Below are positions 1 to 64,000 of a stretch of DNA of 64,000 nucleotides, piece by piece. This stretch comes from Clostridia bacterium. GTDB taxonomy: Bacteria > Bacillota > Clostridia > UMGS1883 > UMGS1540. Position numbers and translations under genes: made by a program. Within the stretch, counting starts at the first letter, position 1. Each line of letters begins with the position of its first letter. A model generated the notes under the pieces. It ran no database searches and had not been told where the DNA came from. It saw only the letters and a program-made list of their open reading frames with translations. Location: NCBI GenBank assembly GCA_017620205.1, contig JAFZQX010000010.1:5534-69533 (forward strand). The letters run 5' to 3'.

Positions 1-1
1 T

Positions 2-898
2 CCGACTACGGGCGTAACTCTGAATAAGAGTACATTAACCCTTAAGAAGGGCGATAAGGAAACGCTGGTTGCGACGGTTGAACCGTCAAATGCAACGGAT
101 AAGAGTATTAATTGGCGCACGTCTGATACTTCCGTTGTTACGGTTTCAAACGGAATTGTAACCGCTGTCGGTGCCGGTACGGCTAAAGTTTATGCACGTA
201 CTGTAGACGGCGAAGTTGCAGCATGTCAGGTTACGGTAACAGACGGCACTGTGCAGCCGCCCGTAAGTAACGGGCCTGTGATAATCGTATCAAATGCGAC
301 CGGTTCGCCGGGCAAGACGGTAAATGTAACTGTTGATATTTCCGGCAACAAAGGTTTTGCAAACCTAGGTATCGAAGTTTCTTATGATAAATCTGTTATG
401 ACGCTTACATCTGCTGCAAATAACACAAACATAGGTGCAACATATACTGCGGCACAGTACATATCTGCAAATCCATATAATATGATATGGGACAGCGCAA
501 CAAGCAATATAACATTTAACGGAACGCTTGCCACACTCACGTTCAGTATAAAAGAAAATGCGGCCGACGGTGTATATCCGATATCAGTAAAATATTACAA
601 AGGTATAAACGGTAACTACCAAGATGGTGTTGACGTAAATTATGATTCTAATTTCAATGCGCTTGGATTAAGCTATGTGCCGGGTGAAATAAAAGTTTCA
701 CAACATACGCCCGGCGATATTAACGGTGACGGCAGGGTAAATAATCAGGACGGAACATATCTTCTCCGTTACCTTGCAGGTTGGACTGTTGATATTGTTG
801 AGGAAGCACTTGATGTAAACGGTGACGGAAGAATAAACAATCAGGATGGAACAGTGCTTCTGCGATATCTTGCAGGTTGGTCAATTGACATTCATTAA
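2..898 (+). CDS. Surface protein with Big_2 Ig-like domain, cohesin domain and C-terminal type I dockerin; partial at 5' end, reading frame open from the window start
   Basis: Frame 2 is open from base 2. Big_2-like N-terminus (VTLNKSTLTLKKGDKETLVATVEPSNATDKSINW). Cohesin-like beta-sandwich pattern (SPGKTVNVTVDISGNKGFANLGIEVSYDKSVMTL). Two dockerin Ca-binding repeats (DINGDGRVNNQDGTYLLRYLAGW and DVNGDGRINNQDGTVLLRYLAGW). Confidence 0.6.
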   Translation, partial: PTTGVTLNKSTLTLKKGDKETLVATVEPSNATDKSINWRTSDTSVVTVSNGIVTAVGAGTAKVYARTVDGEVAACQVTVTDGTVQPPVSNGPVIIVSNATGSPGKTVNVTVDISGNKGFANLGIEVSYDKSVMTLTSAANNTNIGATYTAAQYISANPYNMIWDSATSNITFNGTLATLTFSIKENAADGVYPISVKYYKGINGNYQDGVDVNYDSNFNALGLSYVPGEIKVSQHTPGDINGDGRVNNQDGTYLLRYLAGWTVDIVEEALDVNGDGRINNQDGTVLLRYLAGWSIDIH

Positions 899-914
899 GG
901 GAGGCAGTTAAAAA

Positions 915-1700
915 ATGAAAAAGTGTTCGGCAACAGTTATTATTTGTTTTTTGTTATTATCACTGTTTAACATAAATGTATTTGCTGCCAAAACGAATAT
1001 TAGCATAGGAACAATATCATGCGAGATTGGCGAAATGGTAAGTGTGCCGGTAGAAATTTCAGGTAACACCGGTTTTTCAAACCTTGGCATCGAAATAGGG
1101 TATGACAGCAGCTCTTTGATTCTTAAAAGCGTTACGCCCGGTAATGTAGGGGCAACATACACAGCAGCGCAAAGCATGTCGGAAAACCCATATAATATGA
1201 TATGGGACAGCGCAACAAGCAATATAACATTTAACGGAACGCTTGCAACGCTGACGTTTGAGGTTTTTCAAGATGCCGCACCGGGAAATTACCCCATTAC
1301 GGTAAGCTTCTATAAAGGTAGAGACGGCGATTATATAGACGGTACGGATGTAAACTATGACGGGAATTACGAACCGCTGAGCATTGCATATAACAATGGA
1401 CTTTTGAAGGTAAAAGATTCGGAGAACAAGAACAGCATAACGGTTTCCAAAGTTCAAACCGGCAGCACGCTCAATGTTAAAGCAAACCTTGAGTCTGATG
1501 AAAGTGTGAACGGCATGGTAATAGCTGCTCTGTTCGATTTAAACGGCAGACTCATTAAAGTTAAATCTTGTGAAGCTGAAAGCGAAGTTGATTTTTCGTT
1601 CAGTAACACAAAAGACGCTGCGTTTGTTAGAGTTTTCTGGTGGGACAGCGTTGAAGGGTTAAAACCCAAATCAAGCAAAGTAATTGAAAATCTGAAATAA
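915..1700 (+). CDS. Secreted cohesin-domain protein (signal peptide plus cohesin plus unknown C-terminal domain)
   Basis: N-terminal signal peptide (MKKCSATVIICFLLLSLFNINVFA). Cohesin-like domain paralogous to the upstream gene, sharing NPYNMIWDSATSNITFNGTLATLTF. RBS GGGAGG sits upstream. Confidence 0.55.
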   Translation: MKKCSATVIICFLLLSLFNINVFAAKTNISIGTISCEIGEMVSVPVEISGNTGFSNLGIEIGYDSSSLILKSVTPGNVGATYTAAQSMSENPYNMIWDSATSNITFNGTLATLTFEVFQDAAPGNYPITVSFYKGRDGDYIDGTDVNYDGNYEPLSIAYNNGLLKVKDSENKNSITVSKVQTGSTLNVKANLESDESVNGMVIAALFDLNGRLIKVKSCEAESEVDFSFSNTKDAAFVRVFWWDSVEGLKPKSSKVIENLK

Positions 1701-1744
1701 CATTTCGCAGCCCTGACTGTAGTTTAATAAAACCAATCAACAAA

Positions 1745-1782
1745 CAATACAAAAACCACTCTGATTTTCAGAGTGGTTTTTT
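1745..1782. terminator. Bidirectional rho-independent terminator between convergent genes
   Basis: Hairpin aaaaccactctga-ttt-tcagagtggtttttt, flanked by an A-run and a T-run. Confidence 0.6.
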
Positions 1783-1797
1783 GCGTAAATTAATATA

Positions 1798-2712
1798 CTA
1801 ATTGTTTTTTGGGGGCAATACAAATTCTTTGCCCAAAATAAAATCAAACTCATCGGGGTCAAATTCTATATAGCCGCTGCCGTTAAAAAACGTAAGCTCG
1901 CCGAAAGTGATTTGATCGTTTTCGCAGAAAAGGTCAACTCTTACATGCGGAAAACGCGCCGAAAGCTTTTCGGCAATTTCAAGCATTTTATCAAATTTTT
2001 GGGGTTTTTCAATAAGATGCACAGGCTTGCCCTCGCCTACACGGTAGTAGGGAAGAAGGTTATAATCCCTGTCGTAAATGCCTATCTCGGCGTCCTGACC
2101 CAACCGTCTGTTTGTTATAACATAAACATATTTGCATTTGCCGCCGAAACAGAAAAATTTAAAATCGGTAAGTCCCATATCGCTTGCGGCTTCGATATAT
2201 TTTTCGCAGATTATTCTGTGCCTCGGCTTGCCCGAATAGTAAACCCATTCTCTGCCGCCGCTTTTTACGGGCTTTGTGTTTACCCAATACTGCATTTGTT
2301 TTTTGAAAGATTCGATATCGGCTTTTTCTTTGTCCGTGCAAATTATAACGGAGCTGCCGCCGCCGCCCAGAGTGTCCTTTAAAACAAACTTTTCAGGCAG
2401 GACTGAAAAATCAATCTCACCGGGATCCGCGTAAACGCCGTAACATTCGTTTAAGATTTCAGGGAATCCCTGCTCTTTAACATATTCTCTTACATCAAAT
2501 TTATCGGCGCACTGCGCCATAACGCTGTCGCGGTAATAAAGCTTATACCATTGAAGCTTTTCTGTATATCTTTCGGGATCTTTAAGGTTTAGTTTCCGTC
2601 CCGTCTTAATTTTGTATTGAAGCTTTATCATGGCTTTATCGGGAATGAAAGACAAAATATCAAGTATAGCCATGCGAAGCTTGCGGCTTTTCAATACCTT
2701 TTTGTAATCCAT
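1798..2712 (-). CDS. ATP-grasp fold (TupA-like) amidoligase family protein
   Basis: 304 aa. The KLQWYKLYYRD motif and overall pattern are typical of TupA-like ATP-grasp proteins. It is the last gene of the minus-strand operon with ispE. Confidence 0.45.
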   Translation of the reverse strand: MDYKKVLKSRKLRMAILDILSFIPDKAMIKLQYKIKTGRKLNLKDPERYTEKLQWYKLYYRDSVMAQCADKFDVREYVKEQGFPEILNECYGVYADPGEIDFSVLPEKFVLKDTLGGGGSSVIICTDKEKADIESFKKQMQYWVNTKPVKSGGREWVYYSGKPRHRIICEKYIEAASDMGLTDFKFFCFGGKCKYVYVITNRRLGQDAEIGIYDRDYNLLPYYRVGEGKPVHLIEKPQKFDKMLEIAEKLSARFPHVRVDLFCENDQITFGELTFFNGSGYIEFDPDEFDFILGKEFVLPPKNN

Positions 2713-2715
2713 GGT

Positions 2716-3597
2716 TTACTCACCTGCAATAATATCGTTTACGGGCACTGTCAAAAACGAAGCTATTTTCATGCGGCTGAATTTCTTTTTTGCTTTTTCG
2801 GCTTTTTCACTGTCCGTAAAAATGCCGAAAACAGCGCTTCCGCTGCCGGTCATAACGCTGCCCAAAGCGCCGCATTCAAGCATTATGCCCTTATACTTAT
2901 TAAGTTCTTTATAGTAAGGAGCAACAGCATTTTCCAAAACGTTATAAAGCCTTACGGAAATTTCATGCAGGTTGCCGCTGTCAAGACATTTTATTATCTC
3001 GTCCGTTTTCGGATGCATTGTGCTTACCGTTTTGTCGTAATCCGCAAAAGCGGATTTTGTGTTTATTGACATTTTCGGTTTTACAATTAAAATATGGCAG
3101 TCGGGGAGAGGGGACAAAGGCGTAAGTATTTCGCCGAGACCTTCCGCAAGACACGTGCCGCCCGTCATGCAGAAAGGCACGTCCGCGCCGCAGCGAAGTC
3201 CTATTTCGAGCAGCTTTTCTTTTCCTAAAGGACTGCCGTAAATACCGTTTAACGCAAACAGCGTTGCTGCCGCGTCCGCGCTGCCGCCTGCAAGGCCCGC
3301 GCCCATGGGAATATTCTTTTCAATATCTATTTTAATTCCGTCTTTTTTATTCAGTTCGGACAGAAAGTATTCAGCCGCGAGATATGCTATATTGCGCCTG
3401 TCTGTCGCGAGGTATGAAAGATTTGTTGAAACTTCTATACTGTCGCCGTCTGTTTTTTCTACGGTGACCTTGTCATAAAGACTGACGGACTGCATTATTG
3501 ATTTTAAAAGATGGTAACCGTCATCACGTCTGCCGGCAATATCGAGCGACAGATTTATTTTAGCATACGCCCTGATACTTTTTTTCGGATAATTCAT
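2716..3597 (-). CDS. ispE: 4-diphosphocytidyl-2-C-methyl-D-erythritol kinase
   Basis: GHMP kinase motifs (AKINLSLDI, PMGAGLAGGSADAAA). 293 aa. Confidence 0.85.
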   Translation of the reverse strand: MNYPKKSIRAYAKINLSLDIAGRRDDGYHLLKSIMQSVSLYDKVTVEKTDGDSIEVSTNLSYLATDRRNIAYLAAEYFLSELNKKDGIKIDIEKNIPMGAGLAGGSADAAATLFALNGIYGSPLGKEKLLEIGLRCGADVPFCMTGGTCLAEGLGEILTPLSPLPDCHILIVKPKMSINTKSAFADYDKTVSTMHPKTDEIIKCLDSGNLHEISVRLYNVLENAVAPYYKELNKYKGIMLECGALGSVMTGSGSAVFGIFTDSEKAEKAKKKFSRMKIASFLTVPVNDIIAGE

Positions 3598-3598
3598 A

Positions 3599-4597
3599 TC
3601 AGCTTAAATTTTCCTTTTCACTTTTTTTGTCGCGGAGCATAAGCTTTAAAACCGCGTCGCGCGGCGGCATTTCTTCAAATAAGATCTCGTACGCCGCGTG
3701 CGTAATCGGCATTGAAACGCCGTATTTTTCCGAAAGCGCATAGGCTATTTCGGTAGCGTAAACGCCTTCGACAACCATCTGAACTTTTTCCTGCGCCTCT
3801 TTGGGCGATATGCCCTGACCGATGAGCAGCCCCGCGCGCCTGTTTCTCGAATGCATACTCGTGCAGGTAACGATAAGGTCGCCAACACCGGAAAGACCGG
3901 AAAACGTGTGCGGATCAGCGCCCATTGATGCGCCGAGACGTGAAATTTCGGCAAGACCGCGCGTCATCAAAGCTGCTTTTGTGTTGTCTCCGAGCCCAAG
4001 CCCGTCCGATATACCCGCGCAGAGCGCTATAACGTTTTTAAGCGCCGCGCCCACTTCAACGCCTATCACATCGTCATTTGTATAAACGCGGAAATAGTCG
4101 TTCATAAACGTGTCCTGAACAAGCTCCGCCGCTTTTTTGTCTTTTGAAGCCGCGACAATAGTTGTAGGGATTTGCCGCGCAACCTCTTCCGCGTGCGAAG
4201 GACCGCTTAAAACAACAACGGGGTTATTAAGGTGCACCGCAATGGCTTCCGAGAGGCGCATAAGACCTGTTTTTTCAAAGCCTTTCGCAACGTTTACGAT
4301 GGGGACGGCAGGGTTTGCAAATCTCTTAAACTGCTCCGCCGTTTTAAAAACCGCGTGCGACGGCACGGCGAATATGTATAAATCCGCGTCTGCAGCGGTT
4401 TGTAAATCGTATGTATAGCTGATATTCTCTGGTAGCTCTATACCGGGGAGACACGCCTTGTTTTCGCGCGCCGCGGCTAAAGAGTCGCTCTCTTCTTTTT
4501 TCCACGACCAAAGCGTTACGGAAAAGCCTTTTTCCGCAAGCAGTTTTGCGATGGCGCAGCCCCAGCTGCCCGAGCCTATAACTGAAATCTTTTTCAT
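3599..4597 (-). CDS. gpsA: NAD(P)H-dependent glycerol-3-phosphate dehydrogenase
   Basis: N-terminal Rossmann motif (ISVIGSGSWGCAIAKLL). 332 aa, with typical GpsA conservation. Confidence 0.85.
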   Translation of the reverse strand: MKKISVIGSGSWGCAIAKLLAEKGFSVTLWSWKKEESDSLAAARENKACLPGIELPENISYTYDLQTAADADLYIFAVPSHAVFKTAEQFKRFANPAVPIVNVAKGFEKTGLMRLSEAIAVHLNNPVVVLSGPSHAEEVARQIPTTIVAASKDKKAAELVQDTFMNDYFRVYTNDDVIGVEVGAALKNVIALCAGISDGLGLGDNTKAALMTRGLAEISRLGASMGADPHTFSGLSGVGDLIVTCTSMHSRNRRAGLLIGQGISPKEAQEKVQMVVEGVYATEIAYALSEKYGVSMPITHAAYEILFEEMPPRDAVLKLMLRDKKSEKENLS

Positions 4598-4603
4598 TTT
4601 GTG

Positions 4604-5215
4604 TTATCCTTCCTTTTTGCTGAAGCTGAGTTTTCTCTCGTTGCCTTCAATAAGTCTCTTTATATTAGCGTGGTGTCTTATTATAACAAGCACCGCAAGG
4701 CATGTCATAAAAATAAGAATTGCACTATTTTCTCTGTTGTAGAAGAAGCATATAATGGGCAGGGAAACTGCGCCGAGTATTGATCCGAGCGATACGTATT
4801 TTGTAAGCGCTATAACCACAACGCCGATTAAAAGCGCCAAAAGCGCAGGAATGGGCTGTAAAACGAGAGCAACCGCAAACGATGTCAAAACACCTTTGCC
4901 GCCGCGAAAACCGTAGTACAGCGGGAAATTGTGTCCCAAAACAGCGCCCGCGCCCGCACATACATCTGCATACGGCACATCTTTAAATATAAGGCGCGCC
5001 AAAAGCACAGATATGACGCCTTTTAATATATCGACAATAAGCGTAACTGCCGCCGCGCCCTTGCCGAGCGAGCGCAGAGTGTTTGTTGTGCCGGCGTTGC
5101 CGCTTCCCATCTCTCTTATATCTTTGCCGCGGCTTTTTGATATGATAATGGAAGCGTTAATACTTCCCAAAAGATAACCCATTAAAGCAGCCAAAACTGC
5201 TAAGAATATTTTCAT
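4604..5215 (-). CDS. plsY: Glycerol-3-phosphate acyltransferase PlsY
   Basis: 203 aa membrane protein with the GSGNAGTTN motif. Its start overlaps the der stop (ATGA). Confidence 0.85.
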   Translation of the reverse strand: MKIFLAVLAALMGYLLGSINASIIISKSRGKDIREMGSGNAGTTNTLRSLGKGAAAVTLIVDILKGVISVLLARLIFKDVPYADVCAGAGAVLGHNFPLYYGFRGGKGVLTSFAVALVLQPIPALLALLIGVVVIALTKYVSLGSILGAVSLPIICFFYNRENSAILIFMTCLAVLVIIRHHANIKRLIEGNERKLSFSKKEG

Positions 5216-6540
5216 TGCTTTTCTCCGTTTCTTTCTCTGATTATAAATCTTACGGGCGTACCCGTGAGCCCGAACGTTTCGCGGATTCTGTTTTCAATGT
5301 AGCGCACATATGAAAAATGCGCAAGCGTCGCGTCGTTTACAAAAAGGATGAAGGTAGGCGGCTTTGTTCCTGCCTGCGTCATATAATAGATTTTAAGGCG
5401 CTTGCCCTTATCGGACGGCGGCTGAACCTTTGCCGTAGCGTCGTTTAAAACGTCGTTTAAAGTGCCCGTTGAAATGCGGCGCGTATTTTGCACATAAACT
5501 TCTTTTACTCTCTCAAACAGATTATCTATTCTCTGGCCCGTTTTGGCGGAGATAAACTCAATGGGCGCGTACTGCATAAAGCTGAGTTTATCGTATACGT
5601 TTCTTTTAAATTCGCCCATTGTTTTTGTGTCTTTTTCTACTGCGTCCCATTTATTAACGGCAACAACAATGCCCTTGCCGCCCTCGTGCGCGTAGCCCGC
5701 GATTTTCGCGTCCTGCTCGCTGACGCCCTCTTCGCCGTCTATCATAATAAGCGCGACGTCGCTTCTCTCAAGAGCCGCCAGAGCGCGGATGACGCTGAAA
5801 CGCTCAATGTTGTCGGTCACCTTGCTTTTGCGGCGTATTCCCGCCGTATCTATGAAAATATACTTTGTCCCGTCTTTTTCAAAATATGAGTCAATAGCGT
5901 CGCGCGTTGTACCCGCTACGCCGCTTACTATCATTCTGTTTTCGCCTAAAATTTTGTTTATAAGAGAGCTTTTGCCTGCGTTCGGCTTTCCTATAACGGC
6001 AACTTTTATATCGCCCTCAGCTGTTTCGTCTTCTCCCTCTTCGGGGAAGTATTTGAAAACCTCGTCAAGCAAATCGCCTACACCCATTCCGTGAATTGAT
6101 GAAACGGGCATGGGCTCGCCTAAACCGAGGTTATAAAATTCGTATAAAGACATCGGCGGCTCACCGGGGGAGTCTACCTTGTTGCATGCTACAACAATAG
6201 GCTTTGAAGCCTTCTGAAGCATTGCGGCAACTTCCATGTCTGACGCCGTCATGCCGTCACGCGAGTCAACAACCAAAACGGTTACGTCGGCTGTGTCTAT
6301 GGCTATCTCCGCCTGCACGCGCATCTCGGCTAAAACCGCGTCGCCGCCCGCGGGCTCAATACCGCCCGTATCGATTATAATAAACTGTCTGCCGTTCCAC
6401 TCCGCGTCTGCGTAAATTCTGTCCCTCGTTATGCCGGGAGTGTCCTCGACAATCGAGATGCGTTTGCCCGCTATTTTATTAAAAAGAGTTGATTTTCCTA
6501 CATTCGGGCGACCTACAATCGCCACAATCGGTTTTGCCAT
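5212..6540 (-). CDS. der: Ribosome-associated GTPase Der (EngA), two GTP-binding domains
   Basis: Two G-domains (GRPNVGKSTLFN and GKPNAGKSSLIN) plus a KH-like C-terminus. Start chosen at the ATG giving MAKPIVAIVG, with RBS AAGGA upstream; the ORF-track start at 6555 is 5 codons longer. Confidence 0.85.
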   Translation of the reverse strand: MAKPIVAIVGRPNVGKSTLFNKIAGKRISIVEDTPGITRDRIYADAEWNGRQFIIIDTGGIEPAGGDAVLAEMRVQAEIAIDTADVTVLVVDSRDGMTASDMEVAAMLQKASKPIVVACNKVDSPGEPPMSLYEFYNLGLGEPMPVSSIHGMGVGDLLDEVFKYFPEEGEDETAEGDIKVAVIGKPNAGKSSLINKILGENRMIVSGVAGTTRDAIDSYFEKDGTKYIFIDTAGIRRKSKVTDNIERFSVIRALAALERSDVALIMIDGEEGVSEQDAKIAGYAHEGGKGIVVAVNKWDAVEKDTKTMGEFKRNVYDKLSFMQYAPIEFISAKTGQRIDNLFERVKEVYVQNTRRISTGTLNDVLNDATAKVQPPSDKGKRLKIYYMTQAGTKPPTFILFVNDATLAHFSYVRYIENRIRETFGLTGTPVRFIIRERNGEKQ

Positions 6541-6551
6541 AATCTGTCCTT

Positions 6552-7847
6552 TCAATCACCTTTGATTTTATCCCATAAATCGTATCCCGAGCAGTCGGTA
6601 ACTATAATATCGGCGCCGAGCGCTTCGCGAACGTTTGTAACCGTGGTGTCGTCTAAAAACGTTTCCGTTCCGTGACGGAGCATAACGCTCGGTATCAAAA
6701 CGCGCCGGCTTTTTATTTTCCCCTTAAGCTGTTTTATAATGTCGCCGCCCGTTATAAGACCTGCAACGGTTATCCTCTCGCCGAAGAAATCGTTGCGCAC
6801 CGTGTGCACCGCTATATCCATATTATTATATCGCGTTTTTGCCATGTTTGCAAGCTTTTTTATCTCATCTCCCGCCGCCATTCCGGTTATAATATCGGCG
6901 GCCGCAGAGCCTTTGGGAGCGCTGTTTAAAGCATCCGAAAATTCATCGTGCATACTGCGTATGAGTCCCACTCCGTTTTCGATTTGGTGATACCCTTCGT
7001 ATTCTTCCTCTGCGGGGATGGGGTATCCCGCCGAAAGATAAAACTCGTCCGCACCGTAAATAAAGCGCGTCCCGAGCTTATTAAGGCAGTCCTTCTGCAT
7101 TTTTAAAATATCGTTTAAAACTGTCTTGCTGTCCTCTTTTTCAAAAGGCTGTGCGCAGTACAGGTTTTCGCGGAATTTCGTTATTCCCATAGGCACAGCC
7201 GAAACGCTTGTGACATAGGGGTAGAGTGACGCAAGATCGCTTACCGTTTTGTAAAACTCCGCACCGTCGTTTACGCCTTTGACGAGAACTATCTGGCAGT
7301 TCATATGTATGTGTCCCGAAGCGAGGCGCCGCATCTGCTCCATTATCCTCTCCGCCTTCGGGTTTTTAAGCATAAACTTGCGCAGACACGGGTTAGTAGT
7401 GTGAACGGATACGTTTATAGGCTCCATGTGCATGCGGATGATTTTATCGAGATCGCTGTCCTTTGCATTTGTCAGCGTTACGTAATTTCCCGTAAGAAAA
7501 GAAAGGCGTGAATCGTCGTCTTTAAAATAGAGGGATTCGCGCATGCCGCGGGGGAGCTGGTCGATAAAGCAGAAAATGCACTTGTTTGCGCAATGCTTTG
7601 CACCGCCGAAAAGCGCGCTTTCGAAAATAACGCCCAGTTCCTCGCCGTACGGATTTTCAATTTCTATTATTTCGCGCTCGCCGCCCGTAATAACTTCAAG
7701 CTCAATTACTTCGCCGCAGAAATAGAATCTCAAATCCAGCTCATCTTCAATTTTATGGCCGTTGCAGGAAACAATTTCGTCTCCCGGCTGAAGACCGAGT
7801 TCCTCGGCAATACTGCCGGGCTCGACAGCCTGAATTTTGTTATTCAC
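6552..7847 (-). CDS. PDZ domain plus DUF512 (radical-SAM-like) protein
   Basis: N-terminal PDZ-like segment (GSIAEELGLQPGDEIVSCNG) and a Cys cluster (CANKCIFCF). This is the conserved position upstream of der in Clostridia. Confidence 0.6.
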   Translation of the reverse strand: MNNKIQAVEPGSIAEELGLQPGDEIVSCNGHKIEDELDLRFYFCGEVIELEVITGGEREIIEIENPYGEELGVIFESALFGGAKHCANKCIFCFIDQLPRGMRESLYFKDDDSRLSFLTGNYVTLTNAKDSDLDKIIRMHMEPINVSVHTTNPCLRKFMLKNPKAERIMEQMRRLASGHIHMNCQIVLVKGVNDGAEFYKTVSDLASLYPYVTSVSAVPMGITKFRENLYCAQPFEKEDSKTVLNDILKMQKDCLNKLGTRFIYGADEFYLSAGYPIPAEEEYEGYHQIENGVGLIRSMHDEFSDALNSAPKGSAAADIITGMAAGDEIKKLANMAKTRYNNMDIAVHTVRNDFFGERITVAGLITGGDIIKQLKGKIKSRRVLIPSVMLRHGTETFLDDTTVTNVREALGADIIVTDCSGYDLWDKIKGD

Positions 7848-8301
7848 GGGTATTCTCCTTAAGTCTTCTGTCTATATCGCGTTTAGCGTCGCGCTGAGCC
7901 ATTGCCTCGCGCTTGTCATACTGTTTCTTACCTTTGCAAAGACCTATCTCCATCTTAACTCTGCTGCCCTTAAAATATAAAGATAAAGGGATAATGGTGC
8001 AGCCTTCTCTCTGCACCTGACCGAAAAGCTTTAAAATCTCTTTTTTGTGCATCAAAAGCTTTTTGTCACGCATTGGGTCTTTGTTGAATATGTTGCCGTG
8101 CTCGTATGGCGTTACATGAACGCCCGTCGCAAATATCTCACCGTTTTTAATTTCGCAGTAGCTGTCCTTAAGGTTTACTTTGCCCGCACGGATAGATTTA
8201 ACTTCCGTGCCGAACAGCTCAACTCCCGCCTCATATTTATCTAAAACAAAATAGTCGTGATACGCTTTTTTGTTGTTTGCTATAGTTTTATTATCCATCA
8301 T
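7840..8301 (-). CDS. smpB: SsrA-binding protein SmpB
   Basis: 153 aa. Matches the SmpB consensus (KTIANNKKAYHDYFVLDKYEAGVELFGTEVKSIRAGKVNLKDSY). Confidence 0.9.
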   Translation of the reverse strand: MMDNKTIANNKKAYHDYFVLDKYEAGVELFGTEVKSIRAGKVNLKDSYCEIKNGEIFATGVHVTPYEHGNIFNKDPMRDKKLLMHKKEILKLFGQVQREGCTIIPLSLYFKGSRVKMEIGLCKGKKQYDKREAMAQRDAKRDIDRRLKENTRE

Positions 8302-10337
8302 TTTCCTCCGAGAATAAAGTCGATAAATCCCGCTTCGCGGTCAACTCCCGCCGCCGAAACGTGCACGCTGTCGCCTATTTTATATCTTTTTCCGTGTCTT
8401 TTGCCGTAAAGGCTTAATGTTCTGTCGTCATATTCGTAATAATCGTCCGTAAGGTCTTCAAGACGCACTAAGCCTTCAACGCAGTTTGGAAGCTCCGCAA
8501 AAAATCCGAAGGACGTAACCGATGAAATTATTGCGTCAAATTCTTCGCCCAAGTGCTTTTCCATATATTCGCATATCTTAAGCTTTGTGGCTTCGCGCTC
8601 CGCGTCCATAGCTTCAAGCTCGCGCACGGACGACTGCTCCGCCGCTTCCGCCGTAAATCTTATGGTTTTGCTGTCAAAGTCTTTGCCGTTTAATGCGGCT
8701 TTTATCATTCTGTGGCAAACAAGATCGGGATATCTTCTTATAGGCGACGTAAAGTGGCAGTAAAAGTCTGCGCCGAGGCCGAAATGACCTTTGTTCTGCG
8801 CGTCATATTTGGCCTTTGCCATAGAACGGAGCATGACGGTGTTTATAGCCTTTTCATACGGCTCGCCTTTGCAGGCATCAAGTATTTCCATAAGCTTTTT
8901 ACCCGAAGGCTTGCCTATAAGCTTAAAATCAAAAAGTGACATAAACTTTCTTAAATCGTTCATCTTTTCGTCATCGGGCGTCTCATGCACTCGGTATACA
9001 AAAGGTATACCGGAAAGGGACGCGTGCTTTGCGAGCGTGCGGTTGCAAACGAGCATAAATTCTTCAATTATTTTATGCGAAACCGTGTGCTCTTCGGGCA
9101 CAACGTCTATCGCTTTTCCTTCACTGTCAAGTATAATGCGCGGTTCGGGAATATTAAAATCCATACTTCCTTTTTCAAAACGGCGTGCCCTGAGCGTTTT
9201 TGAAAGCTCTGCCATGCCGTAAAGCATATCGCGTATCTTTTCATATTTTTCCCAATATTCGCTTTTTTCGTTTTCGAGCATATCCGTAACGTCTTCGTAG
9301 ACAAGGCGGAAATCTGAATTTATTATTGACTCATAAACTTCGTGCGACAAAACCTTGCCGTCTTTTGAAATTTTCATTTCGGTTGTAACGGCGAGTCTGT
9401 CTTCCGCGGGGTTTAAGCTGCAAACGCCGTTTGATAAAATCTGCGGCAGCATGGGGCAGACCCTGTCGGGAAAATAACAGCTTGTGCCGCGTGAAAACGC
9501 CTCTTTGTCAATAGCGCCGCCGAAACGCACAAAATGTGAAACGTCTGCAATGTGAACGTAAAGCGTATATTCCGTGTCGGTTTCTTTAAGCGATATAGCG
9601 TCGTCCAAATCTCTTGCGTCAGCACCGTCTATGGTCACTGTTAAAAGAGAGCGCAGATCGCGTCTGCCCTTTGTTTCAAGACTGTAATCGGAAACCTTAT
9701 CGGCCTCAGCCAAAACGCTTTCGGGAAAGTCCTGCGAAACGTTGTGCTTCTGCATGATAGCAAGAAGCGCGCTTTCGGGACTGTCGAAAAGACCGAGATT
9801 TACAATAACTTCGCCGCGCATATTTTCGTAATCCGTGATTTTTACCGTAACGCGGCAGTTTTCGAAAGTCTCTGACGGCTCGGCTATGATGATATCACAG
9901 GGCGCATCGTTTGTTTCTACCTTGCCGTTTTTGTAAAGACCGGTAAAGGTACTTGCCGCGCGCTCCAATATCTCCGTGATTTTTCCTTCTCTGCTGTGTG
10001 ATGTGCCCGTAATCTGAAGAATACGCACCACGTCGCCCGTGAGCGCCGTGCCGCAGTTTTCGGGCGAAATATAAAAATCGCCCTCATCCGTTTCGACAAA
10101 GCCGAAGCCCTTGCGGTTTAAGCGGAATTTTCCGCAAAATGAGCCTTTTGTTTTGGTGGCTTCAAATCTGCCGCCGCGAAGCCTTCTTACTTTGCCCTCA
10201 TCCTCAAGCTCGTAGAGCAGGGTACAAAGCTCCGAAAGGCAGTCTTCCGCGTCGAGCATCAGCGCTATTTCATTAGGTGTCAGCGGAAATTTTGCCTGAT
10301 CGCGCAAAAACCCGAGGAGTTTTTCTTTTTTTGTCAT
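8298..10337 (-). CDS. rnr: Ribonuclease R
   Basis: RNB catalytic domain, N-terminal cold-shock-like segment and C-terminal S1 domain. Start set at the ATG giving MTKKEK; a GTG three codons upstream at 10346 is also possible. Confidence 0.85.
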   Translation of the reverse strand: MTKKEKLLGFLRDQAKFPLTPNEIALMLDAEDCLSELCTLLYELEDEGKVRRLRGGRFEATKTKGSFCGKFRLNRKGFGFVETDEGDFYISPENCGTALTGDVVRILQITGTSHSREGKITEILERAASTFTGLYKNGKVETNDAPCDIIIAEPSETFENCRVTVKITDYENMRGEVIVNLGLFDSPESALLAIMQKHNVSQDFPESVLAEADKVSDYSLETKGRRDLRSLLTVTIDGADARDLDDAISLKETDTEYTLYVHIADVSHFVRFGGAIDKEAFSRGTSCYFPDRVCPMLPQILSNGVCSLNPAEDRLAVTTEMKISKDGKVLSHEVYESIINSDFRLVYEDVTDMLENEKSEYWEKYEKIRDMLYGMAELSKTLRARRFEKGSMDFNIPEPRIILDSEGKAIDVVPEEHTVSHKIIEEFMLVCNRTLAKHASLSGIPFVYRVHETPDDEKMNDLRKFMSLFDFKLIGKPSGKKLMEILDACKGEPYEKAINTVMLRSMAKAKYDAQNKGHFGLGADFYCHFTSPIRRYPDLVCHRMIKAALNGKDFDSKTIRFTAEAAEQSSVRELEAMDAEREATKLKICEYMEKHLGEEFDAIISSVTSFGFFAELPNCVEGLVRLEDLTDDYYEYDDRTLSLYGKRHGKRYKIGDSVHVSAAGVDREAGFIDFILGGK

Positions 10338-10375
10338 GCGGAACACATCCTTTCATTTAAGAAAAAAAGCCGCCA

Positions 10376-10406
10376 TGCGGCGGCATTTTTTGAGTTTTGA
10401 AACATA
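10376..10406 (-). terminator. Rho-independent terminator downstream of secG
   Basis: Hairpin gccgcc-atgc-ggcggc followed by a T-run on the minus strand. Confidence 0.55.
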
Positions 10407-10438
10407 GGTAATTGCGCTTTAGGCGCGCAACCGGTTTC

Positions 10439-10687
10439 TTACATCATTGTTTTTTTGAAGTAGAAGTTTAAAATCAAAGATGTTATAAGGAAAAGAATTG
10501 CTAAAGCAGTTGTTACTTTTCCTAAAATTGCATCCTTTGTTTTGCCCTTGTTTTTTCCGTAGAAAGAAGAGGAACTTTCGCCGCCTATAACGCCGGATAA
10601 ACCCGCGTCCTTTCCTGACTGGAACAAAACAACAACGATCAAAGCCACCGCTATTACTATATGTAATATTGCTACAGCTGTCTGCAC
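10439..10687 (-). CDS. secG: Preprotein translocase subunit SecG
   Basis: 82 aa, two TM helices. LFQSGKDAGLSG is the SecG signature. Confidence 0.8.
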   Translation of the reverse strand: MQTAVAILHIVIAVALIVVVLFQSGKDAGLSGVIGGESSSSFYGKNKGKTKDAILGKVTTALAILFLITSLILNFYFKKTMM

Positions 10688-10777
10688 GCATTACACCTCC
10701 AATATCTTTTTGACATTATAAATAGTTTACCACAAAACAAAAGCTTTTACAAGTTTTTTTTGAAAATAGTTGTTTTT

Positions 10778-12127
10778 TTAACCGAGCCTTGCTTCTATTA
10801 GCGTTGCGAGTGTTGCCGCCTTTTCTTTTATAACCGCCATATCCTCGCCTTCTATCATAACGCGGACGCACGGCTCCGTGCCCGATGCGCGCACCAAAAC
10901 GCGGCCGCGGCCGTCAAATTCTTTTTCGAGCGCCGCAATTTCGTCCATTATTATTTTATCCTCCGAATAGGTGTACTTTTTGGTGTTTTGGACCTTCGCG
11001 TTTACGATAACCTGCGGAAGCGTTTTAAATATTGACGCAAGCTCCGATACCTTTTTGCCCGCTTCTTTCACTATTGAAAGCAGCTGAAGGGCTGAAATAA
11101 GACCGTCGCCTGTTGTATTGTGGTTTAAGAAAATAATATGCCCCGAAGCTTCGCCGCCCAGAATATAGCCCGATGCGAGCATTTCTTCAAGCACGTATCT
11201 GTCGCCTACGTTTGTCTGAACAATATTAATGCCCAACTCCTTTGCCGCCAAGACAAGACCTAAATTCGTCATAACGGTTGTAACGAGAGTGTCTTTTTTA
11301 AGCATACCGCGCTCTTTAAGATACTGCGCGCATATAAGCATTATCTTATCGCCGTCAACAAGATCTCCGTTTTCGGCGGAAACCAAAAGTCTGTCCGCGT
11401 CGCCGTCAAACGAAAGGCCTATGTCAACGTTTATGTTTTTAACGTATTCGCGGAATTCTTCCGTATGCGTTGAGCCGCAGTTTAAGTTTATGTTTGTGCC
11501 GTTCGGATGATTATGAATAACATAAAGCTCCGCGCCGAGGTCGTTTAATACTTTTACGGCGGTTTGATAGCTTGCGCCGTTTGCGCAGTCTACAGCTATT
11601 TTCATACCCGTAAGGTCGCATTTTATTGTGCTTTTTGCAAATTCAACGTAATCGTCTGTGGCAGCATCGCATCTTGTTACTCTGCCTACCGCGTCGCCCG
11701 TGGGAAGTGAAATTTCTTCCGCGTCGTCAAGAATTATTGCTTCAATTCTGTTTTCGGTTTCATCGTTTAATTTATAGCCGGTTGAGCTGAAGATTTTTAT
11801 GCCGTTAAATTCCGCGCTGTTGTGAGAAGCGGATATTACGATGCCTGCATCGGCTTCGTATTTGCGCGTAAGATACGCAATAGCCGGCGTCGGGATTACG
11901 CCGAGGGACACAACGTTTGCGCCTACGGAGCAAAGACCCGCCGTTAAAGCCGCTTCGAGCATATCGCCCGAAATCCTCGTATCTTTTCCTATTAAAATCT
12001 TTGTGCGGTGCTTTGTTTCTTTTGTTAAAACGTATGCAGCCGCGCGTCCTATTTTAAAAGCCAGATCGCATGTAAGCTCAGAGTTTGCAACTCCTCTTAC
12101 GCCGTCTGTTCCGAATAATCTTCCCAT
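10778..12127 (-). CDS. glmM: Phosphoglucosamine mutase
   Basis: Active-site motif [14 protein letters not shown]-terminus [12 protein letters not shown]. 449 aa. Confidence 0.9.
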
Positions 12128-12247
12128 ATGTAAACATTCCTTTCAATATCTTTATGAAATAAAACACTTAGTTTTATTGCTTCGCAGTGTTATTCGCCTT
12201 TGTCGAGTGATATTGCCTACGGCAGTTATATTTGCTTCGCAAGTTTA

Positions 12248-14068
12248 CTATTCAACTGTTACGGATTTTGCCAAATTACGGGGCTTGTCAACATCACAGC
12301 CCTTAAGACACGATACGTGATAAGCTAGAAGCTGCAACGGAACAATTGCCGCAACGGGAGCCAGCAGCGGTGAAGATTTCGGCAGTTTAAAGTAAACGTC
12401 AAAAGTCTTTTCGCAGTCTTCACAGTCAGGCGATGCAAAGCCAACCGTAAACGCGCCGCGCGCTATAACCTCTTTCATGTTGCTCAGTGTTTTGCCGCTT
12501 ATCTGTTTGTCTGTTATTATAGCGATTGTAACGGTGCCGTCGTCAATTAACGCGATAGGACCGTGTTTTATTTCGCCGCTTGCGTATGTATCGGAATGTA
12601 TGTAAGAAATTTCTTTCATTTTGAGCGACGCTTCAAGAGCCACGCTGTAATCAAGACCGCGGCCGAGGAAGTAAACGTCAAGCTCTTTGTAGATCCTCTC
12701 CGCGAGCTTTTTAACATCATCGTTTAAGTTTAATACCTCAGTAACCTTTTCGGGGAGAGATAAAATCTCTTTCTTGAAGAAATCAAGCAAGTTTTGCGGT
12801 GTTTTCTTTGTAATTTCAGCCGCCGCTACCGCGGTGAGGTATAAAGCGACAAGCTGTGTCGTATATGCTTTTGTTGACGCAACCGCGATTTCGGGGCCTG
12901 CATATGTATAGAAAACATAGTCGCTCTCTCTCGCTACGGAGCTGCCCACAACGTTTGTAATTGACAAAACGGGCGAGCCGTATGTATGAGCGAGGCGGAG
13001 CGCCGCCAAAGTATCTGCCGTTTCACCGGACTGGCTTATAAGTATAACGCCTGTCTTTTCTGAAATTAACGGGCCGCGGTAACGGAACTCGGAAGCCAAA
13101 TCAACCTCAACGGGAATTCCCGCGAGCGTTTCTATGGCGCGCTTGCCGACTAAACCTGCGTGGTAAGCCGTGCCGCAGGCAACTATGTAGAGCCTGTCAA
13201 CCTTTTCGAAAAACTCTTTATTCATTTCAACAGGGTCGATCTGTAAGTTTTCGTCAATTCTGCCGATAAGCGTTCTCTTTATTGCGGCGGGCTGCTCGAA
13301 AATTTCTTTGAGCATGAAGTGCTCATAGTCGCCTTTTGTTGCGTCCTCCGCGCTGTAATCAACGTGGTAGATATCTTTCGGGGAAGGAGCACCGTTTTTG
13401 TCCGTAATATCAACGCTGTTTTCTGTAATTACTGCAACATCGCCGTCGTTTAAAAGATAAAAATCTTTCGTGTATGATAAAACGGCGGGGATATCGGAAG
13501 CTATAAAGTTTTCGCCCTTACCAAGACCGATAATTAAGGGACTGCCTTCACGCGCCACCACAATTTTGCCGTCCTCGCGGGAGGAGATAACGCAGAGCGC
13601 GTAGCTGCCTATAAGCCTTGATATTGTTTTTGTAACGGCTTCTCTTAAATCGCCGTTATAGTAATAGTCAATAAGATGAGGCACAACCTCTGTATCCGTT
13701 TCGGATATAAACTCATATCCTTCGTTTTTGAGCTCTTCTCTTAAAACCTCATAGTTTTCAATGATACCGTTATGTACAACAACAATATCGCCCGCTTTGT
13801 TTGCGTGCGGATGCGCGTTTATCTGCGTCGGCGCGCCGTGCGTTGCCCAGCGCGTATGACCTATGCCTATGTTGCCCGATATATCCGTTGCGGCAACTTT
13901 TTCTCTTAAATTTGAAAGCCTGCCGCGCTCCTTGCACAAAAGAATATGACCGCCGCTTAAAACGGAAATGCCTGCGGAGTCATAGCCGCGGTATTCAAGA
14001 CTTTCAAGACCGTTTAATAATATATCTGTCGCGTTTTTATCGCCGATGTAGCCAACTATTCCACACAT
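12248..14068 (-). CDS. glmS: Glutamine--fructose-6-phosphate aminotransferase (isomerising)
   Basis: True start is MCGIVGYIG with the catalytic Cys2. Two SIS domains, and the protein ends ...KSVTVE. The longer ORF-track start at 14182 runs into the ribozyme leader and is rejected. Confidence 0.9.
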   Translation of the reverse strand: MCGIVGYIGDKNATDILLNGLESLEYRGYDSAGISVLSGGHILLCKERGRLSNLREKVAATDISGNIGIGHTRWATHGAPTQINAHPHANKAGDIVVVHNGIIENYEVLREELKNEGYEFISETDTEVVPHLIDYYYNGDLREAVTKTISRLIGSYALCVISSREDGKIVVAREGSPLIIGLGKGENFIASDIPAVLSYTKDFYLLNDGDVAVITENSVDITDKNGAPSPKDIYHVDYSAEDATKGDYEHFMLKEIFEQPAAIKRTLIGRIDENLQIDPVEMNKEFFEKVDRLYIVACGTAYHAGLVGKRAIETLAGIPVEVDLASEFRYRGPLISEKTGVILISQSGETADTLAALRLAHTYGSPVLSITNVVGSSVARESDYVFYTYAGPEIAVASTKAYTTQLVALYLTAVAAAEITKKTPQNLLDFFKKEILSLPEKVTEVLNLNDDVKKLAERIYKELDVYFLGRGLDYSVALEASLKMKEISYIHSDTYASGEIKHGPIALIDDGTVTIAIITDKQISGKTLSNMKEVIARGAFTVGFASPDCEDCEKTFDVYFKLPKSSPLLAPVAAIVPLQLLAYHVSCLKGCDVDKPRNLAKSVTVE

Positions 14069-14094
14069 AATTATATAAATCCTTTCGATGTAAT

Positions 14095-14250
14095 TTTCTT
14101 TTATACATTGCAAAGCCCCCTTTGTTCGCGGATTGCTCCGTGTTTTTAAAGACTTGCTTACGACATGCCTGCCGTGGGACATCCGCCGAAAAATTCGATA
14201 CTCCCCAACCTCGTCTGCCTGCCGTCTGCCCAGCAGGTACCGGCGCTTTT
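14095..14250 (-). ncRNA. glmS ribozyme: glmS ribozyme (GlcN6P-responsive self-cleaving riboswitch) in the glmS 5' leader
   Basis: The minus strand reads AGCGCCGGUACCUGCUGGGCAGACGGCAGGCAGACGAGGUUGGGGAGUAUCGAAUUUUUCGGCGGAUGUCCCACGGCAGGCAUGUCGUAAGCAAG... It contains the invariant core CGAAUUUUCGGCGGAUG and the 5' AGCGCC cleavage-site context of the glmS ribozyme. Confidence 0.85.
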
Positions 14251-14314
14251 TTGCTTTTACTCAGACCTTTCTTAAGATTTGGCAAACTTTATTAATATAT
14301 AAATATACATAATA

Positions 14315-14387
14315 ATTATATATTAATATACTCTTTTTGTCAAGGTGAAGGCTAAAACCTTGACAAATGGTAATGTTATAGTATAAT
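14315..14387. promoter_or_regulatory. Divergent sigma-A promoters: minus-strand TTGACA-17-TATAAT for the glmS leader, plus-strand TTGACA-16-TATAAT for rlmD
   Basis: The palindrome TTGTCAAGG-N12-CCTTGACAA (14337-14366) supplies -35 boxes on both strands. The -10 is TATAAT at 14315-14320 (minus) and 14382-14387 (plus). The rlmD ATG at 14397 lies about 9 nt after the plus -10 with no RBS, suggesting a leaderless mRNA. Confidence 0.6.
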
Positions 14388-14396
14388 TATATTATT

Positions 14397-15761
14397 ATGA
14401 TTAAGAAAAACGATATCTTTGAATGTGACGTATGCGCCTTTGGCAGCGACGGCGAAGGAATAGCCAAAATAGACGGCTTTGCCGTTTTTGTGCCTTTTGC
14501 CGCGAAGGGCGACAGAATAAAACTTAAAATACTTAAAGCCAACAAAAATTACGGTTTCGGCAAGGTTTTGGAGATTTTAAAGCCTTCGGATGACAGAAAA
14601 ATCCCGGATTGTACCGCTTTCGGTAAATGCGGCGGCTGCACTATGCAGCATTTAAATTACGCCGCACAGCTCATCTATAAGCGTGAAAAGGTATACGAAG
14701 CCTTAAAAAGGATAGGCGGCGCGGAGGTGGAAGTCATGCCGTGTACGCCTTCGCCCGAAGTTTTGTCATACAGAAATAAAATTTCCGCGCCCGTTTGCAC
14801 TTTGGACGGCAAAACTGAAACGGGCTTTTACGCGCCGCATTCGCACAGGGTAATCCCTTGTGACAGCTGCGTTTTGCAGGATAAGGTTTTTTATGAAATA
14901 ATCGAAACAGTTAAAGCACACATGGATAAATACGGCATTGTATCTTACGATGAAGAAAATCACAAAGGCAACGTGCGCCACATATATATAAGACGCGGCG
15001 CAAAAACACGAGAAACAATGGTGTCGGTGGTTTCCGCAAAAGGGAAGCTTAAAGAAGAGGGAGAACTTGTTTCATCTCTTGTGAACGTTTGCCCCGGTAT
15101 AAAGTCAATAATCATAAACGAAAACAGAAAAAAAACAAACGTGATTTTGGGCGATAAATACCGCGTTATTTACGGAAATGACTATATAACAGATACGCTT
15201 TGCGGCAAAGAGTTTAAAATTCATCATAATTCGTTTTATCAGATAAATTCATGCCTTACCGAACTGCTCTATAAAAAGGGAGAGGAGCTTTTGGGTGATT
15301 TAAGCGGCAAAACGGTACTTGATATTTACTGCGGCATAGGCACAATTTCATTAACCTGCGCCGCGAACGCAGACAAGATAATCGGCATAGAATACGTAAA
15401 AGAAGCGGCTGAAAACGCGAAGGAAAATGCCGCGCTAAACGGCATGAAAAATGCGGAGTTTTACGCGGGCGACGCTTCAGAGGTTATGGAAAAGCTTTCA
15501 AAAGACGGTATAAAAGCGGACGCCGTAATACTCGACCCGCCCCGCAAAGGGTGCGACGAAAAGCTACTCAAAACCGTAGCGGATTTAAAACCCGAGAAAA
15601 TACTCTATATTTCCTGCAACCCCGCAACGCTCGCGAGGGATATGAAATATTTATCGTCTTTCGGCTACACCGCCGACACGGCTTATCCTTTTGATATGTT
15701 TCCGCAGACGGCGCATGTCGAGACAATCGTCAGATTGTCCCGAAGCGATATAAATTCCTGA
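14397..15761 (+). CDS. rlmD: 23S rRNA (uracil-5-)-methyltransferase RlmD/RumA family (TRAM domain, Fe-S cluster, SAM methyltransferase)
   Basis: N-terminal TRAM domain. Cys cluster (CTAFGKCGGCTMQH). Class I methyltransferase motifs (VLDIYCGIGTISL, ILDPPRKGC). Confidence 0.8.
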   Translation: MIKKNDIFECDVCAFGSDGEGIAKIDGFAVFVPFAAKGDRIKLKILKANKNYGFGKVLEILKPSDDRKIPDCTAFGKCGGCTMQHLNYAAQLIYKREKVYEALKRIGGAEVEVMPCTPSPEVLSYRNKISAPVCTLDGKTETGFYAPHSHRVIPCDSCVLQDKVFYEIIETVKAHMDKYGIVSYDEENHKGNVRHIYIRRGAKTRETMVSVVSAKGKLKEEGELVSSLVNVCPGIKSIIINENRKKTNVILGDKYRVIYGNDYITDTLCGKEFKIHHNSFYQINSCLTELLYKKGEELLGDLSGKTVLDIYCGIGTISLTCAANADKIIGIEYVKEAAENAKENAALNGMKNAEFYAGDASEVMEKLSKDGIKADAVILDPPRKGCDEKLLKTVADLKPEKILYISCNPATLARDMKYLSSFGYTADTAYPFDMFPQTAHVETIVRLSRSDINS

Positions 15762-15783
15762 CGGAATTTGAGGAGATGATGTA

Positions 15784-16419
15784 TTGAACGAAGCAAATCT
15801 TTATAAAGAACTTGGGACATTGACAAAGGACAAAGATAGTTGGAAAGAGAGCATTCCTTATGTTTCATCGCTTCTTTCTTATGATTCTGTAAAGATAAAG
15901 GCAAAAGCGCTGTGGATGCTTGGTGAGATGGGGTTTAGATACCCTCTTCCGGTACAGAAATCCTTACCTGCAATAGCGTCCTTTTTAAATAGTGCAGAGC
16001 CGCTTTTACGTGAGCGCGCGGTAAATGCTCTCGGCAGGATAGGAAGAGCCGATTACCAACTGATTGAGCCTTATTGGGAAAACCTGTTTCGTTTTGCTTC
16101 GGATGAGCAACCAAAGGTGAGGTTAAGCTTCATTTGGGCATCGGAAAATATCGCTACAAACACACCGGATATTTACAAGGATTATATTCCGATATTTGAG
16201 GGACTACTGAGCGACTCAGATGATAAGGTAAGGATGGAAGCGCCGGAAATTTTCCGAGTGCTCGGCAAACGCAGACCAGAGTTCATCAGACCGTATCTGG
16301 AAGGGTTGTGGCAGAAATCTGAAACAGACAGTAACCGTGTAGTAAGAATTCACTGTTTGGGTGCGATTAAAGCATCCGGGCACGGCTCTCCTGTCAACAC
16401 AAAGCACACGGACAAATAA
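15784..16419 (+). CDS. HEAT-repeat domain protein
   Basis: Repeated helical units of the form LRERAVNALGRIG / DKVRMEAPEIFRVLG. Confidence 0.5.
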   Translation: MNEANLYKELGTLTKDKDSWKESIPYVSSLLSYDSVKIKAKALWMLGEMGFRYPLPVQKSLPAIASFLNSAEPLLRERAVNALGRIGRADYQLIEPYWENLFRFASDEQPKVRLSFIWASENIATNTPDIYKDYIPIFEGLLSDSDDKVRMEAPEIFRVLGKRRPEFIRPYLEGLWQKSETDSNRVVRIHCLGAIKASGHGSPVNTKHTDK

Positions 16420-16447
16420 CCTTTTACATACAGAAAGGACCATTGTT

Positions 16448-17086
16448 ATGAAATTTAAAACACTTATAATACTGCAGCTCGGCGGCATAGCCCTGTTTGT
16501 GCTTTTTACGGCGGTTTTGTATTTTACAGGTCTGTTTAATCCCGTAAGCGCAGTGCTCGTTTATATTCTGCTCGGCGTCGGGAATGTTTTAAACGCGCAT
16601 AATATTCTTATGAAGCCTATTGAAGAGATAAGCATACACGATAATCTCACGGGCTGCTATAACCGCACAAAGCTTGAAAGCAAGATACCGCAATACGAAA
16701 AATATCATAACTATGCGGTGATTTTCTTTGATCTTGACAACCTTAAACTGATAAACGACACATACGGTCATGACGACGGCGATAAAATTCTTGTAGAAGC
16801 TGCAGAAAGGCTTCGTATATGGCAGGAATACGGCGATCTGTACAGAATAGGCGGCGACGAATTTTTAGTTGTTGTACCAAATATAGATCAGCCGCTTCTT
16901 GAAGAAATTCTGTCCGCTTGGAAAGAAAAACAGACAGAGCTAAACGCTGATTACGGCGCTGATTATAAATGTGAGTTCAGCTACGGCGCGGCATATAAAA
17001 CGGAAGATGAGCCGCTGACGTTTGAAGAAGCTATGAACATCGCCGATGAAAAAATGTATGAAATGAAGAAAAGCGGCAGGGCTTAA
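16448..17086 (+). CDS. Diguanylate cyclase (two N-terminal TM helices plus GGDEF domain)
   Basis: RIGGDEFLVVV active-site motif. Start set at the ATG giving MKFKTLII, with RBS AAAGGA upstream. The longer ORF-track start at 16361 overlaps the upstream gene. Confidence 0.75.
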   Translation: MKFKTLIILQLGGIALFVLFTAVLYFTGLFNPVSAVLVYILLGVGNVLNAHNILMKPIEEISIHDNLTGCYNRTKLESKIPQYEKYHNYAVIFFDLDNLKLINDTYGHDDGDKILVEAAERLRIWQEYGDLYRIGGDEFLVVVPNIDQPLLEEILSAWKEKQTELNADYGADYKCEFSYGAAYKTEDEPLTFEEAMNIADEKMYEMKKSGRA

Positions 17087-17108
17087 TAACAGAAAGGATC
17101 TGTAGAAA

Positions 17109-18011
17109 ATGTATTATAAAAATGTGCTCGACTTAATAGGGAATACTCCGCTTTTAAGCTTGGAGGAGACAACGGGATTTAAGATTTATGCAAAAGCGGA
17201 GTTTTTAAATCCGGGCGGCAGCATAAAGGACAGAATAGCTTTAAATATGATAGAAGAAGCGGAAAAAGACGGAAGACTGAAACCCGGTATGACGATAATT
17301 GAGCCTACATCGGGCAACACGGGCATAGGCCTTGCGCTTTGCGGCGTAAGAAAAGGATATCATGTAATAATAGTTATGCCCGAGAATATGAGCGAAGAAC
17401 GAAAAAAGATAATCCGCGCTTTGGGCGCGGAGCTTGTTTTAACAGACCCGAAGCTGAGCATCGCGGGCTCAGTTGATAAAGCTATGGAGATTGCAGAAAG
17501 CTCGCCGGATTACTTTGTTCCGCAGCAGTTTCAAAACCCGGCAAATCCGCAGATGCACTATAAGACGACGGCTGTAGAACTCTGTGAACAGCTTGGTAAA
17601 AAAATAGACGTATATGTATCGGGTATCGGCAGCGGCGGCACGCTCCAGGGCGTAAGCCAATATCTTTTAGAGAAAAACCCCGACTGCAAAATAGTTGCGG
17701 TTGAGCCGAAAAACGTATCGGCACTTTTGGGTGATGAGCCGGGACTTCATCAGATACAAGGCATAGGCGACGGCTTTATTCCCGATATTTTAGATACATC
17801 TATTATCACCGATATCATAGAGGTTACGGACGATGACGCTATAAACACCGCGAGAGAGCTTGCACGTGTTCAGGGGCTTTTAGTCGGCACTTCATCGGGT
17901 GCAAACGTATGGGCGGCAGAGCAGATGGCTGAAAAATACGGAAAAGACAAAGTTATAGCAACCGTACTGCCCGACCGCGCGGAAAGATATTTCAGCACGG
18001 CGCTTATATAA
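17109..18011 (+). CDS. cysK: Cysteine synthase A (O-acetylserine sulfhydrylase)
   Basis: PLP lysine motif GGSIKDRIAL, TSGNTGIGLA, and the GIGSGGT loop. Confidence 0.85.
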   Translation: MYYKNVLDLIGNTPLLSLEETTGFKIYAKAEFLNPGGSIKDRIALNMIEEAEKDGRLKPGMTIIEPTSGNTGIGLALCGVRKGYHVIIVMPENMSEERKKIIRALGAELVLTDPKLSIAGSVDKAMEIAESSPDYFVPQQFQNPANPQMHYKTTAVELCEQLGKKIDVYVSGIGSGGTLQGVSQYLLEKNPDCKIVAVEPKNVSALLGDEPGLHQIQGIGDGFIPDILDTSIITDIIEVTDDDAINTARELARVQGLLVGTSSGANVWAAEQMAEKYGKDKVIATVLPDRAERYFSTALI

Positions 18012-18038
18012 AACCAAAAGTTTTGGGAGTGTGTTAAA

Positions 18039-18851
18039 ATGGCTGATTACGGACTTCAAAACAAAGTGGCAATAATCACGGGCGCGAATAATCCACAGGG
18101 GATAGGCGCTGCGACGGCTATGGCGTTTGCCCGTGAAGGCGCGAAAGTCGTTTTGGTATATAAGAAAATAAAAAGACCGTTTGATAAAAGTAAGACAGCC
18201 GAAAACGGCGTTGACAGATATTACGAAGCAAACGCGGGAAACGCCGACAAAGTAGCCGCAAAGCTTAGGGAGATAAACGCGGATTGTCTTTTGCTCGAAA
18301 GCGATATTTCAGATGAAAACGCCGTAAAAGAGATTTATTCTGCGGCAGAAGAGAAATACGGAAAAGTAGATATACTCGTAAACAATGCGGCCACAGACGA
18401 TGAAAACGGTTTTGATACGATAGAGAAAATAACTCAAAGAGTAATAGACGATACGTTTGCCGTAAACGTCCGCGGAAGCCTTTTAATGACAAGGGAATTT
18501 ATAAACCGCCGCGGCGATTACGGAAGAATTATAAATATCTCAACCGACGCCGCGCAGGCTTTCGCAGGGCAGATAACATACGGCGCGAGCAAAGCGACCC
18601 TGGAAGCTTTAACAAGAAGCATAGCGCTCGAAGTGGGAAAGTACGGAATTACCGTAAACTGCGTAGCACCCGGCCCTACCCAGACGGGGTGGATTGACAA
18701 AGACCTCGAAAAAGCGGTTGTGCCTTTAATTCCCATGGGCAAACTGATTGGGCCCGACGATATTGCAGATACAATTTTGTTTTTGGCAAGCGAAAAGGCA
18801 AAAATGCTTACGGGGCAGGTTATAAAAGTTTCGGGCGGACACGCGCTTTGA
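18039..18851 (+). CDS. SDR-family oxidoreductase
   Basis: Rossmann TGANNPQGIGAA, NNAA, and YGASKA catalytic Tyr-Lys. Confidence 0.75.
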   Translation: MADYGLQNKVAIITGANNPQGIGAATAMAFAREGAKVVLVYKKIKRPFDKSKTAENGVDRYYEANAGNADKVAAKLREINADCLLLESDISDENAVKEIYSAAEEKYGKVDILVNNAATDDENGFDTIEKITQRVIDDTFAVNVRGSLLMTREFINRRGDYGRIINISTDAAQAFAGQITYGASKATLEALTRSIALEVGKYGITVNCVAPGPTQTGWIDKDLEKAVVPLIPMGKLIGPDDIADTILFLASEKAKMLTGQVIKVSGGHAL

Positions 18852-18868
18852 AGTTTAAACTATAAATT

Positions 18869-18900
18869 AAAGGCTGAGGCAATTTTTTGCCTCAGCCTTT
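18869..18900. terminator. Bidirectional terminator between the SDR gene and the HD-GYP gene
   Basis: Perfect hairpin aaaggctgaggc-aatttttt-gcctcagccttt. Confidence 0.6.
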
Positions 18901-21279
18901 TTAAATACTCGAATAATATTCTTCGATTTTCGGACGGGCTTTTTCAAAATACACCAAAATTTTGCTGTCAAATTGAGTGCCGTCGCCGTCCATAATTATC
19001 TTATGAGCCTCTTCAAATGACATTTTTTCTTTATACACGCGCTTTGAAACAAGTGCGTCATAAACATCGGCAACCGCCATGATCCGCGCTTCTATGGGTA
19101 TCTCTTCGCCCGTGAGTTTTTCGGGATAGCCTGTGCCGTCATAGCGCTCGTGGTGGTAATGCGCCATGTTTATGGCTATTTGTCTGAACCTTTCGTTATC
19201 AACGCTTTCTACGATCTGTGAAAGAATGCGCGCGCCTTCTTTTGCGTGAGTTTTCATAACCTCATATTCTTCCGGCGTAAACCTGCCGGGCTTGCGTAAA
19301 ATAGCGTCGTCAACGGCGATTTTGCCGATATCATGCATCGGCGCGGCGTTTATTATGCAGTCGCAAAACTCATCGTCTAACTCAAGACTTTCGTCTTTTT
19401 GCATCTCTTCCGTCAGAATCTTGACGACATCGCTCGTTCTCTTTATATGGCCGCCCGTGGAATTATCGCGGCTTTCAATCATGGTAAGCATTCCTATTAC
19501 AAAGTTTTGCTGCAGATCAGCTATGTGCTTGTTCTTTGTTTCAACATCGGTTTTCAATGCGGTCTCGTATTTTTTCATGGAGAAATAGTTGCTGAGAAAC
19601 CCGCCGACTGAAATGGCAAACAAGCTGAGTACCACTATAAGACCTTTGATATTTGTCATATTCAGTCTTTTGGTTAAGACATCCATATACTCGCTTTCGC
19701 TCATTTCGAGAATTTCTTGCGGTACTGTTTTGTCATGGTATGCATGAAAATCATTTAATACATTTAAAGTCGATTCCTGTTCAAGCTTGTCCATCCATAA
19801 AATTCCCAGCAAAAGGATAATGGACACCAATACAATCCATACGATAATAGCTTTGCCGAAATGCCTTGCGCGGTCTTTGGAAATTACACGGTGGAAGAAT
19901 ATCATACCAAAAACCGACCAAAGGATAAATAAAAGATACGTTTCGGAGCTTAAAGAATCGGAGCGCAGACCCGGAATGAGTATAAACACGCCAAAGACAA
20001 ACATTGCTATTAAAACAATGAGCCCTGCGGCAAAACTGCTTTTATTGTTATCCTGCTTTGCGCATTTCATTGCAGCAGCGGCAACAAACCCGTAGAGAAA
20101 AACAGCAATAATTGTTGTAACGTCAACAATCCAGCCAATGGCAGAGCGCCCGAGGAAAAGTATGAATAACGAAATCGAGCCGACGAACAAAATATTATTT
20201 GCCGGAATTCCTTTTTTATTAAGGTTTGTAAATCTTTCGGGAAGTATTGAGTCCTTACCGATTACGCGCATCATGCGCGAAAGAGCCCATATATTTGAAA
20301 TAAGACTTGTTGCTATAAGTGCAAAAAGCGAAAAGAAAAGCAAAGTTATGCCGAAACCGCCGAGATAATAACCGGCGGCGTAAAACGCGGGAAGCGCCTT
20401 GAGGCCGGAAAGATTGCCTAAATCGTTTATATATTCAACCCAGCTGCCGTATTCCGGGGGATACGCCGTAACGGAAAGAAGCGTTACAAAAATATACAGA
20501 GCTGTTGTTATGATTATGGACAACGCCAAAACCCCGAAAACACGTTTTTTGGGGAAATTAAACTCAGTTGACGAGTGCGTAACGCTTTCAAAGCCTATAA
20601 ACGCCCATGGAGATACAGACGCTATTTTTGCAACTTGAGCAATTGGCAGGCTGTCGGGTGCAAAAGAAGGGTTAAACCCCGAAGAGCCCGATAAAAAACG
20701 GATTATACCGACTATAAAGCAAACAGAAATACCGGTAACAAATACGGCGGCAAGGAATACCATTGCGTTTGCCGTTGCTTTTTTGCTGTTTATCATGATA
20801 AATACGGTAAGTGCTATAACAGAAGCTGTCAGAAGCAGCTCGCCGGCGTAGATTTCATATCCGAAAATAGTATAGAGATAGCCAAAACGGAATACGTCTC
20901 CGAAAATGTAGCGCACAAAAAGCGGAACCGCCGTAGCGTTTGCCCAAAAGATAGAAGCATAAAGCAAAAATACAAACCAGGAGATTAGAAAAGCACGGTC
21001 GTAGCCGAATATTTTTTTCGTAAAAAAGTATACGCCTGTGCCTTCCGGATAACGGTTTGCAAGATAGTGATAGTTTAGACATACCAAAAGCATGATAGCG
21101 GCGCCTGTTAAAAGGCCCAAAACGGTGCCCCAAGGTCCCGCCTGTTTAAGATATGTGTTGCTGGTGACTACCAGCGACCCCCAGCCGACGCTTGTGCCTA
21201 CGGCAAATGCCAAAACTGTTAAAGGAGACAATATGGGTTTTAGTTCCTGAACGGATGAATTAGATTTCATATTTTTCAC
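18901..21279 (-). CDS. c-di-GMP phosphodiesterase: N-terminal about 12-TM amino-acid-permease-like (APC-fold) domain fused to a C-terminal HD-GYP domain
   Basis: C-terminus carries HDIGKIAV...HHERYDGTGYP (HD-GYP). The N-terminal 500 aa are polytopic and resemble an amino acid permease (VLAFAVGTSVGWGSLVV...). Confidence 0.7.
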   Translation of the reverse strand: MKNMKSNSSVQELKPILSPLTVLAFAVGTSVGWGSLVVTSNTYLKQAGPWGTVLGLLTGAAIMLLVCLNYHYLANRYPEGTGVYFFTKKIFGYDRAFLISWFVFLLYASIFWANATAVPLFVRYIFGDVFRFGYLYTIFGYEIYAGELLLTASVIALTVFIMINSKKATANAMVFLAAVFVTGISVCFIVGIIRFLSGSSGFNPSFAPDSLPIAQVAKIASVSPWAFIGFESVTHSSTEFNFPKKRVFGVLALSIIITTALYIFVTLLSVTAYPPEYGSWVEYINDLGNLSGLKALPAFYAAGYYLGGFGITLLFFSLFALIATSLISNIWALSRMMRVIGKDSILPERFTNLNKKGIPANNILFVGSISLFILFLGRSAIGWIVDVTTIIAVFLYGFVAAAAMKCAKQDNNKSSFAAGLIVLIAMFVFGVFILIPGLRSDSLSSETYLLFILWSVFGMIFFHRVISKDRARHFGKAIIVWIVLVSIILLLGILWMDKLEQESTLNVLNDFHAYHDKTVPQEILEMSESEYMDVLTKRLNMTNIKGLIVVLSLFAISVGGFLSNYFSMKKYETALKTDVETKNKHIADLQQNFVIGMLTMIESRDNSTGGHIKRTSDVVKILTEEMQKDESLELDDEFCDCIINAAPMHDIGKIAVDDAILRKPGRFTPEEYEVMKTHAKEGARILSQIVESVDNERFRQIAINMAHYHHERYDGTGYPEKLTGEEIPIEARIMAVADVYDALVSKRVYKEKMSFEEAHKIIMDGDGTQFDSKILVYFEKARPKIEEYYSSI

Positions 21280-21380
21280 CTTGCATTATATTTTTTCTGC
21301 CCGGTTCAAAACTATAATTATATTATATTCTTCTTTTTTTGTTTTTTCAAGACTTAAGCAAAATTTATATAAACGCAGAT

Positions 21381-21412
21381 TGAAAAACAGGAATTAATAT
21401 GGTATACTGTAA
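21381..21412 (+). promoter_or_regulatory. Sigma-A promoter for the GNAT gene: TTGAAA-17-TGgTATACT (extended -10)
   Basis: The sequence ttgaaaaacaggaattaatatggtatact. Confidence 0.5.
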
Positions 21413-21439
21413 TCCGAAAAAAGGAGCTTGGAGTTTATT

Positions 21440-21895
21440 ATGATAGAAACAAAACGTTTAAAAATATATCCCGCAAATAAGAATCAAATGGAAGCTTTTA
21501 TTGCCGGTCAAAGCACGGATGTGCTTCGCACGGCTTATTCCGAAATGCTTGAAGGGTGCCTCTTAAATCCCCAAAAATGGGAATGGTATGCGATATGGAT
21601 GATTGAACTTAAAAACGGTACACATATCGGCGAATTGTGTTTTAAAGGACTTGATATAAACGGTGTTGCCGAAATCGGATACGGTATTTCGGAAGAATAC
21701 CAAAACCAAGGCTATGCAGCCGAGGCGGTTAAAGCGGTTTTGACTTGGGCGTTTAAAAACCCTGAGGTAACAGCCATAGAAGCTGAAACAGATGCAGAAA
21801 ATACGGCTTCAAAAAGGGTGCTTGAGAAGTGCGGATTTATTTTGAACGGTAGAATCGGGGAAGAGGGTCCCCGTTTTACAGTAACCCGTCCGTAA
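21440..21895 (+). CDS. GNAT family N-acetyltransferase (RimJ/RimL-like)
   Basis: Acetyl-CoA binding region (EIGYGISEEYQNQGYAAEAVKAVLTWAF). The ATG at 21440 follows RBS AAGGAG. Confidence 0.7.
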   Translation: MIETKRLKIYPANKNQMEAFIAGQSTDVLRTAYSEMLEGCLLNPQKWEWYAIWMIELKNGTHIGELCFKGLDINGVAEIGYGISEEYQNQGYAAEAVKAVLTWAFKNPEVTAIEAETDAENTASKRVLEKCGFILNGRIGEEGPRFTVTRP

Positions 21896-21921
21896 ATTCT
21901 GATTTGGAGGAGGTAGTTTTA

Positions 21922-22680
21922 TTGAACAACATCTTTTATGAAATGATATTTAAGAGAAAGTCGTTTCATATTTTCAGAAATGTCGGAAATGAATCTATAA
22001 GTGAGGACGAACTAAGCGATATACAAAAAGCATATTTAGATTTTACTCCCCTGAATCCCGAAATCAAAACCGCCATTTTCATTGTTCCCGAAAAGCAGAC
22101 TAACTGCAAACGGGGCGGAGAATACTGTATTCTGCTTTACAGCGAAAAGAAAGACGGCTATCTGCAAAACATAGGTTATCTCGGTGAACAACTCGACCTT
22201 TATCTTGTATCCCGAAATATCGGAACGCTCTGGTTCGGAATAGGCAAAACAAAAGAAGAACCATTTGAGGATATGGAGTTCGTTATTATGTTTTCCATCC
22301 GTAAAATCAGTAACGACTCTAAGTACCGTAAGGATATGTTTAAGAGCAAAAGAAAGAGCGTCGAAGAAATATGGGAAGGCGAAGAGATTACAGGTGTGAC
22401 CGATATTGTCAGGTTTGCCCCCAGTGCCTGCAACTCACAGCCTTGGATTGTAAAAAATATTGACGGCAAACTATCTGTTTATAGATACAAAAAACCGGGT
22501 AAAAGAGGAATAATGCCTGCGGATATGGTTTCATACTATAACCGAATTGATATAGGTATCTTTCTTTGCTTTATTGAAATCTGTCTTGAACATATCGGAA
22601 TAAACTATGAAAGAAAGCTTTATTCTGATGATGGCAGAAATAATGAATTAACACTTAATGCAAAGTATAAACTTGCTTGA
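21922..22680 (+). CDS. Nitroreductase-family protein (putative)
   Basis: N-terminal FKRKSFHIFRN resembles the nitroreductase RRS-R-F motif. TTG start 7 nt after GGAGGAGG; an ATG at 21943 is an alternative start. Confidence 0.4.
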   Translation: MNNIFYEMIFKRKSFHIFRNVGNESISEDELSDIQKAYLDFTPLNPEIKTAIFIVPEKQTNCKRGGEYCILLYSEKKDGYLQNIGYLGEQLDLYLVSRNIGTLWFGIGKTKEEPFEDMEFVIMFSIRKISNDSKYRKDMFKSKRKSVEEIWEGEEITGVTDIVRFAPSACNSQPWIVKNIDGKLSVYRYKKPGKRGIMPADMVSYYNRIDIGIFLCFIEICLEHIGINYERKLYSDDGRNNELTLNAKYKLA

Positions 22681-22791
22681 CAAATTCTGATTTGTGAGAT
22701 AAGGGGACGGAGCTGTTGTTTTGGGATTAAGACAACTGAGCCGCCCTCTTGCTTTTTGCAAAGAAAAACGGAGCAAAGCCCATTCCGACGA

Positions 22792-23355
22792 GGCGCGCTG
22801 TAAGGGATAAAGCCGCCTGCGGCGTCTTTCCTGCTCGGCGACCTTAAAAATAGTTAATCGCGAAAAAGTGGTAGCGAGCCAAAGGCGTTATGAGGGCGCT
22901 TGCAACCGAATAGCCGACGTGAGCGTGCTTTTTTGCGAAAGAGGAGGAGCAAGGGATCGGGCGGATGTTTTTATGTAAAGAAAAACGAAGCAAAGCGGAC
23001 TTCGCTCCGACGAGCCTTCGCACCACGCGCCTACAAAACATGCCACAGGCATATTTTGCCGGGCGGCGCGTGCCCCCTCGGTGTTCGAATCCCTTCCACC
23101 GCAAAAAAAAATATACCGCGCATACCGGGTGATATACTCGGGATATTGGCGCGCTGTAAGGGATAAAGTTTTGCTTCGCAAACCTTTCCTGCTCGGCGAC
23201 CGAAAGCCTCGCTTTCAGTACCCGCCTTCGCACCACGCGCCTACAAAACATGCCACAGGCATATTTTGCCGGGCGGCGCGTGCCCTCTCAGGGTTCGAAT
23301 CCCTTCCACCGAAAAAAAATATACCGAGCATATCGGGTGATATACTCGGTATATT
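22792..23355. repeat. Tandem degenerate repeats (one 356-bp unit, then one 208-bp unit), each beginning with the tRNA-Arg 3'-end sequence GGCGCGCTGTAAGGGA and ending with the tRNA-Arg terminator hairpin
   Basis: GGCGCGCTGTAAGGGA occurs at 22792, 23148 and 23356. A roughly 150-bp segment (cttcgcaccacgcgcctacaaaacatgcc...gggtgatatactcgg) is duplicated with a few mismatches. Inside each unit there is a tRNA T-arm-like GGGTTCGAATCCCTTCCACC. Confidence 0.7.
23312..23353 (-). terminator. Rho-independent terminator immediately 3' of tRNA-Arg
   Basis: Minus strand shows hairpin aatataccgag...ctcggtatatt followed by an 8-T run. A second copy lies at about 23104-23147. Confidence 0.6.
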
Positions 23356-23431
23356 GGCGCGCTGTAAGGGATTCGAACCCCTGACCTACTGGTCCGTAGC
23401 CAGTCACTCTATCCAGCTGAGCTAACAGCGC
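23355..23431 (-). tRNA. tRNA-Arg: tRNA-Arg (anticodon ACG), CCA encoded
   Basis: Minus strand reads GCGCTGTTAGCTCAGCTGGATAGAGTGACTGGCTACGGACCAGTAGGTCAGGGGTTCGAATCCCTTACAGCGCGCCA. Anticodon loop CUACGGA. Confidence 0.85.
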
Positions 23432-23512
23432 AAAAAAATCAGCAAAATTTATTATAGCACACTTTGAAACAAAAAGCAAATGTTTTTTAAAAAAATTTTT
23501 ATCCCGTCTTCT

Positions 23513-23546
23513 TTCGACATATTTTTTCAATCATATATGGTATAAT
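23513..23546 (+). promoter_or_regulatory. Putative spoIIE promoter: 0A-box TTCGACA, 22-bp spacer, TGgTATAAT -10
   Basis: TTCGACA at 23513-23519, the complement of the Spo0A box TGTCGAA. Extended -10 atggtataat at 23541-23546. Long-spacer architecture like Spo0A-activated sigma-A promoters. Confidence 0.4.
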
Positions 23547-23579
23547 TTTGGAAAAATATGGAAAAGGAAGGCTGATATT

Positions 23580-25880
23580 TTGGAATTGGGGTTATACGGA
23601 AACAATAAAACGGACGCATATGAGAAAGGCCAAAAAACCGGCATCAAAGAAAAGCTTGCAAAAATAAACTATCTTAAAGCATCATACTTCGTTTTAATGT
23701 TTTTTTCATCGCGCATAATTCTGCCGGGCGGTATTATGCCTTTCGGACTTGCGTTTTTCGCGGCGGAATATCTGGACAGAGCACATGCTTTGCCGACGGT
23801 AATAGTCCTTTCTGCGGCGGCGCTCTCGCCCGAAACCATGCCGGCGGTGTTTAGATGCTGTGTTTCTATTGTCCTTTTTTCCGTTGCGGCAAGGAGATGG
23901 GAGATAGGGAAAGCACCGCTTTCAAAGGGAATTGTAATGAGCATTTGCGCGTTTTTGGCGGGGTTTATTCAAAAGGTCGGCGGGGGAATTTCACTTTATG
24001 ATGTTTCCGTGCTTATATTTGAATCGGGAATATTAATAATTTCCGTATATCTTTTTTCGGGTGCGAAAAGCGTCTTTTTCGGGGGCGGTGATACTAAGTC
24101 TTACGGTGCACAAGATATGATATGCATATCTGCTTTTTTGTCGCTTTCTCTCATAGGTCTGGGTCTGCCGCATGTTTTAGGGTTTGATCCAAACTGCTTT
24201 TTCTGCGCTTTGCTGCTGCTCGCTTTGGCATATAAAAACCCTGCCGCGACAGGCGCTGTTGCGGGGGTTATAATAGGACTTATATATGGGTTTTATGAAG
24301 GCAATATGTCTTTTATACTGAGTGCATTTGCGCTCTCGGCGGTCTTTTGCGGGTTTTTTGGGAAATTCGGCAGGGCGGCTGCGGCGTTGTCTTTTATAAC
24401 TGCATATTCTTTGGCTGCTTATAATTCGCTTTCGCTTTTATCATTTTTACTTATGCTTGAAGCCGTAACGCTTGCTTCACTCACGTTTATTTTACTGCCA
24501 GAAAAAGCGCTCCGGCCGTTTGCTTTTGTAAGCGAAAAAAGGCGTTCGTATGCGGACAAGCTCCGCGAGCTTACGTTTATGGACATAACGGACAGCGCGA
24601 ATGCTATTCATGATGTTGCGGAGATTTTTGAATCTGTTTCCGAAAACCGTCTTTTGGGCACGGAAGCGGCTGTATCGGGCTTTTTTGAAAAAACGGCAAG
24701 GAGGATTTGCGATGACTGTCCGCGCAAAAATACGTGTTGGAGACATGAGTTTCACAGAACGTATACATCGTTTTATGTTCTGCTTCAGCTCTGTGAAAAA
24801 AATGGGCGTGCAAGCCGCGCAGATATTCCCGATGAGCTTTTGACAAAATGTCAAAGGCGCGATAACCTTTGCGATGCGGTAAACAATATGTTTGAAGTAT
24901 ACAAAACGGACAAGCTTTGGGAAAGCCGCGTAAATGATAGCCGAATAATGCTTTCAAAACAGCTTATGTGTATTTCGGACAGGCTCTTAAAAACGGCGGG
25001 GAGAGTTAAATCCCCCGGCGCTTTTGATTCGTTTAAGGAGAGCAGTCTGTCAATGTATCTTTCCGAGCAGGGTATAAAAACAGAACGTATTTATGCGGTA
25101 AACAACCGCATAATTATCATTCTTGATAAGGGTGAAACGGACGCGCTTTTGGTTGACGGCGCAGTATCGCGCTGTCTCGGATATGAATGCCGGACGGTTA
25201 AAAGGCTCGGCAATGTTTTGTATCTTGCCCCTGCGCCGGGACTTAAAATAAAAGTCGGCAAAGCCGCAAAAAACAAAAACGACAATCCCCTAAGCGGCGA
25301 CAGCTCAAGCTGTATGTTTGTTGACGGCAATAAGTATTTTATGGCACTCAGCGACGGCATGGGCAGCGGAGAGCGCGCGGGCAGAGACAGCCGTGCGGCG
25401 GTTACGATAGCTTCTAAGATGCTGGCGGCGGGTTTTGATATAGAAAACACGGTTTCAATGATAAATTCGGTTCTCGTATTAAAATCAGCCGAAACATCTT
25501 TCGCTACGCTTGATATGGCTATAATAGATTTAAAGAGAGGTGTTGCCTCTTTTTATAAATCGGGCGCCGCGGCAAGCTTTATAAAAAGAGGAGAAAACGT
25601 TTTTCCCGTCTCTTCGGCGTCGCTCCCGTCGGGTTCGCTTCCCGGTGCGGATATAGAAAACTCATCCCATAAAATAAAAGAGGGGGACGTAATTTTCATG
25701 GTTTCGGACGGCGTTACAAGTGCGGGCGCAGCACGGATTTCCGAGATTATTTCAAAGATGGACATATCGTCTCCGGATGAAATGGCAATGAAGCTTTTAA
25801 ACAAAGCCGCCGCGCTCGGCGCGAATATTATAAGCGACGACATGACCGTTCTGGCTGCTTCTGTCGGCAAAGCGGGATGA
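23580..25880 (+). CDS. spoIIE: Stage II sporulation protein E (PP2C phosphatase, multi-TM N-terminus)
   Basis: About 10 N-terminal TM helices and a C-terminal PP2C domain (ALSDGMGSGERAG...DDMTVLAASV). TTG start after RBS AAGGAAGG. Confidence 0.8.
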   Translation: MELGLYGNNKTDAYEKGQKTGIKEKLAKINYLKASYFVLMFFSSRIILPGGIMPFGLAFFAAEYLDRAHALPTVIVLSAAALSPETMPAVFRCCVSIVLFSVAARRWEIGKAPLSKGIVMSICAFLAGFIQKVGGGISLYDVSVLIFESGILIISVYLFSGAKSVFFGGGDTKSYGAQDMICISAFLSLSLIGLGLPHVLGFDPNCFFCALLLLALAYKNPAATGAVAGVIIGLIYGFYEGNMSFILSAFALSAVFCGFFGKFGRAAAALSFITAYSLAAYNSLSLLSFLLMLEAVTLASLTFILLPEKALRPFAFVSEKRRSYADKLRELTFMDITDSANAIHDVAEIFESVSENRLLGTEAAVSGFFEKTARRICDDCPRKNTCWRHEFHRTYTSFYVLLQLCEKNGRASRADIPDELLTKCQRRDNLCDAVNNMFEVYKTDKLWESRVNDSRIMLSKQLMCISDRLLKTAGRVKSPGAFDSFKESSLSMYLSEQGIKTERIYAVNNRIIIILDKGETDALLVDGAVSRCLGYECRTVKRLGNVLYLAPAPGLKIKVGKAAKNKNDNPLSGDSSSCMFVDGNKYFMALSDGMGSGERAGRDSRAAVTIASKMLAAGFDIENTVSMINSVLVLKSAETSFATLDMAIIDLKRGVASFYKSGAAASFIKRGENVFPVSSASLPSGSLPGADIENSSHKIKEGDVIFMVSDGVTSAGAARISEIISKMDISSPDEMAMKLLNKAAALGANIISDDMTVLAASVGKAG

Positions 25881-25938
25881 TGTATATTAATTTAAAAAAC
25901 TGTATAAAATAACAACAAATAACAAACCGGAGGAATAT

Positions 25939-26196
25939 ATGAACGGAAAAACAAAAAAGTTTTTTTCACTGAAGAATTTCAAAATACTTAAGTCAAAACA
26001 TGAAGGCGGCAGCGGTTCTGAATCGTCAGGCGATATTGTGGCGGAGGCGGAGAGGATAATAGACACATATCTTTACAGAATAGGTTATGATAAAAAAGGA
26101 GGAAAACGGCAGAAAAAACCGTGGCTTTTGGAATTCTTTTTACCGTCATTTGTTATTGCGGCGGCGGTTTATTTTGTTGTGCATTTTATTAAATGA
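25939..26196 (+). CDS. Small hypothetical protein with C-terminal TM anchor
   Basis: 85 aa ORF with a basic C-terminal TM segment. No recognisable domain. Confidence 0.3.
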   Translation: MNGKTKKFFSLKNFKILKSKHEGGSGSESSGDIVAEAERIIDTYLYRIGYDKKGGKRQKKPWLLEFFLPSFVIAAAVYFVVHFIK

Positions 26197-26747
26197 GAAA
26201 CGTTTTAAAACCTTTAATTCTTTTGTTTTTAATATGTATTACGGCAGGCTGTTCGGGCGGAAAAAAAGAATTGAAAAAACAAACTGAGGCGCCCAAGGAG
26301 ACGGAGTGCGGCTCTTTTTATACGCAGATCTTAGATACCGATCCCGAAAGAGTGAATAACCTTAAAGTGTGCGCCGAAGCATTAAACGGCTTTGAAATAG
26401 CGGCGGGCGATGTCTTTTCGTTTAACGGCGCGGTGGGAGAGAGAACTAAGGCGAAGGGCTACGAAGAGGCGCGCATTTTAATAGGCGATGAGGCGGGGTG
26501 CGCCGTAGGCGGCGGAGTATGCCAGATAAGTTCAACACTCTATAACGCCGCGAAAAACGCGGGCATGGAAATAGTTGAGCGCCATAATCATAAAAACGAA
26601 GTGCATTATGTCCCGATAGGCAACGACGCCGCGGTATCTTACGGCACACTCGATTTTAAATTCAAGAATATATCGGAAAACACGGCAAAAATATATTTGT
26701 CCGTTGAAAACGGATATGTGTACGCCAAAATATGTATAGTTTCTTAA
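26193..26747 (+). CDS. VanW-like lipoprotein (putative)
   Basis: Lipobox LICITAGCSG. GGGVCQISSTLYNAA resembles the VanW domain core. Confidence 0.45.
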   Translation: MRNVLKPLILLFLICITAGCSGGKKELKKQTEAPKETECGSFYTQILDTDPERVNNLKVCAEALNGFEIAAGDVFSFNGAVGERTKAKGYEEARILIGDEAGCAVGGGVCQISSTLYNAAKNAGMEIVERHNHKNEVHYVPIGNDAAVSYGTLDFKFKNISENTAKIYLSVENGYVYAKICIVS

Positions 26748-26828
26748 AAAAAATAGCATATTTTCTTGCATATTCCGGATTTTATGTTATACTAATAATA
26801 TTAGTATTTAAATAAGGAGTTGCAATTT

Positions 26829-27449
26829 ATGAAAGTATTGCTTGTAAACGGCAGTCCCCACGAAAAAGGCTGCACATATACCGCGCTTTGCGAAGTAGAA
26901 AAAGCGCTTAAAAAACACGGAATAGACTCTGAAATCCTGCAGCTCGGCACAAAACCGATTGCCGACTGCGTTGCTTGCGGCACATGCTCTAAAACGGGAA
27001 AATGCGCGTTTGACGATTTGGTAAACGAAACCGTATCGAAAATGGACTCTTTCGACGGCGTTATATTCGGCTCGCCCGTATACTACGCAGGCCCGTCCGG
27101 CAGACTGACGTCGTTTATGGACCGCCTTTTCTACTGCGGCGCAAAGAAAATGCAGGGCAAACCCGCGGCTGCTGTTGTTTCGTGCAGGCGCGGCGGCGCA
27201 AGCGCGGCTTTTGAGAGAATAAATAAATACTTTTTAATGTCCAACATGCCCGTTGTGCCTTCGCAGTATTGGAACCAGGTTCACGGCGCGTGTGCGGACG
27301 ACGTTTTAAAGGACGAAGAAGGTCTTCAGACGATGAGAACGCTCGCGGAAAACATGGCGTATATGTTAAAGTGCATTAAAGCGGGCGAAGCGGCGGGAGT
27401 TCAAAAGCCCGAATACGAAGCTAAAATACGCACAAACTTTATCAGATAA
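26829..27449 (+). CDS. NADPH-dependent FMN reductase / iron-sulfur flavoprotein family protein
   Basis: Flavodoxin-like MKVLLVNGSPH...GSPVYYAGPSG with a Cys cluster. ATG follows RBS AAGGAG. Confidence 0.6.
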   Translation: MKVLLVNGSPHEKGCTYTALCEVEKALKKHGIDSEILQLGTKPIADCVACGTCSKTGKCAFDDLVNETVSKMDSFDGVIFGSPVYYAGPSGRLTSFMDRLFYCGAKKMQGKPAAAVVSCRRGGASAAFERINKYFLMSNMPVVPSQYWNQVHGACADDVLKDEEGLQTMRTLAENMAYMLKCIKAGEAAGVQKPEYEAKIRTNFIR

Positions 27450-27462
27450 GGAATAAAAAGTC

Positions 27463-28476
27463 ATGATTTTAGTACTTAAAGAGAAATACTCTAGGGAGGA
27501 ATATAATAAACTTACCGAAAGCCTCAAAAGCATGGGGCTCCAGCTTCACGAAAGCCGCGGCTCGCATACGACTATCATAGGCCTTATAGGCGACACAAGC
27601 GCGGTTGACGATGAGCATCTGGCGTCGCTTGACATAATAGAAACCGTAAAGCGTATTCAGGAGCCGTATAAAAACGCGAACAGAAAGTTCCATCCGCTTG
27701 ATACGGTTGTAAAAGTAGGGAATGCGAAAATTGGCGGCGGAGAAGTCTCGGTTATAGCCGGGCCCTGCTCGGTAGAATCAAAAGAGCAGCTTTGCTCCGT
27801 GGCGGAAGACGTTAAAAGAAGCGGTGCGGTGCTTCTTCGCGGCGGCGCTTTTAAGCCGCGTACATCGCCATACGCTTTTCAGGGGCTTCGCGATCAGGGC
27901 ATAAAGCTTTTGCTTGAGGCAAAAGCGGAAACGGGACTTCCGATAGTTACGGAGATTATGGATATTTCGCATTTGCCGCTTTTTGAAAATGTTGACGTTA
28001 TTCAGGTCGGCGCAAGAAACATGCAAAACTTTGAGCTTTTGCGTGAGCTCGGCAAAACTAAAAAGCCGATTCTTTTAAAGAGAGGACTTTCGAGCACCAT
28101 AGAGGAATTTTTAATGAGCGCCGAATATATCATGGCGGGCGGCAACGAAAACGTAATCCTTTGTGAGAGAGGCATAAGAACGTTTGAAAGAGCAACGCGC
28201 AATACGCTTGATTTATCCGCGGTAGCGCTACTCAAAACGCTTACGCACCTGCCCGTTATAGTTGACCCGTCGCATGCAACGGGAATAGCTTCGCTTGTAA
28301 AACCGATGGCACTCGCGTCCGTTGCGGCAGGCGCGGACGGTCTTATTATAGAAGTTCATAACGACCCGCCGCACGCGCTTTGCGACGGACAGCAGTCTTT
28401 AACGCCGCAGGCGTTTGACGACCTTATGAAATCGGTTAAGAATATTGAGCCATACGCATATAAAGCGCAGGCGTAA
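27463..28476 (+). CDS. aroF: 3-deoxy-7-phosphoheptulonate (DAHP) synthase, type I-beta with N-terminal regulatory domain
   Basis: GPCSVES...LRGGAFKPRTSPYAFQGL core. The roughly 70-aa N-terminal extension is not chorismate mutase. Confidence 0.8.
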   Translation: MILVLKEKYSREEYNKLTESLKSMGLQLHESRGSHTTIIGLIGDTSAVDDEHLASLDIIETVKRIQEPYKNANRKFHPLDTVVKVGNAKIGGGEVSVIAGPCSVESKEQLCSVAEDVKRSGAVLLRGGAFKPRTSPYAFQGLRDQGIKLLLEAKAETGLPIVTEIMDISHLPLFENVDVIQVGARNMQNFELLRELGKTKKPILLKRGLSSTIEEFLMSAEYIMAGGNENVILCERGIRTFERATRNTLDLSAVALLKTLTHLPVIVDPSHATGIASLVKPMALASVAAGADGLIIEVHNDPPHALCDGQQSLTPQAFDDLMKSVKNIEPYAYKAQA

Positions 28477-28520
28477 AATAATAATATCATGAATTTGTGT
28501 AAAGCAGAATAAAGAAAAGG

Positions 28521-28560
28521 CAGCAGCAAAACGAAACCGTTTTTGCTGCTGCCTTTTTTA
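28521..28560. terminator. Bidirectional terminator
   Basis: aaaggcagcagcaaaa-cgaaaccg-tttttgctgctgcctttttt. Confidence 0.65.
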
Positions 28561-28576
28561 GTTTGCATTAAGCGGC

Positions 28577-29221
28577 TTATAATTCAACAGGAATTTCTTC
28601 GCTGTCGCCTTTAAGCTTATTATAAATCTCTGCGTCTGTCGCGCAAATATAAGGCTGGGTGTAGAGAACATAAACGATACCGAGAGTAATAATACCTAAA
28701 ATGGCCCAACCGAGGAATGATAAGTCAAGCACGAAAGCGTTCCATTTGTTGCCGTTCATCATTTCGCGTGATTTAGTAATCGCTTCTGTGGGCTGCATAT
28801 CGGGGTTATCCGAAAGTATGTATGGCACAAGCCGGTACGAATATGCCTTAACAATGCCGGGGATTATAAAAAGAAGCGACCAAAGCACGGTAAAAAGAGC
28901 TTGTAAAAACAGGGTAAGTACTATGTTGCCGTAGTTTGATTTAAAGCCATAGCCCATTTCGCCGGGTTCGGCGGGAGCAGCGCTGTTTTTCTTAAAGAAG
29001 TGCTGACATCCGAATCTGATAGGGTTAAAGAGGAAAATGCCGAGCAAGCAAGCAATAAGAGATAAACAAATGATTGCGCCGGTGTTTTCATCCGAAACAT
29101 TGAAACGGGAATAAACTCCGCCCGATACGAGCGAGAAAATAAATGCTACCAATACACATTTCCAACGGTTGGCCTTAAAAGCCGCTTTTCCTTTTGCTTT
29201 AAGTTCCTGTCTGTTCCACAT
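28577..29221 (-). CDS. DUF975-family membrane protein
   Basis: 214 aa with 4-5 TM helices and the IIPGIVKAYSYRLVPYILSDNP motif. It is paralogous to the disrupted copy at 32652-33430. Confidence 0.6.
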   Translation of the reverse strand: MWNRQELKAKGKAAFKANRWKCVLVAFIFSLVSGGVYSRFNVSDENTGAIICLSLIACLLGIFLFNPIRFGCQHFFKKNSAAPAEPGEMGYGFKSNYGNIVLTLFLQALFTVLWSLLFIIPGIVKAYSYRLVPYILSDNPDMQPTEAITKSREMMNGNKWNAFVLDLSFLGWAILGIITLGIVYVLYTQPYICATDAEIYNKLKGDSEEIPVEL

Positions 29222-29422
29222 AATTAAACATCTCCTTTTTTTGTATTGTAAAACATTTGCTGTTTACATTATATTCCAAACTCTCAAAAATATCAAGCAT
29301 TTTCACAAAAAAAGTGCAAAGTTTTTCATAACTTTGACAAAAATGTCTAAAATCATTGAAAATAACGGCAGGTTATGATAAAGTATTATTATATTAATTT
29401 ACATTGAAACGGAGGGTAATAA

Positions 29423-29683
29423 ATGAAATTTAAGAAAAGCTTTCTATCAATCATTTTGGCTATAAGTATGGTTTTTTTGCTTTTGCCGTTTACGGCAAGT
29501 GCAGGCTCTCTGCAGGTCTATACGGATATCTATGACCAGATTGTATATTCAGGCGGTACTTATGACATATCCGTAAAGGTTGTCGGCGGAACGGGCCTTC
29601 TGCAATACAGATGGCAGCTTTGCGGATATCAGAAAAGCGGAAAGGACTATTGGTTTTATATAGCAGGCAAGGACTGGCCGTAG
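29423..29683 (+). CDS. Signal-peptide-bearing N-terminal fragment, in frame with the downstream SLH protein ORF
   Basis: MKFKKSFLSIILAISMVFLLLPFTASA signal peptide. It ends at a single TAG at 29681-29683, and the next ORF at 29705 continues in the same frame. Confidence 0.4.
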   Translation: MKFKKSFLSIILAISMVFLLLPFTASAGSLQVYTDIYDQIVYSGGTYDISVKVVGGTGLLQYRWQLCGYQKSGKDYWFYIAGKDWP

Positions 29684-29704
29684 TTCTTCGCGCCGGAGGA
29701 CTCA

Positions 29705-30901
29705 ATGGGAGAGCACCTCTGCATGACAACAAACTGGCTTGACGGCGAGGATAAGGGCAGCGACTGGAACGTTATAAAATTCAGATGCTATGTTTACGAT
29801 GAAAACGGAAACGAAGGCTATTCGCCCGAATATTATATGCACGTCTTTTCAACGGACGCTTTAAAAGCGCGCATTGACGCGGAAAACGCTTTTGAATTTG
29901 AAAGCTGCGAGCCGCAAAACACGGATATCAAAACATCTGCGGGCTACGCCGTTGATTTTACGATGCACCTTAAAGACTTTACAGACTGGATGCATGACAG
30001 CGAGCTTTACGCGCGCCAGTATTTTGAAATAAAAGAAAACGGCATATCGAGCTATATAGACGGCGTTCATTTCTCATATCTCAGAAACGCTCCCGCAAAC
30101 GCGGAAATTATTGAGCATGCAGACCTTTACTGTGGCGATACGCTTATTAAAGAGCTTAAAAAAGAATATAAAGTAACGGTTGAGAAAAAAGAAGAAACAC
30201 AGGCTTCATCATCTCCCGATACTTCCGAAACAGATACCGGGACGGACAAGTATAAGCCCATATATGAGCTTGTAAAGCCGGGAGCCGATTTTTCTGTTGT
30301 CAAACCGATTGAAATTACAAAGCCCATATCGATTGCAGACATTTTTGAGGAGATAGAAAGACCCATAAGCGGAGTTATTTCGTTTGGGGATAAGGATGAA
30401 GAAGAGCTGCCGTTTGAGGACGTTTTAAAAGAGGATTATTTTTATGACGCGGTAAAATGGGCATATACATCTGACCCGAGGATTACGGAGGGCATAGACG
30501 ATAAGCATTTCGGGCCGAAGCGGATTGTAACGCGCGCGCAGGCAATGGCGTTTTTGTGGCGCGCCATGGGAGAGCCGGAGCCTACGTCTAAAACAAACCC
30601 GTTTAAAGACGTAAAGAAAGATGATTATTTCTATAAAGCGGTACTCTGGGCGGTTGAAAAGGGTATAACCGTAGGCACGGACAGCACGCATTTTTCGCCG
30701 GACGACACATGCTCAACGGCGCATATCGTAACCTTCCTGTACCGCACGCTTGAAATAGGCGATGACGGCTATTATGAAGAAGCCGCTTCGTGGGCAAAGG
30801 ATAACGGCTTGCTTGAAAATATAGAAAAGAAGGTATCGCCTTATGTTGCGTGTCCGAGAAGCGATGTAGTTACGTTTTTGTATAGGACTATTGTTAAATA
30901 G
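29705..30901 (+). CDS. S-layer homology (SLH) domain cell-surface protein; C-terminal part of a gene interrupted by an in-frame TAG
   Basis: Three C-terminal SLH repeats (FEDVLKEDYFYDAVKWAY..., FKDVKKDDYFYKAVLWAVEKGIT..., ...DVVTFLYRTIV). No signal peptide of its own. Confidence 0.6.
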   Translation: MGEHLCMTTNWLDGEDKGSDWNVIKFRCYVYDENGNEGYSPEYYMHVFSTDALKARIDAENAFEFESCEPQNTDIKTSAGYAVDFTMHLKDFTDWMHDSELYARQYFEIKENGISSYIDGVHFSYLRNAPANAEIIEHADLYCGDTLIKELKKEYKVTVEKKEETQASSSPDTSETDTGTDKYKPIYELVKPGADFSVVKPIEITKPISIADIFEEIERPISGVISFGDKDEEELPFEDVLKEDYFYDAVKWAYTSDPRITEGIDDKHFGPKRIVTRAQAMAFLWRAMGEPEPTSKTNPFKDVKKDDYFYKAVLWAVEKGITVGTDSTHFSPDDTCSTAHIVTFLYRTLEIGDDGYYEEAASWAKDNGLLENIEKKVSPYVACPRSDVVTFLYRTIVK

Positions 30902-31066
30902 GGATGTAAAAATAGCGCAGACCGCAAAAGGTAAACGTCTTTTGCTACGAACAAACGTCACCTCTCGACGTACCTTATGTACGCCTTCGGGATTCCGTTT
31001 GTCCGTTCTGCATCTATTTTTCCTATCCCTTGTGGTGTTGAACAATGGGGACGCTATTTGTTGTGT

Positions 31067-31093
31067 TGTCAACAGAACCGTCCCCTTGGCAAC
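31067..31093. repeat. Left 27-bp inverted repeat flanking the SWIM gene
   Basis: gttgtcaaCagaaccgtccccttgGcaAc is the reverse complement, with 3 mismatches, of 32242-32268. Confidence 0.6.
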
Positions 31094-31169
31094 AGAAACA
31101 ATTTAAAATAGGGGCATTAGCATAAATAGATAGCAATGTGCCAAGGGAACATTGCTCTTGTCAACCTGA

Positions 31170-31194
31170 TCACTTCCTTGGTAAGGAAGAGGTC
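31170..31194 (+). repeat. 25-nt inverted partial copy of the tRNA-Thr anticodon arm region
   Basis: CACTTCCTTGGTAAGGAAGAGGTCA is identical to the minus-strand tRNA-Thr segment at 32346-32370, but in the opposite orientation. Confidence 0.6.
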
Positions 31195-31206
31195 ATATAT
31201 TCGATT

Positions 31207-31241
31207 AAAAAGGGGACGTATTTTTGTACGTCCCCTTTTTT
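31207..31241. terminator. Bidirectional terminator immediately downstream of the SWIM gene
   Basis: aaaaaggggacgta-ttttt-gtacgtcccctttttt. Confidence 0.65.
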
Positions 31242-32058
31242 AGGATATGCTTATTTTTATATTGTCTTTTTTCAAAACTAAATTAGCAAACACATCTTTG
31301 CTTACTGACGCGAAATAGCCTGTAAATTCGTTTTCGTATTCTTCCCCAATCAAGTCTAAAAGCTCGCAAAGCAGGAGCATCGCGGCAAATTCATGTTTGC
31401 ATGCGCCGCTGCAAAAGCAGGAGCATTTTATGTTGCCTATTTCTCTTGCATCATAATCAAAATTAAATTCAACTTCATAGTTTTCTGTGCCCTGAACTAT
31501 GGCAAAGCCGCGGCTGCCGTCAATGCATATATAAAGTATTCTGTCGTTAATATAGTAATCGTGTCCTCTTTCGGCAACTTCTTTTTTTATATTCATTCCG
31601 CTTAAATCATCGAGAGAAAAACTGCTGGTTTCATCATTTCCTGTCGCGTATTCTTCTTCGTTTTGCGGCGGGATAAACCAGGAGCGCACTTTGTTTGCGG
31701 GGATTACGTTTTCGCCAAAGGAAACCATGTACGAGCCGGCGGAAAACAGATCGCCTTTTACTTTTGTGTCGGCAACAGCGATAACCTTTTTGTAATCCGC
31801 TATCTTTATTTTGAAAGAATAACTGATGTCCATAACATAACCCATATGTCCTTCAAGCTTGCCGTCAACATATACAAGGTCGCCATTTTTTAAATCGAAC
31901 ATATCGTTATAGTAAGTAAAGTGCATATTTCTTGACGGGAAGTAAACTTCTACGACAGATTTGCGGGCTTCGGCTGAAACGGGATTTTCGATAACCGGTG
32001 TTTCATTTGTTCTTTCGTTTTTCAAAAAAGAATTAAAGCCTATAGGATATTTTTTCAT
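31240..32058 (-). CDS. SWIM zinc-finger domain protein
   Basis: C-terminal CSCFCSGACKHEFAAMLL matches the SWIM CxCxnCxH motif. 272 aa. Confidence 0.65.
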   Translation of the reverse strand: MKKYPIGFNSFLKNERTNETPVIENPVSAEARKSVVEVYFPSRNMHFTYYNDMFDLKNGDLVYVDGKLEGHMGYVMDISYSFKIKIADYKKVIAVADTKVKGDLFSAGSYMVSFGENVIPANKVRSWFIPPQNEEEYATGNDETSSFSLDDLSGMNIKKEVAERGHDYYINDRILYICIDGSRGFAIVQGTENYEVEFNFDYDAREIGNIKCSCFCSGACKHEFAAMLLLCELLDLIGEEYENEFTGYFASVSKDVFANLVLKKDNIKISIS

Positions 32059-32241
32059 GAATTATTCCTCCAATCTTTTGTTTCTGTAATCAGTATAGCA
32101 AATTCAGTGGGTAATAAAACGGACTGTGCAGGACGCACACGGATTGTCAGCTTTCAATTTTCAATTTTACATTTAATAAAGAAAAAAGCGTGCGCGCCGA
32201 AGGCGCAAAACCGAAAAAGGTGGCGGAGAGAGTTTTCCGGG

Positions 32242-32268
32242 TGTCAAGGGGACGGTTCTCTTGACAAC
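32242..32268. repeat. Right 27-bp inverted repeat, itself an internal palindrome (TGTCAAG-N11-CTTGACA)
   Basis: tgtcaaggggacggttctcttgacaac. Confidence 0.6.
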
Positions 32269-32280
32269 AATAAAACATAA

Positions 32281-32315
32281 AGAAAAAGAGACATGCAAAA
32301 GCATGTCTCTTTTTC
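32281..32315 (-). terminator. Terminator 3' of tRNA-Thr
   Basis: Perfect 16-bp stem agaaaaagagacatgc-aaaa-gcatgtctctttttct, followed on the minus strand by a T-rich tract. Confidence 0.65.
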
Positions 32316-32391
32316 TGGAGCTGTTGGGCAGATTCGAACTGCTGACCTCTTCCTTACCAAGGAAGTGCTCTGCCTGCTGAGCTACAACAGC
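32316..32391 (-). tRNA. tRNA-Thr: tRNA-Thr (anticodon GGT), CCA encoded
   Basis: Minus strand reads GCTGTTGTAGCTCAGCAGGCAGAGCACTTCCTTGGTAAGGAAGAGGTCAGCAGTTCGAATCTGCCCAACAGCTCCA. Confidence 0.8.
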
Positions 32392-32400
32392 GTAATTATC

Positions 32401-32433
32401 ATGGGACTGTCTGCACTATACTGAGACAGTCCC
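32401..32433 (-). other. Inter-tRNA hairpin (12-bp perfect stem), possible processing or termination structure
   Basis: atgggactgtct-gcactatact-gagacagtcccat. Confidence 0.4.
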
Positions 32434-32439
32434 ATGTTT

Positions 32440-32516
32440 TGGCGACCCGGATGAGGCTCGAACTCACGACCTCCAGCGTGACAGGCTGGCGTTCTAACCA
32501 ACTGAACTACCGGGCC
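32440..32516 (-). tRNA. tRNA-Asp: tRNA-Asp (anticodon GTC), CCA encoded
   Basis: Minus strand reads GGCCCGGTAGTTCAGTTGGTTAGAACGCCAGCCTGTCACGCTGGAGGTCGTGAGTTCGAGCCTCATCCGGGTCGCCA. Confidence 0.85.
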
Positions 32517-32651
32517 ACATATTTATATCAACAAATGATATTATACAATATAAAGAGTATGGTTGTCAATATGTTTTTTCTGTATTCTCTTGATATTTTT
32601 TGCTATTTGGAATATAATGTAGTTAAATAATTCTATTAGGAGCTGATATTA

Positions 32652-33430
32652 ATGTGGAAAAGACGCGAACTTAAGACAAAAGCAAAATCTGCTTTTAAGG
32701 CAAACTATTGGAAGTGCTTTTTTGTCGCTTTTATTATGATGGTTATAGCAAGCGGCACATATCTTACTGCGTTTGTTGACGGGAATCCCCCAAAAGACAA
32801 TGTGAATGTGCCCGAAACCGCTGTGCAGGTTGAACCGGCGGGAGAAGAAAGTATAGATACCTTGCCGGCAGAACTCAGCGCCGCTTTAGCGGAAGAATCC
32901 GCTACAAACGAAGTATCAAACAGAATCAGCATAAGCATGGGCGTTATGGCGCTTTCACTTTTGTTTTCCGTTTTCTTATAAAACATTTTACGGTAAGCTG
33001 CCAGCATTTCTTTAAGAAAAACAGCATATCTCCCGCGGAGCCCGGCGAAATGGGATTTTCTTTTAAAAACAAATACAGCAATATAGTTTTCACTGTATTT
33101 TTAAGAGACCTCTTTATTTTCCTTTGGTCGCTTCTGTTTATAATACCGGGAATTGTTAAGGCGTATTCCTACCGCCTTGTTCCTTACATACTTTCCGATA
33201 ACCCCGGCATAAACGGAGAAGAGGCACTTAAAAAATCAAGCGAGATGATGAAGGGCAACAAATGGAAAACGTTTAAACTTGACTTATCGTTTATCTGGTG
33301 GTTCCTTTTGAGCGTTATAACGCTTGGTATCGTTTATCTGTTTTATGTAAACCCTTATTTTCTTGCAACAGATGCGGAGCTTTACTTAAAGCTTAAAGAG
33401 CTTGATACGCCTGTTGTTTCAGAAGCATAA
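32652..33430 (+). pseudogene. DUF975-family membrane protein gene split by a frameshift near 32960-32985 (two ORFs, 32652-32981 and 33050-33430)
   Basis: The N-terminal ORF (MWKRRELKTKAKSAFKANYWKC...) and the C-terminal ORF (..IIPGIVKAYSYRLVPYILSDNP..) both align to the intact paralog 28577-29221. The frame of the second ORF stays open upstream (..QHFFKKNSISPAEPGE) into the first. There is a roughly 45-aa E/A/P-rich insertion relative to the paralog. Confidence 0.55.
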
Positions 33431-33437
33431 TTGAAAA

Positions 33438-33470
33438 TCAAAAAGAGTTGTGACAAATGTCACAACTCTT
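33438..33470. terminator. Bidirectional terminator
   Basis: agagttgtgaca-aa-tgtcacaactct followed by tttttt. Confidence 0.6.
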
Positions 33471-33481
33471 TTTTATATTGA

Positions 33482-34201
33482 TTAAACTTCCATTCTCTTT
33501 TGCATAACGCGCCTTGCGCTGCTTTCAAACTCGTCGTCAAGCGGTGTTAAAGAAGAAATATCGCCGTATTTGCGCTTTAGCGCCGCCGAAATCATTTCAT
33601 CGGCTATCTTAGGATTCTTTGAGAGAAAAGGCCCGTGCAGATATGTGCAGTAAGTGTTTTTGTAGCGGAGGCCTTCTCCGCCGTCCTCGCCGTTGTTGCC
33701 GAACCCCTTTATAACCTTGCCAAGCGGCTGCATATCGCCTATATACGTTCTGCCGGCGTGGTTTTCAAAGCCTATCGCCGTATAGCCGTCTATATCCGTT
33801 GCTATATTACCTATAAGGCGCGTATCGCCGCCTTCGGTATAGTGATTTAGAATACCGAGACCTTCGAGCTTTTCACCTTCCGGAGTTACATAGTATTTGC
33901 CGAGCATCTGATATCCGCCGCAGATAGCGAGCAAAACGCCGCCCGTTTCGATATACATACGCATATCGCCTATAATTCTGTCTTTAATATCCTGCTCAAC
34001 AACGCTCATCTCAAAGTCCTGACCGCCGCCGAACATAACTATATCCGTATTCTCGCTGTCAAAAGTATCGCCTACGGAGTAGTTTATCACTTTTACGTCA
34101 ATTCCCCTTGCCGCGGCTCGGCTTTTAAGAATAAGTATGTTTCCTATATCTCCGTACATATTTAAAAGTTCGGGATAAAGATGACAAATATTTAGTTCCA
34201 T
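33482..34201 (-). CDS. gatD: Lipid II isoglutaminyl synthase glutaminase subunit (CobB/CobQ-like GATase)
   Basis: Type 1 glutamine amidotransferase with the Cys in LLAICGGYQMLG. Immediately downstream of the Mur-ligase-family gene, the canonical murT-gatD pair. Confidence 0.75.
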   Translation of the reverse strand: MELNICHLYPELLNMYGDIGNILILKSRAAARGIDVKVINYSVGDTFDSENTDIVMFGGGQDFEMSVVEQDIKDRIIGDMRMYIETGGVLLAICGGYQMLGKYYVTPEGEKLEGLGILNHYTEGGDTRLIGNIATDIDGYTAIGFENHAGRTYIGDMQPLGKVIKGFGNNGEDGGEGLRYKNTYCTYLHGPFLSKNPKIADEMISAALKRKYGDISSLTPLDDEFESSARRVMQKRMEV

Positions 34202-34214
34202 TGTTTTCCCTCCC

Positions 34215-35555
34215 TTATTTCCAAAGTTTCTTAATATACTTCTTTTTATGAAGGTATTTCCTGAAAGATGTCATCGCCGTATATGTTGTAAACAGATAAA
34301 CTCTGCCTGTTATATTCGTTCTTATTGAATACAAAATTCCGTCATAGTCTTCCGAAACGTGGAACCTGTTTGTATCAAGCCCCGCGTATTTAAGGCGTAT
34401 CGCCATATCGTAGCAGCGCGTGCCGCCTACCAAAACGTTTTGGTAGTTCATTTTTGTAAATCTTTCAAAGTGCGCGTCGTAGATCCAGGAAACATCCGTG
34501 CCGTCCGCATAGTTGTCATTTAAAAGAAAAGCTAAATTTACGGCGTCCTCATCGGGCAAAACGGAGTTTATGGCTTCGTTGCAGCCTGCGGGGTTTTTAA
34601 CGAGTATTATTCTTACTTCGCGCCCGTCTATATTTACTGTTTCCTGTCTGCCGAATTTACTGCCGCAGCTTTCTATTCCCGCTTTTATATCGTCCTGACA
34701 AACACCTAGTGCGCCCGCAGTAGTAGCGGCGCAAAGCGCGTTATAGATGTTGTAAGTTCCGGGAAGCGGTATTTCGATTTCGAGCCCGTCAAAGGAAACC
34801 TTTGAAGAATCCGCCGTTAAAACAGGCGTTTTGTTAACGCCGAGCGCAAGCTGAGGTCTTTTTTTGCCGCATCGCGGGCAAGAATAGTCGCCGAGGTGGT
34901 TAAACGTTACAAAATTATATTCATACGGCTTTTTGCAGTCGCGGCAGAACTTGCCTTCTGCGTTCATTTCGCTTTCCGTATTTATATCGGGCGTAACCCT
35001 GAAGCCGTAATAGTAGCGTTTAGAGCCTTCCATAAATCCGAAGAGAAGCGATTCGTCGCCGTTTAAAACGAAAGTGCTTTCGGGCGTTTTGGCGCATCCG
35101 TCGGCTATCAGCTTTAACGTTTTGTCAACCTCGCCGTATCTGTCAAGCTGGTCGCGGAAAATATTTGTAACCGCTATTATTTCGGGTTTTATATCTTCTG
35201 TTACATGTTTTAAATAAGCTTCGTCAACCTCAAGTACCGCAAATTTCATTTCATCGCTTTTTTTGAAACGGTAGTTTTTTATAAGGCATGAAACAATGCC
35301 TGGCTTCATATTAGCGCCGCTTGAGTTATTGATAACCGGGCTGCCCGTAGCTTTAATAGCCGCAACTATCTGCGAGCATGTAGTGGTTTTGCCGTTTGTG
35401 CCGGTAACTAATACTATTCTGTATCCGTCCGCAACCTTCGGCAGAATGTTAGGTCTGAGTTTTAATGCTATTTCGCCGGGCAAACTTGTCCCGCCGCCGA
35501 GCAGTCCTGTTAAAAAGGATAATATTTTCATAAGAAAAATAATTATATTGTCCAT
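34215..35555 (-). CDS. murT: Lipid II isoglutaminyl synthase, Mur ligase-family subunit MurT
   Basis: ATP-binding VLVTGTNGKTTT, a Cys4 ribbon (CRDCKK...CPRCGKK), and a C-terminal DUF1727-like region. Start chosen at the ATG 7 nt after GGAAGGTG. Confidence 0.75.
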   Translation of the reverse strand: MDNIIIFLMKILSFLTGLLGGGTSLPGEIALKLRPNILPKVADGYRIVLVTGTNGKTTTCSQIVAAIKATGSPVINNSSGANMKPGIVSCLIKNYRFKKSDEMKFAVLEVDEAYLKHVTEDIKPEIIAVTNIFRDQLDRYGEVDKTLKLIADGCAKTPESTFVLNGDESLLFGFMEGSKRYYYGFRVTPDINTESEMNAEGKFCRDCKKPYEYNFVTFNHLGDYSCPRCGKKRPQLALGVNKTPVLTADSSKVSFDGLEIEIPLPGTYNIYNALCAATTAGALGVCQDDIKAGIESCGSKFGRQETVNIDGREVRIILVKNPAGCNEAINSVLPDEDAVNLAFLLNDNYADGTDVSWIYDAHFERFTKMNYQNVLVGGTRCYDMAIRLKYAGLDTNRFHVSEDYDGILYSIRTNITGRVYLFTTYTAMTSFRKYLHKKKYIKKLWK

Positions 35556-35560
35556 AAATA

Positions 35561-36214
35561 TCACCTTCCTATAACGAATAAGTAAATTGAAAAGAAATGT
35601 AAAATACTGCCGCCCAGCACAAAGAAGTGCCAGATGGAGTGCATATATTTAAGCTTCGGAAATGCGTAAAAAATAATTCCGAGCGTATAAACGATGCCGC
35701 CCGCAACAAGGAAAATAAGGCCGCCGAGCTGCATGTTTGAAACAAGCGTTTTGAAATAGAAAATAACAGCCCAGCCCATTATAACATAACAAATGTAGCT
35801 GAATATTTTGTATTTTTCCATGTTAACCGCGTTTAAAACGATGCCGAGTATCGCAAATGCCCATATAACCGCGCAAAGCGTAATACCCTTCGCGCCGCCT
35901 ATAACCAAAAGGGCATAGGGCATATAAGTTCCCGCGATAAGCAGGAAAATCGAAGAATGGTCAAACACCCTGAAGACTGCTTTCGCCTTGGGGTTTGTGA
36001 TCGAATGATATAATGTGGAAAAAAGATACATCAAAATAAGCGTTGAGCCGTATATAGCGGCACAGACAACATATAAAGGGTTATGCGTAAAAGCCGCGGA
36101 CACAACGAGAAGCACAAGTGCGGCAATCGCAAGACCTGCGCCTATACCGTGCGATATTGCGTTTACAAGCTCTTCTCCGAGCGTATAACTTGGTGGTTTA
36201 TTATTTTTTTTCAT
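35561..36214 (-). CDS. Hemolysin III family (PAQR) membrane protein
   Basis: 7-TM, 217 aa, with motifs NAISHGIGAGLAI and HSIWHFFVLGG. Confidence 0.7.
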   Translation of the reverse strand: MKKNNKPPSYTLGEELVNAISHGIGAGLAIAALVLLVVSAAFTHNPLYVVCAAIYGSTLILMYLFSTLYHSITNPKAKAVFRVFDHSSIFLLIAGTYMPYALLVIGGAKGITLCAVIWAFAILGIVLNAVNMEKYKIFSYICYVIMGWAVIFYFKTLVSNMQLGGLIFLVAGGIVYTLGIIFYAFPKLKYMHSIWHFFVLGGSILHFFSIYLFVIGR

Positions 36215-36229
36215 TTTAGTCTCCCGTGA

Positions 36230-37018
36230 TTAATGTGCCGTTTCATGAGCCGTTTTAACAACGGCTTCAATGTCAAGCGGCATATCTTTGCCGCTTCGTC
36301 CGGCGTATAGCAGATATTCTATATTGCCCTTGGGGCCTTTTATGGGCGAGAAGTCAAGCCCGTATATTTTAAATTCATTGTCTTTAGCGTAACCGAGCAC
36401 TTTTTCTATAACTTCTTTATGAACTGCGGGATCGCGCACAACGCCGTTTTTGCCTACGCTTTCGCGCCCCGCTTCAAACTGCGGCTTTATAAGGCAAACC
36501 GTTTCACCCGTTTCTTTTAAAAGTTCACGCATTACGGGAAAGATAAGTTTAAGCGATATAAAAGACACGTCAACGCTCGCAAAATCAAGATCGTCATCTA
36601 TATTTTCGCGCGTTACATATCTTATGTTTGTCCGTTCCATATTAACAACTTTTTCGTTTGTGCGAAGCTCCCATGCAAGCTGCCCGTAGCCTACGTCAAC
36701 GCTGTAAACCTTCGCGGCGCCGTTTTGGAGCATGCAGTCTGTAAAACCGCCGGTTGAAGCGCCTATATCCATGCATATTTTGTTTTCGAGCGTGATGGGA
36801 AAAGACGCCATCGCTTTTTCAAGCTTTAAGCCGCCGCGGCTTACATATTTAAGGCCTTCGCGGACTTCAATGGTGTCATTCTCCGTTACAAACATACCCG
36901 CCTTGTCGGCCTTCTGTTCGTTTACATACACAACGCCACTCATAATAAGAGCCTGCGCTTTGCTTCTGCCGTCCGCAAGCCCGTTTTCGGTCATATAAAG
37001 GTCAAGTCTTTGCTTCAT
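36230..37018 (-). CDS. tlyA: TlyA-family rRNA 2'-O-methyltransferase (S4 plus FtsJ domains)
   Basis: Start at MKQRLDLYMTENGL (S4 domain). FtsJ-like methyltransferase motif (MDIGASTGGFTDCMLQNGAAKVYSVDVG). Confidence 0.8.
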   Translation of the reverse strand: MKQRLDLYMTENGLADGRSKAQALIMSGVVYVNEQKADKAGMFVTENDTIEVREGLKYVSRGGLKLEKAMASFPITLENKICMDIGASTGGFTDCMLQNGAAKVYSVDVGYGQLAWELRTNEKVVNMERTNIRYVTRENIDDDLDFASVDVSFISLKLIFPVMRELLKETGETVCLIKPQFEAGRESVGKNGVVRDPAVHKEVIEKVLGYAKDNEFKIYGLDFSPIKGPKGNIEYLLYAGRSGKDMPLDIEAVVKTAHETAH

Positions 37019-37019
37019 T

Positions 37020-38852
37020 TTACTTAAGTCCTTCTGAAATTCTTTTTGCGATTTTTTCGGGAGAGAGCCCGTAAAAATCAAAAAGCTCTTTTTGGCTTCC
37101 CGCGGGAATATACGCATCCGGGAAAGAGGCGGAATCAAAATAAGCTTCTATGCCGTTTGCCGTCATGTATGCGCCGAGCTTTTCGCCTATACCGCCGCTT
37201 TTTTCGTTGTCTTCAAGAGTTATTATTCTTTTTGTTTTATTTATACTGTTTTTGACAGTGTCAAAATCCAAAGGATGTGCGCATCTTAAATCAATTACTT
37301 CTGCGCTTATATTCTCTTTTTCCAGAATCTCCGCAGTTTCAAGCGCTTTTGATACCATAGAACCGAGCGCCGCTATTGTTATATCATTGCCTTCTCTTAA
37401 AACGCACGCCTTTAAAGGTTCAAACGGCGCGCCGCAGATGTTTTCCACGGAGCCTTTCGGGTAACGTACGGCTATGGGACCCTTATGCTCCAAAATTGCG
37501 TATCGCATCATTTGGTCAAGCGATGCAAGGTCACAAGGGGCAAGTATTGTCATATTAGGTATTGTAGAAAGATACGAAATATCATAAATTCCCTGGTGCG
37601 TTTCGCCGTCCGCGCCGACAATACCCGCGCGGTCAATTGCGAAAACAACATGGCGGCAGCCGAGTGCAACATCATGCCAAACGCTGTCATAAGCTCTCTG
37701 CAAAAACGATGAGTATATAGCTACAACGGGCGTAAGACCGCTTTCGGCAAGACCTGCCGCAAACGTTACCGCGTGCTCTTCCGCTATGCCTACGTCAAAT
37801 ATTCTGTCTTTATATTTCTTTGCGAATTCACCGAGTCCGCATGAGTCTACCATAGAAGGACAAACGCAGACAATGCTTTTGTCGTTTTCCGCAAGATCGC
37901 ATATTGTTTCGCCAAACTGCTTGGTAAACGATTTTCCGCCGCCTGATGAAGCCGAAACGCCGTGATACAAATGCGGCTCATCTTCCGCTTTTTTATAGCC
38001 TTTGCCCTTTACGGTGCATATGTGTACTATAACGGGGCCGCGCGCTTTTTTTGCTTCTTCCAAAGCCGAGCAAAGCTCTTCTATATTATGCCCGTCAACA
38101 GGCCCCAGATATTTATAACCGAGCTGCTCGAAAACAACTCCGGGAGTTATCATAAATTTAAGATATCCTTTTATTTTGCGGATAACCTTTTTAAGTCCGC
38201 CGCCGAGGAGAGGTATCTTGTCCAAAACCTGTTCGGTTTCTCTTTTGGCGTTATAATACGCCGGTTTTGTGCGGACTCTGTTTAAATATCTCGCAAAAGC
38301 GCCCATGTTTTTGCCGATGGACATTTGATTGTCGTTTAAAACAATAATCAGCTTCTTTTTAGACTGCGATATGTTGTTTATCGCTTCCATAGGCATTCCG
38401 CCTGAAAACGCCGCGTCGCCTATCACAGCTGTAACGTGATAGTTTTCGCGGTTTAGATCTCTTGCGCTTGCAAAGCCGAGTGCAACGGACAGCGAAGTGC
38501 CGCTGTGGCCCGTTTCGAATATGTCATATTCGCTTTCTGCGCGCTTCGGAAAGCCGCTTACGCCGCCGAATGTGCGCAGGGTATCGAATTTGTCGCGCCT
38601 GCCGCATATTATTTTGTGCGTATAGCACTGGTGACCTACGTCCCAAATAATCTTATCGCGCGGCGCATCAAACACCTTGTATAGAGCGCATGTAAGCTCT
38701 ATGACACCGAGGTTTGAGGCGAGATGCCCGCCGGTTTTTAAAACGTTTTCAATTAAAAACTCTCTTATTTCGCCCGAAAGCTGATTAAGAGAGGCAGTGT
38801 CAAGTTTCTTTAAATCTTCGGGGCCCGATATAGACGATAAAATACTTTTCAT
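37020..38852 (-). CDS. dxs: 1-deoxy-D-xylulose-5-phosphate synthase
   Basis: 610 aa. TPP-binding GDAAFSGGMPMEAIN and transketolase-like C-terminal domains. Confidence 0.9.
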   Translation of the reverse strand: MKSILSSISGPEDLKKLDTASLNQLSGEIREFLIENVLKTGGHLASNLGVIELTCALYKVFDAPRDKIIWDVGHQCYTHKIICGRRDKFDTLRTFGGVSGFPKRAESEYDIFETGHSGTSLSVALGFASARDLNRENYHVTAVIGDAAFSGGMPMEAINNISQSKKKLIIVLNDNQMSIGKNMGAFARYLNRVRTKPAYYNAKRETEQVLDKIPLLGGGLKKVIRKIKGYLKFMITPGVVFEQLGYKYLGPVDGHNIEELCSALEEAKKARGPVIVHICTVKGKGYKKAEDEPHLYHGVSASSGGGKSFTKQFGETICDLAENDKSIVCVCPSMVDSCGLGEFAKKYKDRIFDVGIAEEHAVTFAAGLAESGLTPVVAIYSSFLQRAYDSVWHDVALGCRHVVFAIDRAGIVGADGETHQGIYDISYLSTIPNMTILAPCDLASLDQMMRYAILEHKGPIAVRYPKGSVENICGAPFEPLKACVLREGNDITIAALGSMVSKALETAEILEKENISAEVIDLRCAHPLDFDTVKNSINKTKRIITLEDNEKSGGIGEKLGAYMTANGIEAYFDSASFPDAYIPAGSQKELFDFYGLSPEKIAKRISEGLK

Positions 38853-38862
38853 CTGTGAATAC

Positions 38863-39444
38863 CTACCTTTTTCTTCCGAACAAGTAAAAAAGTCTTCCTA
38901 CAAAAAAGACAATTGCGTTGCAGTTTGTAATTGCAAAAGTTTTGCCGACAGCCTTGCCGCCTACGGTTAAGGCGGATATAAGTGCCGCCGCCAGAACGCT
39001 TGTCAGCGCCAAATTAAAAGAATGGGATATTGCAAGGTCGCCCACTATAAGCGTTCCGATACTGCCGCTTATAACGCCGCATATATCGCCTATAACGTCA
39101 TTGCAGACGTTAGCCGTTTTTTCCGAGTGCTTTATAAGCTTTACGGCATATCTCGCGCCGCGTACCCTGTTTGACGCCATGGCGTGCAAGGGGGCGTCGT
39201 GTGCTGCGGTCACGGCAGTTCCAATAATATCAAAAATAATACCTATAAAAATAATAACAAAAAGCAGTATAAAAGCGACGGAGAGCGTAACGTCCTGCAG
39301 GCGCGAAGCGGTTAAAAAGCTTATCGCCGCCGACAGAAAGAACGTTAAAGCAACCGTTATTATAAGCCATGAGGGACTAAATTTTTTATTGCCCGTATGA
39401 GTGCTTTTTACTTTGGGCCTTTTGTATTTCTTTGATTTTTTCAT
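38863..39444 (-). CDS. Small 4-TM membrane protein, DUF21/CNNM-transmembrane-like; candidate OapA (OLE-associated protein A)
   Basis: 193 aa, basic N-terminus, 4 predicted TM helices, and a DUF21-like conserved stretch (AVTAAHDAPLHAMASNRVRGARYAVKLIKHSE). It sits immediately downstream of the long ncRNA and upstream of dxs-tlyA, on the same strand. Confidence 0.45.
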   Translation of the reverse strand: MKKSKKYKRPKVKSTHTGNKKFSPSWLIITVALTFFLSAAISFLTASRLQDVTLSVAFILLFVIIFIGIIFDIIGTAVTAAHDAPLHAMASNRVRGARYAVKLIKHSEKTANVCNDVIGDICGVISGSIGTLIVGDLAISHSFNLALTSVLAAALISALTVGGKAVGKTFAITNCNAIVFFVGRLFYLFGRKR

Positions 39445-39459
39445 TTATATTTCCTTTCG

Positions 39460-40106
39460 GCATAGCCGATTTTAAAAACAATTCTCCGGGGGCAAAGCGA
39501 GGAGTAAATTTTACGGCATAGGTCCGAGTAGGATTTCCCGCAGGCATTCCCGTGCGTCGCCGCTTCGGGAGGTTTCCCATTAAATGCCGCCCGTCAAAGA
39601 CGGAACCGGATTACCACTAAGTCCGCACTGCAATCCTCATCGCCTTTTCGGGAAGTCTCAAAAGAGATTACCCGAAACAGCCTAGGAGATTTCCTCGACA
39701 GTCACACCAATTCTTATCCTCTATTGCAAACATAATTTCAAACAGCAATAACCGCCGCATTGTTGGCCGGCAAATTGGGGTCTGATCTGTTATCCTTCAT
39801 GCCCACTCAAGGAAGGCTACTCTGCAAACAGCACAAATGCGCACCGCTAAACAGGTTTAATCCTAAGTCGTACTTTGTTTTTGTCGTAAAATTCGAGCAA
39901 CTTCGAAAGCACAATCATAGGTCTCCACGGAAAAGGGGACAAGCTCCGCATGCCATTGCGGTTTGCCCCTGAACCTTAACCCCCAGCACAAACCCCCGAC
40001 TGGGCGTCGGAAGCCTGCACCAGGAACTTCATCGATGTGCCCTTTAACGGATTTTTAGGCCCGTCCTGGGAAAAGGCTGAACTGACTAGGATACTGCGCC
40101 ACCCGT
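39460..40106 (-). ncRNA. About 650-nt GC-rich structured non-coding transcript; candidate OLE-like large ncRNA
   Basis: A 920-bp ORF-free interval noticeably GC-richer than the flanking DNA. A near-consensus sigma-A promoter (TTTACA-17-TATAAT, minus strand, -10 at 40114-40119) points into it. It contains stable GC stems and a UUCG-type loop (gccgcttcgggagg). No RNase P P4, tmRNA tRNA-like end or SRP domain IV motif was found. The gene order ncRNA-small TM protein-dxs-tlyA equals the known ole-oapA-dxs-tlyA locus. Confidence 0.45.
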
Positions 40107-40113
40107 CAAGCGT

Positions 40114-40142
40114 ATTATAGCACAAGATAAGCATATTGTAAA
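40114..40142 (-). promoter_or_regulatory. Sigma-A promoter driving the ncRNA/oapA/dxs transcript: TTTACA-17-TATAAT
   Basis: Minus-strand TTTACA at 40137-40142 and TATAAT at 40114-40119. Confidence 0.55.
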
Positions 40143-40206
40143 GTTTTTTGAGAAAAAACGGGGCAATAAGGGATACAACTGTGTAAAAAAAGACAAATTC
40201 CCATCG

Positions 40207-40235
40207 TTGACTTGATTTGTTGAATGTGATAAAAT
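40207..40235 (+). promoter_or_regulatory. Sigma-A promoter for the UbiA-family gene: TTGACT-17-TGaTAAAAT
   Basis: ttgacttgatttgttgaatgtgataaaat, giving a roughly 125-nt 5' UTR. Confidence 0.45.
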
Positions 40236-40366
40236 ATAATTTAAGATAATAGCAAAACGAGACAAAGAGACCGTCATATCATTGAGCAATGCTTAATAAC
40301 CGTCTCATCAGCTGCTTTGTGGCAGAATACTGTTTTTACATACTTAATCACGGAGGATAAGTACAA

Positions 40367-41218
40367 ATGAAGAATTATATCAAAATTGCAAGAGTGCGAC
40401 ATTGGATTAAAAATGCTTTGATTTTTATTCCTGCTTTTTTCAGTAAAGAATTGCTCTCTTTAGATTTAAACAGCATTCTGATTCTTTTGTATGGCTTTTT
40501 TGGTTTCAGTATGCTATCTTCTGCGATTTATACTTTAAATGATATACTTGATGCAGAAAAAGATAAAGTCCATCCCCAAAAGAAGTATAGACCGATCGCA
40601 AGCGGGGCAGTAAGTAAGAGAGAGGCAACAGTTCTTTTTGTTGTGTTGTTTGTGATTTCCATGGTTCTTATTTCTGCAACAAGAAATTTATATTGCATTT
40701 TGATTGCTGTTGTATATCTGTTGCTAAATATATTGTATAGTACATGGTTGAAGCACCAACCGATAATTGAAACTGTTATTATAGTGTTGGGTTTTTTACT
40801 GCGTCTTTTGTTTGGAGCGTGTCTAATGAACGTTCTTATATCAGGCTGGCTGTACCTTACGGTTATGTCGGGCGCTTTTTATATGGCGTTTGGCAAACGC
40901 AGGGGTGAGCTGCAAATGCTTGATGAAGTTGACAGACGCGCTGTTTTATCTCTTTATACATTTGGCTTTTTAGACAAAAATATGTATTGTTTTGCGACTT
41001 TAACAAATGTCTTTTATTCCCTATGGGCTATAAATGAAGGTATTAAGATGTACCCGACAATACCTATAGTATTAATCATATTCTTAAAATACAGCTATAA
41101 TACGGAAAAGAAGTCTTTTGCCGATCCTATTGATGTTTTTTTTAAAGATAAGGTTATAGTTGGTTTCGTGGTTTTATATGTAGTATATTCAATAATAGCG
41201 TTGTATTTTTGGAAGTAG
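40367..41218 (+). CDS. UbiA-family prenyltransferase, decaprenyl-phosphate phosphoribosyltransferase (DPPR synthase)-like
   Basis: RHWIKNALIFIPAFFS N-terminus. NDILDAEKDKVHPQKKYRPIASG (NDxxDxxxD) motif. 8-9 TM helices. Confidence 0.6.
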   Translation: MKNYIKIARVRHWIKNALIFIPAFFSKELLSLDLNSILILLYGFFGFSMLSSAIYTLNDILDAEKDKVHPQKKYRPIASGAVSKREATVLFVVLFVISMVLISATRNLYCILIAVVYLLLNILYSTWLKHQPIIETVIIVLGFLLRLLFGACLMNVLISGWLYLTVMSGAFYMAFGKRRGELQMLDEVDRRAVLSLYTFGFLDKNMYCFATLTNVFYSLWAINEGIKMYPTIPIVLIIFLKYSYNTEKKSFADPIDVFFKDKVIVGFVVLYVVYSIIALYFWK

Positions 41219-41231
41219 GAGGATTTAGTCT

Positions 41232-42863
41232 GTGAAAGAATTGAGCATAAACAACCTGTGCAGAAACTGGTGGTTTTTAATCTCTGCGGTTGCATTTGCT
41301 GTGTCAAGTGTCAGTCACACGTATGCGTTTTATACTTACGGTTATATTTCTATTATTGGAGTTATTCCGTTTGCTGTATTTGTAGGGGCGCGCTATGAAA
41401 ACATATTAAAAAGTGTATTGAAAACCGGAAAATGTTTTTTAATTCTATCGGCTATATCGGCAATTTCATTGAGCATTGAAAATCAACCTACGCTTTTGTT
41501 GTCCGAGCTACGGGATTTTTTAAGCATTATTCAATATAAAACCGGTATATCAACACATGCTGATTTTTTGGCTTTTGTAATTATACCAAAACTGTTATTG
41601 CCTTTAAACGCTGTATTTTACTTTACTGTGTTGACAAAGATATACACTTTTATTGAAAACGTATTAAAAAAGGTGATAAAGCTCTTTACAAAGAAAGATG
41701 TGATTGTAGCATCGTTACTTTGCGCGGCGTTAATAGTTCTTGTTGCTGTTGCATTTTGTAATGCTGATGGCCTTTCGGGGTATTATAAAAACGGAAATTA
41801 TATATATACAGCTGATATAGGCCGTTTGCTTAAAGGTAATTGCTATACTTCAATAAACCATCTGCAAAATGATATTAGGCAGCCTTTGTTTGCGGTTTTA
41901 TCTGCTCCGTTTTTCGCGCCCATTTCGTTTTTAAATCAAGTTTTTCCAATATCAAAAAGGTTGTTTGGTTTTTTGATAGCAGCAATGAATACCATACTCA
42001 TGTCTTTTTCGTTACTCCTGATCGGCGTTTGTACGGCAGAAGAAAAAACACGAAGAGGTATAATTTTCATGCTTTTTGGTATGTACGCAACGCTTTTATT
42101 TGGTATGGTCATAGAACAGTATCAAGTAGTTATGTTCTGGCTTGTGTTATATATGGTTTACTGTACCCATGTAAAGAACGAACAGATTACAAAAGAAGTC
42201 CTATTTATAGCTACAACCGGTACACTTATTACAAACGGTATCGTTTTTCCGTTAATACTTGAGGATAAAAGTATTAAAAAGATACCGGTTTTGTTATTAA
42301 AAACTGCTCTGATGGGAATTGCAGTGCTCTGCTTATTTGGCAGACTGGGCACACTTTTGAGTGGATATAGGAATGTACAAGAGTTGTTACAAGGGTTTGG
42401 CGGAGCTGAGAGCACTTTTGGCACGAGGTTTTACAAGTTTTTGACGTTTGTTTCCAACTGTTTTATAGCGCCTAATTCATATATGGCAAATGGCGGATGG
42501 CGTTTGGGAGAAGCAAAAAAAACTGCTGTAGTATTTGGTGTTACAGTTTTGGCAATATGCGTTATTAGTTTTTTGATCAACAATAAAAAGTTGTGGTCAA
42601 GAATTAGTTTTGGCTGGGTTGTTTACTCTTTTATAATAGTTTGCTTGATTGGTTGGGGCTTTGCAGATAACAGTGGCCCGATCCTTTATATTCTGTATTT
42701 TGGTTGGGCATATTGTGTAATGATTCATTTGTTCATAGACAAAATATTTGAAAAAATCAGATTGAAACGAGTGGGCTTAATCACGGAGTATGTTTTGGCA
42801 GCTGTCATGCTTTTGTTTAACATATCCCAAATCTCAGTAATGATTACTAAACTATCAATCTGA
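41232..42863 (+). CDS. Large polytopic membrane protein, putative GT-C-type glycosyltransferase partner of the DPPR synthase-like gene
   Basis: 543 aa with more than 12 TM helices and no soluble domains. GTG start 9 nt after AGGAGG. Both genes are AT-rich relative to their neighbours. Confidence 0.35.
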   Translation: MKELSINNLCRNWWFLISAVAFAVSSVSHTYAFYTYGYISIIGVIPFAVFVGARYENILKSVLKTGKCFLILSAISAISLSIENQPTLLLSELRDFLSIIQYKTGISTHADFLAFVIIPKLLLPLNAVFYFTVLTKIYTFIENVLKKVIKLFTKKDVIVASLLCAALIVLVAVAFCNADGLSGYYKNGNYIYTADIGRLLKGNCYTSINHLQNDIRQPLFAVLSAPFFAPISFLNQVFPISKRLFGFLIAAMNTILMSFSLLLIGVCTAEEKTRRGIIFMLFGMYATLLFGMVIEQYQVVMFWLVLYMVYCTHVKNEQITKEVLFIATTGTLITNGIVFPLILEDKSIKKIPVLLLKTALMGIAVLCLFGRLGTLLSGYRNVQELLQGFGGAESTFGTRFYKFLTFVSNCFIAPNSYMANGGWRLGEAKKTAVVFGVTVLAICVISFLINNKKLWSRISFGWVVYSFIIVCLIGWGFADNSGPILYILYFGWAYCVMIHLFIDKIFEKIRLKRVGLITEYVLAAVMLLFNISQISVMITKLSI

Positions 42864-42940
42864 CAGCACGAAAGCAGCATAAAAATGTGTATTGGAAGAT
42901 ATTTAGAATAAGTTTAAGATAAAAGAAAAGAGGGTTAATT

Positions 42941-43873
42941 ATGAAACGAAAAGAACTGATGAGTCATATAGGAAGCGTTGAGCAGGTAGGAGGCGTAAGA
43001 GAATTTACGTTTTCTTCGGGCAAAGCGCGCGGTATGCGAGGTATTGAAATTGACACGGGAGACCTTGTTTTTACCGTGCTTCCCGACAGGGCGATGGATA
43101 TCGCAGCGGCAAAATATAAAGGTCAGGCGGTCAGCTGGATTTCAAAAACAGGTTATGTAGCGCCCGAATATTACGACAGGGAAGGCCTTAACTGGCTCCG
43201 TTCTTTCACGGGCGGACTTATCACAACTTGCGGACTCAAAAACCTCGGCACGCCCGTGGGCAGCCACGGTCTGCACGGCAGAATAGCAAATACGCCCGCC
43301 GAAAAAGTATCGGTTGAGGCTTTCTGGGAGGGCGACGAATATATCATGAAGGTTTCGGGCGAGATGCGCGAAGTATCCGTTTTCGGAGAAAATCTCGTAC
43401 TTAAAAGAGAGATAACCGCAAAGCTTTTCTGCGGTGAAATATTGGTTCAGGATACCGTAACAAATGAAGGCTTTAAAGAGGAAGAGACGGCGCTTTGCTA
43501 TCACTGTAATTTCGGCTATCCTTTGGTTTCGGAAAAATCAAAGCTTGTAAACCTGCCGGAAGAGCACGGCAATATTACAGCGCCCGACGGCGCTTTCAAA
43601 GAAGAGTGCATCTGCCTCGACATTCCCGGTGACGAGGTTACGGTCGGCATAGAAAACGAAACTATAGGCGCGTATATTACGTATAAGCGCGACACACTGC
43701 CCGATTTTATGCTCTGGAGAATGCTCGGAAACAGCGAATACGTTGTAGGTCTTGAACCGAGAACAACATACTATAACGGACAGGACATAATAGATAACGA
43801 CGCTTTCGTAAAGCTAAAACCCTTTGAGCAGTTTAAAACATATGTAAAATTCAGCTTTAAAGAGTTGCATTAA
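42941..43873 (+). CDS. DUF4432 (aldose-1-epimerase-like fold) family protein
   Basis: 310 aa. The LHGRIANTPAEKV and CYHCNFGYPL patterns are typical of DUF4432. Confidence 0.5.
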   Translation: MKRKELMSHIGSVEQVGGVREFTFSSGKARGMRGIEIDTGDLVFTVLPDRAMDIAAAKYKGQAVSWISKTGYVAPEYYDREGLNWLRSFTGGLITTCGLKNLGTPVGSHGLHGRIANTPAEKVSVEAFWEGDEYIMKVSGEMREVSVFGENLVLKREITAKLFCGEILVQDTVTNEGFKEEETALCYHCNFGYPLVSEKSKLVNLPEEHGNITAPDGAFKEECICLDIPGDEVTVGIENETIGAYITYKRDTLPDFMLWRMLGNSEYVVGLEPRTTYYNGQDIIDNDAFVKLKPFEQFKTYVKFSFKELH

Positions 43874-43935
43874 TCGGAAAAATCTGTTATAATATTAAGA
43901 TAAGCCATACAAATTAAAAAGGAAGGTTTAAACTT

Positions 43936-46026
43936 ATGATTAACGTGCCGCAGATGTTCGGAGAGCTCGTTTTTAATGACAAGACCATGCAGGAGCGACT
44001 TCCGAAGGAAACATACAAAGCATTGCGCGAAACAATAAAAGACGGAAAAAGGCTCGATTCCACGGTTGCAAACGTTGTTGCAAGCGTTATGAAGGATTGG
44101 GCTATTGAAAACGGCGCAACGCACTTTACGCACTGGTTCCAGCCCATGACGGGCATAACCGCCGAAAAGCATGACAGCTTTATTTCCCCCGAGGGCGACG
44201 GCTCCGTTATAATGGAATTTACGGGCAAGGAGCTTTTAAAGGGTGAGTCGGACGCGTCAAGCTTCCCGTCGGGCGGACTTCGCGCAACGTTTGAAGCTCG
44301 CGGCTATACCGCGTGGGACCCGACGTCTTACGCATTTATAAAAGACGGAACGCTTTGTATTCCTACGGCATTTTGCTCATACAGCGGCGAATCTCTCGAT
44401 AAGAAAACGCCTCTTCTGCGTTCAATGGAGGTTATAAATAAACACGCGCTCCGTATCTTAAAGCTTTTCGGTAATACGGAGGCGACAAGAGTTATCACCA
44501 CCGTCGGAGCAGAGCAGGAATATTTTCTTATAGACGAAAAAATGTATAATCAGAGACGCGACCTTGTGTACTGCGGAAGAACGCTTTTCGGCGCTCCGTC
44601 ACCTAAGGATCAGCAGAAGGATGACCACTATTTCGGAACGCTCAAACCGCGCGTTTCGGAGTTTATGAAGGAACTTGACGAGGAGCTTTGGAAGCTCGGC
44701 GTTTACGCAAAAACGGAGCATAACGAAGTTGCACCCGCACAGCACGAGCTGGCGCCTATATATACAACTACAAACATCGCAACCGACCAGAATCAGCTTA
44801 TGATGGAATATATGAAAACGGTTGCAAACCGTCACGGCATGGCGTGCCTTTTGCATGAAAAACCGTTTGCTATGATAAACGGCAGCGGCAAGCACAACAA
44901 CTGGGCACTCTCGACAAACACGGGAGAAAACCTTTTAAAACCGGGCAAAACGCCTGAGGAAAACGCGCAGTTTTTACTGTTCCTTGTAGCAGTTATAAAA
45001 GCTGTTGACGATTATCAGGATCTTTTGCGCATATCTGTAGCTTCCGCCGGAAACGACCACAGACTCGGCGGTCAGGAAGCTCCGCCCGCTATTATTTCAA
45101 TGTTTCTCGGCGATGAGCTGACAGCGATACTCAGCGCACTCGAACATAACGAGATATATGTTCACCAGGAACGCAGTGAGCTTACGGGCGCAACAGTTTT
45201 GCCGACTATATTTAAAGACACAACGGACAGAAACAGAACTTCGCCCTTTGCTTTTACGGGCAATAAATTTGAGTTCCGCAGCCTCGGCTCAACGTTCTCC
45301 ATAGCAGGTCCCAACATGGTACTAAACACCATAGTTGCCGACGCTTTGGACGAATTTGCAACAAAGCTTGAAAACGCTAAAGACTTTGATAAGGAACTTA
45401 ACTTAATTATCAGAAACACCGTAAAAGAGCATGAGAGAATTCTCTTTGACGGCAATAACTATACCGAAGAATGGGTAAAGGAAGCCAAAAAACGCGGACT
45501 TTTGAATCTTCCCACAACCGTTGACGCTCTGCCGTACATAATAAAAGATAAAAACGTAAACCTCTTTACAAAGCACGGAATACTTACAAAAGAAGAGATG
45601 TTTGCGAGATATGAAATACTTATGGCTGAGTATTCAAAGACCATAAACATAGAAGCGCGCACAATGAGCGACATGGTAAGAAAAGATATTATTCCCGCAA
45701 TAGTGGAATACGAATGTAAGCTTTCCGAAACGGCAGCAAATAAACTTGCTGTTTCAAAAGATTTGACGGTTAATTTTGAAAAGACGGTAATAGCGAAGCT
45801 TTCGGTCATAGTTGATACACTTTATCAAAAGACAGATGAGCTTGAAGCATCGGTAGAAAAGGCTGAAAAAATAGAAAAGAGCGACGAAAGAGCAGTTTAC
45901 TATAAGGACACGGTAATTACTCTTATGAATGAGATACGCACTGCGGCGGATGAAGCTGAGATGCTTGTGGGCAAGAAATACTGGCCGTTCCCGACGTACG
46001 GCGATTTGCTGTTTAGTGTAAGATAA
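43936..46026 (+). CDS. glnA: Glutamine synthetase type III
   Basis: 696 aa, the GSIII length class. N-terminus MINVPQMFGELVFNDKTMQERLPKETYKAL and catalytic-domain motifs. Confidence 0.8.
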   Translation: MINVPQMFGELVFNDKTMQERLPKETYKALRETIKDGKRLDSTVANVVASVMKDWAIENGATHFTHWFQPMTGITAEKHDSFISPEGDGSVIMEFTGKELLKGESDASSFPSGGLRATFEARGYTAWDPTSYAFIKDGTLCIPTAFCSYSGESLDKKTPLLRSMEVINKHALRILKLFGNTEATRVITTVGAEQEYFLIDEKMYNQRRDLVYCGRTLFGAPSPKDQQKDDHYFGTLKPRVSEFMKELDEELWKLGVYAKTEHNEVAPAQHELAPIYTTTNIATDQNQLMMEYMKTVANRHGMACLLHEKPFAMINGSGKHNNWALSTNTGENLLKPGKTPEENAQFLLFLVAVIKAVDDYQDLLRISVASAGNDHRLGGQEAPPAIISMFLGDELTAILSALEHNEIYVHQERSELTGATVLPTIFKDTTDRNRTSPFAFTGNKFEFRSLGSTFSIAGPNMVLNTIVADALDEFATKLENAKDFDKELNLIIRNTVKEHERILFDGNNYTEEWVKEAKKRGLLNLPTTVDALPYIIKDKNVNLFTKHGILTKEEMFARYEILMAEYSKTINIEARTMSDMVRKDIIPAIVEYECKLSETAANKLAVSKDLTVNFEKTVIAKLSVIVDTLYQKTDELEASVEKAEKIEKSDERAVYYKDTVITLMNEIRTAADEAEMLVGKKYWPFPTYGDLLFSVR

Positions 46027-46610
46027 TGAATATAATAACCGAACTTAAAAGCTTTTTTATAAACAGTTTCAGCTCGCCCGTGCAGATTATAGGTTTTATA
46101 GCGCTTATAATAGTTATAATATCGTTTCAGCAGAAAACGAGGAAGGGCATTTTGCTTTTGCAATGCTTTTCAACGGCGCTTTTTACTCTGCATTTTGCTC
46201 TGCTCGGCCCAGCCGGTTATACAGGTTCCGCGCTGAATTTTATATCAGGTGTGCGCTCGGTTGTATACTATAATAAAGACAAAAAATGGGCGAAAAGTAT
46301 TCTTTGGCCGATTGGATTTTTAATAATCTTTACCGCGGTAACCTTTATTATAGCGTATAAAAACAGGGGAGATGTGGCGTGGTACTTTAATCTGTTTCCG
46401 CTTTTCGGCGCGTATGTATATACGATAGCAACGTATATAAACAGCCCGAAGGTTATAAGAAGAACGTTGTGGCTAAGCTCTGTGGCGTGGATAATCTATA
46501 ACATAAACGCGGGCTCTGTGGGCGGTGTTATAACGGAGATTTTTGCGCTTTTATCAAACGCAGTTGCAATAATAAGATTTGATATTTTAGGAAAGAAAGT
46601 GAAAGAATAA
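46026..46610 (+). CDS. YgjV-family inner membrane protein
   Basis: 194 aa, 5-6 TM helices, with an internal duplication typical of YgjV. Confidence 0.45.
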   Translation: MNIITELKSFFINSFSSPVQIIGFIALIIVIISFQQKTRKGILLLQCFSTALFTLHFALLGPAGYTGSALNFISGVRSVVYYNKDKKWAKSILWPIGFLIIFTAVTFIIAYKNRGDVAWYFNLFPLFGAYVYTIATYINSPKVIRRTLWLSSVAWIIYNINAGSVGGVITEIFALLSNAVAIIRFDILGKKVKE

Positions 46611-46616
46611 CATTTA

Positions 46617-46640
46617 AAAACGGCCCCCCGTTTTTGTGCC
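46617..46640 (+). terminator. Small terminator hairpin after the YgjV-like gene
   Basis: aaaacgg-cccc-ccgttttt. Confidence 0.4.
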
Positions 46641-46666
46641 GCATTGACGGCAGAAAGGAGGACTGA

Positions 46667-48031
46667 ATGAAGAATTCGGACTACTCAAAGGTGACACCGG
46701 ACGTTGTATCCCTTGCGGATAAATGTCTCGGCAACACAAACATAGATCAAGAGCTTTATACAAAACTCGATGTAAAACGCGGCCTGCGCGATTTAGACGG
46801 ACGCGGCGTTTTAACCGGCCTTACCGAAATTTCAACCATAAATTCGATGAAAGAGGAAGGTGGCAAAAGAGTTCCCTGCGAAGGCGAGCTTTTTTACAGA
46901 GGAATTAATATAAAAGACTTAGTCGGCGGCTTTTTAAAGGAAGACAGGTTCGGTTTTGAAGAAACCATATACCTGCTTCTTTTTGGCGATTTGCCAAAAA
47001 AAGAAGAACTTGAAGCTTTTAAAAAGCTTTTATACGGCTACCGTTCTCTGCCTACAAACTTTAACCGCGATGTTATTATGAAAGCGCCGAATAAGGATAT
47101 AATGAATTCAATGGCGCGAAGTGTTTTAACTCTCGCGTCTTATGACTCAAACGCAAACGATACGAGCATCCCTAATGTTTTAAGGCAGAGCATTCAGCTT
47201 ATAGCAAACTTCTCATCGCTCGCCGTTTATGCGTATCATGCTTACCGCCATTATATCTTAAACAAAGGCCTTTATATTCACAGACCGAGCCACAGGCTCT
47301 CAATGGCTGAAAACTTTTTGAGAATGCTTCGAAACGATAAAGAGTTTACTCCGCTTGAGGCAAAGCTTTTAGACGTTTCTCTTGTTATCCATGCGGAGCA
47401 CGGCGGCGGTAATAACTCAACCTTTACAACGCACGTTGTAACGTCCTCGGGAACAGACACTTATTCGTCCGTCGCGGCGTCGCTCTGCTCTTTAAAGGGC
47501 CCGAAACACGGCGGCGCAAACATTAAAGTCAGGACGATGTTTGAAGATATAAAAGAGCATATTTCGAAAAAACGGACAGAAAGTGAAATCCGCGATCATT
47601 TATCAAAGATTTTAAACAAAGAAGCAAACGACAAAACGGGACTTATCTACGGTATGGGTCACGCCGTATATTCGCTTTCAGACCCGCGTGCGGAGCTTTT
47701 CAAAGACATTACCGAAAAGCTTGCAATTGAAAAGGGAATGGAAGATGAGTTTGCGTTCTATGAAACGGTTGAGCGCGTCGGAATAGAGCTTATACTTGAA
47801 AAACGCAAGATTTACAAAGGCGTCTGCACAAACATAGATTTTTACAGCGGCCTTGCTTATACAATGCTTGATATTCCCGACGAGCTTTTCACGCCGCTTT
47901 TCGCTGTTGCGAGAATCGCAGGCTGGTCGGCGCACAGACTTGAAGAGCTTATAAACGGCAGTAAGATAATAAGACCGGCGTATCAGTCTGTTGCGGAAGA
48001 AAGACCGTATATTCCGCTTAATAAAAGATAA
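46667..48031 (+). CDS. gltA: Citrate synthase
   Basis: 454 aa. Catalytic His in HAEHGGGNNSTFT, plus a GHAVY-type motif. Confidence 0.8.
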   Translation: MKNSDYSKVTPDVVSLADKCLGNTNIDQELYTKLDVKRGLRDLDGRGVLTGLTEISTINSMKEEGGKRVPCEGELFYRGINIKDLVGGFLKEDRFGFEETIYLLLFGDLPKKEELEAFKKLLYGYRSLPTNFNRDVIMKAPNKDIMNSMARSVLTLASYDSNANDTSIPNVLRQSIQLIANFSSLAVYAYHAYRHYILNKGLYIHRPSHRLSMAENFLRMLRNDKEFTPLEAKLLDVSLVIHAEHGGGNNSTFTTHVVTSSGTDTYSSVAASLCSLKGPKHGGANIKVRTMFEDIKEHISKKRTESEIRDHLSKILNKEANDKTGLIYGMGHAVYSLSDPRAELFKDITEKLAIEKGMEDEFAFYETVERVGIELILEKRKIYKGVCTNIDFYSGLAYTMLDIPDELFTPLFAVARIAGWSAHRLEELINGSKIIRPAYQSVAEERPYIPLNKR

Positions 48032-48062
48032 ATAATAAATTATAATGCAGAATGCAGAAATA

Positions 48063-48090
48063 AAAAAAGAGCTGTGACGTGTGTCACAGC
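48063..48090 (+). terminator. Terminator after citrate synthase
   Basis: aaaaaaagagctgtgac-gtgt-gtcacagc. Confidence 0.5.
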
Positions 48091-48180
48091 ACAGATTGAT
48101 GACAAACTCGGTCTACCGCAAGGGGAACGTATTTTGTCAGTATTATAAAAAAAACAAGCATAATTATTTACCTTAAAAAA

Positions 48181-48226
48181 CCAGCCATAAGGGATTATCA
48201 AAATCCCTTATGGCTGCTTGCTTTCC
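48181..48226 (-). terminator. Terminator for the minus-strand lipoprotein gene
   Basis: 13-bp stem cagccataaggga-ttatcaaaa-tcccttatggctg, followed on the minus strand by TTTTTT. Confidence 0.55.
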
Positions 48227-48320
48227 GTGAATTCAAACATAGGGCTAAAGGGTCAAAAGCTTTGCTGATAAGGTTTAGAATGGTATAGAGGCAACATGGT
48301 GTTTCAATAATAAAAAGGCA

Positions 48321-48974
48321 CTATTCATAATAGAATTCCAGATATTTAACTATTGAATCAGGTCCTAGGCTAAGTCCGTACATTTGATTGTCTTCTTCCG
48401 AAACTAAGATTTTGTTAACCGTCCCTATTATGGTCATCATACATCCTGAAAACTCCGAATCTCCTACTCTTGATGGCTTCTTTGAAAAATCTATTGGAGG
48501 ATGAGTGTAGAATGTAGATTCATAATCGCCCGGACTAATCTGATCAGCTTCTATTTCAAAAAAACTATTTGGATTTGTTTTATTCTTGATAGAGATTCTT
48601 ATACCAGCATGTGCCCAAATACCCGAATCGTTTCCTCCGACTTTTATTATTCCGTCTCTTGAACTATATGTATTTGCCGGTCCAGACACACTAACAAAAT
48701 CCCCGACTTTGATACTACCTATGTTATTGTCATCAACAATAATTGGCTCTAATGTGTTATCGTTATAATTTTCAGTTGCAGAAACGGTTTCAAGAGTATC
48801 ATTAGATATCGCTTTATTACCTTCATAACCCTCTTGTGCTGTTGTTTCGGACACTTCTTCTTTAGAGGTATTATTTATCGGAGCTTTAATTCCTGTACAA
48901 CCTACAATTGATAAACATAAAAAACCTAATATAATTAATAGTACACAGAATTTCAAAACTTTATTCTTTTTCAT
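48321..48974 (-). CDS. Hypothetical lipoprotein (AT-rich gene)
   Basis: Lipobox LSIVGCTG. No recognisable domain. Strongly AT-biased codon usage. Confidence 0.4.
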   Translation of the reverse strand: MKKNKVLKFCVLLIILGFLCLSIVGCTGIKAPINNTSKEEVSETTAQEGYEGNKAISNDTLETVSATENYNDNTLEPIIVDDNNIGSIKVGDFVSVSGPANTYSSRDGIIKVGGNDSGIWAHAGIRISIKNKTNPNSFFEIEADQISPGDYESTFYTHPPIDFSKKPSRVGDSEFSGCMMTIIGTVNKILVSEEDNQMYGLSLGPDSIVKYLEFYYE

Positions 48975-49017
48975 TTATATGTTCTCCATACAATCAAATA
49001 TACCATGCCTATGTTTT

Positions 49018-49503
49018 TTATTCGTCGTCTACCTTTTTTATAAACCCACCGCTGCTGTAGTAAAGACCCGTGTGCGGTGAAAAGTATTTGTAATCGCCGT
49101 CTTCTTGGTGGTCAACAAGACCGTACATATGCGTATACCCGTCCTGCTCACAAAGCCATTCCTCCGCGCTTATTATATTGTCTGTATCATAGATGGGAAC
49201 GCCTTTTTCAAAAGCTTCGCCGTCCGCCCATACCTGCCTGTACTGCAAATGTCCCGTAGGGTTAAATTTGCAGCCGACAGGTCTTGACGCGAAATAACTG
49301 TTTCGCGTGTGTGTACCGTCGTGATTATTTATATAATCCATTGTTAAAACTCCGCTGTCGTTATATACTTCCATTTTCTCCCACTCGCCTTCGGTGCCGC
49401 TTGAGTTTACGGAAAGCAGCTCCGCTTCCGCGAAAACCGCGCAGGGGATAAGCGTTATTGTAAGACCTAAGCAAATGAGAAATGAGAGTATTTTCTTTTT
49501 CAT
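49018..49503 (-). CDS. Hypothetical secreted protein
   Basis: Signal peptide (MKKKILSFLICLGLTITLIPCAVFA). Confidence 0.4.
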   Translation of the reverse strand: MKKKILSFLICLGLTITLIPCAVFAEAELLSVNSSGTEGEWEKMEVYNDSGVLTMDYINNHDGTHTRNSYFASRPVGCKFNPTGHLQYRQVWADGEAFEKGVPIYDTDNIISAEEWLCEQDGYTHMYGLVDHQEDGDYKYFSPHTGLYYSSGGFIKKVDDE

Positions 49504-49505
49504 GA

Positions 49506-50420
49506 TCAGTCCTCCGCGTCATCTTCTATGTCAATAGGCATCTCAGGCTCTTTCGGTTTTATTTCCGTCGCCAAAATCGCCATGGCATTATCTCTTTGGT
49601 ATGCCGAATCCTCTTTATATTGCTGCATATACATAAACAAATCGGGATTATCGCTACCGTTTTTGAGATTTTCGCCCATTTCGTACATTGTGCACGTTGC
49701 GTAGCGTGAGTTTACTGCCGCCCACCAAAGCTCCATAGAGCTTTCGGAAAACGCGGCGGGCTCGGTATAGTCTTTATATTTATCCATGAGCTCTTTTAAG
49801 CTGTCGGTATATTCTTTTACGTCGCTCATCAGCTTTTTGTCATATTCGCCTGAGATGAGCATTGCCTCTATTCTTATTCTCTCGTAATCTCCGCGGACTA
49901 TTTCAGCCATAATTTCATAAAAAGTATTGATATATTCGGAATCTTTTCCCGAGAGAGGAGCTTTGCCGTAGAAAATATATGCTTCTTTCTTTTGATCGTC
50001 ATACCCCAAAGTATTCAGTATATTTATGTCTCTGAGCTTTACGGCGCATCTGCCGCCGATGTTTACGGAGGGCACATATCTGCCTTCAAAATAAACCTTT
50101 ATATCAGAGGGATAAGTACCGAAGCGAATCATACCTACTTCATGCGGCGGATAATACTGCGGCGCGTGCGGAGAAACTTTTTTATCGGGATCATGGGTGA
50201 TTTTAACGGTTCGCGTGTCACCGTTCCAGTCTATATCAAAGCCATAGTCTTCAAGGTCCCGCACCAAAACGGCGGAATAGCCGTCAAGGTTATAGGAAGG
50301 CACCCAGATATAGTCTATGAAAACCTTTATATCTGATATATATATATTGCCGCCGTCGGCATAAGTATTAAATGACAAAAGAAATAAAAGCGCCAAAAAA
50401 ACGGCAAGAATTTTCTTCAT
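49506..50420 (-). CDS. Secreted protein with two copper-amine-oxidase N-terminal-like domains
   Basis: Start at MKKILAVFLALLF. Repeats DIKVFIDYIWVPSYNLDGYSAVLVRDLEDYGFDIDWNGDTRTVKI and DIKVYFEGRYVPSVNIGGRCAVKLRDINIL. Confidence 0.45.
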   Translation of the reverse strand: MKKILAVFLALLFLLSFNTYADGGNIYISDIKVFIDYIWVPSYNLDGYSAVLVRDLEDYGFDIDWNGDTRTVKITHDPDKKVSPHAPQYYPPHEVGMIRFGTYPSDIKVYFEGRYVPSVNIGGRCAVKLRDINILNTLGYDDQKKEAYIFYGKAPLSGKDSEYINTFYEIMAEIVRGDYERIRIEAMLISGEYDKKLMSDVKEYTDSLKELMDKYKDYTEPAAFSESSMELWWAAVNSRYATCTMYEMGENLKNGSDNPDLFMYMQQYKEDSAYQRDNAMAILATEIKPKEPEMPIDIEDDAED

Positions 50421-50573
50421 AAATAAGCATCTCCTTTCAAGAAGCATTAAAAAGAAAAAGAGAGGGCGGGCAAAGACGGTATGTAAATCATAGAAGTGAT
50501 TTAAACAGCCGACATTTGCCGCACTCCCTCTCGATGGTTTTCGCGTACTCTGTTATATCCTCAAAGTGAGAGA

Positions 50574-50843
50574 TTATTTCAGGTCAGCGAAGCATTCACT
50601 GCAATAGATCGGTCTATCGTTCTTCGGAACGAAAGGCACTTTTGCTTCTTTGCCGCAGTTAGCGCAAATAGCAGTATGCATTTCACGGCTGTCGCGAATT
50701 GCCTGCTTTTTCGCAGCGCGGCACTCTTTGCAGCGAAGCGGTTCGTTTTGGAAGCCTTTTTCTGCGTAGAATTCCTGTTCACCGGCTGTGAAAACAAATT
50801 CTTTACCGCAGTCTTTGCAGACCAAAGTCTTGTCTTCGAACAT
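50574..50843 (-). CDS. Double zinc-ribbon protein
   Basis: 89 aa with CKDCGK...CKECR and CANCGK...CSECF. Confidence 0.45.
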   Translation of the reverse strand: MFEDKTLVCKDCGKEFVFTAGEQEFYAEKGFQNEPLRCKECRAAKKQAIRDSREMHTAICANCGKEAKVPFVPKNDRPIYCSECFADLK

Positions 50844-50962
50844 AAGTTTTATCCCTCCACTTTGAAATTTGAACCCTTATCGGCTGTGAACCGAACCTTT
50901 ATCAGGCGCTCCTTTGAGCTGCAGGGCATATAAACTGATTTCTGCCGCCTTTTGCGGACATT

Positions 50963-51036
50963 TGGAGCGGGCAACGGGGATCGAACCCGCATAACCGGCT
51001 TGGGAAGCCGGGACTCTGCCATTGAGTTATGCCCGC
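50963..51036 (-). tRNA. tRNA-Gly: tRNA-Gly (anticodon CCC), CCA encoded
   Basis: Minus strand reads GCGGGCATAACTCAATGGCAGAGTCCCGGCTTCCCAAGCCGGTTATGCGGGTTCGATCCCCGTTGCCCGCTCCA. Confidence 0.8.
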
Positions 51037-51663
51037 TTAGCGCATTTTGTCTATCTTTTTCTTAATGCGTTGAAGCGCATTGTCAATGGACTTGGGTTCC
51101 CTGCCCAAAATATCTCCTATTTCCTGATAAGATTTACCCTGCAAATAATATGAAAGGACATCGCGTTCAAAACAGCTTAGCATCTTTTGCATTTTTTGTT
51201 CAATATCTTCGTATTGTTCGCGGTTTATCATGATCTCTTCCGGGTTTACAACCTTTGCTTCTTCTCCCAGAATATCCATAAGCGTCATTTCGTATTCTTC
51301 GTCATAAAGAGGTCTGTTTAAGGAAATATAGGTATTCAGCGGCATGTGCTTCTGGCGCGTTGCCGTTTTTATAGCCGTAATCATCTGGCGCGTTATGCAA
51401 AGCTCTGCAAAGCTGCGAAAGCCCGCGTGCTTGTCCGCCTTATAATCGCGCACGGCTTTAAAAAGACCTATCATACCTTCCTGAACAATATCTTCATGGT
51501 CTGCGCCTATGAGGAAATAAGTTCTTGCGCGCTTTAGTACCGCCTTTCTGTATTTTTTGAGGAGGTAATCAAGAGCTAAATCGTTACCTTCCTGCGAAAG
51601 AGATACCAAAGCTTCATCGTCAAGGTCATCAAAATGTGACTTGCTGTCTAAATCATAATTCAA
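51037..51663 (-). CDS. sigH: RNA polymerase sporulation sigma factor SigH (Spo0H)
   Basis: Near-identity to the SigH consensus through regions 2-4 (FLIGADHEDIVQEGMIGLFKAVRDYK...FAELCITRQMITAIKTATRQKH...SIDNALQRIKKK). Confidence 0.85.
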   Translation of the reverse strand: MNYDLDSKSHFDDLDDEALVSLSQEGNDLALDYLLKKYRKAVLKRARTYFLIGADHEDIVQEGMIGLFKAVRDYKADKHAGFRSFAELCITRQMITAIKTATRQKHMPLNTYISLNRPLYDEEYEMTLMDILGEEAKVVNPEEIMINREQYEDIEQKMQKMLSCFERDVLSYYLQGKSYQEIGDILGREPKSIDNALQRIKKKIDKMR

Positions 51664-51948
51664 AACAAAACTCCTCCTGACCTTTACGACTTTTTATATT
51701 ATACTAAAAAAACGCGCATTTGTCAAGTTTTTGGCGTAAAAATATGAATTTAGACAAACGGAGGCTCGGTTTTTTGGATATATTTAATAATTCGACAAAT
51801 AAAAAAGCTTCCGCGCGTGTTTTTATGCGCGGAAGCCGTTGCATACAACTAAAGCCGGATTGTATTTTTAATTCAAAGATGTTTAGTTACTTTCGGGATT
51901 CGGATTGTCCGTTCTGTGCTATATTGAGACATTATTGTCTGTATGATA

Positions 51949-53034
51949 TTATTTTACGAGAAGCATCTCCTCGAGTTTGTATTTTTCTGCGATTCTCTGA
52001 AGTGTTCCGTCTTTCGCAAGTTCGTTGATAGTAGCGTTTACTTTTTCTGTAACGTCACTGCCTTTTCTGAATGCTATGCCGTATTCTTCGGGTTCAAAAT
52101 CTTCTGTTTCAACAATTGCGAGGTTTTTAAAGTCTGTGCATTCGACGAGAAAACCAATAGTTAGAACATAGTCAACTACTGCTATGTCTGCCGTGCCGGA
52201 CTTAACTTTCAGTAATGCTGTTGACTGAGAGTTTACAGGTATAAACTCTGCATTTGCAAAAAACGCGTCCCCGTTTATGAGATCTTCGCCGCCAGAACCC
52301 TTTTCTGCAACTACTCTAGCACCGTCAACACCGTTTAAATATTTTTTTACATCTTCTTTTTTTGTGATGAGAACCTGTTTGTTACCCATGTAGGGAATGG
52401 AAATGCTCATGCTTTCTTTTCTTTCGTCTGTAATGCACATGGCATTCCATATGCAGTCAATCGATTTTGAGTTAAGTTCGTTTTGTTTGTTATCCCAATC
52501 AATTTCGGCAAACTCAATTGCAACACCGAGCTTTTCACAAACAGCTGTTGCAAAATCTGTTTCAAAACCAGTCCATTCGCCGCTTCCATCTTTAAAGTTC
52601 ATTGGCAAAAATTCAGTAATACCTATTACCATTTTGCCCTTTGATTTGATGTAATCGAAGTCACTTTCATAAAATCCGTTAAAGGAGGGATAATCATACC
52701 AGCCTACAGAAAGGTAAGACTGCAGTTGCCAAAGCGGAATTGTTGCCGTTCTGCCGTCGGGCGCGTAAATGGTCGTTGTTTTTCTTCCGTCATACCAGCC
52801 TACGGATTCCCAACGCGAAACGTCATAATCTGCAACTACAATACATCTGCCGTCTGGAGCGTACATGGAAACTACGGGATAGCTGTACCAGCCGACAGCT
52901 TCATATGAGCTTACCGCCCAATCGTCAACCCAAGCAGATCTGCCATCGGGCGCATAAATTGTTGCGGCGAATGCGTTAGTGCTTAAAACTGTAAAAACCA
53001 AGATGAGGGCAAGTGCTTTTGTGGATTTTTCCAT
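51949..53034 (-). CDS. Amino-acid ABC transporter substrate-binding protein (family 3) with an N-terminal triple roughly 30-aa repeat module
   Basis: Signal peptide, then 3 repeats of IYAPDGR...W..VGWY, then an SBP_bac_3 domain highly similar to the SBP at 56095. Confidence 0.6.
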   Translation of the reverse strand: MEKSTKALALILVFTVLSTNAFAATIYAPDGRSAWVDDWAVSSYEAVGWYSYPVVSMYAPDGRCIVVADYDVSRWESVGWYDGRKTTTIYAPDGRTATIPLWQLQSYLSVGWYDYPSFNGFYESDFDYIKSKGKMVIGITEFLPMNFKDGSGEWTGFETDFATAVCEKLGVAIEFAEIDWDNKQNELNSKSIDCIWNAMCITDERKESMSISIPYMGNKQVLITKKEDVKKYLNGVDGARVVAEKGSGGEDLINGDAFFANAEFIPVNSQSTALLKVKSGTADIAVVDYVLTIGFLVECTDFKNLAIVETEDFEPEEYGIAFRKGSDVTEKVNATINELAKDGTLQRIAEKYKLEEMLLVK

Positions 53035-53124
53035 AAAACATCCTCCTGTGATTTGATTTTATATACATTATATACTAAAAAATAAAATATGTCAATTGAA
53101 AACAGCATCAGCCTGAAAAAATGA

Positions 53125-53153
53125 TTGACAAAAAAATAATTATCGCGTATAAT
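53125..53153 (+). promoter_or_regulatory. Consensus sigma-A promoter TTGACA-17-TATAAT for the riboswitch-ribU unit
   Basis: attgacaaaaaaataattatcgcgtataat. Confidence 0.6.
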
Positions 53154-53159
53154 ATACCA

Positions 53160-53349
53160 TAGATTTCAGGGCGGGGTGCAATTCCCCACCGGTGGTAAAG
53201 CCCACGAAGGATTTCCAAAAATCCCCGATCCGGTGTAATTCCGGAGCCGACGGTGATGGCAAAGCTTTTGTCAAAGTCCGGATGAGAGAAGTCGATATGG
53301 TGTTATATTGTCACGCCCTGAGAAGATTTATTTGAAAGGGTGTTTTTTT
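53160..53349 (+). ncRNA. FMN riboswitch (RFN element) with intrinsic terminator overlapping the ribU start
   Basis: TTCAGGGCGGGGTGCAATTCCCCACCGGTGGTAAAGCCCACGA...CCGGTGTAATTCCGGAGCCGACGGTGA...AAAGTCCGGATGAGAGAAG matches the RFN consensus. The terminator acgccct..agggtgtTTTTTTT spans 53313-53349. Confidence 0.85.
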
Positions 53350-53904
53350 ATGCAGAAAACAGATTCAACAAAAGCAATAGTAAGAATAGGCATTTTAGCG
53401 GCTATAGCCGTTGTGCTTCAGTATCTCGGCTCTTTTATGGGTATTAAAGTCGGCGGCTTTTTAGACGTTGAGCTTTCGGATTATCCCGCGATCCTCGGCG
53501 CTCTCGCAATTGGTCCTATGGCGGGCGTTTTAATAGAGCTTATCAAAAACATATTGCATCTTGCGATTTCGCATACAGGTTTTATCGGAGAGCTTGCAAA
53601 TTTCGTTATAAACGGTGTGTTTGTTCTTGTAATAGGACTTGTTTATAAGAAATATAAAACGAAAAAAGGCGCAATCGGCGCGCTTCTGGCGGGCACAATT
53701 GTTATGTGCATAGTGGGCTTTTTTGCAAACGTATATGTAATGCTTCCGTTTTACGCAAAATTTATGCCGGCGCTTGAAGAGATGTCTGTGCGTCTCAATA
53801 TGGCATCAACGCTTATAACGCCTTTTAACTTTGTAAAAGGAATTGTTTTAGGTCTTATAACTCTCTTTTCTTACAAACCGTTATCACCGATTTTGCATAA
53901 ATAA
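53350..53904 (+). CDS. ribU: Riboflavin transporter (ECF S-component RibU/FmnP-like)
   Basis: About 185-aa 5-6 TM protein directly downstream of the FMN riboswitch. Start at MQKTDST, with RBS GAAAGGG upstream. Confidence 0.7.
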   Translation: MQKTDSTKAIVRIGILAAIAVVLQYLGSFMGIKVGGFLDVELSDYPAILGALAIGPMAGVLIELIKNILHLAISHTGFIGELANFVINGVFVLVIGLVYKKYKTKKGAIGALLAGTIVMCIVGFFANVYVMLPFYAKFMPALEEMSVRLNMASTLITPFNFVKGIVLGLITLFSYKPLSPILHK

Positions 53905-53955
53905 TTGACAAAAAAGCAAAGCTATTATAAAATCAGACAGACAGGAGTTGATTAT

Positions 53956-54267
53956 GTGGCTGAAAAGATTAATACGCAGGAATTTGAAAAGATAGTAGGA
54001 GAAGGCAGCGCAGTGCTCATAGACTTTTATGCCGACTGGTGCGGTCCTTGCAAAATGATGGCGCCCGTTTTGGAGCAGGTTGCCTTAGAAAACAGCGACA
54101 AGTGCAAGTTTTTCAAGGTAAATATAGACGAAGAAGGACCTTTGGCCGTAGCGCTCGGTATTATGAGCATTCCTACGCTGATTCTTTTTAAAGACGGCAA
54201 AGAGGCGAAAAGACAAATAGGACTTTTGAATAAAACGGAACTTTCGGAGATGATTAAAAGTTTATGA
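53956..54267 (+). CDS. trxA: Thioredoxin
   Basis: WCGPCK active site. GTG start 8 nt after AGGAG. Own promoter TTGACA-17-TAAAAT at 53905-53933. Confidence 0.8.
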   Translation: MAEKINTQEFEKIVGEGSAVLIDFYADWCGPCKMMAPVLEQVALENSDKCKFFKVNIDEEGPLAVALGIMSIPTLILFKDGKEAKRQIGLLNKTELSEMIKSL

Positions 54268-55256
54268 GTGAAACGGGTAATTGGCTCAGAGTAGGGATTT
54301 ACACAACTCCCGAAGGCATAGAACCGCTTTTCGGCGCGCTGCTTTCGGCGGGCATAGAGGGTGCGGAGATCTGCGATGAAGGCGACTTTTTAAGCTTTCT
54401 CGAAAACAACCGTTCAAAGTGGGACTATGTTGACGATGAGGTTTTAAAAGAGAAAAAAACGCAGACGCATATAAACGTTTTCCTGCGCGACGATGAAACC
54501 GGCGGGGAGCAGCTCGAAACAGTAAAGAAATGCATTGAAAAGCTGAAAAACACCGATATCGGCGTAGATATGGGCGACCTTACTTTAAAGTTTGACGATG
54601 TGCCCGAAAACCTTTGGTTTGAAAAGTGGAAAAAATATTATGTTCCGATTGAAGTGGGGAAAAGCATTCTAATCGTGCCCGAATGGGAAAAATCTCCCGA
54701 AACCGAGCGCAAGGTTATGAAGATAAACCCCGGTATGCTTTTCGGCACGGGCAGTCATAACACAACGCGCCTTTGTATGGAAACGCTTGAAAAAATTATA
54801 AAAGGCGGCGAGGAAGTTCTCGATATCGGCTGCGGCAGCGGTATTTTATCTATTCTTTCGCTTATACTCGGCGCGGGCTTTGCAAGCGCCGTTGATATTG
54901 ACCCCGCGGCGGAACACGTGGCATACGAAAACGCGGCACTAAACAATATTTTCAAAGACAAATATTTTGTCACAAGCGGCAATATTTTGGAAGAAAACCC
55001 GTTTGAGGGAACGCCTTATAATAAGGAATACGACATAGTTGTCGCAAATATTGTGGCGGACGTTATAATTCCGCTTTCTTCTATTGTATCAAAGTTTATG
55101 AAGGACGGCGCATACTTTATGTGCTCGGGCATAATAGAGCACAGGGTAGACGATGTTTTAAAAGCGCTTTCCGAAAACGGCTTTGAAATAATAGAAAAGA
55201 ACAAAGACGGCGAATGGTTTGAAATGCTGACGAGACGAAACGGCGGTGACAAATAA
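54264..55256 (+). CDS. prmA: Ribosomal protein L11 methyltransferase
   Basis: GTGSHNTTRLCMETLE and LDIGCGSGILSI motifs. Confidence 0.8.
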   Translation: MSETGNWLRVGIYTTPEGIEPLFGALLSAGIEGAEICDEGDFLSFLENNRSKWDYVDDEVLKEKKTQTHINVFLRDDETGGEQLETVKKCIEKLKNTDIGVDMGDLTLKFDDVPENLWFEKWKKYYVPIEVGKSILIVPEWEKSPETERKVMKINPGMLFGTGSHNTTRLCMETLEKIIKGGEEVLDIGCGSGILSILSLILGAGFASAVDIDPAAEHVAYENAALNNIFKDKYFVTSGNILEENPFEGTPYNKEYDIVVANIVADVIIPLSSIVSKFMKDGAYFMCSGIIEHRVDDVLKALSENGFEIIEKNKDGEWFEMLTRRNGGDK

Positions 55257-55969
55257 TGCCGAGATTTTTTGTACCCAAAGATAATATCAGCGATCATAAA
55301 ATTACAATTTGCGGCGAGGACGTTTTACATATAGGAAAAGTTCTGCGCCTTCGTAAAGGCGATGAAATCACGGTTTGCGACGGGGCGGGGACGGACTACG
55401 AATGCGCGATAGATGCCGTTTCCAAAAAGGAAGTTATAGTAAGTATTATGTCAAGCAGTCAAAACGTCTGCGAAGACGGTGTGAAAATAACGCTTTATCA
55501 GAGCCTTCCGAAAGCCTCGAAAATGGATTTTGTAATACAAAAATGCGTTGAGCTCGGCATAGACGCTTTTACGCCTTTTATAAGCGCGCGAAGCGTAGCG
55601 AAGGGCGATAAAAGCGGAAGATACAGAAAAATTTCTCTTGAAGCCGCGAAGCAGTGCGGCAGGGGATGTGTTCCGTCTGTTTCTGATATAACGGATTTTG
55701 ACGGCGCCCTAAAATCCCTTATGGAAAACGAGCTTGCTATTTTTGCTTACGAAGAAGAAAAAGACATTGCCTTAAAAAGCGTTTTAAAGGAAAAAACACC
55801 TAAAAGCATAGGCATTATGATAGGCCCCGAGGGCGGCTTTGCTCCCGAAGAGGCGGAAAAAGCAAAAGCGGCGGGCGCTCTCTGCGTTACGCTGGGCAAA
55901 CGTATTCTCAGAACGGAGACGGCGGGCATGGTAGTTCTTGCCCAAACCGTATATGAGCTCGGATTATAA
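55256..55969 (+). CDS. rsmE: 16S rRNA (uracil1498-N3)-methyltransferase
   Basis: PUA-like N-terminus and SPOUT C-terminus (IGPEGGFAPEE). Confidence 0.8.
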   Translation: MPRFFVPKDNISDHKITICGEDVLHIGKVLRLRKGDEITVCDGAGTDYECAIDAVSKKEVIVSIMSSSQNVCEDGVKITLYQSLPKASKMDFVIQKCVELGIDAFTPFISARSVAKGDKSGRYRKISLEAAKQCGRGCVPSVSDITDFDGALKSLMENELAIFAYEEEKDIALKSVLKEKTPKSIGIMIGPEGGFAPEEAEKAKAAGALCVTLGKRILRTETAGMVVLAQTVYELGL

Positions 55970-55982
55970 AAAAACAAAGAGC

Positions 55983-56027
55983 AGATGTATTAAAAAAAAT
56001 ATGCATCTGCTCTTGAATTTATTTGGG
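55983..56027 (+). terminator. Terminator after rsmE
   Basis: agagcagatg-N16-catctgctct followed by a T-rich tract. Confidence 0.5.
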
Positions 56028-56094
56028 TAAAGTGATATAATATATTCAATATGGTTCCCAAACCGGAACTAATAAAAATCAAAGGAGAAAAAAC

Positions 56095-56898
56095 ATGAAA
56101 AAATTTCTTGTAACATTACTTGCGGCACTTTTGGTGTTTAGTCTTTGTGCGTGCAACGCACCCGAAAGACCGACTGAAACGGCAGAAACAACGACTGAAT
56201 CCGATCTCGCTTACATAACAGAAAAAGGCACATTGGTTATCGGTATCACAGATTATGAGCCGATGAACTTTAAAGACGAAAGCGGAGAATGGACAGGCTT
56301 TGACACAGAGTTTGCTTATCTCGTAGGCGAAAAACTCGGTGTTGACGTTGAGTTTATCGAAATCGATTGGGACAACAAGCAGAACGAACTCAATTCCAAG
56401 TCTGTTGACTGTATCTGGAACGGTATGACTCTTACAGATGAAGTTATGTCTTCTATGGAAACAACAAAGCCTTACGTAATAAACGCACAGGTTGTTGTTA
56501 TGAACGCAGACAAGGTTTCCGAATATGCAGATGTTGATTCTCTTAAAGACCTTAAATTCTCTGTTGAAGCGGGAAGCGCGGGCGAAGAAGCTCTTACGGA
56601 AAACGGCATTGAAAACTTCACGGCAGTTAACACCCAGGCTGACGCTTTGATGGAAGTTGCATCCGGCTCTGCGGACGCTTGCGTTATTGATATCACAATG
56701 GCAAACGCTATGACAGGCGAAGGCACAAGCTACGAAAAGCTCACAGCAGGCCTCCCGCTTACGGAAGAAGAATACGGCATCGGCTTCAGAAAAGGTTCCG
56801 ACGCTGCTAAAGGTGTAGATGAAATAATTGACGAACTCAAGGCAGACGGTTCTTTAGAAGAACTTGCAGAAAAATACGAACTCACTCTCGCAGACTAA
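56095..56898 (+). CDS. Amino-acid ABC transporter substrate-binding lipoprotein
   Basis: Lipobox LVFSLCAC followed by an SBP_bac_3 domain. Confidence 0.8.
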   Translation: MKKFLVTLLAALLVFSLCACNAPERPTETAETTTESDLAYITEKGTLVIGITDYEPMNFKDESGEWTGFDTEFAYLVGEKLGVDVEFIEIDWDNKQNELNSKSVDCIWNGMTLTDEVMSSMETTKPYVINAQVVVMNADKVSEYADVDSLKDLKFSVEAGSAGEEALTENGIENFTAVNTQADALMEVASGSADACVIDITMANAMTGEGTSYEKLTAGLPLTEEEYGIGFRKGSDAAKGVDEIIDELKADGSLEELAEKYELTLAD

Positions 56899-56978
56899 TA
56901 TTTGATTCTATTTTCACAGAGCAGGGGCCTATGCGGTTCCCTGCTCTTGTGGCTTAAAAGGAAGGGCGACTGTACTTT

Positions 56979-57701
56979 ATGTTTATGTCTGTAACTGCGT
57001 CACTGGCCGAAGGCTTTTTAATGACGCTGAAAATTTTCGGGCTGACGCTTTTGTTTGCTCTGCCGCTTGGGCTTATTATAAGCTTTGGCTCCATGAGCAA
57101 AGTCCGCATTATAAAATGGATTGTTAAAGCGTTTGTATGGATTATAAGAGGCACTCCTCTTATGCTCCAGCTTATAATAATATATTACGGTCCCGGCCTG
57201 GCCGGAGAATGGGCAAAAGCTATGCCTGCGGAGGAGTTTAACGCCATTATTCTTCCATTGCGTTATATTGTGGCTTGGGTTTCTTCGTGGAGCGTTTTTG
57301 ACAGGTTTATAGCCGTAATGATAGCGTTTACAATAAATTACGCCTGTTACTTTTCCGAAATATTCCGCGGAGGCATTGAGGGGATACCGAAGGGGCAGTA
57401 TGAAGCGGGATATGTTCTCGGAATGAAAAAGAGCCAGGTCTTTTTCAAAATTGTATTGCCTCAGGTTATAAAACGCATAATTCCTCCCATGAGCAACGAG
57501 ATCATAACACTTGTTAAAGACACTTCTCTCGCACGCGTTATCGCGGTGTATGAAGTTATTTGGTCGGCGCAGGTTTACATAAAGCGCGGAGGACTTATCT
57601 GGCCCCTTTTCTATACGGGCGTGTTTTATCTGCTGTTCAGCGGCATCTTAACTTTGCTTTTCGGTTGGATAGAGAAAAAGCTTGATTATTATCATTCGTA
57701 A
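56979..57701 (+). CDS. Amino-acid ABC transporter permease
   Basis: EAA-like loop (ARVIAVYEVIWSAQVY region). 5 TM helices. Confidence 0.8.
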   Translation: MFMSVTASLAEGFLMTLKIFGLTLLFALPLGLIISFGSMSKVRIIKWIVKAFVWIIRGTPLMLQLIIIYYGPGLAGEWAKAMPAEEFNAIILPLRYIVAWVSSWSVFDRFIAVMIAFTINYACYFSEIFRGGIEGIPKGQYEAGYVLGMKKSQVFFKIVLPQVIKRIIPPMSNEIITLVKDTSLARVIAVYEVIWSAQVYIKRGGLIWPLFYTGVFYLLFSGILTLLFGWIEKKLDYYHS

Positions 57702-57713
57702 GGAGAGAGAATT

Positions 57714-58463
57714 ATGCCTATTCTTGAAGCTATCAATATAAGAAAAAGCTTCGGCAAGCTCGAGGTACTGAAGGGCATAAGCCTTTCCATAGAGCCGCGT
57801 GAGGTTATCGCGGTTATAGGACCCTCGGGTTCGGGCAAGAGCACTTTTTTGCGCTGCCTCAATAAGCTTGAAACGATAAACGACGGCACAATAAAGCTGG
57901 ACGGCGAAATTATAGCGGAAAATGCAGTTTATCCGCCCGAAGCGCAGCTCAGACCCGTTCTTAAAAAAATGGGAATGGTTTTTCAGCAGTTTAATCTGTT
58001 TCCGCATAAATCCGTTTTGCAGAATATAATTGAAGCGCCTGTGTGCGTTAACAACGTACCGAAAAACGAAGCGGTTGAAACGGCGAAAAAGCTGCTCTCT
58101 GACGTCGGGCTTTCCGAAAAAATAAATAACTATCCCTGCGAGCTTTCGGGCGGTCAGCAGCAGAGAGTTGCAATTGCGCGCGCTCTTGCGATGAATCCCG
58201 AAATAATGCTTTTTGACGAGCCCACATCGGCTCTCGATCCCGAGCTTACGGGCGAGGTTTTAAAGGTTATAAAAGCGCTTGCAGCTAAAAACATGACTAT
58301 GATTATAGTTACGCATGAGATGAGCTTTGCAAAGGAAGTGGCTGACAGGGTCGTTTTCATGGATGAAGGGAATATCATAGCAAACGATACTCCCGATAAG
58401 ATTTTCTCAAAGGATAATGAAACACCGAGAATTCAGGCGTTTTTAAGAAAATTTGAAGGATGA
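57714..58463 (+). CDS. Amino-acid ABC transporter ATP-binding protein
   Basis: Walker [13 protein letters not shown] signature [15 protein letters not shown]. Walker [12 protein letters not shown]. Confidence 0.85.
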
Positions 58464-59818
58464 CGGAAATGGATTATATAAAAGCCGTGCAAGATATTTC
58501 GCACGGCTCAAAGCTTGCGAAAATTTATACTTTCGGCTGTCAGCAGAATGAAAACGACAGCGAAAGAATAGCGGGAATTTTGTCCGACATGGGGTACGGT
58601 TTGACGGATGACGTAAACCGTGCCGATTTTGTTGTGTTCAATACTTGCGCCATACGCGAAAATGCCGAGAAAAAGGTTTACGGGATTTTGGGCTCTATAA
58701 AGCACGTAAAAGAAATGAAAAGGGAAATGATAATTGCCCTTTGCGGATGCATGGCAAACGAAGAGCACAACAGAGAAAAAATTAAAAAGACATTTAACTG
58801 GGTAGACATAGTATTCGGCACAAACAGCATTCACCGTCTGCCCGGGTTGTTATATGAAAGACTTCAGAGTAAAAAGCAGATAATTTCGGAGGACGAGGAT
58901 AACCAAGTTCATGAAGGAATTAAAACAAAGAGACAGAGCAAAATCCGCGCGGGCGTGCCTATTATGTACGGCTGTAACAACTTTTGTTCATACTGCATAG
59001 TGCCTTATGTCAGAGGCCGCGAGCGAAGCCGCAGCGAGGAAGATATACTTAAAGAAGTGGTAGAGGCAAAGCACGGCGGCTGTAAAGAGATAATGCTTTT
59101 AGGTCAGAACGTGAATTCCTACGGTGGCGGTGGCGATAATTTCGCGCGCCTTTTAGAGCATGTCAGTGATACGGGAATCGAGCGCATACGCTTTATGACG
59201 TCGCACCCGAAGGATATAAGCGAGAGCGTTATTAAAGTGATGGCGGAAAGAGACAATATCTGTAATTCCCTTCACTTGCCGCTTCAAAGCGGAAGCAGTA
59301 AAATCCTTAAGGCTATGAACCGCAAATATACGAAGGAATGGTATCTCGAAAAGGTAGATATGATAAAGAGTTATATCCCGGATATAGCGCTTACAACCGA
59401 TATTATAGTCGGCTTTCCGGGAGAGACAACGCCCGATTTTGAGGAAACGCTCGATGTTCTCGGCAAAGTTCGCTTTGATATGATTTATTCGTTTATATTT
59501 TCACCGCGCAAAGGCACTCCCGCGGAGAAAATGGAAGATGTTATTTCCGATGAAGAAAAGAAAAGAAACTTTGAAAGAATGCTCGATTTTCAAAATGAAA
59601 TTTCGCTTCAAAAAAATCTTGTCTTAAAAGATGCGGAAGAATATGTCCTCACTGAAGGTGAGAGCAAAACAAACAGCGATTTTATGACAGGCAGAACAGA
59701 GAGTAATAAGATAGTAAACTTCAAAGGCGATAAATCTTTGGAGGGCGAAATAGTTAAAGTTAAAATAACAGAAGTAGGAACATTTAGTCTGACCGGTGAA
59801 ATAAAAGGGCTGCGATAA
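58460..59818 (+). CDS. miaB: tRNA-2-methylthio-N6-dimethylallyladenosine synthase (MiaB-family radical SAM methylthiotransferase)
   Basis: UPF0004 N-terminal Cys triad, radical [11 protein letters not shown], and a C-terminal TRAM domain. Confidence 0.75.
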
Positions 59819-59886
59819 AATGCACAGACCGTAAAAGGCAAAGCCGGGTAAATTTTTAGTTTTAGCGTATATATATTAATAATTAA

Positions 59887-59918
59887 TATGAAAAAACCTG
59901 CCGTGAAGCAGGTTTTTT
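59887..59918 (+). terminator. Terminator after miaB
   Basis: aaaaaacctgc-cgtga-agcaggtttttttg. Confidence 0.6.
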
Positions 59919-60018
59919 TGATTTCATGCCTTTTACTATGAACAAACTTCGCCTCTCGGCGGAGGCTGACAGTGCCCGAGTCCGAACCGCCTATCAGCGG
60001 CTATTTTCTCTTCGCCCG

Positions 60019-60927
60019 TCAAACTGATTCATTGTGTTTTCCAATAGGCAGCTGCGCAATCACTATTGCAGCAAACATAAGCGTGCAGCCTATAAGTTCG
60101 CGGCTTGTAAGCGTCTGCCCTAAAACCACCCAGCCCGCGAGTGCGCCGAAAACGCTTTCAAGACACATCGCAAGGCTTGCAACCGTCGGGTTTAAGTCCT
60201 GCTGCGCTATAATCTGCAAAGTAAAGCCGATGGCGCCCGAAAAGATGCCCGCGTATAAGAGGGAGGGCATAGCTTCCATTATTGAGTCCCATGAAGGCTT
60301 TTCAAATATAAGCATACAAATTGTGCCGATTACGGCGGCTGTGAAAAACTGTATGCAGCTTAGCCTTACGCCGTCCGTTTGCGGCGAAAAGCGGTCAATA
60401 ACAAGAATGTGGCCCGAAAACAAAACCGCGCATAAAAGCACAAGTGCGTCGCCTTTTTGAAGAGAGAGCTTTTCTGACATACAAAGCAGGTAAAGTCCCA
60501 AAACTCCCAAAGCTACGCAAAACCAAATTTTGCCGCCCACCTTTTTCCCGACCAAAAGTCCGAAAAGCGGAACGATTATAACATATAAAGTTGTGATAAA
60601 GCTTGCTTTTGCCGTTGTGGTATATGCTATTCCCGCCTGCTGAAGGGAAGAGCCCGCGAAGAAGAAGAGCCCGCAAATTATACCGCCGCGGATAAGTAAA
60701 CGTCTGCCGTTTATTCTTTCTTCCTCGTTTTTAGGGCGGTAAGGGTTTACTTTTCCGTAAACCAGAACAACGGGAATAAGCGCTGTGGCCGCAATATAGC
60801 TTCTCGCCGCGAGAAAAGTAAACGTGCCTATTTTCTCCGCGCCTATACTCTGGGCAACAAACGTAGTTCCCCATACAAAAGCCGCTAAAACTAAAAGCAG
60901 AGTATTTCTAAGTTGTTTTAAGTTCAT
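60019..60927 (-). CDS. DMT (EamA) family transporter
   Basis: 10 TM helices in two EamA repeats. Start at MNLKQL after RBS AAAGGATG. Confidence 0.7.
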   Translation of the reverse strand: MNLKQLRNTLLLVLAAFVWGTTFVAQSIGAEKIGTFTFLAARSYIAATALIPVVLVYGKVNPYRPKNEEERINGRRLLIRGGIICGLFFFAGSSLQQAGIAYTTTAKASFITTLYVIIVPLFGLLVGKKVGGKIWFCVALGVLGLYLLCMSEKLSLQKGDALVLLCAVLFSGHILVIDRFSPQTDGVRLSCIQFFTAAVIGTICMLIFEKPSWDSIMEAMPSLLYAGIFSGAIGFTLQIIAQQDLNPTVASLAMCLESVFGALAGWVVLGQTLTSRELIGCTLMFAAIVIAQLPIGKHNESV

Positions 60928-60985
60928 TTTTTCATCCTTTGTGTTTATTCTATGGCATTTTATCATTTTTTGTGAGTAAAGTCAA

Positions 60986-61372
60986 CTAATTAATATAGTC
61001 TTCAAGCGTTTCACGCGCGTCCGACAGCGCGTCAAAACTTATGCCTTTATATAGCTTTTCGTAATCCTCGCGGCGAAGACCGTCTTTGTCAATGGGCTTT
61101 TCATCAATGACCTGCATACTGCCGTCGGCACTTATTTTATATATCATTATTTGCGTGTCGGTTAAAGTGAGCATGTATTTTTCGGAAACGGCAACAGGCT
61201 TTTTAGGCTTTTCCGTCTGTATAAACGAAGGCTCCGGGCTTTTGTTGTCAATTTCATAACCGGCGGCGAAATTATCTGCGCGCTTTTTTTCTGAAAAAGC
61301 AATTCCCGTTAAAGCGCCCATAAGGAGCGAAAGAGTAAAAAGCGTTGCGACAATAAGACCTTTGTTTGTCAT
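60986..61372 (-). CDS. Hypothetical membrane-anchored protein
   Basis: Start at MTNKGL after RBS GGAAAGGAAA, with a single N-terminal TM helix. Confidence 0.4.
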   Translation of the reverse strand: MTNKGLIVATLFTLSLLMGALTGIAFSEKKRADNFAAGYEIDNKSPEPSFIQTEKPKKPVAVSEKYMLTLTDTQIMIYKISADGSMQVIDEKPIDKDGLRREDYEKLYKGISFDALSDARETLEDYIN

Positions 61373-61596
61373 TTTGTGGTTTCCTTTCCGTATTATTAAA
61401 ACATAGGAGACTGCGTGCGAAAGCACACAGTAGTTCTTTTATATATTTTTTTCCAAAAAAACGCAGGATATACGAAAAAAAACTGTTTTTGTAATACTTT
61501 TTTAATTATTTGGGTGTAATATATAAAATAGATATATATGTATATTTGGCATACAGAGTATGACTTGTGATAAAAATCAATTGGGAGGCAAGCTTA

Positions 61597-64000
61597 ATGC
61601 GTAATATTTCAAGAATTATAACGCTGGCTCTTGCGTTGCTGCTTGCGGCGGCTGTCGGATTCGGAACTTTCTATCTTTCAAAAGTGGTTTTGTCATCGGA
61701 AGATATCGTTCTTGATTCAGTAAAACTTGACCAAACATCTTTTATATATGTCACAGACCCTAAAACAGGCAAACAGATTGAATATGACAGGATTTATGAC
61801 GAAGAAAACAGAATTTGGGTTGAATATGATAAAATACCCGAAGATATGGTAAACGCTTTTGTTTCCATTGAGGACGAGCGTTTTTATAAGCATCACGGGT
61901 TTGACGTTAAAAGACTTATGGGCGCGGCTTCGGCTTTCGTGTCGGAGAGCGATTCCGCATACGGCGCAAGCACGATAACGCAGCAGCTTGTTAAAAACAT
62001 TTCGGGCGATAACGAGAGAAGCATAGAGCGTAAAATTCAGGAAATATACAGAGCAGTCAGAGTTGAGCAGAAGTATTCAAAAGAGGAAATACTTGAGTTT
62101 TACTTAAATACGATTTTCCTCGGACACCAGTGCAACGGCATTCAGGCGGCGGCAAACAGATATTTTGATAAAGACGTTTGGGATTTAGACCTTGCGGAAA
62201 CGGCTTCTATCGCAGGCATAACCCAGTTCCCGACGAAATACGATCCTATTTTAAATCCCGAGAATAATAAGAAAAAGCAAGAGCTCGTCCTCAAAAAAAT
62301 GTATGAGCTCGGATATATCGATAAGTCAAGCTATGATAAAGCGGTTAAGGAAAAACTCGTATTCTGCAAAGAAGACAAAACCCGCGAGCTTAAAAAAACG
62401 CAGACGGAGTTCTCGGATGCAGTTATAAATGAAGTTCTGGAAGATTTGCAGACGGATCTCGGATATCCGAAACAAATAGCACTTAAAATGCTTTATGCGG
62501 GCGGCCTTAAAATAAATGCGAGCGTTGACCTGGAGATACAGGATACCATAAATGAGGTATACTCAAATCCGGAAAACTTCCCGGGCGGAACGGGCGATAA
62601 TATGCTGCAGTCGGCTATGGTTGTGATAGATCCGGAAACGGGATATATTGTCGGCATGAGTGGCGGCAGACCGAAAGCGGATGAAGGACACGACAGAATG
62701 CAGCTAAACCGCGCAACACAGTCGCTGAGGCAGCCGGGCTCATCCATTAAACCTATTGCCGTATACGGTCCCGCGCTTGAATACGGTATAATAGAGCCTA
62801 CATCAACCGTTGTTGACGAGCCTTTGACAATCGGCAAGTGGACGCCTAAAAACGCAAACAACAAATTCTCCGGTTCAATATCCATTATGAACGCGGTTAC
62901 ATGGTCGAGAAATATTCCGGCTATTAAAGTTTTGCAAAGTCTCGGCGTTGATAATTCTTTTGATTTTCTTACGAACCGCTTAGGCGTAACAAGTCTTGTT
63001 GAAGAGAGAAAAGTAGGCGATACGGTTTTAAGCGATAAAGGACTCGCGTCTCTTGCACTGGGCGGTCTCACGGACGGTATTTCGCCGCTTCAGATGGCGG
63101 GCGCATATTCTGCTTTCGCAAACGGCGGTATATACCATAAGCCGACAACTTATATAGACGTCCGCGACAGTGAAGGCAATATTATATTAAAAGGTGCGGA
63201 CGAGGGCAAAAGAGTTATGATGCCCGATACGGCATGGAAAATGACAACTATGCTCCGTAGCGTTGTGCAAAGCGGCACGGGAACCGGCGCTTATCTAAGT
63301 TCAGTTCCTGCTGCAGGTAAAACGGGCACCACGGATTCAGATAAAGACAGATGGTTTGTAGGCTATACGCCTTATTATGTGGGCGCCGTATGGTGCGGAT
63401 ACGATATTCCGAGACCTATGTACGGAATAGGCTCAAACCCGTCGGTGGCAATCTGGAGAAAGGTTATGAGTAAAGTCCACGAAGGAAAAGACAGGAAGGA
63501 CTTTGAAAAACCTGAAGATAACGACAATGTAGTTAAGATTTGTAAAGTAAGCGGCAAGAGGGCAACAGATCTTTGCGCGCTTGACATAAGAGGTTCGCAG
63601 GTTGAGTATGTAGACTTCAAAGGCAAGAAACCGCCGGAAGAAAAATGTACCGACCATAAGGAATACTTCCTCTGCTATTCTACAGGACTCAGAGCGAGAT
63701 CGGGCTGTCCCAGAAGAAGAGTTTCGGCTCTCGGCGTAGCGGACGCAACGCACGGCTTTAAAGACGGATATATAACGGCAGAATACTGTGCGCAGTATCA
63801 TGCGCAGTGGCATGAGGGCGAAGAAAGCTATACCATTTGTCTTGATTCGGGACTGTTGGCGGGACCTAACTGTAAAAGGACGAGGACGGTAACGGGAGAC
63901 GGTCATAACAAGCCTTCTCAGACGTGCTCCCTTGAACATCCCGAGGCGGAAAAACCCCAAAACGGCGAAAACACGGCACAGAATCAGAATAACAACAATG
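61597..64000 (+). CDS. Penicillin-binding protein 1A (bifunctional transglycosylase/transpeptidase), 3' end beyond the window
   Basis: ATG at 61597 after GGGAGG. GT51 motifs (EDERFYKHHGFD, GASTITQQL). Transpeptidase SxxK in QPGSSIKP. No stop before the window end. Confidence 0.8.
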   Translation, partial: MRNISRIITLALALLLAAAVGFGTFYLSKVVLSSEDIVLDSVKLDQTSFIYVTDPKTGKQIEYDRIYDEENRIWVEYDKIPEDMVNAFVSIEDERFYKHHGFDVKRLMGAASAFVSESDSAYGASTITQQLVKNISGDNERSIERKIQEIYRAVRVEQKYSKEEILEFYLNTIFLGHQCNGIQAAANRYFDKDVWDLDLAETASIAGITQFPTKYDPILNPENNKKKQELVLKKMYELGYIDKSSYDKAVKEKLVFCKEDKTRELKKTQTEFSDAVINEVLEDLQTDLGYPKQIALKMLYAGGLKINASVDLEIQDTINEVYSNPENFPGGTGDNMLQSAMVVIDPETGYIVGMSGGRPKADEGHDRMQLNRATQSLRQPGSSIKPIAVYGPALEYGIIEPTSTVVDEPLTIGKWTPKNANNKFSGSISIMNAVTWSRNIPAIKVLQSLGVDNSFDFLTNRLGVTSLVEERKVGDTVLSDKGLASLALGGLTDGISPLQMAGAYSAFANGGIYHKPTTYIDVRDSEGNIILKGADEGKRVMMPDTAWKMTTMLRSVVQSGTGTGAYLSSVPAAGKTGTTDSDKDRWFVGYTPYYVGAVWCGYDIPRPMYGIGSNPSVAIWRKVMSKVHEGKDRKDFEKPEDNDNVVKICKVSGKRATDLCALDIRGSQVEYVDFKGKKPPEEKCTDHKEYFLCYSTGLRARSGCPRRRVSALGVADATHGFKDGYITAEYCAQYHAQWHEGEESYTICLDSGLLAGPNCKRTRTVTGDGHNKPSQTCSLEHPEAEKPQNGENTAQNQNNNN

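Follow-up and report, generated by a model that had tools for sequence, protein, structure and literature searches.

Cohesin-dockerin pairs are usually read as the signature of a cellulosome, and surveys of gut metagenomes count them as such. Peer et al. reportedly described, in 2009, cohesins and dockerins outside cellulosomes. Under one operational definition, a genome counts as a cellulosome producer if it has one or more dockerin-fused glycoside hydrolases together with one or more proteins that bear at least two cohesins; a polypeptide that combines a single cohesin with a single dockerin falls into the class of the ‘monovalent adaptor scaffoldin’ (PMC11557425). In another class, the non-SLH anchoring scaffoldins, Cu-amine-oxidase-like domains are taken as modules that interact with the wall (PMC11557425), and scaffoldins of this kind with such domains occur in Acetivibrio (Dassa 2012, as relayed by PMC11557425). 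In the amylosome of R. bromii, the dockerin of Amy4 binds Amy4's own cohesin (PMC4611034).

Here we describe two co-oriented open reading frames, genes A and B, identified by ORF calling and Pfam searches at the start of a 64-kb stretch of DNA from a Clostridia bacterium (hereafter the window). Gene A encodes a secreted protein that ends in a cohesin and a dockerin, and gene B a smaller protein with a cohesin and a C-terminal domain (CTD). Judged on about 70 kb of sequence and on relatives, the best reading of the pair is a non-cellulosomal system for surface display.

Like the monovalent adaptor scaffoldins, for example ScaC of R. flavefaciens, gene A encodes a secreted polypeptide with one cohesin and one C-terminal dockerin. 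It differs from them in having a long non-enzymatic head and a cohesin-dockerin linker of only about four residues, it is always paired with a cohesin-CTD gene, and there are no dockerin enzymes and no primary scaffoldin in about 70 kb. The Amy4/Sca1 system of R. bromii, from the gut Oscillospiraceae/Ruminococcaceae group, also has a cohesin and a dockerin on one protein, and its small cohesin proteins are cell anchors, as proposed here for gene B (PMC4611034). However, Amy4 is a GH13 amylase, whereas gene A lacks GH13 and has a head of binding and repeat domains, and Amy4's anchor, Sca2, resembles the cell-wall-anchoring protein ScaE of R. flavefaciens, whereas the putative anchor here is the beta-sandwich CTD (PMC4611034). 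The non-SLH anchoring scaffoldins of Acetivibrio, so far as PMC11557425 relays them, combine a cohesin with Cu_amine_oxidN1-like domains, as do gene A and the third genes of two related loci (L003 and L012); as described there they have no dockerin and serve cellulosomes, whereas gene A also has a dockerin. The stand-alone or non-cellulosomal cohesins compared, those of R. flavefaciens ScaG/CohG (4n2o), the C. perfringens GH33/GH84 toxins (2vo8, 2w1n) and Archaeoglobus fulgidus (2xdh), are only 12-21% identical, and none has the CTD or belongs to the two-gene cassette described here. Non-cellulosomal cohesins and dockerins, proteins with both modules and cohesins with Cu-amine-oxidase-like anchors are already known. 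In the literature searched we found no description of the CTD family or of the cassette reported below, with its interchangeable adhesin-like heads, its constant cohesin-dockerin tail with a near-absent linker and its dedicated cohesin-CTD partner gene.

The A-B operon and its modules

Gene A (2-898, plus strand, frame 2) is represented in the window by the C-terminal 298 codons and the stop of an 868-aa secreted protein, its 5' part lying beyond the window edge. The full length was read from positions 3739-6345 of a contig (L001) that matches the window over 6199 nt at 100% identity, window position 1 being position 5448 of that contig. In the full protein a signal peptide is followed, from N- to C-terminus, by two Cu_amine_oxidN1-like domains, two repeats of about 130 aa, a Big_2 domain, a cohesin and a dockerin, and the only Pfam families found in it are Cu_amine_oxidN1, Big_2, Cohesin and Dockerin_1. 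By its Cu-amine-oxidase-like domains it also fits the ‘non-SLH anchoring’ class of PMC11557425. Gene B (915-1700, plus strand) encodes 261 aa, with a signal peptide at aa 1-24 followed by the cohesin and the CTD. An identical protein is present in NCBI (MAG hypothetical protein J5590_02440, Clostridia bacterium), and one contig carrying gene B is part of the XIEF21 ENA metagenome set. An assembly artefact is unlikely, as the reading frame is kept in both genes and independent assemblies have an identical gene B.

The two genes are separated by 16 nt, within which the ribosome-binding site of gene B, GGGAGG, can be read directly at 899-904 on the plus strand, 10 nt ahead of the ATG. Downstream of gene B there is a palindromic hairpin (1751-1781) with a 14-pair stem and runs of A and T on either side, and past it a convergent gene for a TupA-like ATP-grasp protein; the hairpin is probably a bidirectional terminator between the two. 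Because of the 16-nt gap with its ribosome-binding site and the terminator after B, we regard A and B as an operon. Their neighbours in the window are housekeeping genes, namely ispE, gpsA, plsY and der, and glmM, glmS, spoIIE and dxs.

All modules named in the original prediction, a Big_2 domain, a cohesin and a two-repeat type I dockerin in the first protein and, in the second, a cohesin paralogous to that of the first and an uncharacterised domain at the C-terminus, were found as described. The Big_2 (bacterial Ig-like) domain of gene A (2-241, plus strand, as are all modules given here) has a Pfam score of 41.2 bits over aa 2-69 (cut-off 22.8). The cohesin search with PF00963 (cut-off 24.1) gave 40.4 bits for gene A (278-697; aa 95-201) and 50.8 bits for gene B (993-1418; aa 28-131), and Dockerin_1 (PF00404, cut-off 22.9) gave 51.4 bits for the dockerin of gene A (710-895; aa 237-290). 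Both cohesins have the nine-strand jelly-roll beta-sandwich fold. The cohesin of gene A is matched in fold most closely by the R. flavefaciens ScaC cohesin 5lxv_C in Foldseek (E 3e-11) and by 3kcp_A in a PDB profile search (E 5e-13), and the dockerin by 6kg9_A in the latter (E 3e-17). When the 64-aa dockerin was used by itself in a word-indexed homology search, only six short fragments were matched, which was uninformative as to the protein types that carry it.

The dockerin consists of two symmetric and almost identical 22-residue calcium-loop/helix repeats, DINGDGRVNNQDGTYLLRYLAGW and DVNGDGRINNQDGTVLLRYLAGW. The loops, DINGDGRVNNQD and DVNGDGRINNQD, each have D/N/D/N/D as ligands at positions 1, 3, 5, 9 and 12 and are each followed by GTxLLRYLAGW, which is the two-repeat loop-helix organisation of type I. 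Internal repeat symmetry of this kind is typical of type I dockerins with a dual binding mode. In the AF2 model of the part of gene A in the window, a beta domain (aa 1-80) is followed by a low-confidence linker (aa 81-90), and the dockerin helices lie at aa 248-258 and 280-290. The linker between cohesin and dockerin has only about four residues (QHTP); pLDDT is 87-96 over the junction, and pTM is 0.65 despite the floppy Big_2 linker. Across the family of A proteins this very short linker is kept and the dockerin helix LLRYLAGW is conserved.

The cohesins of A and B and a tract of gene conversion

The cohesins of genes A and B are 56% identical. Throughout the family, A cohesins are up to 98% identical between genomes, whereas A and B cohesins within one genome are 42-64% identical, and the two are old, separately conserved lineages. 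The motifs GFxNLGIEIxYD, NPYNMxWDS, NGTLATLTF and YPIxVxYYKG are conserved in both types, and these shared strand motifs lie on the presumed binding face.

A near-identical stretch between the two genes had been noticed in the original prediction, and it is real. It comprises 59 nt of exact identity, 473-531 in gene A and 1188-1246 in gene B (both on the plus strand), that encode PYNMIWDSATSNITFNGTL, and near-identity extends over 468-542 and 1183-1257, which match at 70 of 75 nt. The interval first given for gene A was right; that for gene B (1188-1262) was 5 nt out of register and matches at only 29 of 75 nt. Outside the tract, identity between the two cohesin-coding regions is 58% overall and 36% at third codon positions, and of the codons for conserved residues likewise only 36% are identical. 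Inside it every one of the 19 codons is the same in both genes, and 17 of the 19 are degenerate. The chance of an identical run of 17 codons is about 3e-8, or about 4e-6 with its position allowed for, and the tract is beyond chance because all 17 degenerate codons are identical against 36% outside. Nucleotide constraint across the whole family was considered as a cause and rejected, there being no exact match between A and B of at least 17 nt in L003, L005 or L007.

The idea of gene conversion that came with the original prediction is backed by derived states common to A and B of this organism. A one-residue insertion (DSA-TSN vs DS--TSN) is present in both and in no other A or B cohesin of the family alignment, and among the A and B cohesins of that alignment the Ile of NMIW is found only in these two. 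Since A and B share this unique insertion, the near-identical stretch is, on the comparison of sequences, a local gene conversion between old paralogues. The F and T of TFNGTL are commoner in B-type sequences, a weak hint that gene B may have been the donor. When mapped from solved type I complexes, the tract would span strand 5 of the cohesin, the loop between strands 5 and 6 and the beginning of strand 6, and both strands would belong to the 8-3-6-5 sheet that binds the dockerin. Their homogenisation would fit sockets of A and B that recognise the same plug.

A conserved cassette of uncultured gut Clostridia and its C-terminal domain

The A-B pair is one instance of a conserved cassette of two to three genes in uncultured gut Clostridia. 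Seven relatives were looked up by exact protein, and in each of them a gene for a variable head, a variable number of Big_2 domains, a cohesin and a dockerin is separated by 10-20 nt from a gene whose product has a signal peptide, one cohesin or two, and the CTD. A scan of one genome per species, in which the window's own genome was not represented (best hit 56% identity), found 30 loci. By HMMs built from the family, the A-B arrangement is present in nearly all of these 30 species-level genomes. All 30 loci are from MAGs of uncultured Clostridia, Oscillospiraceae, Ruminococcaceae, Lachnospiraceae or Ructibacterium, and the sources, where named in the record titles of the scan, are ruminant guts or Hadza samples. 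Gene B has two cohesins in some relatives, and about ten cassettes have a third gene, whose divergent cohesin shares only 25-31% identity with those of A and B; in both cases with domain calls (L003 and L012) the third gene also has Cu_amine_oxidN1. There are two to four cohesins per cassette and a single dockerin. The genes around the cassette vary by locus, with integrases, relaxases and toxin-antitoxin pairs among them.

Among 28 distinct A-type proteins, Dockerin_1 was found in 28 and Cohesin in 26. The heads are variable: Big_2 is present in 18, LRR_5/BspA in 14, Glug in five, Flg_new, Lectin_C and Big_3 in three each, RicinB in two and Amidase_6 in one. No GH, PL, CE or CBM domain was found by Pfam in any of the 28. 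Cu_amine_oxidN1 is in the head of only one of them, gene A of the window, and the local arrangement with this head may work differently from that of the relatives.

The CTD of gene B (1428-1697, plus strand) has about 90 aa and forms a seven-strand beta-sandwich of the generic FN3/Ig-like kind. Neither Pfam nor NCBIfam matched this region (aa ~170-261), and no Pfam family covered the CTD in 34 long CTD proteins either. In gene B as a whole, Pfam and NCBIfam find only Cohesin; there is no SLH domain, LPXTG sortase signal, LysM or C-terminal transmembrane helix, and the C-terminus, ...SSKVIENLK, has neither LPXTG nor a hydrophobic tail. With a profile of the CTD, a search of 1.84 billion representatives gave 756 clusters at E <= 1e-3, of which 189 reach E <= 1e-10. 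Of the best 150 hits, roughly 130, in proteins of 240-4066 aa, end at most about 12 residues from the C-terminus, whereas about 20 lie away from it.

The 34 long CTD proteins carry LRR_5, Big_2, cohesin, Metallophos, Laminin_G_3, Flg_new, Glug, RicinB and Lectin_C, a repertoire that is largely that of the heads of A proteins. They have no GH, PL or CE catalytic domain, and among the families listed for them the sole carbohydrate-binding module is one CBM96. The terminal position of the CTD on diverse secreted proteins makes it a candidate anchoring or sorting tag at the cell surface. Because CTD proteins carry the A-type head repertoire in cis, we infer that gene B may supply in trans a tag that in other surface proteins is present in cis. 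The guess in the original prediction that this domain is an anchoring module gains indirect support from its C-terminal placement and from the A-like heads; as a role, anchoring is still a candidate.

Surface display and its alternatives

We propose, with moderate confidence, that A and B are an operon for a non-cellulosomal cohesin-dockerin pair that displays proteins at the cell surface. In this model gene A would be a large secreted surface protein with a variable head and a constant Big_2-cohesin-dockerin tail, its calcium-binding dockerin would plug into the cohesin of B, and the CTD would hold B at the cell envelope. The cohesin of A itself would be a further socket, either for another A or for another dockerin protein, and in this organism the Cu-amine-oxidase-like domains of A may add wall binding. 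Four observations support the model: A and B are strictly linked, each cassette has a single dockerin, A- and B-type cohesins have strand motifs in common, and the dockerin helix is conserved. Precedents are the Amy4 dockerin with its affinity for Amy4's own cohesin (PMC4611034) and the Cu-amine-oxidase-like wall modules of non-SLH anchoring scaffoldins (PMC11557425). Against the model, each cassette has more cohesins (two to four) than dockerins (one), and the true ligands may therefore be other dockerin proteins from elsewhere in the genome; the generic FN3/Ig-like fold of the CTD and its position away from the C-terminus in about 20 of the best 150 hits also speak against it.

The sockets and plugs could also be used head to tail, the dockerin of one A protein binding the cohesin of the next to give a non-covalent adhesin fibre with B as its base on the cell, as in the self-association of R. 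bromii Amy4 (PMC4611034). Each A protein has exactly one socket and one plug, and the roughly four residues between them seem, judged from solved type I complexes, too short for the dockerin to reach the binding sheet of its own cohesin; the strand motifs common to A- and B-type cohesins and the two-cohesin B proteins of some relatives are also consistent with such a fibre. However, the identity of A cohesins between genomes, which reaches 98%, against 42-64% between A and B within a genome may mean that the two types have different ligands, and we consider this polymer unlikely.

A cellulosome, which was the reading of the original prediction, would make A a monovalent adaptor and B an anchoring or accessory scaffoldin, with dockerin enzymes encoded elsewhere in the genome. 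The adaptor part of that prediction is sound so far as architecture is concerned, since gene A has one cohesin and one dockerin per polypeptide, as in the adaptor class of PMC11557425, and this fits a tiered logic. A cellulosome is also favoured by the nearest structural and sequence relatives of both modules, which are cellulosomal type I cohesins and dockerins, by the ruminant gut MAG that is the source of the sequence, and by the spare cohesins of the cassette. Against it, phmmer and the family HMMs found no further cohesin, dockerin or CTD in the window and the 5.4 kb upstream, and no CAZyme is present among the largest ORFs of the same region. Set beside the definition in PMC11557425, no protein with at least two cohesins is encoded in the window, A and B having one each, and no dockerin-fused glycoside hydrolase is found in the window, in the 5.4 kb upstream or among the 28 orthologous dockerin proteins. 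The heads of these 28 proteins are non-enzymatic, the 34 CTD proteins have no GH, PL or CE catalytic domain, and the cassette travels as a self-contained unit, sometimes beside integrases, relaxases or toxin-antitoxin genes. The label ‘cellulosome-type’ is therefore not supported by these 70 kb and the relatives, and a cellulosome completed from elsewhere in the genome seems to us quite improbable.

Very unlikely is an intramolecular clasp, in which the dockerin of A would fold onto its own cohesin as a structural or auto-inhibitory lock and the cohesin of B would serve an unrelated dockerin protein, for although the confident junction in the AF2 model suggests that cohesin and dockerin are one rigid unit, and the conserved very short linker is in keeping with this, such a unit need not involve the canonical interface, a permanently filled plug leaves the linkage of A to a cohesin-only partner in nearly all of 28 cassettes unexplained, and the cohesins of A and B, to judge by the conversion tract and the motifs they share, have a ligand in common.

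A wider version of the surface-display reading, which we offer as speculation of low probability, is that the locus is a portable plug-and-display cassette. The CTD would then be a new anchoring or sorting tag at the surface of monoderms, which hundreds of giant adhesin-like proteins have in cis and B provides in trans, and the constant cohesin-dockerin tails would polymerise the interchangeable heads head to tail into non-covalent fibres rooted in B, in analogy to a sortase pilus.

Under the surface-display reading itself, this lineage would use conserved cohesin and dockerin modules to attach surface proteins of the BspA-type LRR, lectin and Ig-like kinds. If this is true, part of what is counted as ‘cellulosomal’ signal in metagenomes of rumen and gut would reflect adhesion and surface architecture and not fibre digestion. 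The cassette would also be a natural minimal set of socket, plug and anchor for surface display, and the CTD a candidate new anchoring tag in Firmicutes that is directly testable.

Possible cassette mobility and head swapping

Several of the related cassettes from uncultured gut Clostridia (loci L005, L007 and L012) have tyrosine integrase, relaxase, TIR or toxin-antitoxin genes beside them. The A-type proteins have different heads, that is, different N-terminal parts, on Coh-Doc tails that are 84-98% identical (for example, in L007, L012 and L025). Taken together, these neighbours and the similar tails under different heads suggest that the cassettes have moved horizontally and that their heads have been swapped. 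In L004 (NCBI assembly) gene A is a single open frame of 1622 codons (3114-7979), while in L003 (ENA assembly) the same gene (3122-7982) is called as two overlapping genes, one of 1256 aa and one of 375 aa. The discrepancy indicates that the LRR/Flg_new head contains a frameshift or was assembled differently.

In about one third of the related cassettes there is also a third gene, whose cohesin has diverged strongly and is 25-31% identical to those of A and B (L003, 8811-9743; L012, 7273-8223; likewise in L024, L025, L026, L030, L031, L035 and L041). The two third genes with domain calls, those of L003 and L012, also carry Cu_amine_oxidN1. In the window organism this wall-associated domain is carried by gene A, and the cassette is without the third gene.

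Gene A and its upstream neighbour

The contig L001, which is identical to the window over 6199 nt and reaches upstream of it, covers two tyrosine-rich repeats of ~130 aa in the part of gene A that precedes the window (L001 4600-5430, aa ~290-565). They contain the motifs SYPYYxLFY and YGYYN and have no match in Pfam. Only a few nt 5' of gene A lies the stop codon of a gene for a 603-aa Wzy_C/O-antigen-ligase-like membrane protein (L001 1906-3717, a short distance upstream of the window), whose match to Wzy_C, 29.9 bits, is slightly under the Pfam cut-off of 31.7. A promoter-like site (L001 1783-1811) is itself preceded by a terminator-like hairpin. The wzy-like gene, A and B may form one three-gene operon, hinting at glycosylation of, or polymer attachment to, the surface protein.

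Other genes in the window

A 792-aa amino-acid permease (AA_permease_2; 18901-21279, minus strand) is fused to a C-terminal HD/HD_5 phosphohydrolase-type domain, which is an unusual transporter-signalling architecture. The 543-aa ORF at 41232-42863 (plus strand) matches no Pfam family at E <= 1e-5.

Surface anchoring

Two SLH-domain proteins (window 29705-30901 and L001 122-766, both plus strand) imply that this organism has an SLH/secondary-cell-wall-polymer anchoring system. Neither cohesin protein, A or B, uses SLH anchoring. The CTD of gene B (window 1428-1697, aa 172-261) defines a large, unnamed family (P0193-P0333) that comprises 756 clusters at 50% identity in a profile search and has no model in Pfam or NCBIfam. 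In most cases this domain forms the very C-terminal end of its proteins, which are secreted, reach lengths of up to 4066 aa and have heads of the LRR_5, Big_2, Glug, Metallophos, Laminin_G_3 or lectin type. It is a candidate for a novel tag that anchors proteins to the surface, or sorts them, in Clostridia.

Follow-up and report, generated by a model that had tools for sequence, protein, structure and literature searches.

A predicted membrane receptor in a Clostridia bacterium that joins an APC permease fold to an HD-GYP c-di-GMP phosphodiesterase domain

The window analyzed here, a stretch of 64,000 nucleotides from contig JAFZQX010000010.1 of a Clostridia bacterium (assembly GCA_017620205.1), carries a 792-aa protein with a permease-like N-terminal half and an HD-GYP C-terminal domain, together with a 212-aa GGDEF protein. 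An earlier note on this DNA had described both proteins, and both open reading frames lie where it placed them (Table 1). The larger frame opens with a GTG at position 21279 and ends in a stop codon at 18901-18903; the database copy (P0001, 789 aa) begins at an ATG at 21270, three codons inside the GTG. Pfam places AA_permease_2 on residues 17-456 (E 1.7e-22) and HD_5 on residues 600-774 (E 9.9e-32) of the 792-aa protein, with further matches to AA_permease (E 1.8e-19) and HD (E 3.9e-18), and an AlphaFold2 (AF2) model reached a mean pLDDT of 85.7 and a pTM of 0.70. Pfam, the model and its Foldseek matches thus agree on the architecture proposed in the note, an APC permease fold joined to a complete HD-GYP domain. 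With a promoter-like site directly upstream and a GC-rich hairpin downstream that is likely a bidirectional terminator, the gene appears to be a transcription unit of its own.

Table 1. Coordinates in the window of the permease-HD-GYP gene, its parts and neighboring features
Feature	Coordinates	Strand	Evidence
Whole permease-HD-GYP gene	18901..21279	-	ORF list; Pfam AA_permease_2 and HD_5; 100% identical to P0001
12-TM APC/LeuT-fold core, residues 17-467	19879..21231	-	Pfam; hydropathy; AF2 and Foldseek; family-profile alignment to GkApcT; invariant columns
Extra helical hairpin, TM13 + loop + TM14	19582..19869	-	Hydropathy, charge counts, AF2 helices
Cytoplasmic signaling-helix (S-helix) linker, residues 567-599	19483..19581	-	AF2 single helix 528-605; junction motif
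HD-GYP c-di-GMP phosphodiesterase domain (predicted), residues 600-792	18904..19482	-	Pfam HD_5 and HD; PDB sequence matches; invariant columns
Sigma-70-like promoter match TTGAAA-17-TATAAT (11/12), directly upstream of the permease-HD-GYP start	21322..21350	-	Consensus scan only
GC-rich hairpin (14-bp stem) between the convergent SDR and permease-HD-GYP genes	18869..18900	.	Consensus scan
Small membrane-anchored GGDEF protein, 212 aa	16448..17086	+	Pfam GGDEF; sequence; contexts of homologs

The N-terminal half is assigned to the APC fold. It scores 80.4 bits against AA_permease_2 (cutoff 27), spanning profile positions 1-426 of 427, and 70.2 bits against AA_permease (cutoff 24.6). Foldseek searches with the AF2 model returned AdiC (5j4n) and GkApcT (6f34) at target-normalized TM-scores of 0.79 and 0.77, as well as LAT1 and y+LAT1, and the model scored 0.74-0.81, again target-normalized, against AdiC, GkApcT, LAT1 and BasC. 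A family profile aligns to GkApcT across all 12 TMs and retrieves 6f34 at E 1e-15. The note had allowed that this region might instead be a membrane sensor of the 7TMR-DISM kind; Pfam gave no N-terminal match at E <= 0.01 to 7TMR-DISM, to MASE or to any other family of dedicated membrane sensors, and among the 50 PDB matches listed, all those covering the region are APC/LeuT-fold transporters. None of the named APC subfamilies with a known substrate (CAT, BcaP, YjeH, LAT, ABT and others) reaches its curated NCBIfam cutoff (best, TIGR00909 at 68.5 bits against 556.8; BcaP, 59 against 690; TIGR00906 [CAT], 37 against 682), and the unfused 12-TM relatives likewise fall below these cutoffs. By these scores, the permease module is a member of an uncharacterized APC branch.

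Three segments of the core are invariant in the family: G32-W33-G34 in TM1, P224-W-A-F-I-G-F-E231 in TM6 and N329 in TM8. In the alignment to GkApcT, G32-W33-G34 corresponds to G42-T43-G44 and W225...G229 to F231...G235, and the invariant residues fall on ligand-contact and gate residues of that transporter (T43/G44, F231-I234, D237 and M321). Because these residues are both invariant and mapped to the GkApcT pocket, the scaffold of the ligand site is under strong selection. Several GkApcT residues are replaced, K191 by F180, E115 by L106, T43 by W33 and M321 by Asn. The first three replacements are identical in the nearest unfused 12-TM relatives, so they would mark the subfamily rather than a loss of transport; comparison with GkApcT and the unfused relatives gave no sequence feature that would tell a receptor that does not transport from a functioning transporter.

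The 12 TMs that the note had counted hold for the core, but hydropathy and the AF2 model give a total of 14, the core being followed by a hairpin of TM13 (about residues 471-500), an acidic extracytoplasmic loop (501-539; 8 D/E against 3 K/R) and TM14 (540-566). AF2 models helices at 477-515 and 528-605, with 10-residue-block mean pLDDT values of about 87-93 over residues 481-570. In the predicted topology, the hairpin brings the chain back to the cytoplasm, and the count of 14 TMs together with the charges of the loops (K/R-rich inside, acidic outside) predicts the HD-GYP domain to sit there. TM14 continues without a break through the S-helix linker into HD-GYP as one AF2 helix (528-605). The linker opens with a junction motif, N-Y-F-S-M-K-K-Y-E, common to the GGDEF-fused paralogs; across the HD-GYP and GGDEF classes, it reads N-Y/H-F-S-M-K/R-K-Y/W-E. 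The acidic loop at 501-539 is missing from a short HD-GYP subgroup.

Taking motif definitions and roles (HHExx[D/N]GxGYP, KPG and RxY[K/R]) from the HD-GYP census paper, we located H611, H649-D650, H678, H709-H710-E711, G715xG717-Y718-P719, KPG at 663-665 and RxYK at 747-750, with HHERYDGTGYP at residues 709-719. In 66 orthologs, conservation of the HD dyad and HHExx(D/N)GxGYP is complete or no lower than 90%, and the substrate-binding K663-P664-G665 and c-di-GMP-specifying R747-V-Y749-K750 are present and conserved. Since every metal-ligand and c-di-GMP motif listed in the census is invariant or nearly so in these orthologs, we predict that the domain is catalytically competent. Its PDB sequence matches include PA4781 (3e-33), PmGH (3e-30) and V-cGAP3 (1e-29), and Foldseek matches the HD-GYP part to PA4781 (4r8z) at a TM-score of 0.84. 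Ser607 occupies the position of E185, the third-metal Glu in PmGH, so that the acidic residue of the trinuclear subclass is absent; the domain, still a member of HD-GYP, is accordingly predicted to belong with PA4781 in the binuclear subclass, and its product may be either pGpG or GMP.

Across species-level genomes, the permease module is encoded at no fewer than 556 loci. The 80 closest relatives, mostly ruminant-gut MAGs, carry it on HD-GYP (10), GGDEF (30) and GGDEF-REC-GGDEF-EAL (39) outputs. Farther out, hybrid histidine kinases predominate and a single PP2C phosphatase appears, with HisKA-HATPase_c(-REC, -Hpt, PAS) and SpoIIE/PP2C attached to modules of 33 to 43% identity. Conservation reaches 90% or more in both the HD-GYP and GGDEF classes at 149 module positions. 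The core studied here is 53% identical to GGDEF-type cores and 38% to short HD-GYP-type cores, yet the HD-GYP domains are 65% identical, which argues that outputs have been swapped in evolution. An input domain typically shows itself by fusion to several kinds of output; this module has at least five, and the sensory role that the note had given to the permease-like part is upheld on this ground. It is possible, and we suggest only tentatively, that the protein belongs to a large, so far undescribed bacterial superfamily of APC-fold receptors with at least five outputs, which in the ruminant gut would place one sensor on both c-di-GMP synthesis and degradation, sometimes within one genome.

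Our favored reading, which we hold to be reasonably probable, is that the 792-aa protein acts as a one-component receptor in the membrane, transcribed independently, in which the APC fold gates the HD-GYP phosphodiesterase according to ligand. A small solute would bind centrally, in the pocket flanked by the unwound stretches of TM1 and TM6; we guess that it is an amino acid, an amine or a related organocation, and amino-acid availability is a plausible signal. The rocking-bundle motion of the core would then shift TM12 to TM14, altering the register or packing of paired TM14/S-helices in a dimer and switching the HD-GYP pair on or off, and the binuclear-type domain would hydrolyze c-di-GMP in the cytoplasm. 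The AF2 model is of a monomer; for the dimer and the helix mechanism, other proteins with an S-helix serve as the template. Binding could regulate the enzyme in either direction, and the solute may also be transported. Transporter folds already described as receptors include Sd-Amt1 and Ks-Amt5 (PMC11152129) and GerAB (bioRxiv 10.1101/2021.10.28.466322).

The two halves could instead work independently, the fusion doing no more than hold a constitutive phosphodiesterase at the membrane beside an ordinary amino-acid transporter, without allostery, so that c-di-GMP is controlled locally or the two are coexpressed. The linker is indeed not uniform, since in some kinase fusions (P0198) the output follows directly after TM12 without the TM13/14 hairpin. 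The junction motif and unbroken TM14/S-helix are, however, kept across the HD-GYP and GGDEF classes, the module has recombined repeatedly with many outputs as true sensor domains do, and we found no credible stand-alone 14-TM module, the candidates P0104 and P0106 looking truncated or frameshifted. We therefore regard independent halves as unlikely.

Quite unlikely, in our judgment, is the reverse wiring, in which the permease functions in transport and the HD-GYP on its cytoplasmic side binds or hydrolyzes c-di-GMP to gate uptake. Its appeal lies in a likeness to KimA, an APC-fold K+ importer controlled by c-di-AMP at a cytoplasmic domain, whose c-di-AMP-bound structures (8b70 and 8b71) are among the matches of the APC core, and in the pocket residues shared with unfused relatives, which may mean that transport capacity is intact. 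Against this, the hybrid histidine kinases and PP2C phosphatase that carry the same module are outputs rather than nucleotide sensors, and HD-GYP here has a full catalytic set, not a degenerate binding-only site.

The note had also joined the GGDEF and permease-HD-GYP genes into a c-di-GMP module, and this claim is not borne out. The 212-aa protein is itself as described, membrane anchored by two N-terminal hydrophobic segments ahead of a GGDEF domain (residues 63-211; E 2.4e-31, 109 bits against a cutoff of 23.8; TIGR00254, 101 against 37.4), with RIGGDEF intact and no RxxD I-site, that position reading QEYG. The 1.8-kb spacing is correct, and the gap holds an SDR oxidoreductase gene and cysK, whose TIGR01139 score of 399 bits exceeds the cutoff. 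A dedicated pair for synthesis and degradation would fit this proximity, the amino-acid theme of cysK and the recurrence of the arrangement on two other contigs carrying the identical protein (L097 and L098). The genes are nevertheless convergent and in separate transcription units, with the putative terminator between them. The neighbors of orthologs at 82, 76 and 68% identity are wholly different, homologs of the small GGDEF protein lack a nearby permease-HD-GYP in the contexts examined, and on a further contig that encodes the identical protein (L096), an NRPS gene stands where SDR-cysK-GGDEF would be. Any other c-di-GMP gene lies within about 4 kb at only 11 of 79 related loci and 2 of 10 HD-GYP-type loci. 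Judged by synteny, the dedicated pair is largely refuted and very improbable, and the GGDEF gene is probably a chance or strain-level neighbor. An assembly or gene-calling artefact joining separate permease and HD-GYP genes, conceivable in a metagenome-assembled genome, is rejected as vanishingly improbable, with identical proteins on 5 independent contigs, 66 full-length orthologs (42 to 85% identity) in unbroken frames and the fusion found in cultivated isolates too (Ruminococcus sp. YE71 and Lachnospiraceae bacterium RM5).

The receptor that we propose is a new form of a known theme, the transporter as sensor. Closest in design are Sd-Amt1 (Amt-HAMP-GGDEF) and Ks-Amt5 (Amt-histidine kinase), in which a complete secondary-transporter fold likewise serves as the receptor of a fused cytoplasmic domain, a c-di-GMP enzyme or a kinase, and one input is found with different outputs (PMC11152129). 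They differ in fold (11-TM trimeric Amt against 12-TM APC/LeuT), in connection (HAMP against TM13/14 hairpin and S-helix) and in ligand (NH4+ against a guessed class), and the output here is predicted to degrade c-di-GMP, unlike the GGDEF of Sd-Amt1. Kinases of the CbrA/CrbS type (SLC5/SSS-STAC-histidine kinase) also bear an N-terminal LeuT-fold transporter domain, but of the SSS family rather than APC (TC 2.A.3-like), with a soluble STAC bridge, kinase output only and proteobacterial hosts; CbrA, as cited in PMC11109136, is reported to transport histidine and to signal. GerAB, a Firmicutes amino-acid sensor modeled on GkApcT, shares the APC-superfamily fold and a TM1/TM6/TM8 pocket (10.1101/2021.10.28.466322). 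This B subunit of the spore germinant receptor has no fused enzymatic output and signals in the GerA-B-C complex in spores. Its Pfam family, Spore_permease, is presumably distinct from that of our protein. In both sequence and structure, the N-terminal half is closest to GkApcT and the CATs (SLC7A1-4; 6f34, AtCAT4 and MmCAT1). It retains the TM1 GxG, the TM6 motifs and the acidic residue essential in TM6B, and CATs likewise have 14 TMs, but identity is only about 15 to 18%, hydrophobic residues replace K191 and E115 of GkApcT and a signaling domain has been added. PA4781 and PmGH share all the core metal and substrate motifs of the C-terminal domain, and PA4781 the missing third-metal Glu as well; their inputs are REC and GAF, respectively, where ours is an integral-membrane permease fold.

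We found no prior description in the literature of an APC permease-HD-GYP fusion, and a 2024 paper holds the transceptor cases reported so far to be rare and exclusively eukaryotic (PMC11109136). The note's view of the architecture as uncommon stands for the literature but not for nature. Hundreds of signaling proteins, including hybrid kinases of 1,000 to 1,400 aa, are annotated solely as "amino acid permease," a label that hides the family and skews both transporter and signaling censuses of rumen metagenomes. The APC family proper would join Amt, SLC5 and the ECF S-component fold, the few bacterial transporter folds known to have been co-opted as receptors. Very few c-di-GMP enzymes have a known signal (almost none in gut or rumen Clostridia), and a sensor with a well-understood fold, pocket positions already set out by work on GkApcT, AdiC and GerAB, and cultured carriers offers a tractable way to learn what these bacteria sense. 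Paralogs join this one sensor to opposite enzymatic outputs, and if the superfamily suggested above is real, a single protein would provide a direct path from a gut nutrient to lifestyle switching.

The minus-strand ORF at 18901-21279 encodes 792 aa from a GTG start in the ORF list, and its public copy (P0001) is a 789-aa protein that starts three codons downstream of this GTG. Pfam and an AlphaFold2 model searched with Foldseek agree with the earlier note that a complete HD-GYP domain lies at the C-terminus of this protein and an APC-type permease at its N-terminus; the Pfam matches of the fusion and of a small GGDEF protein encoded nearby (see table) are far beyond chance. The model, for which 66 orthologs were the input, has a mean pLDDT of 85.7 and a pTM of 0.70. 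Against the PDB, its N-terminal half resembles AdiC, GkApcT, y+LAT1, LAT1, BasC and ApcT (target-normalised TM-scores of 0.72-0.81) and its C-terminal part the HD-GYP structures PA4781 (0.84), PmGH and DvhD. In sequence searches the N-terminus has AtCAT4 and xCT as its nearest solved relatives and the C-terminus PA4781, PmGH and V-cGAP3 (3e-33 to 1e-29), and the alignment of the family profile to GkApcT, a structurally solved APC amino-acid transporter, spans all 12 transmembrane segments (1e-15). The named N-terminal Foldseek matches are all of the APC type, which upholds a transporter fold over a membrane sensor resembling 7TMR-DISM. The proposed 12-segment topology holds for the APC core, but hydropathy and loop charges give 14 segments in all; in the model the additional TM13 and TM14 form a long hairpin, and a single helix (528-605) extends TM14 into the HD-GYP domain.

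Features of the permease-HD-GYP fusion, its neighbourhood in the window and its alignment to GkApcT
Feature	Position	Strand or location	Details
AA_permease_2	residues 17-456	window protein	full profile; Pfam E 1.7e-22
12-TM core	residues about 20-467	N and C ends both cytoplasmic	hydropathy, loop charges
Cytoplasmic turn ISKDRARHFGK		between 12-TM core and TM13	K/R-rich; hydropathy, loop charges
TM13	residues 471-500		hydropathy, loop charges
Acidic loop	residues 501-539	outside	8 D/E vs 3 K/R
TM14	residues 540-566		hydropathy, loop charges
HD_5 and HD	residues 600-774	window protein	Pfam E 9.9e-32 and 3.9e-18
GGDEF	residues 63-211 of 212-aa protein, window 16448-17086	+	Pfam E 2.4e-31
Sigma-70-like promoter match	14360-14387	+	perfect; precedes rlmD-like to SDR gene series
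Promoter-like site	21350-21322	-	11/12; own site of permease-HD-GYP gene
Hairpin	18869-18900	between the two convergent units	14-bp stem
GkApcT G42-T43-G44	G32-W33-G34	TM1	backbone ligand contacts
GkApcT F231-A232-Y233-I234-G235	W225-A226-F227-I228-G229	TM6	backbone ligand contacts and gate
GkApcT D237	E231	TM6B	essential acidic residue
GkApcT M321	N329	TM8	selectivity
GkApcT K191	F180		K191A ends transport, binding stays
GkApcT E115	L106		proton coupling

The running text of a published HD-GYP census gives as key residues the HD dyad, HHExx(D/N)GxGYP, KPG and RxY[K/R], the last conferring c-di-GMP specificity, and describes the Glu for a third metal (PmGH E185) as conserved only in part. The window protein has H649-D650, H709-H710-E711...G715-x-G717-Y718-P719, K663-P664-G665 and R747-x-Y749-K750, and these residues are invariant or at least 90% conserved across 66 orthologs. 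Because alignment places Ser607 at the E185 position, the domain falls into the binuclear class with PA4781. Taken together, the motifs suggest an active, c-di-GMP-specific enzyme, whose end product would be pGpG or GMP, it being uncertain which. One ortholog (P0020, L005 6001-8373) reads HHEWVNGAGYL, with Leu in place of the Pro of GYP, and a related ortholog on contig L018 reads HHEWVNGSGYP, with GYP intact; catalysis may be altered or lost in some members of the lineage.

The fusion has a great many relatives. A word-indexed search returned 1,291, the closest all full-length fusions; in many further proteins, about 745 aa long, its N-terminal module recurs (about 50% identity) ahead of a canonical RIGGDEF cyclase domain, and in others of about 1,320 aa ahead of GGDEF-REC-GGDEF-EAL. 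A degenerate GGDEF in the paralogs was considered and rejected, since inspection found canonical RIGGDEF. When 22 HD-GYP-type and 25 GGDEF-type proteins were sampled, 149 module positions shared one residue in at least 90% of each class, and TM14 was followed in both classes by a junction motif, N-(Y/H)-F-S-M-(K/R)-K-(Y/W)-E. A scan of one genome per species confirmed at least 556 loci, the best 80 of which come nearly all from ruminant gastrointestinal MAGs, mostly Clostridia; some bins carry the labels Erysipelotrichaceae, Coriobacteriia, Flexilinea and even Proteobacteria, which are to be read with caution, and two are cultured isolates, Ruminococcus sp. YE71 (L020; ortholog at 61% identity) and Lachnospiraceae bacterium RM5 (L021; 55%). 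The outputs at these best 80 loci are HD-GYP (10), GGDEF (30), GGDEF...EAL (39) and unclassified (1), and HD-GYP-type and GGDEF-type fusions occur together in MAG RUI072 (L018 and L023). Contig L008 carries two permease-GGDEF paralogs inside a c-di-GMP gene cluster, where five such genes (GGDEF, permease-GGDEF, REC-GGDEF-EAL, GGDEF-EAL and the second permease-GGDEF) lie on a single strand at 2801-13925; permease-type sensors have been duplicated locally here.

The range of outputs reaches beyond c-di-GMP enzymes. An exhaustive phmmer search with query residues 1-575 over 1.84 billion cluster representatives gave 294 matches at E <= 1e-30. The 87 long proteins in the best 150 of these comprise histidine kinases (57, of which 44 have a receiver domain) and GGDEF (17), EAL-containing (5), HD-GYP (3), SpoIIE/PP2C phosphatase (1) and unclassified (4) proteins. 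Pfam on nine long proteins confirmed AA_permease_2 with HisKA, HATPase_c and Response_reg, with or without Hpt or PAS_4, as well as AA_permease with SpoIIE. Stand-alone 14-TM modules (P0104, P0106) were not counted, their C-termini looking frameshifted or truncated. Outputs have been exchanged among modules: the 12-TM core of the query is nearer to GGDEF-type cores (51-57% identical) than to those of a shorter HD-GYP subgroup (37-40%), yet its HD-GYP domain is 65% identical to that of the same subgroup. The combination of a single membrane module with many different outputs is the usual mark of a sensory input domain, and the permease module would be such a domain. P0235 (MCR5813063.1, Desulfovibrio sp.), a hybrid histidine kinase, and P0332 (MBR2705796.1, Mogibacterium sp.), proteins of 946-1,250 aa that join a permease-like module to signalling domains, are both named only 'amino acid permease' by NCBI. 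Where sources name the fusions, this is the sole name, even for a 1,250-aa hybrid kinase, and the under-annotation is systematic.

We propose that a solute would enter the TM1/TM6 pocket and that the rocking-bundle motion of the APC core would be passed from TM12 to TM14 and so to the continuous TM14/S-helix, the cytoplasmic signalling helix. In a dimer, the two HD-GYP domains would then shift in relative position and phosphodiesterase activity would change; the fold, the topology, the catalytic motifs, the conserved junction and the modular reuse are observed, and the ligand, the dimer and the sign of regulation are what we infer here. The halves might instead be uncoupled and gain from the fusion their co-localisation alone, which, set beside the conserved junction and the modular reuse of the membrane half, we consider unlikely.

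The ligand site was compared with the functional residues of GkApcT (PMC5803215), mapped by profile alignment. The aligned residues of the window protein vary little or not at all in the close family, with the exception of position 106, which is L, V or T and never acidic. The replacement of transport residues (by F180, L106 and Trp33) was dropped as proof of a pure sensor: in 24 unfused 12-TM relatives (466-490 aa, 28-33% identity), GWG likewise has its Trp, the residue aligned with K191 is hydrophobic and the one aligned with E115 is never acidic. Since unfused relatives share them, the K191, E115 and T43 replacements are traits of an uncharacterised APC branch and not marks of a receptor, and the fusion may also transport. 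These shared residues sit as well with a KimA-like arrangement, in which c-di-GMP would control a working transporter; given the kinase and phosphatase outputs of the same module, we hold that arrangement to be distinctly improbable. Position 329 alone sets the classes apart: 26 of 31 c-di-GMP fusions have Asn there, and kinase fusions and unfused proteins variously F, N or L, which hints at different ligands. Scores of the fusion and of its unfused relatives came near no NCBIfam cutoff of a named APC family, and a substrate drawn from those families was rejected; that the ligand is an amino acid, an amine or an organocation is therefore suggested by the superfamily and by nothing else. Synteny was also rejected as a ligand clue, neighbourhoods differing in every lineage examined.

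The earlier note had joined the fusion and the GGDEF protein at 16448-17086 in one c-di-GMP module. The latter is indeed a small membrane cyclase, and between it and the fusion lie cysK (TIGR01139 at 399 bits, which exceeds the cutoff) and a gene for an SDR oxidoreductase. Apart from the GGDEF and permease-HD-GYP genes, a six-frame motif and tblastn scan found none of either type in the 64 kb window, and the c-di-GMP riboswitches sought there were not found. The plus-strand genes run in series (rlmD-like, HEAT-repeat, GGDEF, cysK, SDR) with gaps of 22-28 bp, and the permease-HD-GYP gene is convergent to the GGDEF-cysK-SDR unit. The genes around permease-HD-GYP orthologs at 82%, 76% and 68% identity are wholly unlike those of the window, and no permease-HD-GYP, cysK or SDR gene lies in the vicinity of three small-GGDEF homologs (56-59% identity). 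The window arrangement is repeated on two contigs encoding an identical 789-aa protein. On L096, which also encodes an identical protein, the upstream genes are kept and a 92-aa ORF and an NRPS gene (5535-8370) replace SDR-cysK-GGDEF-HEAT (window 16448-18851), either through strain-level rearrangement exactly at the terminator hairpin or through an assembly chimaera. Another c-di-GMP-motif ORF lies within about 4 kb at 11 of 79 related species-level loci and at 2 of 10 HD-GYP-type loci, at most a mild tendency to cluster and not a fixed pair. With the genes convergent and hairpin-separated, and adjacency lost in the orthologs, in L096 and around the GGDEF homologs, a GGDEF/HD-GYP pair is very improbable; the architecture first described stands and the module finds no support in synteny. 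The neighbour is an ordinary small membrane cyclase. Five independent contigs, 66 orthologs and isolate genomes rule out that the fusion is an artefact of assembly.

The HEAT-repeat gene (211 aa, window 15784-16419, +; Pfam HEAT_2, HEAT, PDS5-like) ends 28 bp before the GGDEF gene begins, apparently within one operon, a pairing also present on contigs L097 and L098. Homologs of the small 2-TM GGDEF protein (57-59% identity) lie at L093 7001-7648 and L095 7001-7648, on contigs that look like large phage genomes, with long same-strand runs of small ORFs without a Pfam match; L093 also carries an RNA ligase and split RNA-polymerase-like ORFs, and L095 a UvrD-like helicase, SNase and guanylate kinase.

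Elsewhere in the window, a full-length OLE (ornate large extremophilic) RNA at 39473-40118 (-) scores 448 bits, where the gathering score is 50, and covers model positions 1-616/616; its host appears to be a ruminant-gut Clostridia genome. A glmS ribozyme (14102-14258, -; 90.8 bits) directly upstream of glmS (12248-14182, -) and an FMN riboswitch (53158-53297, +; 99.5 bits) are both ordinary. Direct repeats with a period of about 210 nt (22753-23372; 100 nt twice and 61 nt twice at 95% identity, with a weaker third copy) lie between a nitroreductase-like gene and spoIIE, adjoin tRNA-Arg(ACG) (23355-23431, -) and reach into its gene; possible origins are duplication of the sequence flanking the tRNA or a scar left by integration.

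Transporter folds that serve as covalently fused receptors are already known from Sd-Amt1 (Amt-HAMP-GGDEF) and Ks-Amt5 (Amt-kinase; PMC11152129) and, as cited in PMC11109136, from CbrA (SLC5-STAC-kinase), and the APC-fold fusion is a variant among them. GerAB of Firmicutes is an APC-fold amino-acid sensor, but without a fused output. In Partipilo et al. (2024; PMC11109136), the transceptors reported are still called rare and confined to eukaryotes. Full-text searches outside subscription journals and TCDB turned up no account of an APC-type permease joined to an HD-GYP, GGDEF, kinase or PP2C output, and the running text of the HD-GYP census never mentions permeases or transporters; the combination is almost certain to be listed, without comment, in domain-architecture databases. 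The window protein belongs to a large and unstudied family whose sensor modules have the APC fold; it is of moderate interest on its own and of greater interest as an entry point to that family.

Follow-up and report, generated by a model that had tools for sequence, protein, structure and literature searches.

The region behind the tRNA-Arg(ACG) gene in the window (the whole stretch of DNA analyzed, 64 kb in length) is a tandem array of one intact and two truncated copies of a repeated element. We assign a probability of about 0.55 to the reading that this is an array of a structured RNA in the tRNA trailer, which exposes a tRNA 3'-end mimic and was amplified by recombination between repeats. 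The element belongs to a family located just behind tRNA genes in Oscillospirales-type Clostridia. This family appears to be undescribed and widely conserved among gut Clostridia, and a description of the element was not found in full-text literature searches.

Organization of the array

The last 18 nt of tRNA-Arg(ACG) (X1, ATCCCTTACAGCGCGCCA, 23355-23372) form the repeated segment. The sequence GGCGCGCTGTAAGGGA is present in three exact copies in the whole 64 kb, at 22792, 23148, and 23356; in shuffled sequence, a mean of 0.59 matches with up to 3 mismatches was obtained. The exact 16- to 18-nt direct repeats X1, X2, and X'' correspond to the 3' part of tRNA-Arg, and the same is seen in other genomes. 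The original prediction of three copies of the tRNA-Arg 3' end with a single full tRNA was thereby confirmed. The duplicated block with point differences that had been noted next to them was also recovered, as a unit of ~210 bp. Its two aligned stretches (23014-23113 versus 23224-23323 and 23104-23164 versus 23312-23372) are each 95% identical and lie 208 to 210 bp apart, and the terminator scan placed a minus-strand terminator with a T run in this block, in agreement with the hairpin reported there. In addition, GGTTCGAATCCCTTCCACC was found at 23082 (1 mismatch) and 23292, for a chance expectation of none. The other tRNA genes of the window (Thr, Asp, and Gly) are all located outside the array region according to ARAGORN and Rfam. 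The parts of the array, all on the minus strand, are as follows.

23451-23461: TGTGCTATAAT, probably the extended -10 box of the promoter for tRNA-Arg, which begins ~20 nt further downstream; assigned by reading the sequence
23355-23431: tRNA-Arg(ACG), complete, CCA encoded (ARAGORN; Rfam tRNA, 63.3 bits)
23310-23354: terminator T, 17-bp hairpin and T8 run, directly after the tRNA CCA (terminator scan)
23147-23307: element copy E1, intact, 161 nt, subtype B (nhmmer, E = 1.3e-22)
23299-23305 / 23158-23164: E1 helix P1
23290-23293 / 23283-23286: E1 helix P1.1
23275-23282 / 23234-23241: E1 helix P2, which encloses hairpin H2
23258-23267 / 23245-23254: E1 hairpin H2
23230-23232 / 23190-23192 and 23223-23226 / 23195-23198: E1 helix P3a
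23212-23218 / 23200-23206: E1 helix P3b
23165-23187: E1 hairpin P4
23147-23164: E1 X2, copy of the last 18 nt of the tRNA
23147-23157: E1 single-stranded tail ACAGCGCGCCA
23103-23146: terminator T', which is T with 3 substitutions
23014-23097: element copy E2, 5' fragment only (P1 5' strand, degenerate P1.1, P2/H2)
22844-23013: terminator-like hairpin CGGAGCGAAG..CTTTGCTTCG with T run, and long spacer (terminator scan)
22792-22843: element copy E3, 3' fragment only (P3 3' strand, P4 hairpin GACGCCGCAGGCGGC, X'' = ATCCCTTACAGCGCGCC; nhmmer, E = 4.5e-8)
22757-22791: last terminator-like segment TCGTCGGAATGGGCTTTGCTCCGTTTTTCTTTGC, which resembles the start of 22844-23013; the nitroreductase 3' end follows

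The -10 box at 23451-23461 was absent from the output of the consensus promoter scan. Copy E2 is 95% identical to E1 (nhmmer, E = 1.8e-10, model positions 3-75) and breaks off after GGTGCGAAGGC. The P4 hairpins of E3 and E1 differ by compensatory changes, and that of E3 equals P4 of locus L215, a relative that also has the same terminator T behind its tRNA. An extra insertion of ~150 bp had been placed within one of the units; the segment in question is not inside a unit but is the terminator and long spacer at 22844-23013, located between the 3'-truncated and the 5'-truncated element copies; it shares 76% identity over 150 nt with the spacer that separates two element copies in locus L055. 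The short internal repeat described for this segment does exist (22753-22779 versus 22970-22996, 89%), and a further short repeat, CTTTCCTGCTCGGCGACC, is present at 22826 and 23184. The two ORFs at 22844-23251 and 23081-23425, dismissed earlier as reflections of the DNA repeat, are present; they cross the tRNA and the repeats and are therefore very probably spurious. The array is bordered by a convergent gene for a TM1586-type nitroreductase (TTG start at 21922, stop at 22680; ORF and Pfam annotation).

A family of elements behind tRNA genes

Pattern scans of genomes and metagenomes supplied 243 loci; all totals are lower bounds. The nhmmer search returned at least 159 element matches in at least 126 of the 243 fetched loci. 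The genome scan, for which the tRNA-Arg 3' end served as query, revealed 2 to 3 copies of this end, spaced by 135 to 295 nt, in at least 17 species-level genomes. The metagenome scan detected the 5' motif in at least 120 loci, a sample chosen by this very motif, the conservation of which is hence partly built in. The hosts are Acutalibacteraceae/Oscillospiraceae-type genomes as well as gut metagenomes.

The element measures ~130 to 165 nt and lies on the same strand as the tRNA, 36 to 74 nt past the tRNA and terminator. Among the matches listed, the upstream tRNAs were Arg-ACG (53), Ser-GGA (16), Arg-CCG (7), and Ser-CGA (6), along with Gln-CTG, Arg-TCT, and Arg-CCT, and at least 7 tRNA species precede family members. 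Also among the matches listed, the 5' motif was never located within an opposite-strand tRNA. The 5' start of the element, AAGGGATTCGAAC, is the complement of the tRNA T-arm (T-loop and T-stem). At its other end, a terminal segment of ~18 nt tracks the adjacent tRNA and is followed by a terminator: the 3' end of its own tRNA, with up to 2 mismatches, closes the element in 51 of 64 cases, and a terminator-like hairpin comes after the tRNA-end copy in 72 of 85 distinct flanks, as compared to 11% of random 60-mers. An origin by DNA insertion also accounts for the terminator after 72/85 copies. A few members depart from this arrangement. In L189 and L191 the 5' motif does not follow the tRNA, L124 and L196 carry mismatched copies with a Ser-GGA-type end behind tRNA-Ser(CGA), and L200 has an Arg-type copy within a Ser array.

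In viral contigs, one of 4 repeat patterns was matched, by L122 and L123; both are ordinary copies, and one follows tRNA-Arg(CCG). The other three patterns were without a match. The blastn search of the region against plasmid and phage collections gave nothing meaningful. Rfam at the gathering score returned only tRNA for the whole window, and at E ≤ 10 no family beyond tRNA came near its gathering score for the array region and one subtype A copy, the best non-tRNA scores being SpF41 (32.7 bits, gathering score 52; tRNA plus terminator) and the ylbH leader (27.7 bits, gathering score 50). Likewise, ARAGORN and the Rfam tRNA/tmRNA models at E ≤ 10 yielded the tRNA-Arg gene alone in the array region, and the subtype A copy behaved alike. 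The genes beside the copies are unrelated housekeeping genes, and the 206 nonredundant ORFs within 2.5 kb of the copies contained no recurrent family beyond orthologous flanks and no protein family co-occurring in cis that could be a partner.

Structure and covariation

The element has 4 to 5 helices with strong covariation. In subtype A (31 sequences), 88.4% of the cells were paired, compared to 39 to 46% in slid controls, and both-side changes were seen in 22 of 39 pairs, a result reached in 0 of 500 shuffles. The values for subtype B (15 sequences including the window copy, alignment A3) were similar, with 89.9% paired cells versus 39 to 46% in slid controls and double changes in 25 of 45 pairs (0/500 shuffles). 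For E1, the minimum free energy was -74 kcal/mol (z = -3.2), and the closing stem of this fold agrees. Secondary structure is thus kept by compensatory changes, and this holds for one strand: G-U pairs are confined to the tRNA-sense strand (G47-U72 is G-U in 15 of 31 sequences and U91-G110 in 12 of 15), where the opposite strand would have C-A/A-C mismatches, and the alifold energy is better for the sense strand. Copies at syntenic tRNA-Arg loci of different species differ by compensatory changes.

Most loops are of the GNRA type (GGGA, GGAA, GAGA, GCAA, GUAA, and GAAA) or CUUG, in L181 Watson-Crick pairs take the place of a tandem G-A motif, and the unpaired junctions are invariant in the alignments. 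Helix P1 is formed by the first and last segments of the element, and the tRNA acceptor-strand-NCCA tail stays unpaired on the conserved scaffold; P1 reaches into the acceptor strand in only about one-third of the members. No convincing covarying partner of the tail was seen within the core, for which few tail types are available. Covariation, G-T wobble, GNA/GNRA loops, and sheared G-A pairs are also compatible with folded single-stranded DNA.

Several other assignments were considered for parts of the array. A convergent plus-strand tRNA or pseudogene, considered for the plus-strand GGGTTCGAATCCCTTCCACC, was rejected, as a 5' acceptor partner is missing, ARAGORN makes no call there, and the minus (tRNA-sense) strand is favored by covariation and G-U pairs. 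The idea that H2 is an old terminator and the core a stacked fossil of "tRNA end plus terminator" units is insufficient because H2 of subtype B tips the longer, covarying P2 and the remaining helices do not resemble terminators. Judged by eye, the layout did not fit a hammerhead, group II intron domain V, or T-loop motif, nor a retron, diversity-generating retroelement (DGR), or CRISPR-like array; the ends of IS200/IS605 or IS91, casposon-type target duplication, and retroviral primer-binding-site logic were likewise a misfit, and the enzyme that would go with any of these candidates is absent from the vicinity.

Copy number and exchange between copies

A check of related strains, as had been advised, showed that copy number varies, with relatives carrying 0, 1, 2, or 3 copies. 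Element-free relatives retain the same terminator, so the filled site amounts to a duplication of "tRNA end plus terminator." The window and the near-identical strain L001 differ at only 3 positions, all in the second terminator copy, where T' of L001 is identical to T; on the sequences, this is a conversion of T'. The L200 locus is a recombinant between a Ser-locus copy and an Arg-locus copy, with a 2.4-kb TetR and MFS segment between the two copies, and the flank of this interval also follows the Arg copy in L206. Unequal recombination between the "tRNA end plus terminator" repeats may change the copy number between 0 and 3, and gene conversion would keep these repeats alike. The occurrence behind seven tRNA species, tandem arrays, and empty sites are also to be expected of a mobile element.

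Alternative explanations

Direct repeats of the last 17 to 18 nt of a tRNA are a classic att footprint, and elements are known to accumulate in tandem at att sites. The repeats had accordingly been related to integration and excision at the tRNA gene, which would make them att scars (attL/attR) left, in the manner of CIMEs, by repeated integration and imprecise loss of integrase elements at tRNA-Arg. The part of this proposal that concerns the repeats themselves and their varying copy number stands. The direct repeat is the exact 17- to 18-nt 3' end typical of 3'-end-targeting integrases, and in relatives tRNA-Arg(ACG) is an integration hot spot, with integrase islands in L074, L206, L006, and others. 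The integration reading itself does not stand, however: the integrases of relatives belong to unrelated islands. Those of L074 and L206 measure 6 to 7 kb, encode a tyrosine integrase, have their crossover in the anticodon loop (attR corresponds to tRNA positions ~33-77), and carry arm repeats, and their ends bear no relation to the element. In L206, the former 3' portion of the tRNA has been moved 7 kb downstream by the island, together with its terminator and the element, which identifies the element as resident DNA outside the island. Moreover, the short-repeat pairs, 135 to 295 bp apart in the genome loci, enclose no integrase gene or remnant, and no recombinase lies between short repeats at any locus. 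The interior, by contrast, is strongly constrained in structure, conserved across an order-level group, and also present behind other tRNAs. The repeats are not integration scars; they cap tandem element copies, and the att-scar explanation is largely refuted and very improbable.

Even less probable is the second process originally proposed, a private, slippage-driven amplification of a terminator module that would represent mere local duplication. Head-to-tail units of 95% identity, a copy number that differs among relatives, and repeats that are being homogenized speak for slippage, and slippage or unequal recombination does account for the copy number here. This covers only the step from one copy to three and not the nature of the unit, which is not private to this locus or lineage: it is found in more than 120 other loci, in many species and with covariation (at least 159 copies, spread over 126 loci and following 7 tRNA species). 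As a full explanation, slippage is refuted.

The most serious competitor, which we nevertheless consider unlikely, is a miniature nonautonomous mobile element that acts as folded single-stranded DNA, like integron attC or CTX-phage attP. Pairing of its 5' motif with the tRNA-end copy would rebuild a duplex resembling the T-stem/acceptor portion of a tRNA gene; an enzyme provided in trans (recombinase, HUH enzyme, or reverse transcriptase) would insert the element at the 3' end of tRNA genes with a GGGTTCGAATCCC T-arm, and arrays would grow through repeated insertion. One core behind at least 7 tRNA species with a terminal repeat that fits the local tRNA, arrays of 2 to 3 copies, empty sites in relatives, and the mismatched copies of L124, L196, and L200 speak for such mobility, as does a strand-specific structure rich in C-GNA-G triloops, whose stability in DNA is very high. 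A GTTCGAATCCC T-arm was found in 83 of 86 element-bearing tRNAs, although this statistic is biased by the search pattern. Similarly, the L200 segment resembles a cassette but is explained by the Ser/Arg-copy recombination described above. With respect to a MITE, a 7-nt inverted terminal match (AAGGGAT/ATCCCTT) exists, one arm of which lies within the direct repeat; the duplicated segment ranges from 18 to ~65 nt, and all copies are behind tRNAs. Against mobility, none of the copies has a recombinase, transposase, or reverse transcriptase linked to it, and the integrases found are those of the unrelated islands with anticodon-loop crossover. In addition, orthologous, syntenic copies across species keep their helices by compensatory change, which selection for transposition alone would not preserve in immobile copies.

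The comparison with attC and CTX-phage attP sites reflects this balance. Like these, the element is a strand-specific imperfect palindrome with pairing ends and covariation, arranged head to tail beside a fixed attachment point. Unlike them, it has neither a recombinase beside the array nor an R/L-box consensus, and no IntI- or Xer-type partner was found; its unpaired junction sequence is invariant, and the "cassettes" between copies are terminators only, without ORFs, the L200 interval being a recombinant flank. If the element were nonetheless a folded-DNA mobile element, it would target tRNA genes in a novel manner, with no recombinase linked to it.

Possible function and relation to known systems

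Under the preferred reading, that of a structured RNA in the tRNA trailer, the folded molecule would be an RNA that arises when transcription of the tRNA unit reads through the first terminator. The putative sense RNA of ~130 to 165 nt would start at or near AAGGGAUUCGAAC and end at ...NCCA or the next terminator, in the way a tRNA does. No conserved promoter was detected between the first terminator and the element in the spacers of relatives or in the window scan. With its 17-bp stem and T8 run, the first terminator of the window looks strong, so that sense transcripts may be rare. The 5' anti-T-arm segment would pair with the built-in copy of the last 18 nt of the neighboring tRNA, and this pairing would display the acceptor-strand-CCA end of the cognate tRNA on a scaffold. 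Our guess is that the molecule may act as a mimic or decoy of the cognate tRNA 3' end (the "3'-tRF" segment) for a factor acting on such ends.

We give roughly even odds to the broader proposal of a new class of bacterial structured RNA in tRNA trailers that exists in Arg-, Ser-, and Gln-tailored versions, either as a tRNA-specific 3'-end mimic, with a role as decoy, sensor, or regulator toward enzymes, toxins, or fragments that act on the tRNA 3' end, or as a self-propagating element that rides tRNA transcription units. A real RNA would imply a class that is widespread among abundant Clostridia of the gut and rumen and for which no described counterpart was found, with a conserved scaffold and two programmable ends, one complementary and the other identical to a specific tRNA. 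Such a design points to tRNA 3'-end biology, with candidates such as priming, the processing of these ends, CCA metabolism, 3' fragments, and toxins or transferases directed at the end. This field is poorly explored in bacteria, and the element offers a testable handle on it. Either as an RNA or as mobile DNA, the element accounts for "partial tRNA" repeats that annotation pipelines would mistake for integration scars or spurious ORFs.

Several known systems share some of these features. Genomic-island att repeats and CIMEs (cis-mobilizable ICE remnants) also have tRNA 3'-end direct repeats that flank a gene-less segment in tandem and in variable copy number. Unlike these, the element has no integrase in or beside any copy, its interior consists of a conserved structure with covariation in place of arm-type sites or decaying DNA, and one interior is found behind seven tRNA species, with the real islands outside it. 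Among tRNA mimics, the tRNA-like domain of tmRNA, the bacterial Y-RNA-like YrlA, and viral 3' tRNA-like structures are, as the element would be, non-tRNA RNAs with T-arm-derived sequence that end in an acceptor strand and NCCA, and the element could, like them, be read by tRNA-end enzymes. It differs in lacking a cloverleaf, T-loop, and 5' acceptor strand and in having a T-arm complement; its mimicry is specific to the neighboring tRNA and changes with it, and ARAGORN and Rfam are blind to it. The small RNAs derived from tRNA 3' external transcribed spacers, such as 3'ETS-leuZ of E. coli, are short, unstructured sponges located upstream of the operon terminator. They resemble the element as functional RNAs from a tRNA trailer, a role that is putative for the element, which in contrast comprises 130 to 165 nt and multiple helices, is located after the terminator, and ends in a tRNA-end copy.

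The 18-nt tRNA 3' segment is known as the partner of the retroviral primer-binding site and as tRF-3a. The repeated segment is the exact T-loop-to-CCA 18-mer, a resemblance only, as it is a sense copy and not the complement, on the structured strand, with no reverse transcriptase nearby. Finally, BOX, REP/BIME, ERIC, and RUP are families of dispersed, modular, hairpin-rich intergenic repeats. Like the element, they occur in several copies per genome, sometimes in tandem, downstream of genes, whereas the element is restricted to the 3' flank of particular tRNAs in a fixed orientation, has ends copied from or complementary to a tRNA, and shows deep conservation with covariation. The element is itself a dispersed repeat that mediates rearrangement between tRNA loci, as exemplified by L200.

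Organization of the repeat array in the window

The sequence GGCGCGCTGTAAGGGA, the complement of the 3'-terminal bases of tRNA-Arg, was found exactly three times (22792, 23148 and 23356), as stated in the original prediction. The duplicated block reported there corresponds to a unit of ~210 bp that is present twice with 95% identity (23014-23164 versus 23224-23372), the T-arm-like plus-strand string occurs twice (0 expected by chance), and the hairpin with its T run is a terminator on the minus strand. Read along the minus strand, the array has the following order, where X is a copy of the last ~18 nt of the tRNA and T and T' are the two terminator copies.

23355-23431, minus: complete tRNA-Arg(ACG) (ARAGORN, Rfam), ending in X = ATCCCTTACAGCGCGCCA and followed by terminator T
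23307 to 23147, minus: intact copy E1, with 5' start GGAAGGGATTCGAACCC and the second X as 3' end
Between E1 and E2, minus: terminator T'
23097 to 23014, minus: E2, the 5' half of a second copy
23013 to 22844, minus: a different terminator and a ~170-nt spacer
22843 to 22792, minus: E3, the 3' part of a third copy, with the third X
3' of E3: a last terminator-like segment, then the stop codon of a convergent nitroreductase-type gene

The start of E1, GGAAGGGATTCGAACCC, is the exact complement of the T-loop and T-stem of tRNA-Arg. The segment initially described as an extra ~150-bp insertion is better read as the junction of a 3'-truncated and a 5'-truncated copy, because the 23013-22844 spacer is 76% identical to the sequence between two copies in locus L055. 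In the related metagenome contig L215, the same tRNA terminator is accompanied by one intact copy.

Distribution among genomes and tRNA genes

We scanned one genome per species with the 16-nt tRNA end and metagenomes with the 5' motif of the element, retrieving at least 120 loci in each case; counts from both scans are lower bounds. In at least 17 species-level genomes (labels: Acutalibacteraceae, Oscillospiraceae or "Clostridia"), the 16-mer occurred two to three times at spacings of 135-295 nt, following a full tRNA-Arg and with homologous sequence in between. The element was present at about 20 of the 71 tRNA-Arg(ACG) loci among the genome-scan matches listed. An nhmmer search with two alignments detected at least 159 copies in 126 of 243 loci. 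Copy number varied among relatives, from absence through the single copy of L215 to the common tandem arrays of two or three. Because the element-free relatives L008, L035, L039 and L109 have the same terminator with the flank directly after it, the filled site can be described by sequence comparison as the empty site with "spacer + core + X + terminator" added, so that X and the terminator are present in duplicate on either side of the core.

In the metagenome loci, the 5' motif lay 36-74 nt behind same-strand tRNA genes identified by ARAGORN (Arg-ACG, Ser-GGA, Arg-CCG, Ser-CGA, Gln-CTG, Arg-TCT and Arg-CCT), and among the loci listed it was never located inside an opposite-strand tRNA. Conservation of this motif and the T-arm statistic are partly circular, since the metagenome sample was drawn with that motif; the same architecture was seen in the genome sample, which was selected by the tRNA end and does not depend on the motif. 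The last ~18 nt of the adjacent tRNA, with at most two mismatches, ended the element in 51 of 64 cases, 109-139 nt past the motif. The bases 5' of GGGAT track the tRNA (CCCTT with AAGGG, CCCTC with GAGGG, CCCTA with TAGGG); in L017, for instance, the tRNA has TTCGAGTCCC and the element GGGACTCGAAC. The same core was found behind tRNA-Arg(CCG) in the viral contig L122, where it ends in ATCCCTTCGGGCGGGCCA, the 3' end of its own tRNA with one mismatch. Both L122 and L123 are IMG/VR contigs classed as viral; in L123 the element is preceded by a terminator, an intact tRNA is missing upstream, and the element is cut off by the contig end. No terminal tRNA-end copy is present in L116, L128, L131, L159 and L222.

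Conserved structure

Of the 88 distinct full copies, 37 were assigned to subtype A and 44, among them the window copy, to subtype B; the remainder fell into neither. The 31 non-redundant subtype A sequences support a structure with six helices: 88.4% of cells were in standard pairs, versus 39-46% when partner columns were slid by 1-3, both sides had changed in 22 of 39 pairs, and none of 500 shuffles reached any of five measures. Similar values were obtained for subtype B1 (15 sequences, window copy included), with 89.9% paired versus 39-46% slid, double changes in 25 of 45 pairs and 0 of 500 shuffles. Two pairs, G47-U72 (15/31 sequences of A) and U91-G110 (12/15 of B1), are G-U in about half of the sequences or more and would mismatch on the other strand, which favors the tRNA-sense strand as the structured one; RNAalifold also preferred it. 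Most hairpins are capped by GNRA or CUUG tetraloops or by GNA triloops, a tandem G-A motif in one hairpin gives way to Watson-Crick pairs in L181, and unpaired junctions are almost invariant (e.g., UUCGAACAAGGAGGGA in subtype A, with a perfect AAGGAGG).

The window copy folds with -74 kcal/mol (z=-3.2) and has the same closing stem, P1, in which 5' AAGGGAU pairs with AUCCCUU of the terminal tRNA-end copy and ACAGCGCGCCA is left unpaired; in only about one third of members does P1 reach further into the acceptor strand. A terminator-like hairpin was detected 3' of the element in 72 of 85 distinct flanks, versus 11% of random 60-mers. The 3' flank of particular tRNA genes thus contains a conserved multi-helix element, specific to one strand, which begins with an anti-T-arm and ends with the 3' 18-mer of the local tRNA, followed by a terminator. 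Compensatory differences between syntenic copies in different species speak for long-term constraint in the host, not only at transposition.

The invariant AAGGAGG, a perfect Shine-Dalgarno sequence, occupies an unpaired junction at columns 16-24 of subtype A alignment A2, and no conserved start codon was found 3' of it; subtype B has GAGAGGG at this place, paired with CCCU. In a third subtype, C (L046, L105, L116 and L027), the 5' motif and the P2/H2 hairpin are preserved, and the 3' half is A-rich and apparently unstructured.

Neither subtype A nor B matched Rfam 15, and we found no published description, with unnamed candidates in large motif catalogues (e.g., PMC8040213) outside the comparison. 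Like att sites and CIMEs, the element has direct repeats of the tRNA end, and like tmRNA, YrlA and viral tRNA-like structures, it shows mimicry ending in NCCA. Its location is that of 3'ETS sRNAs, its folded, arrayed architecture recalls attC sites, and in being dispersed and modular it resembles BOX and REP repeats, but it lacks a defining feature of each.

Integrases, neighbors and recombination between copies

Integrases were found near some copies (L074, L206, L006, L180 and others). Those of L074 and L206 reside in ordinary islands of 6-7 kb at tRNA-Arg(ACG), which carry direct repeats of the arm type (tttgtacac... / ggtctttat...) and whose attR comprises the tRNA from the anticodon loop onward to CCA.

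L074, 560-6640: island with a tyrosine integrase split in two ORFs, an HTH regulator and a DnaB-like helicase
L206, 1858-8950: island with an integrase 57% identical to that of L074

The order in L206 is tRNA, island, integrase, partial tRNA, terminator, element and X; the element was kept with the displaced original tRNA end and is thus resident DNA. Among the loci examined, the short repeats had no recombinase, transposase or reverse transcriptase between or beside them, and the 206 non-redundant neighboring ORFs contained no recurrent protein family beyond orthologous flanks. Those inspected encode, among others, a TetR regulator, transporters, glycosidases and a lipoprotein-like protein whose signal peptide was recognized by eye.

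Copies appear to recombine with each other. The window and the near-identical strain L001 differ at 3 positions in 751 nt, all of them in T' (23103-23146), and T' is identical to T in L001, which suggests recent gene conversion between the repeats. Because the two terminators of many genomes are near-identical to each other, with compensatory differences between species, the pairs are best described as evolving in concert. In L200 (minus orientation, 6076-9180), tRNA-Ser(GGA) is followed by an element, a hybrid element with an Arg-type X end, a 2.4-kb stretch encoding TetR and an MFS transporter, and a further Ser-type element. Since this TetR flank is usually found after the copy at the Arg locus, L206 being an example, L200 looks like a rearrangement via recombination between element copies at different tRNA loci. 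A Ser-GGA-type end was also found behind tRNA-Ser(CGA) in L124 and L196, and the sequence in L202 is intermediate. The tandem copies in the window would be the product of unequal recombination. In L066 (1-150), the 5' part of a copy is replaced by an apparent IS30-type insertion sequence end, where an opposite-strand ORF begins MSYTHLTIEER.

Possible nature of the element

We favor, with a probability of roughly 0.55, a structured RNA that would derive from the tRNA transcription unit and display a mimic of the 3' end of its own tRNA. The folded molecule would be RNA, made through terminator read-through from the tRNA, and might serve as a decoy or sensor. No promoter was recognized ahead of the element, and the strength of terminator T counts against read-through. 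A further weakness is that covariation and the other structural arguments also fit folded single-stranded DNA. A non-autonomous element acting as folded DNA at tRNA 3' ends, with its enzyme supplied in trans, would account more easily for the spread to seven tRNA species; we consider it possible and clearly less probable than an RNA, as it comes without any candidate enzyme and leaves the constraint in orthologous copies unexplained.

The two explanations originally offered are largely excluded. Plain att scars of integrases are very improbable, because the islands of L074 and L206 cross over in the anticodon loop, the element lies outside the L206 island and no recombinase accompanies the short repeats in the loci examined. 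Private, slippage-driven amplification of a terminator module is still less credible given the number of copies and loci and the seven tRNA species involved.

Other features

Three further RNAs were annotated in the window.

39473-40118, minus: full-length OLE RNA (448 bits)
14102-14258, minus: glmS ribozyme
53158-53297, plus: FMN riboswitch

OLE RNA is a marker of anaerobic Firmicutes, and the host is a spore-forming, OLE-RNA-bearing member of the Clostridia. At L001 1-2815, an NRPS-type gene (AMP-binding and Condensation domains) lies upstream of a shared permease/HD-domain gene, whereas the window has other ORFs at ~15900-18900; synteny appears to break upstream of the permease/HD-domain gene, as judged from an ungapped comparison with 2207 mismatches.

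In the ~150 nt past the last terminator, L017, L066 and L122 share a conserved block of short GC hairpins and interleaved direct and inverted ATATCATC / GATGATAT repeats, despite differing upstream tRNAs (Arg-ACG versus Arg-CCG). It might represent operator-like sequence or a separate repeat family. L023, in which the motif search detected no element, has the block immediately behind the tRNA terminator.
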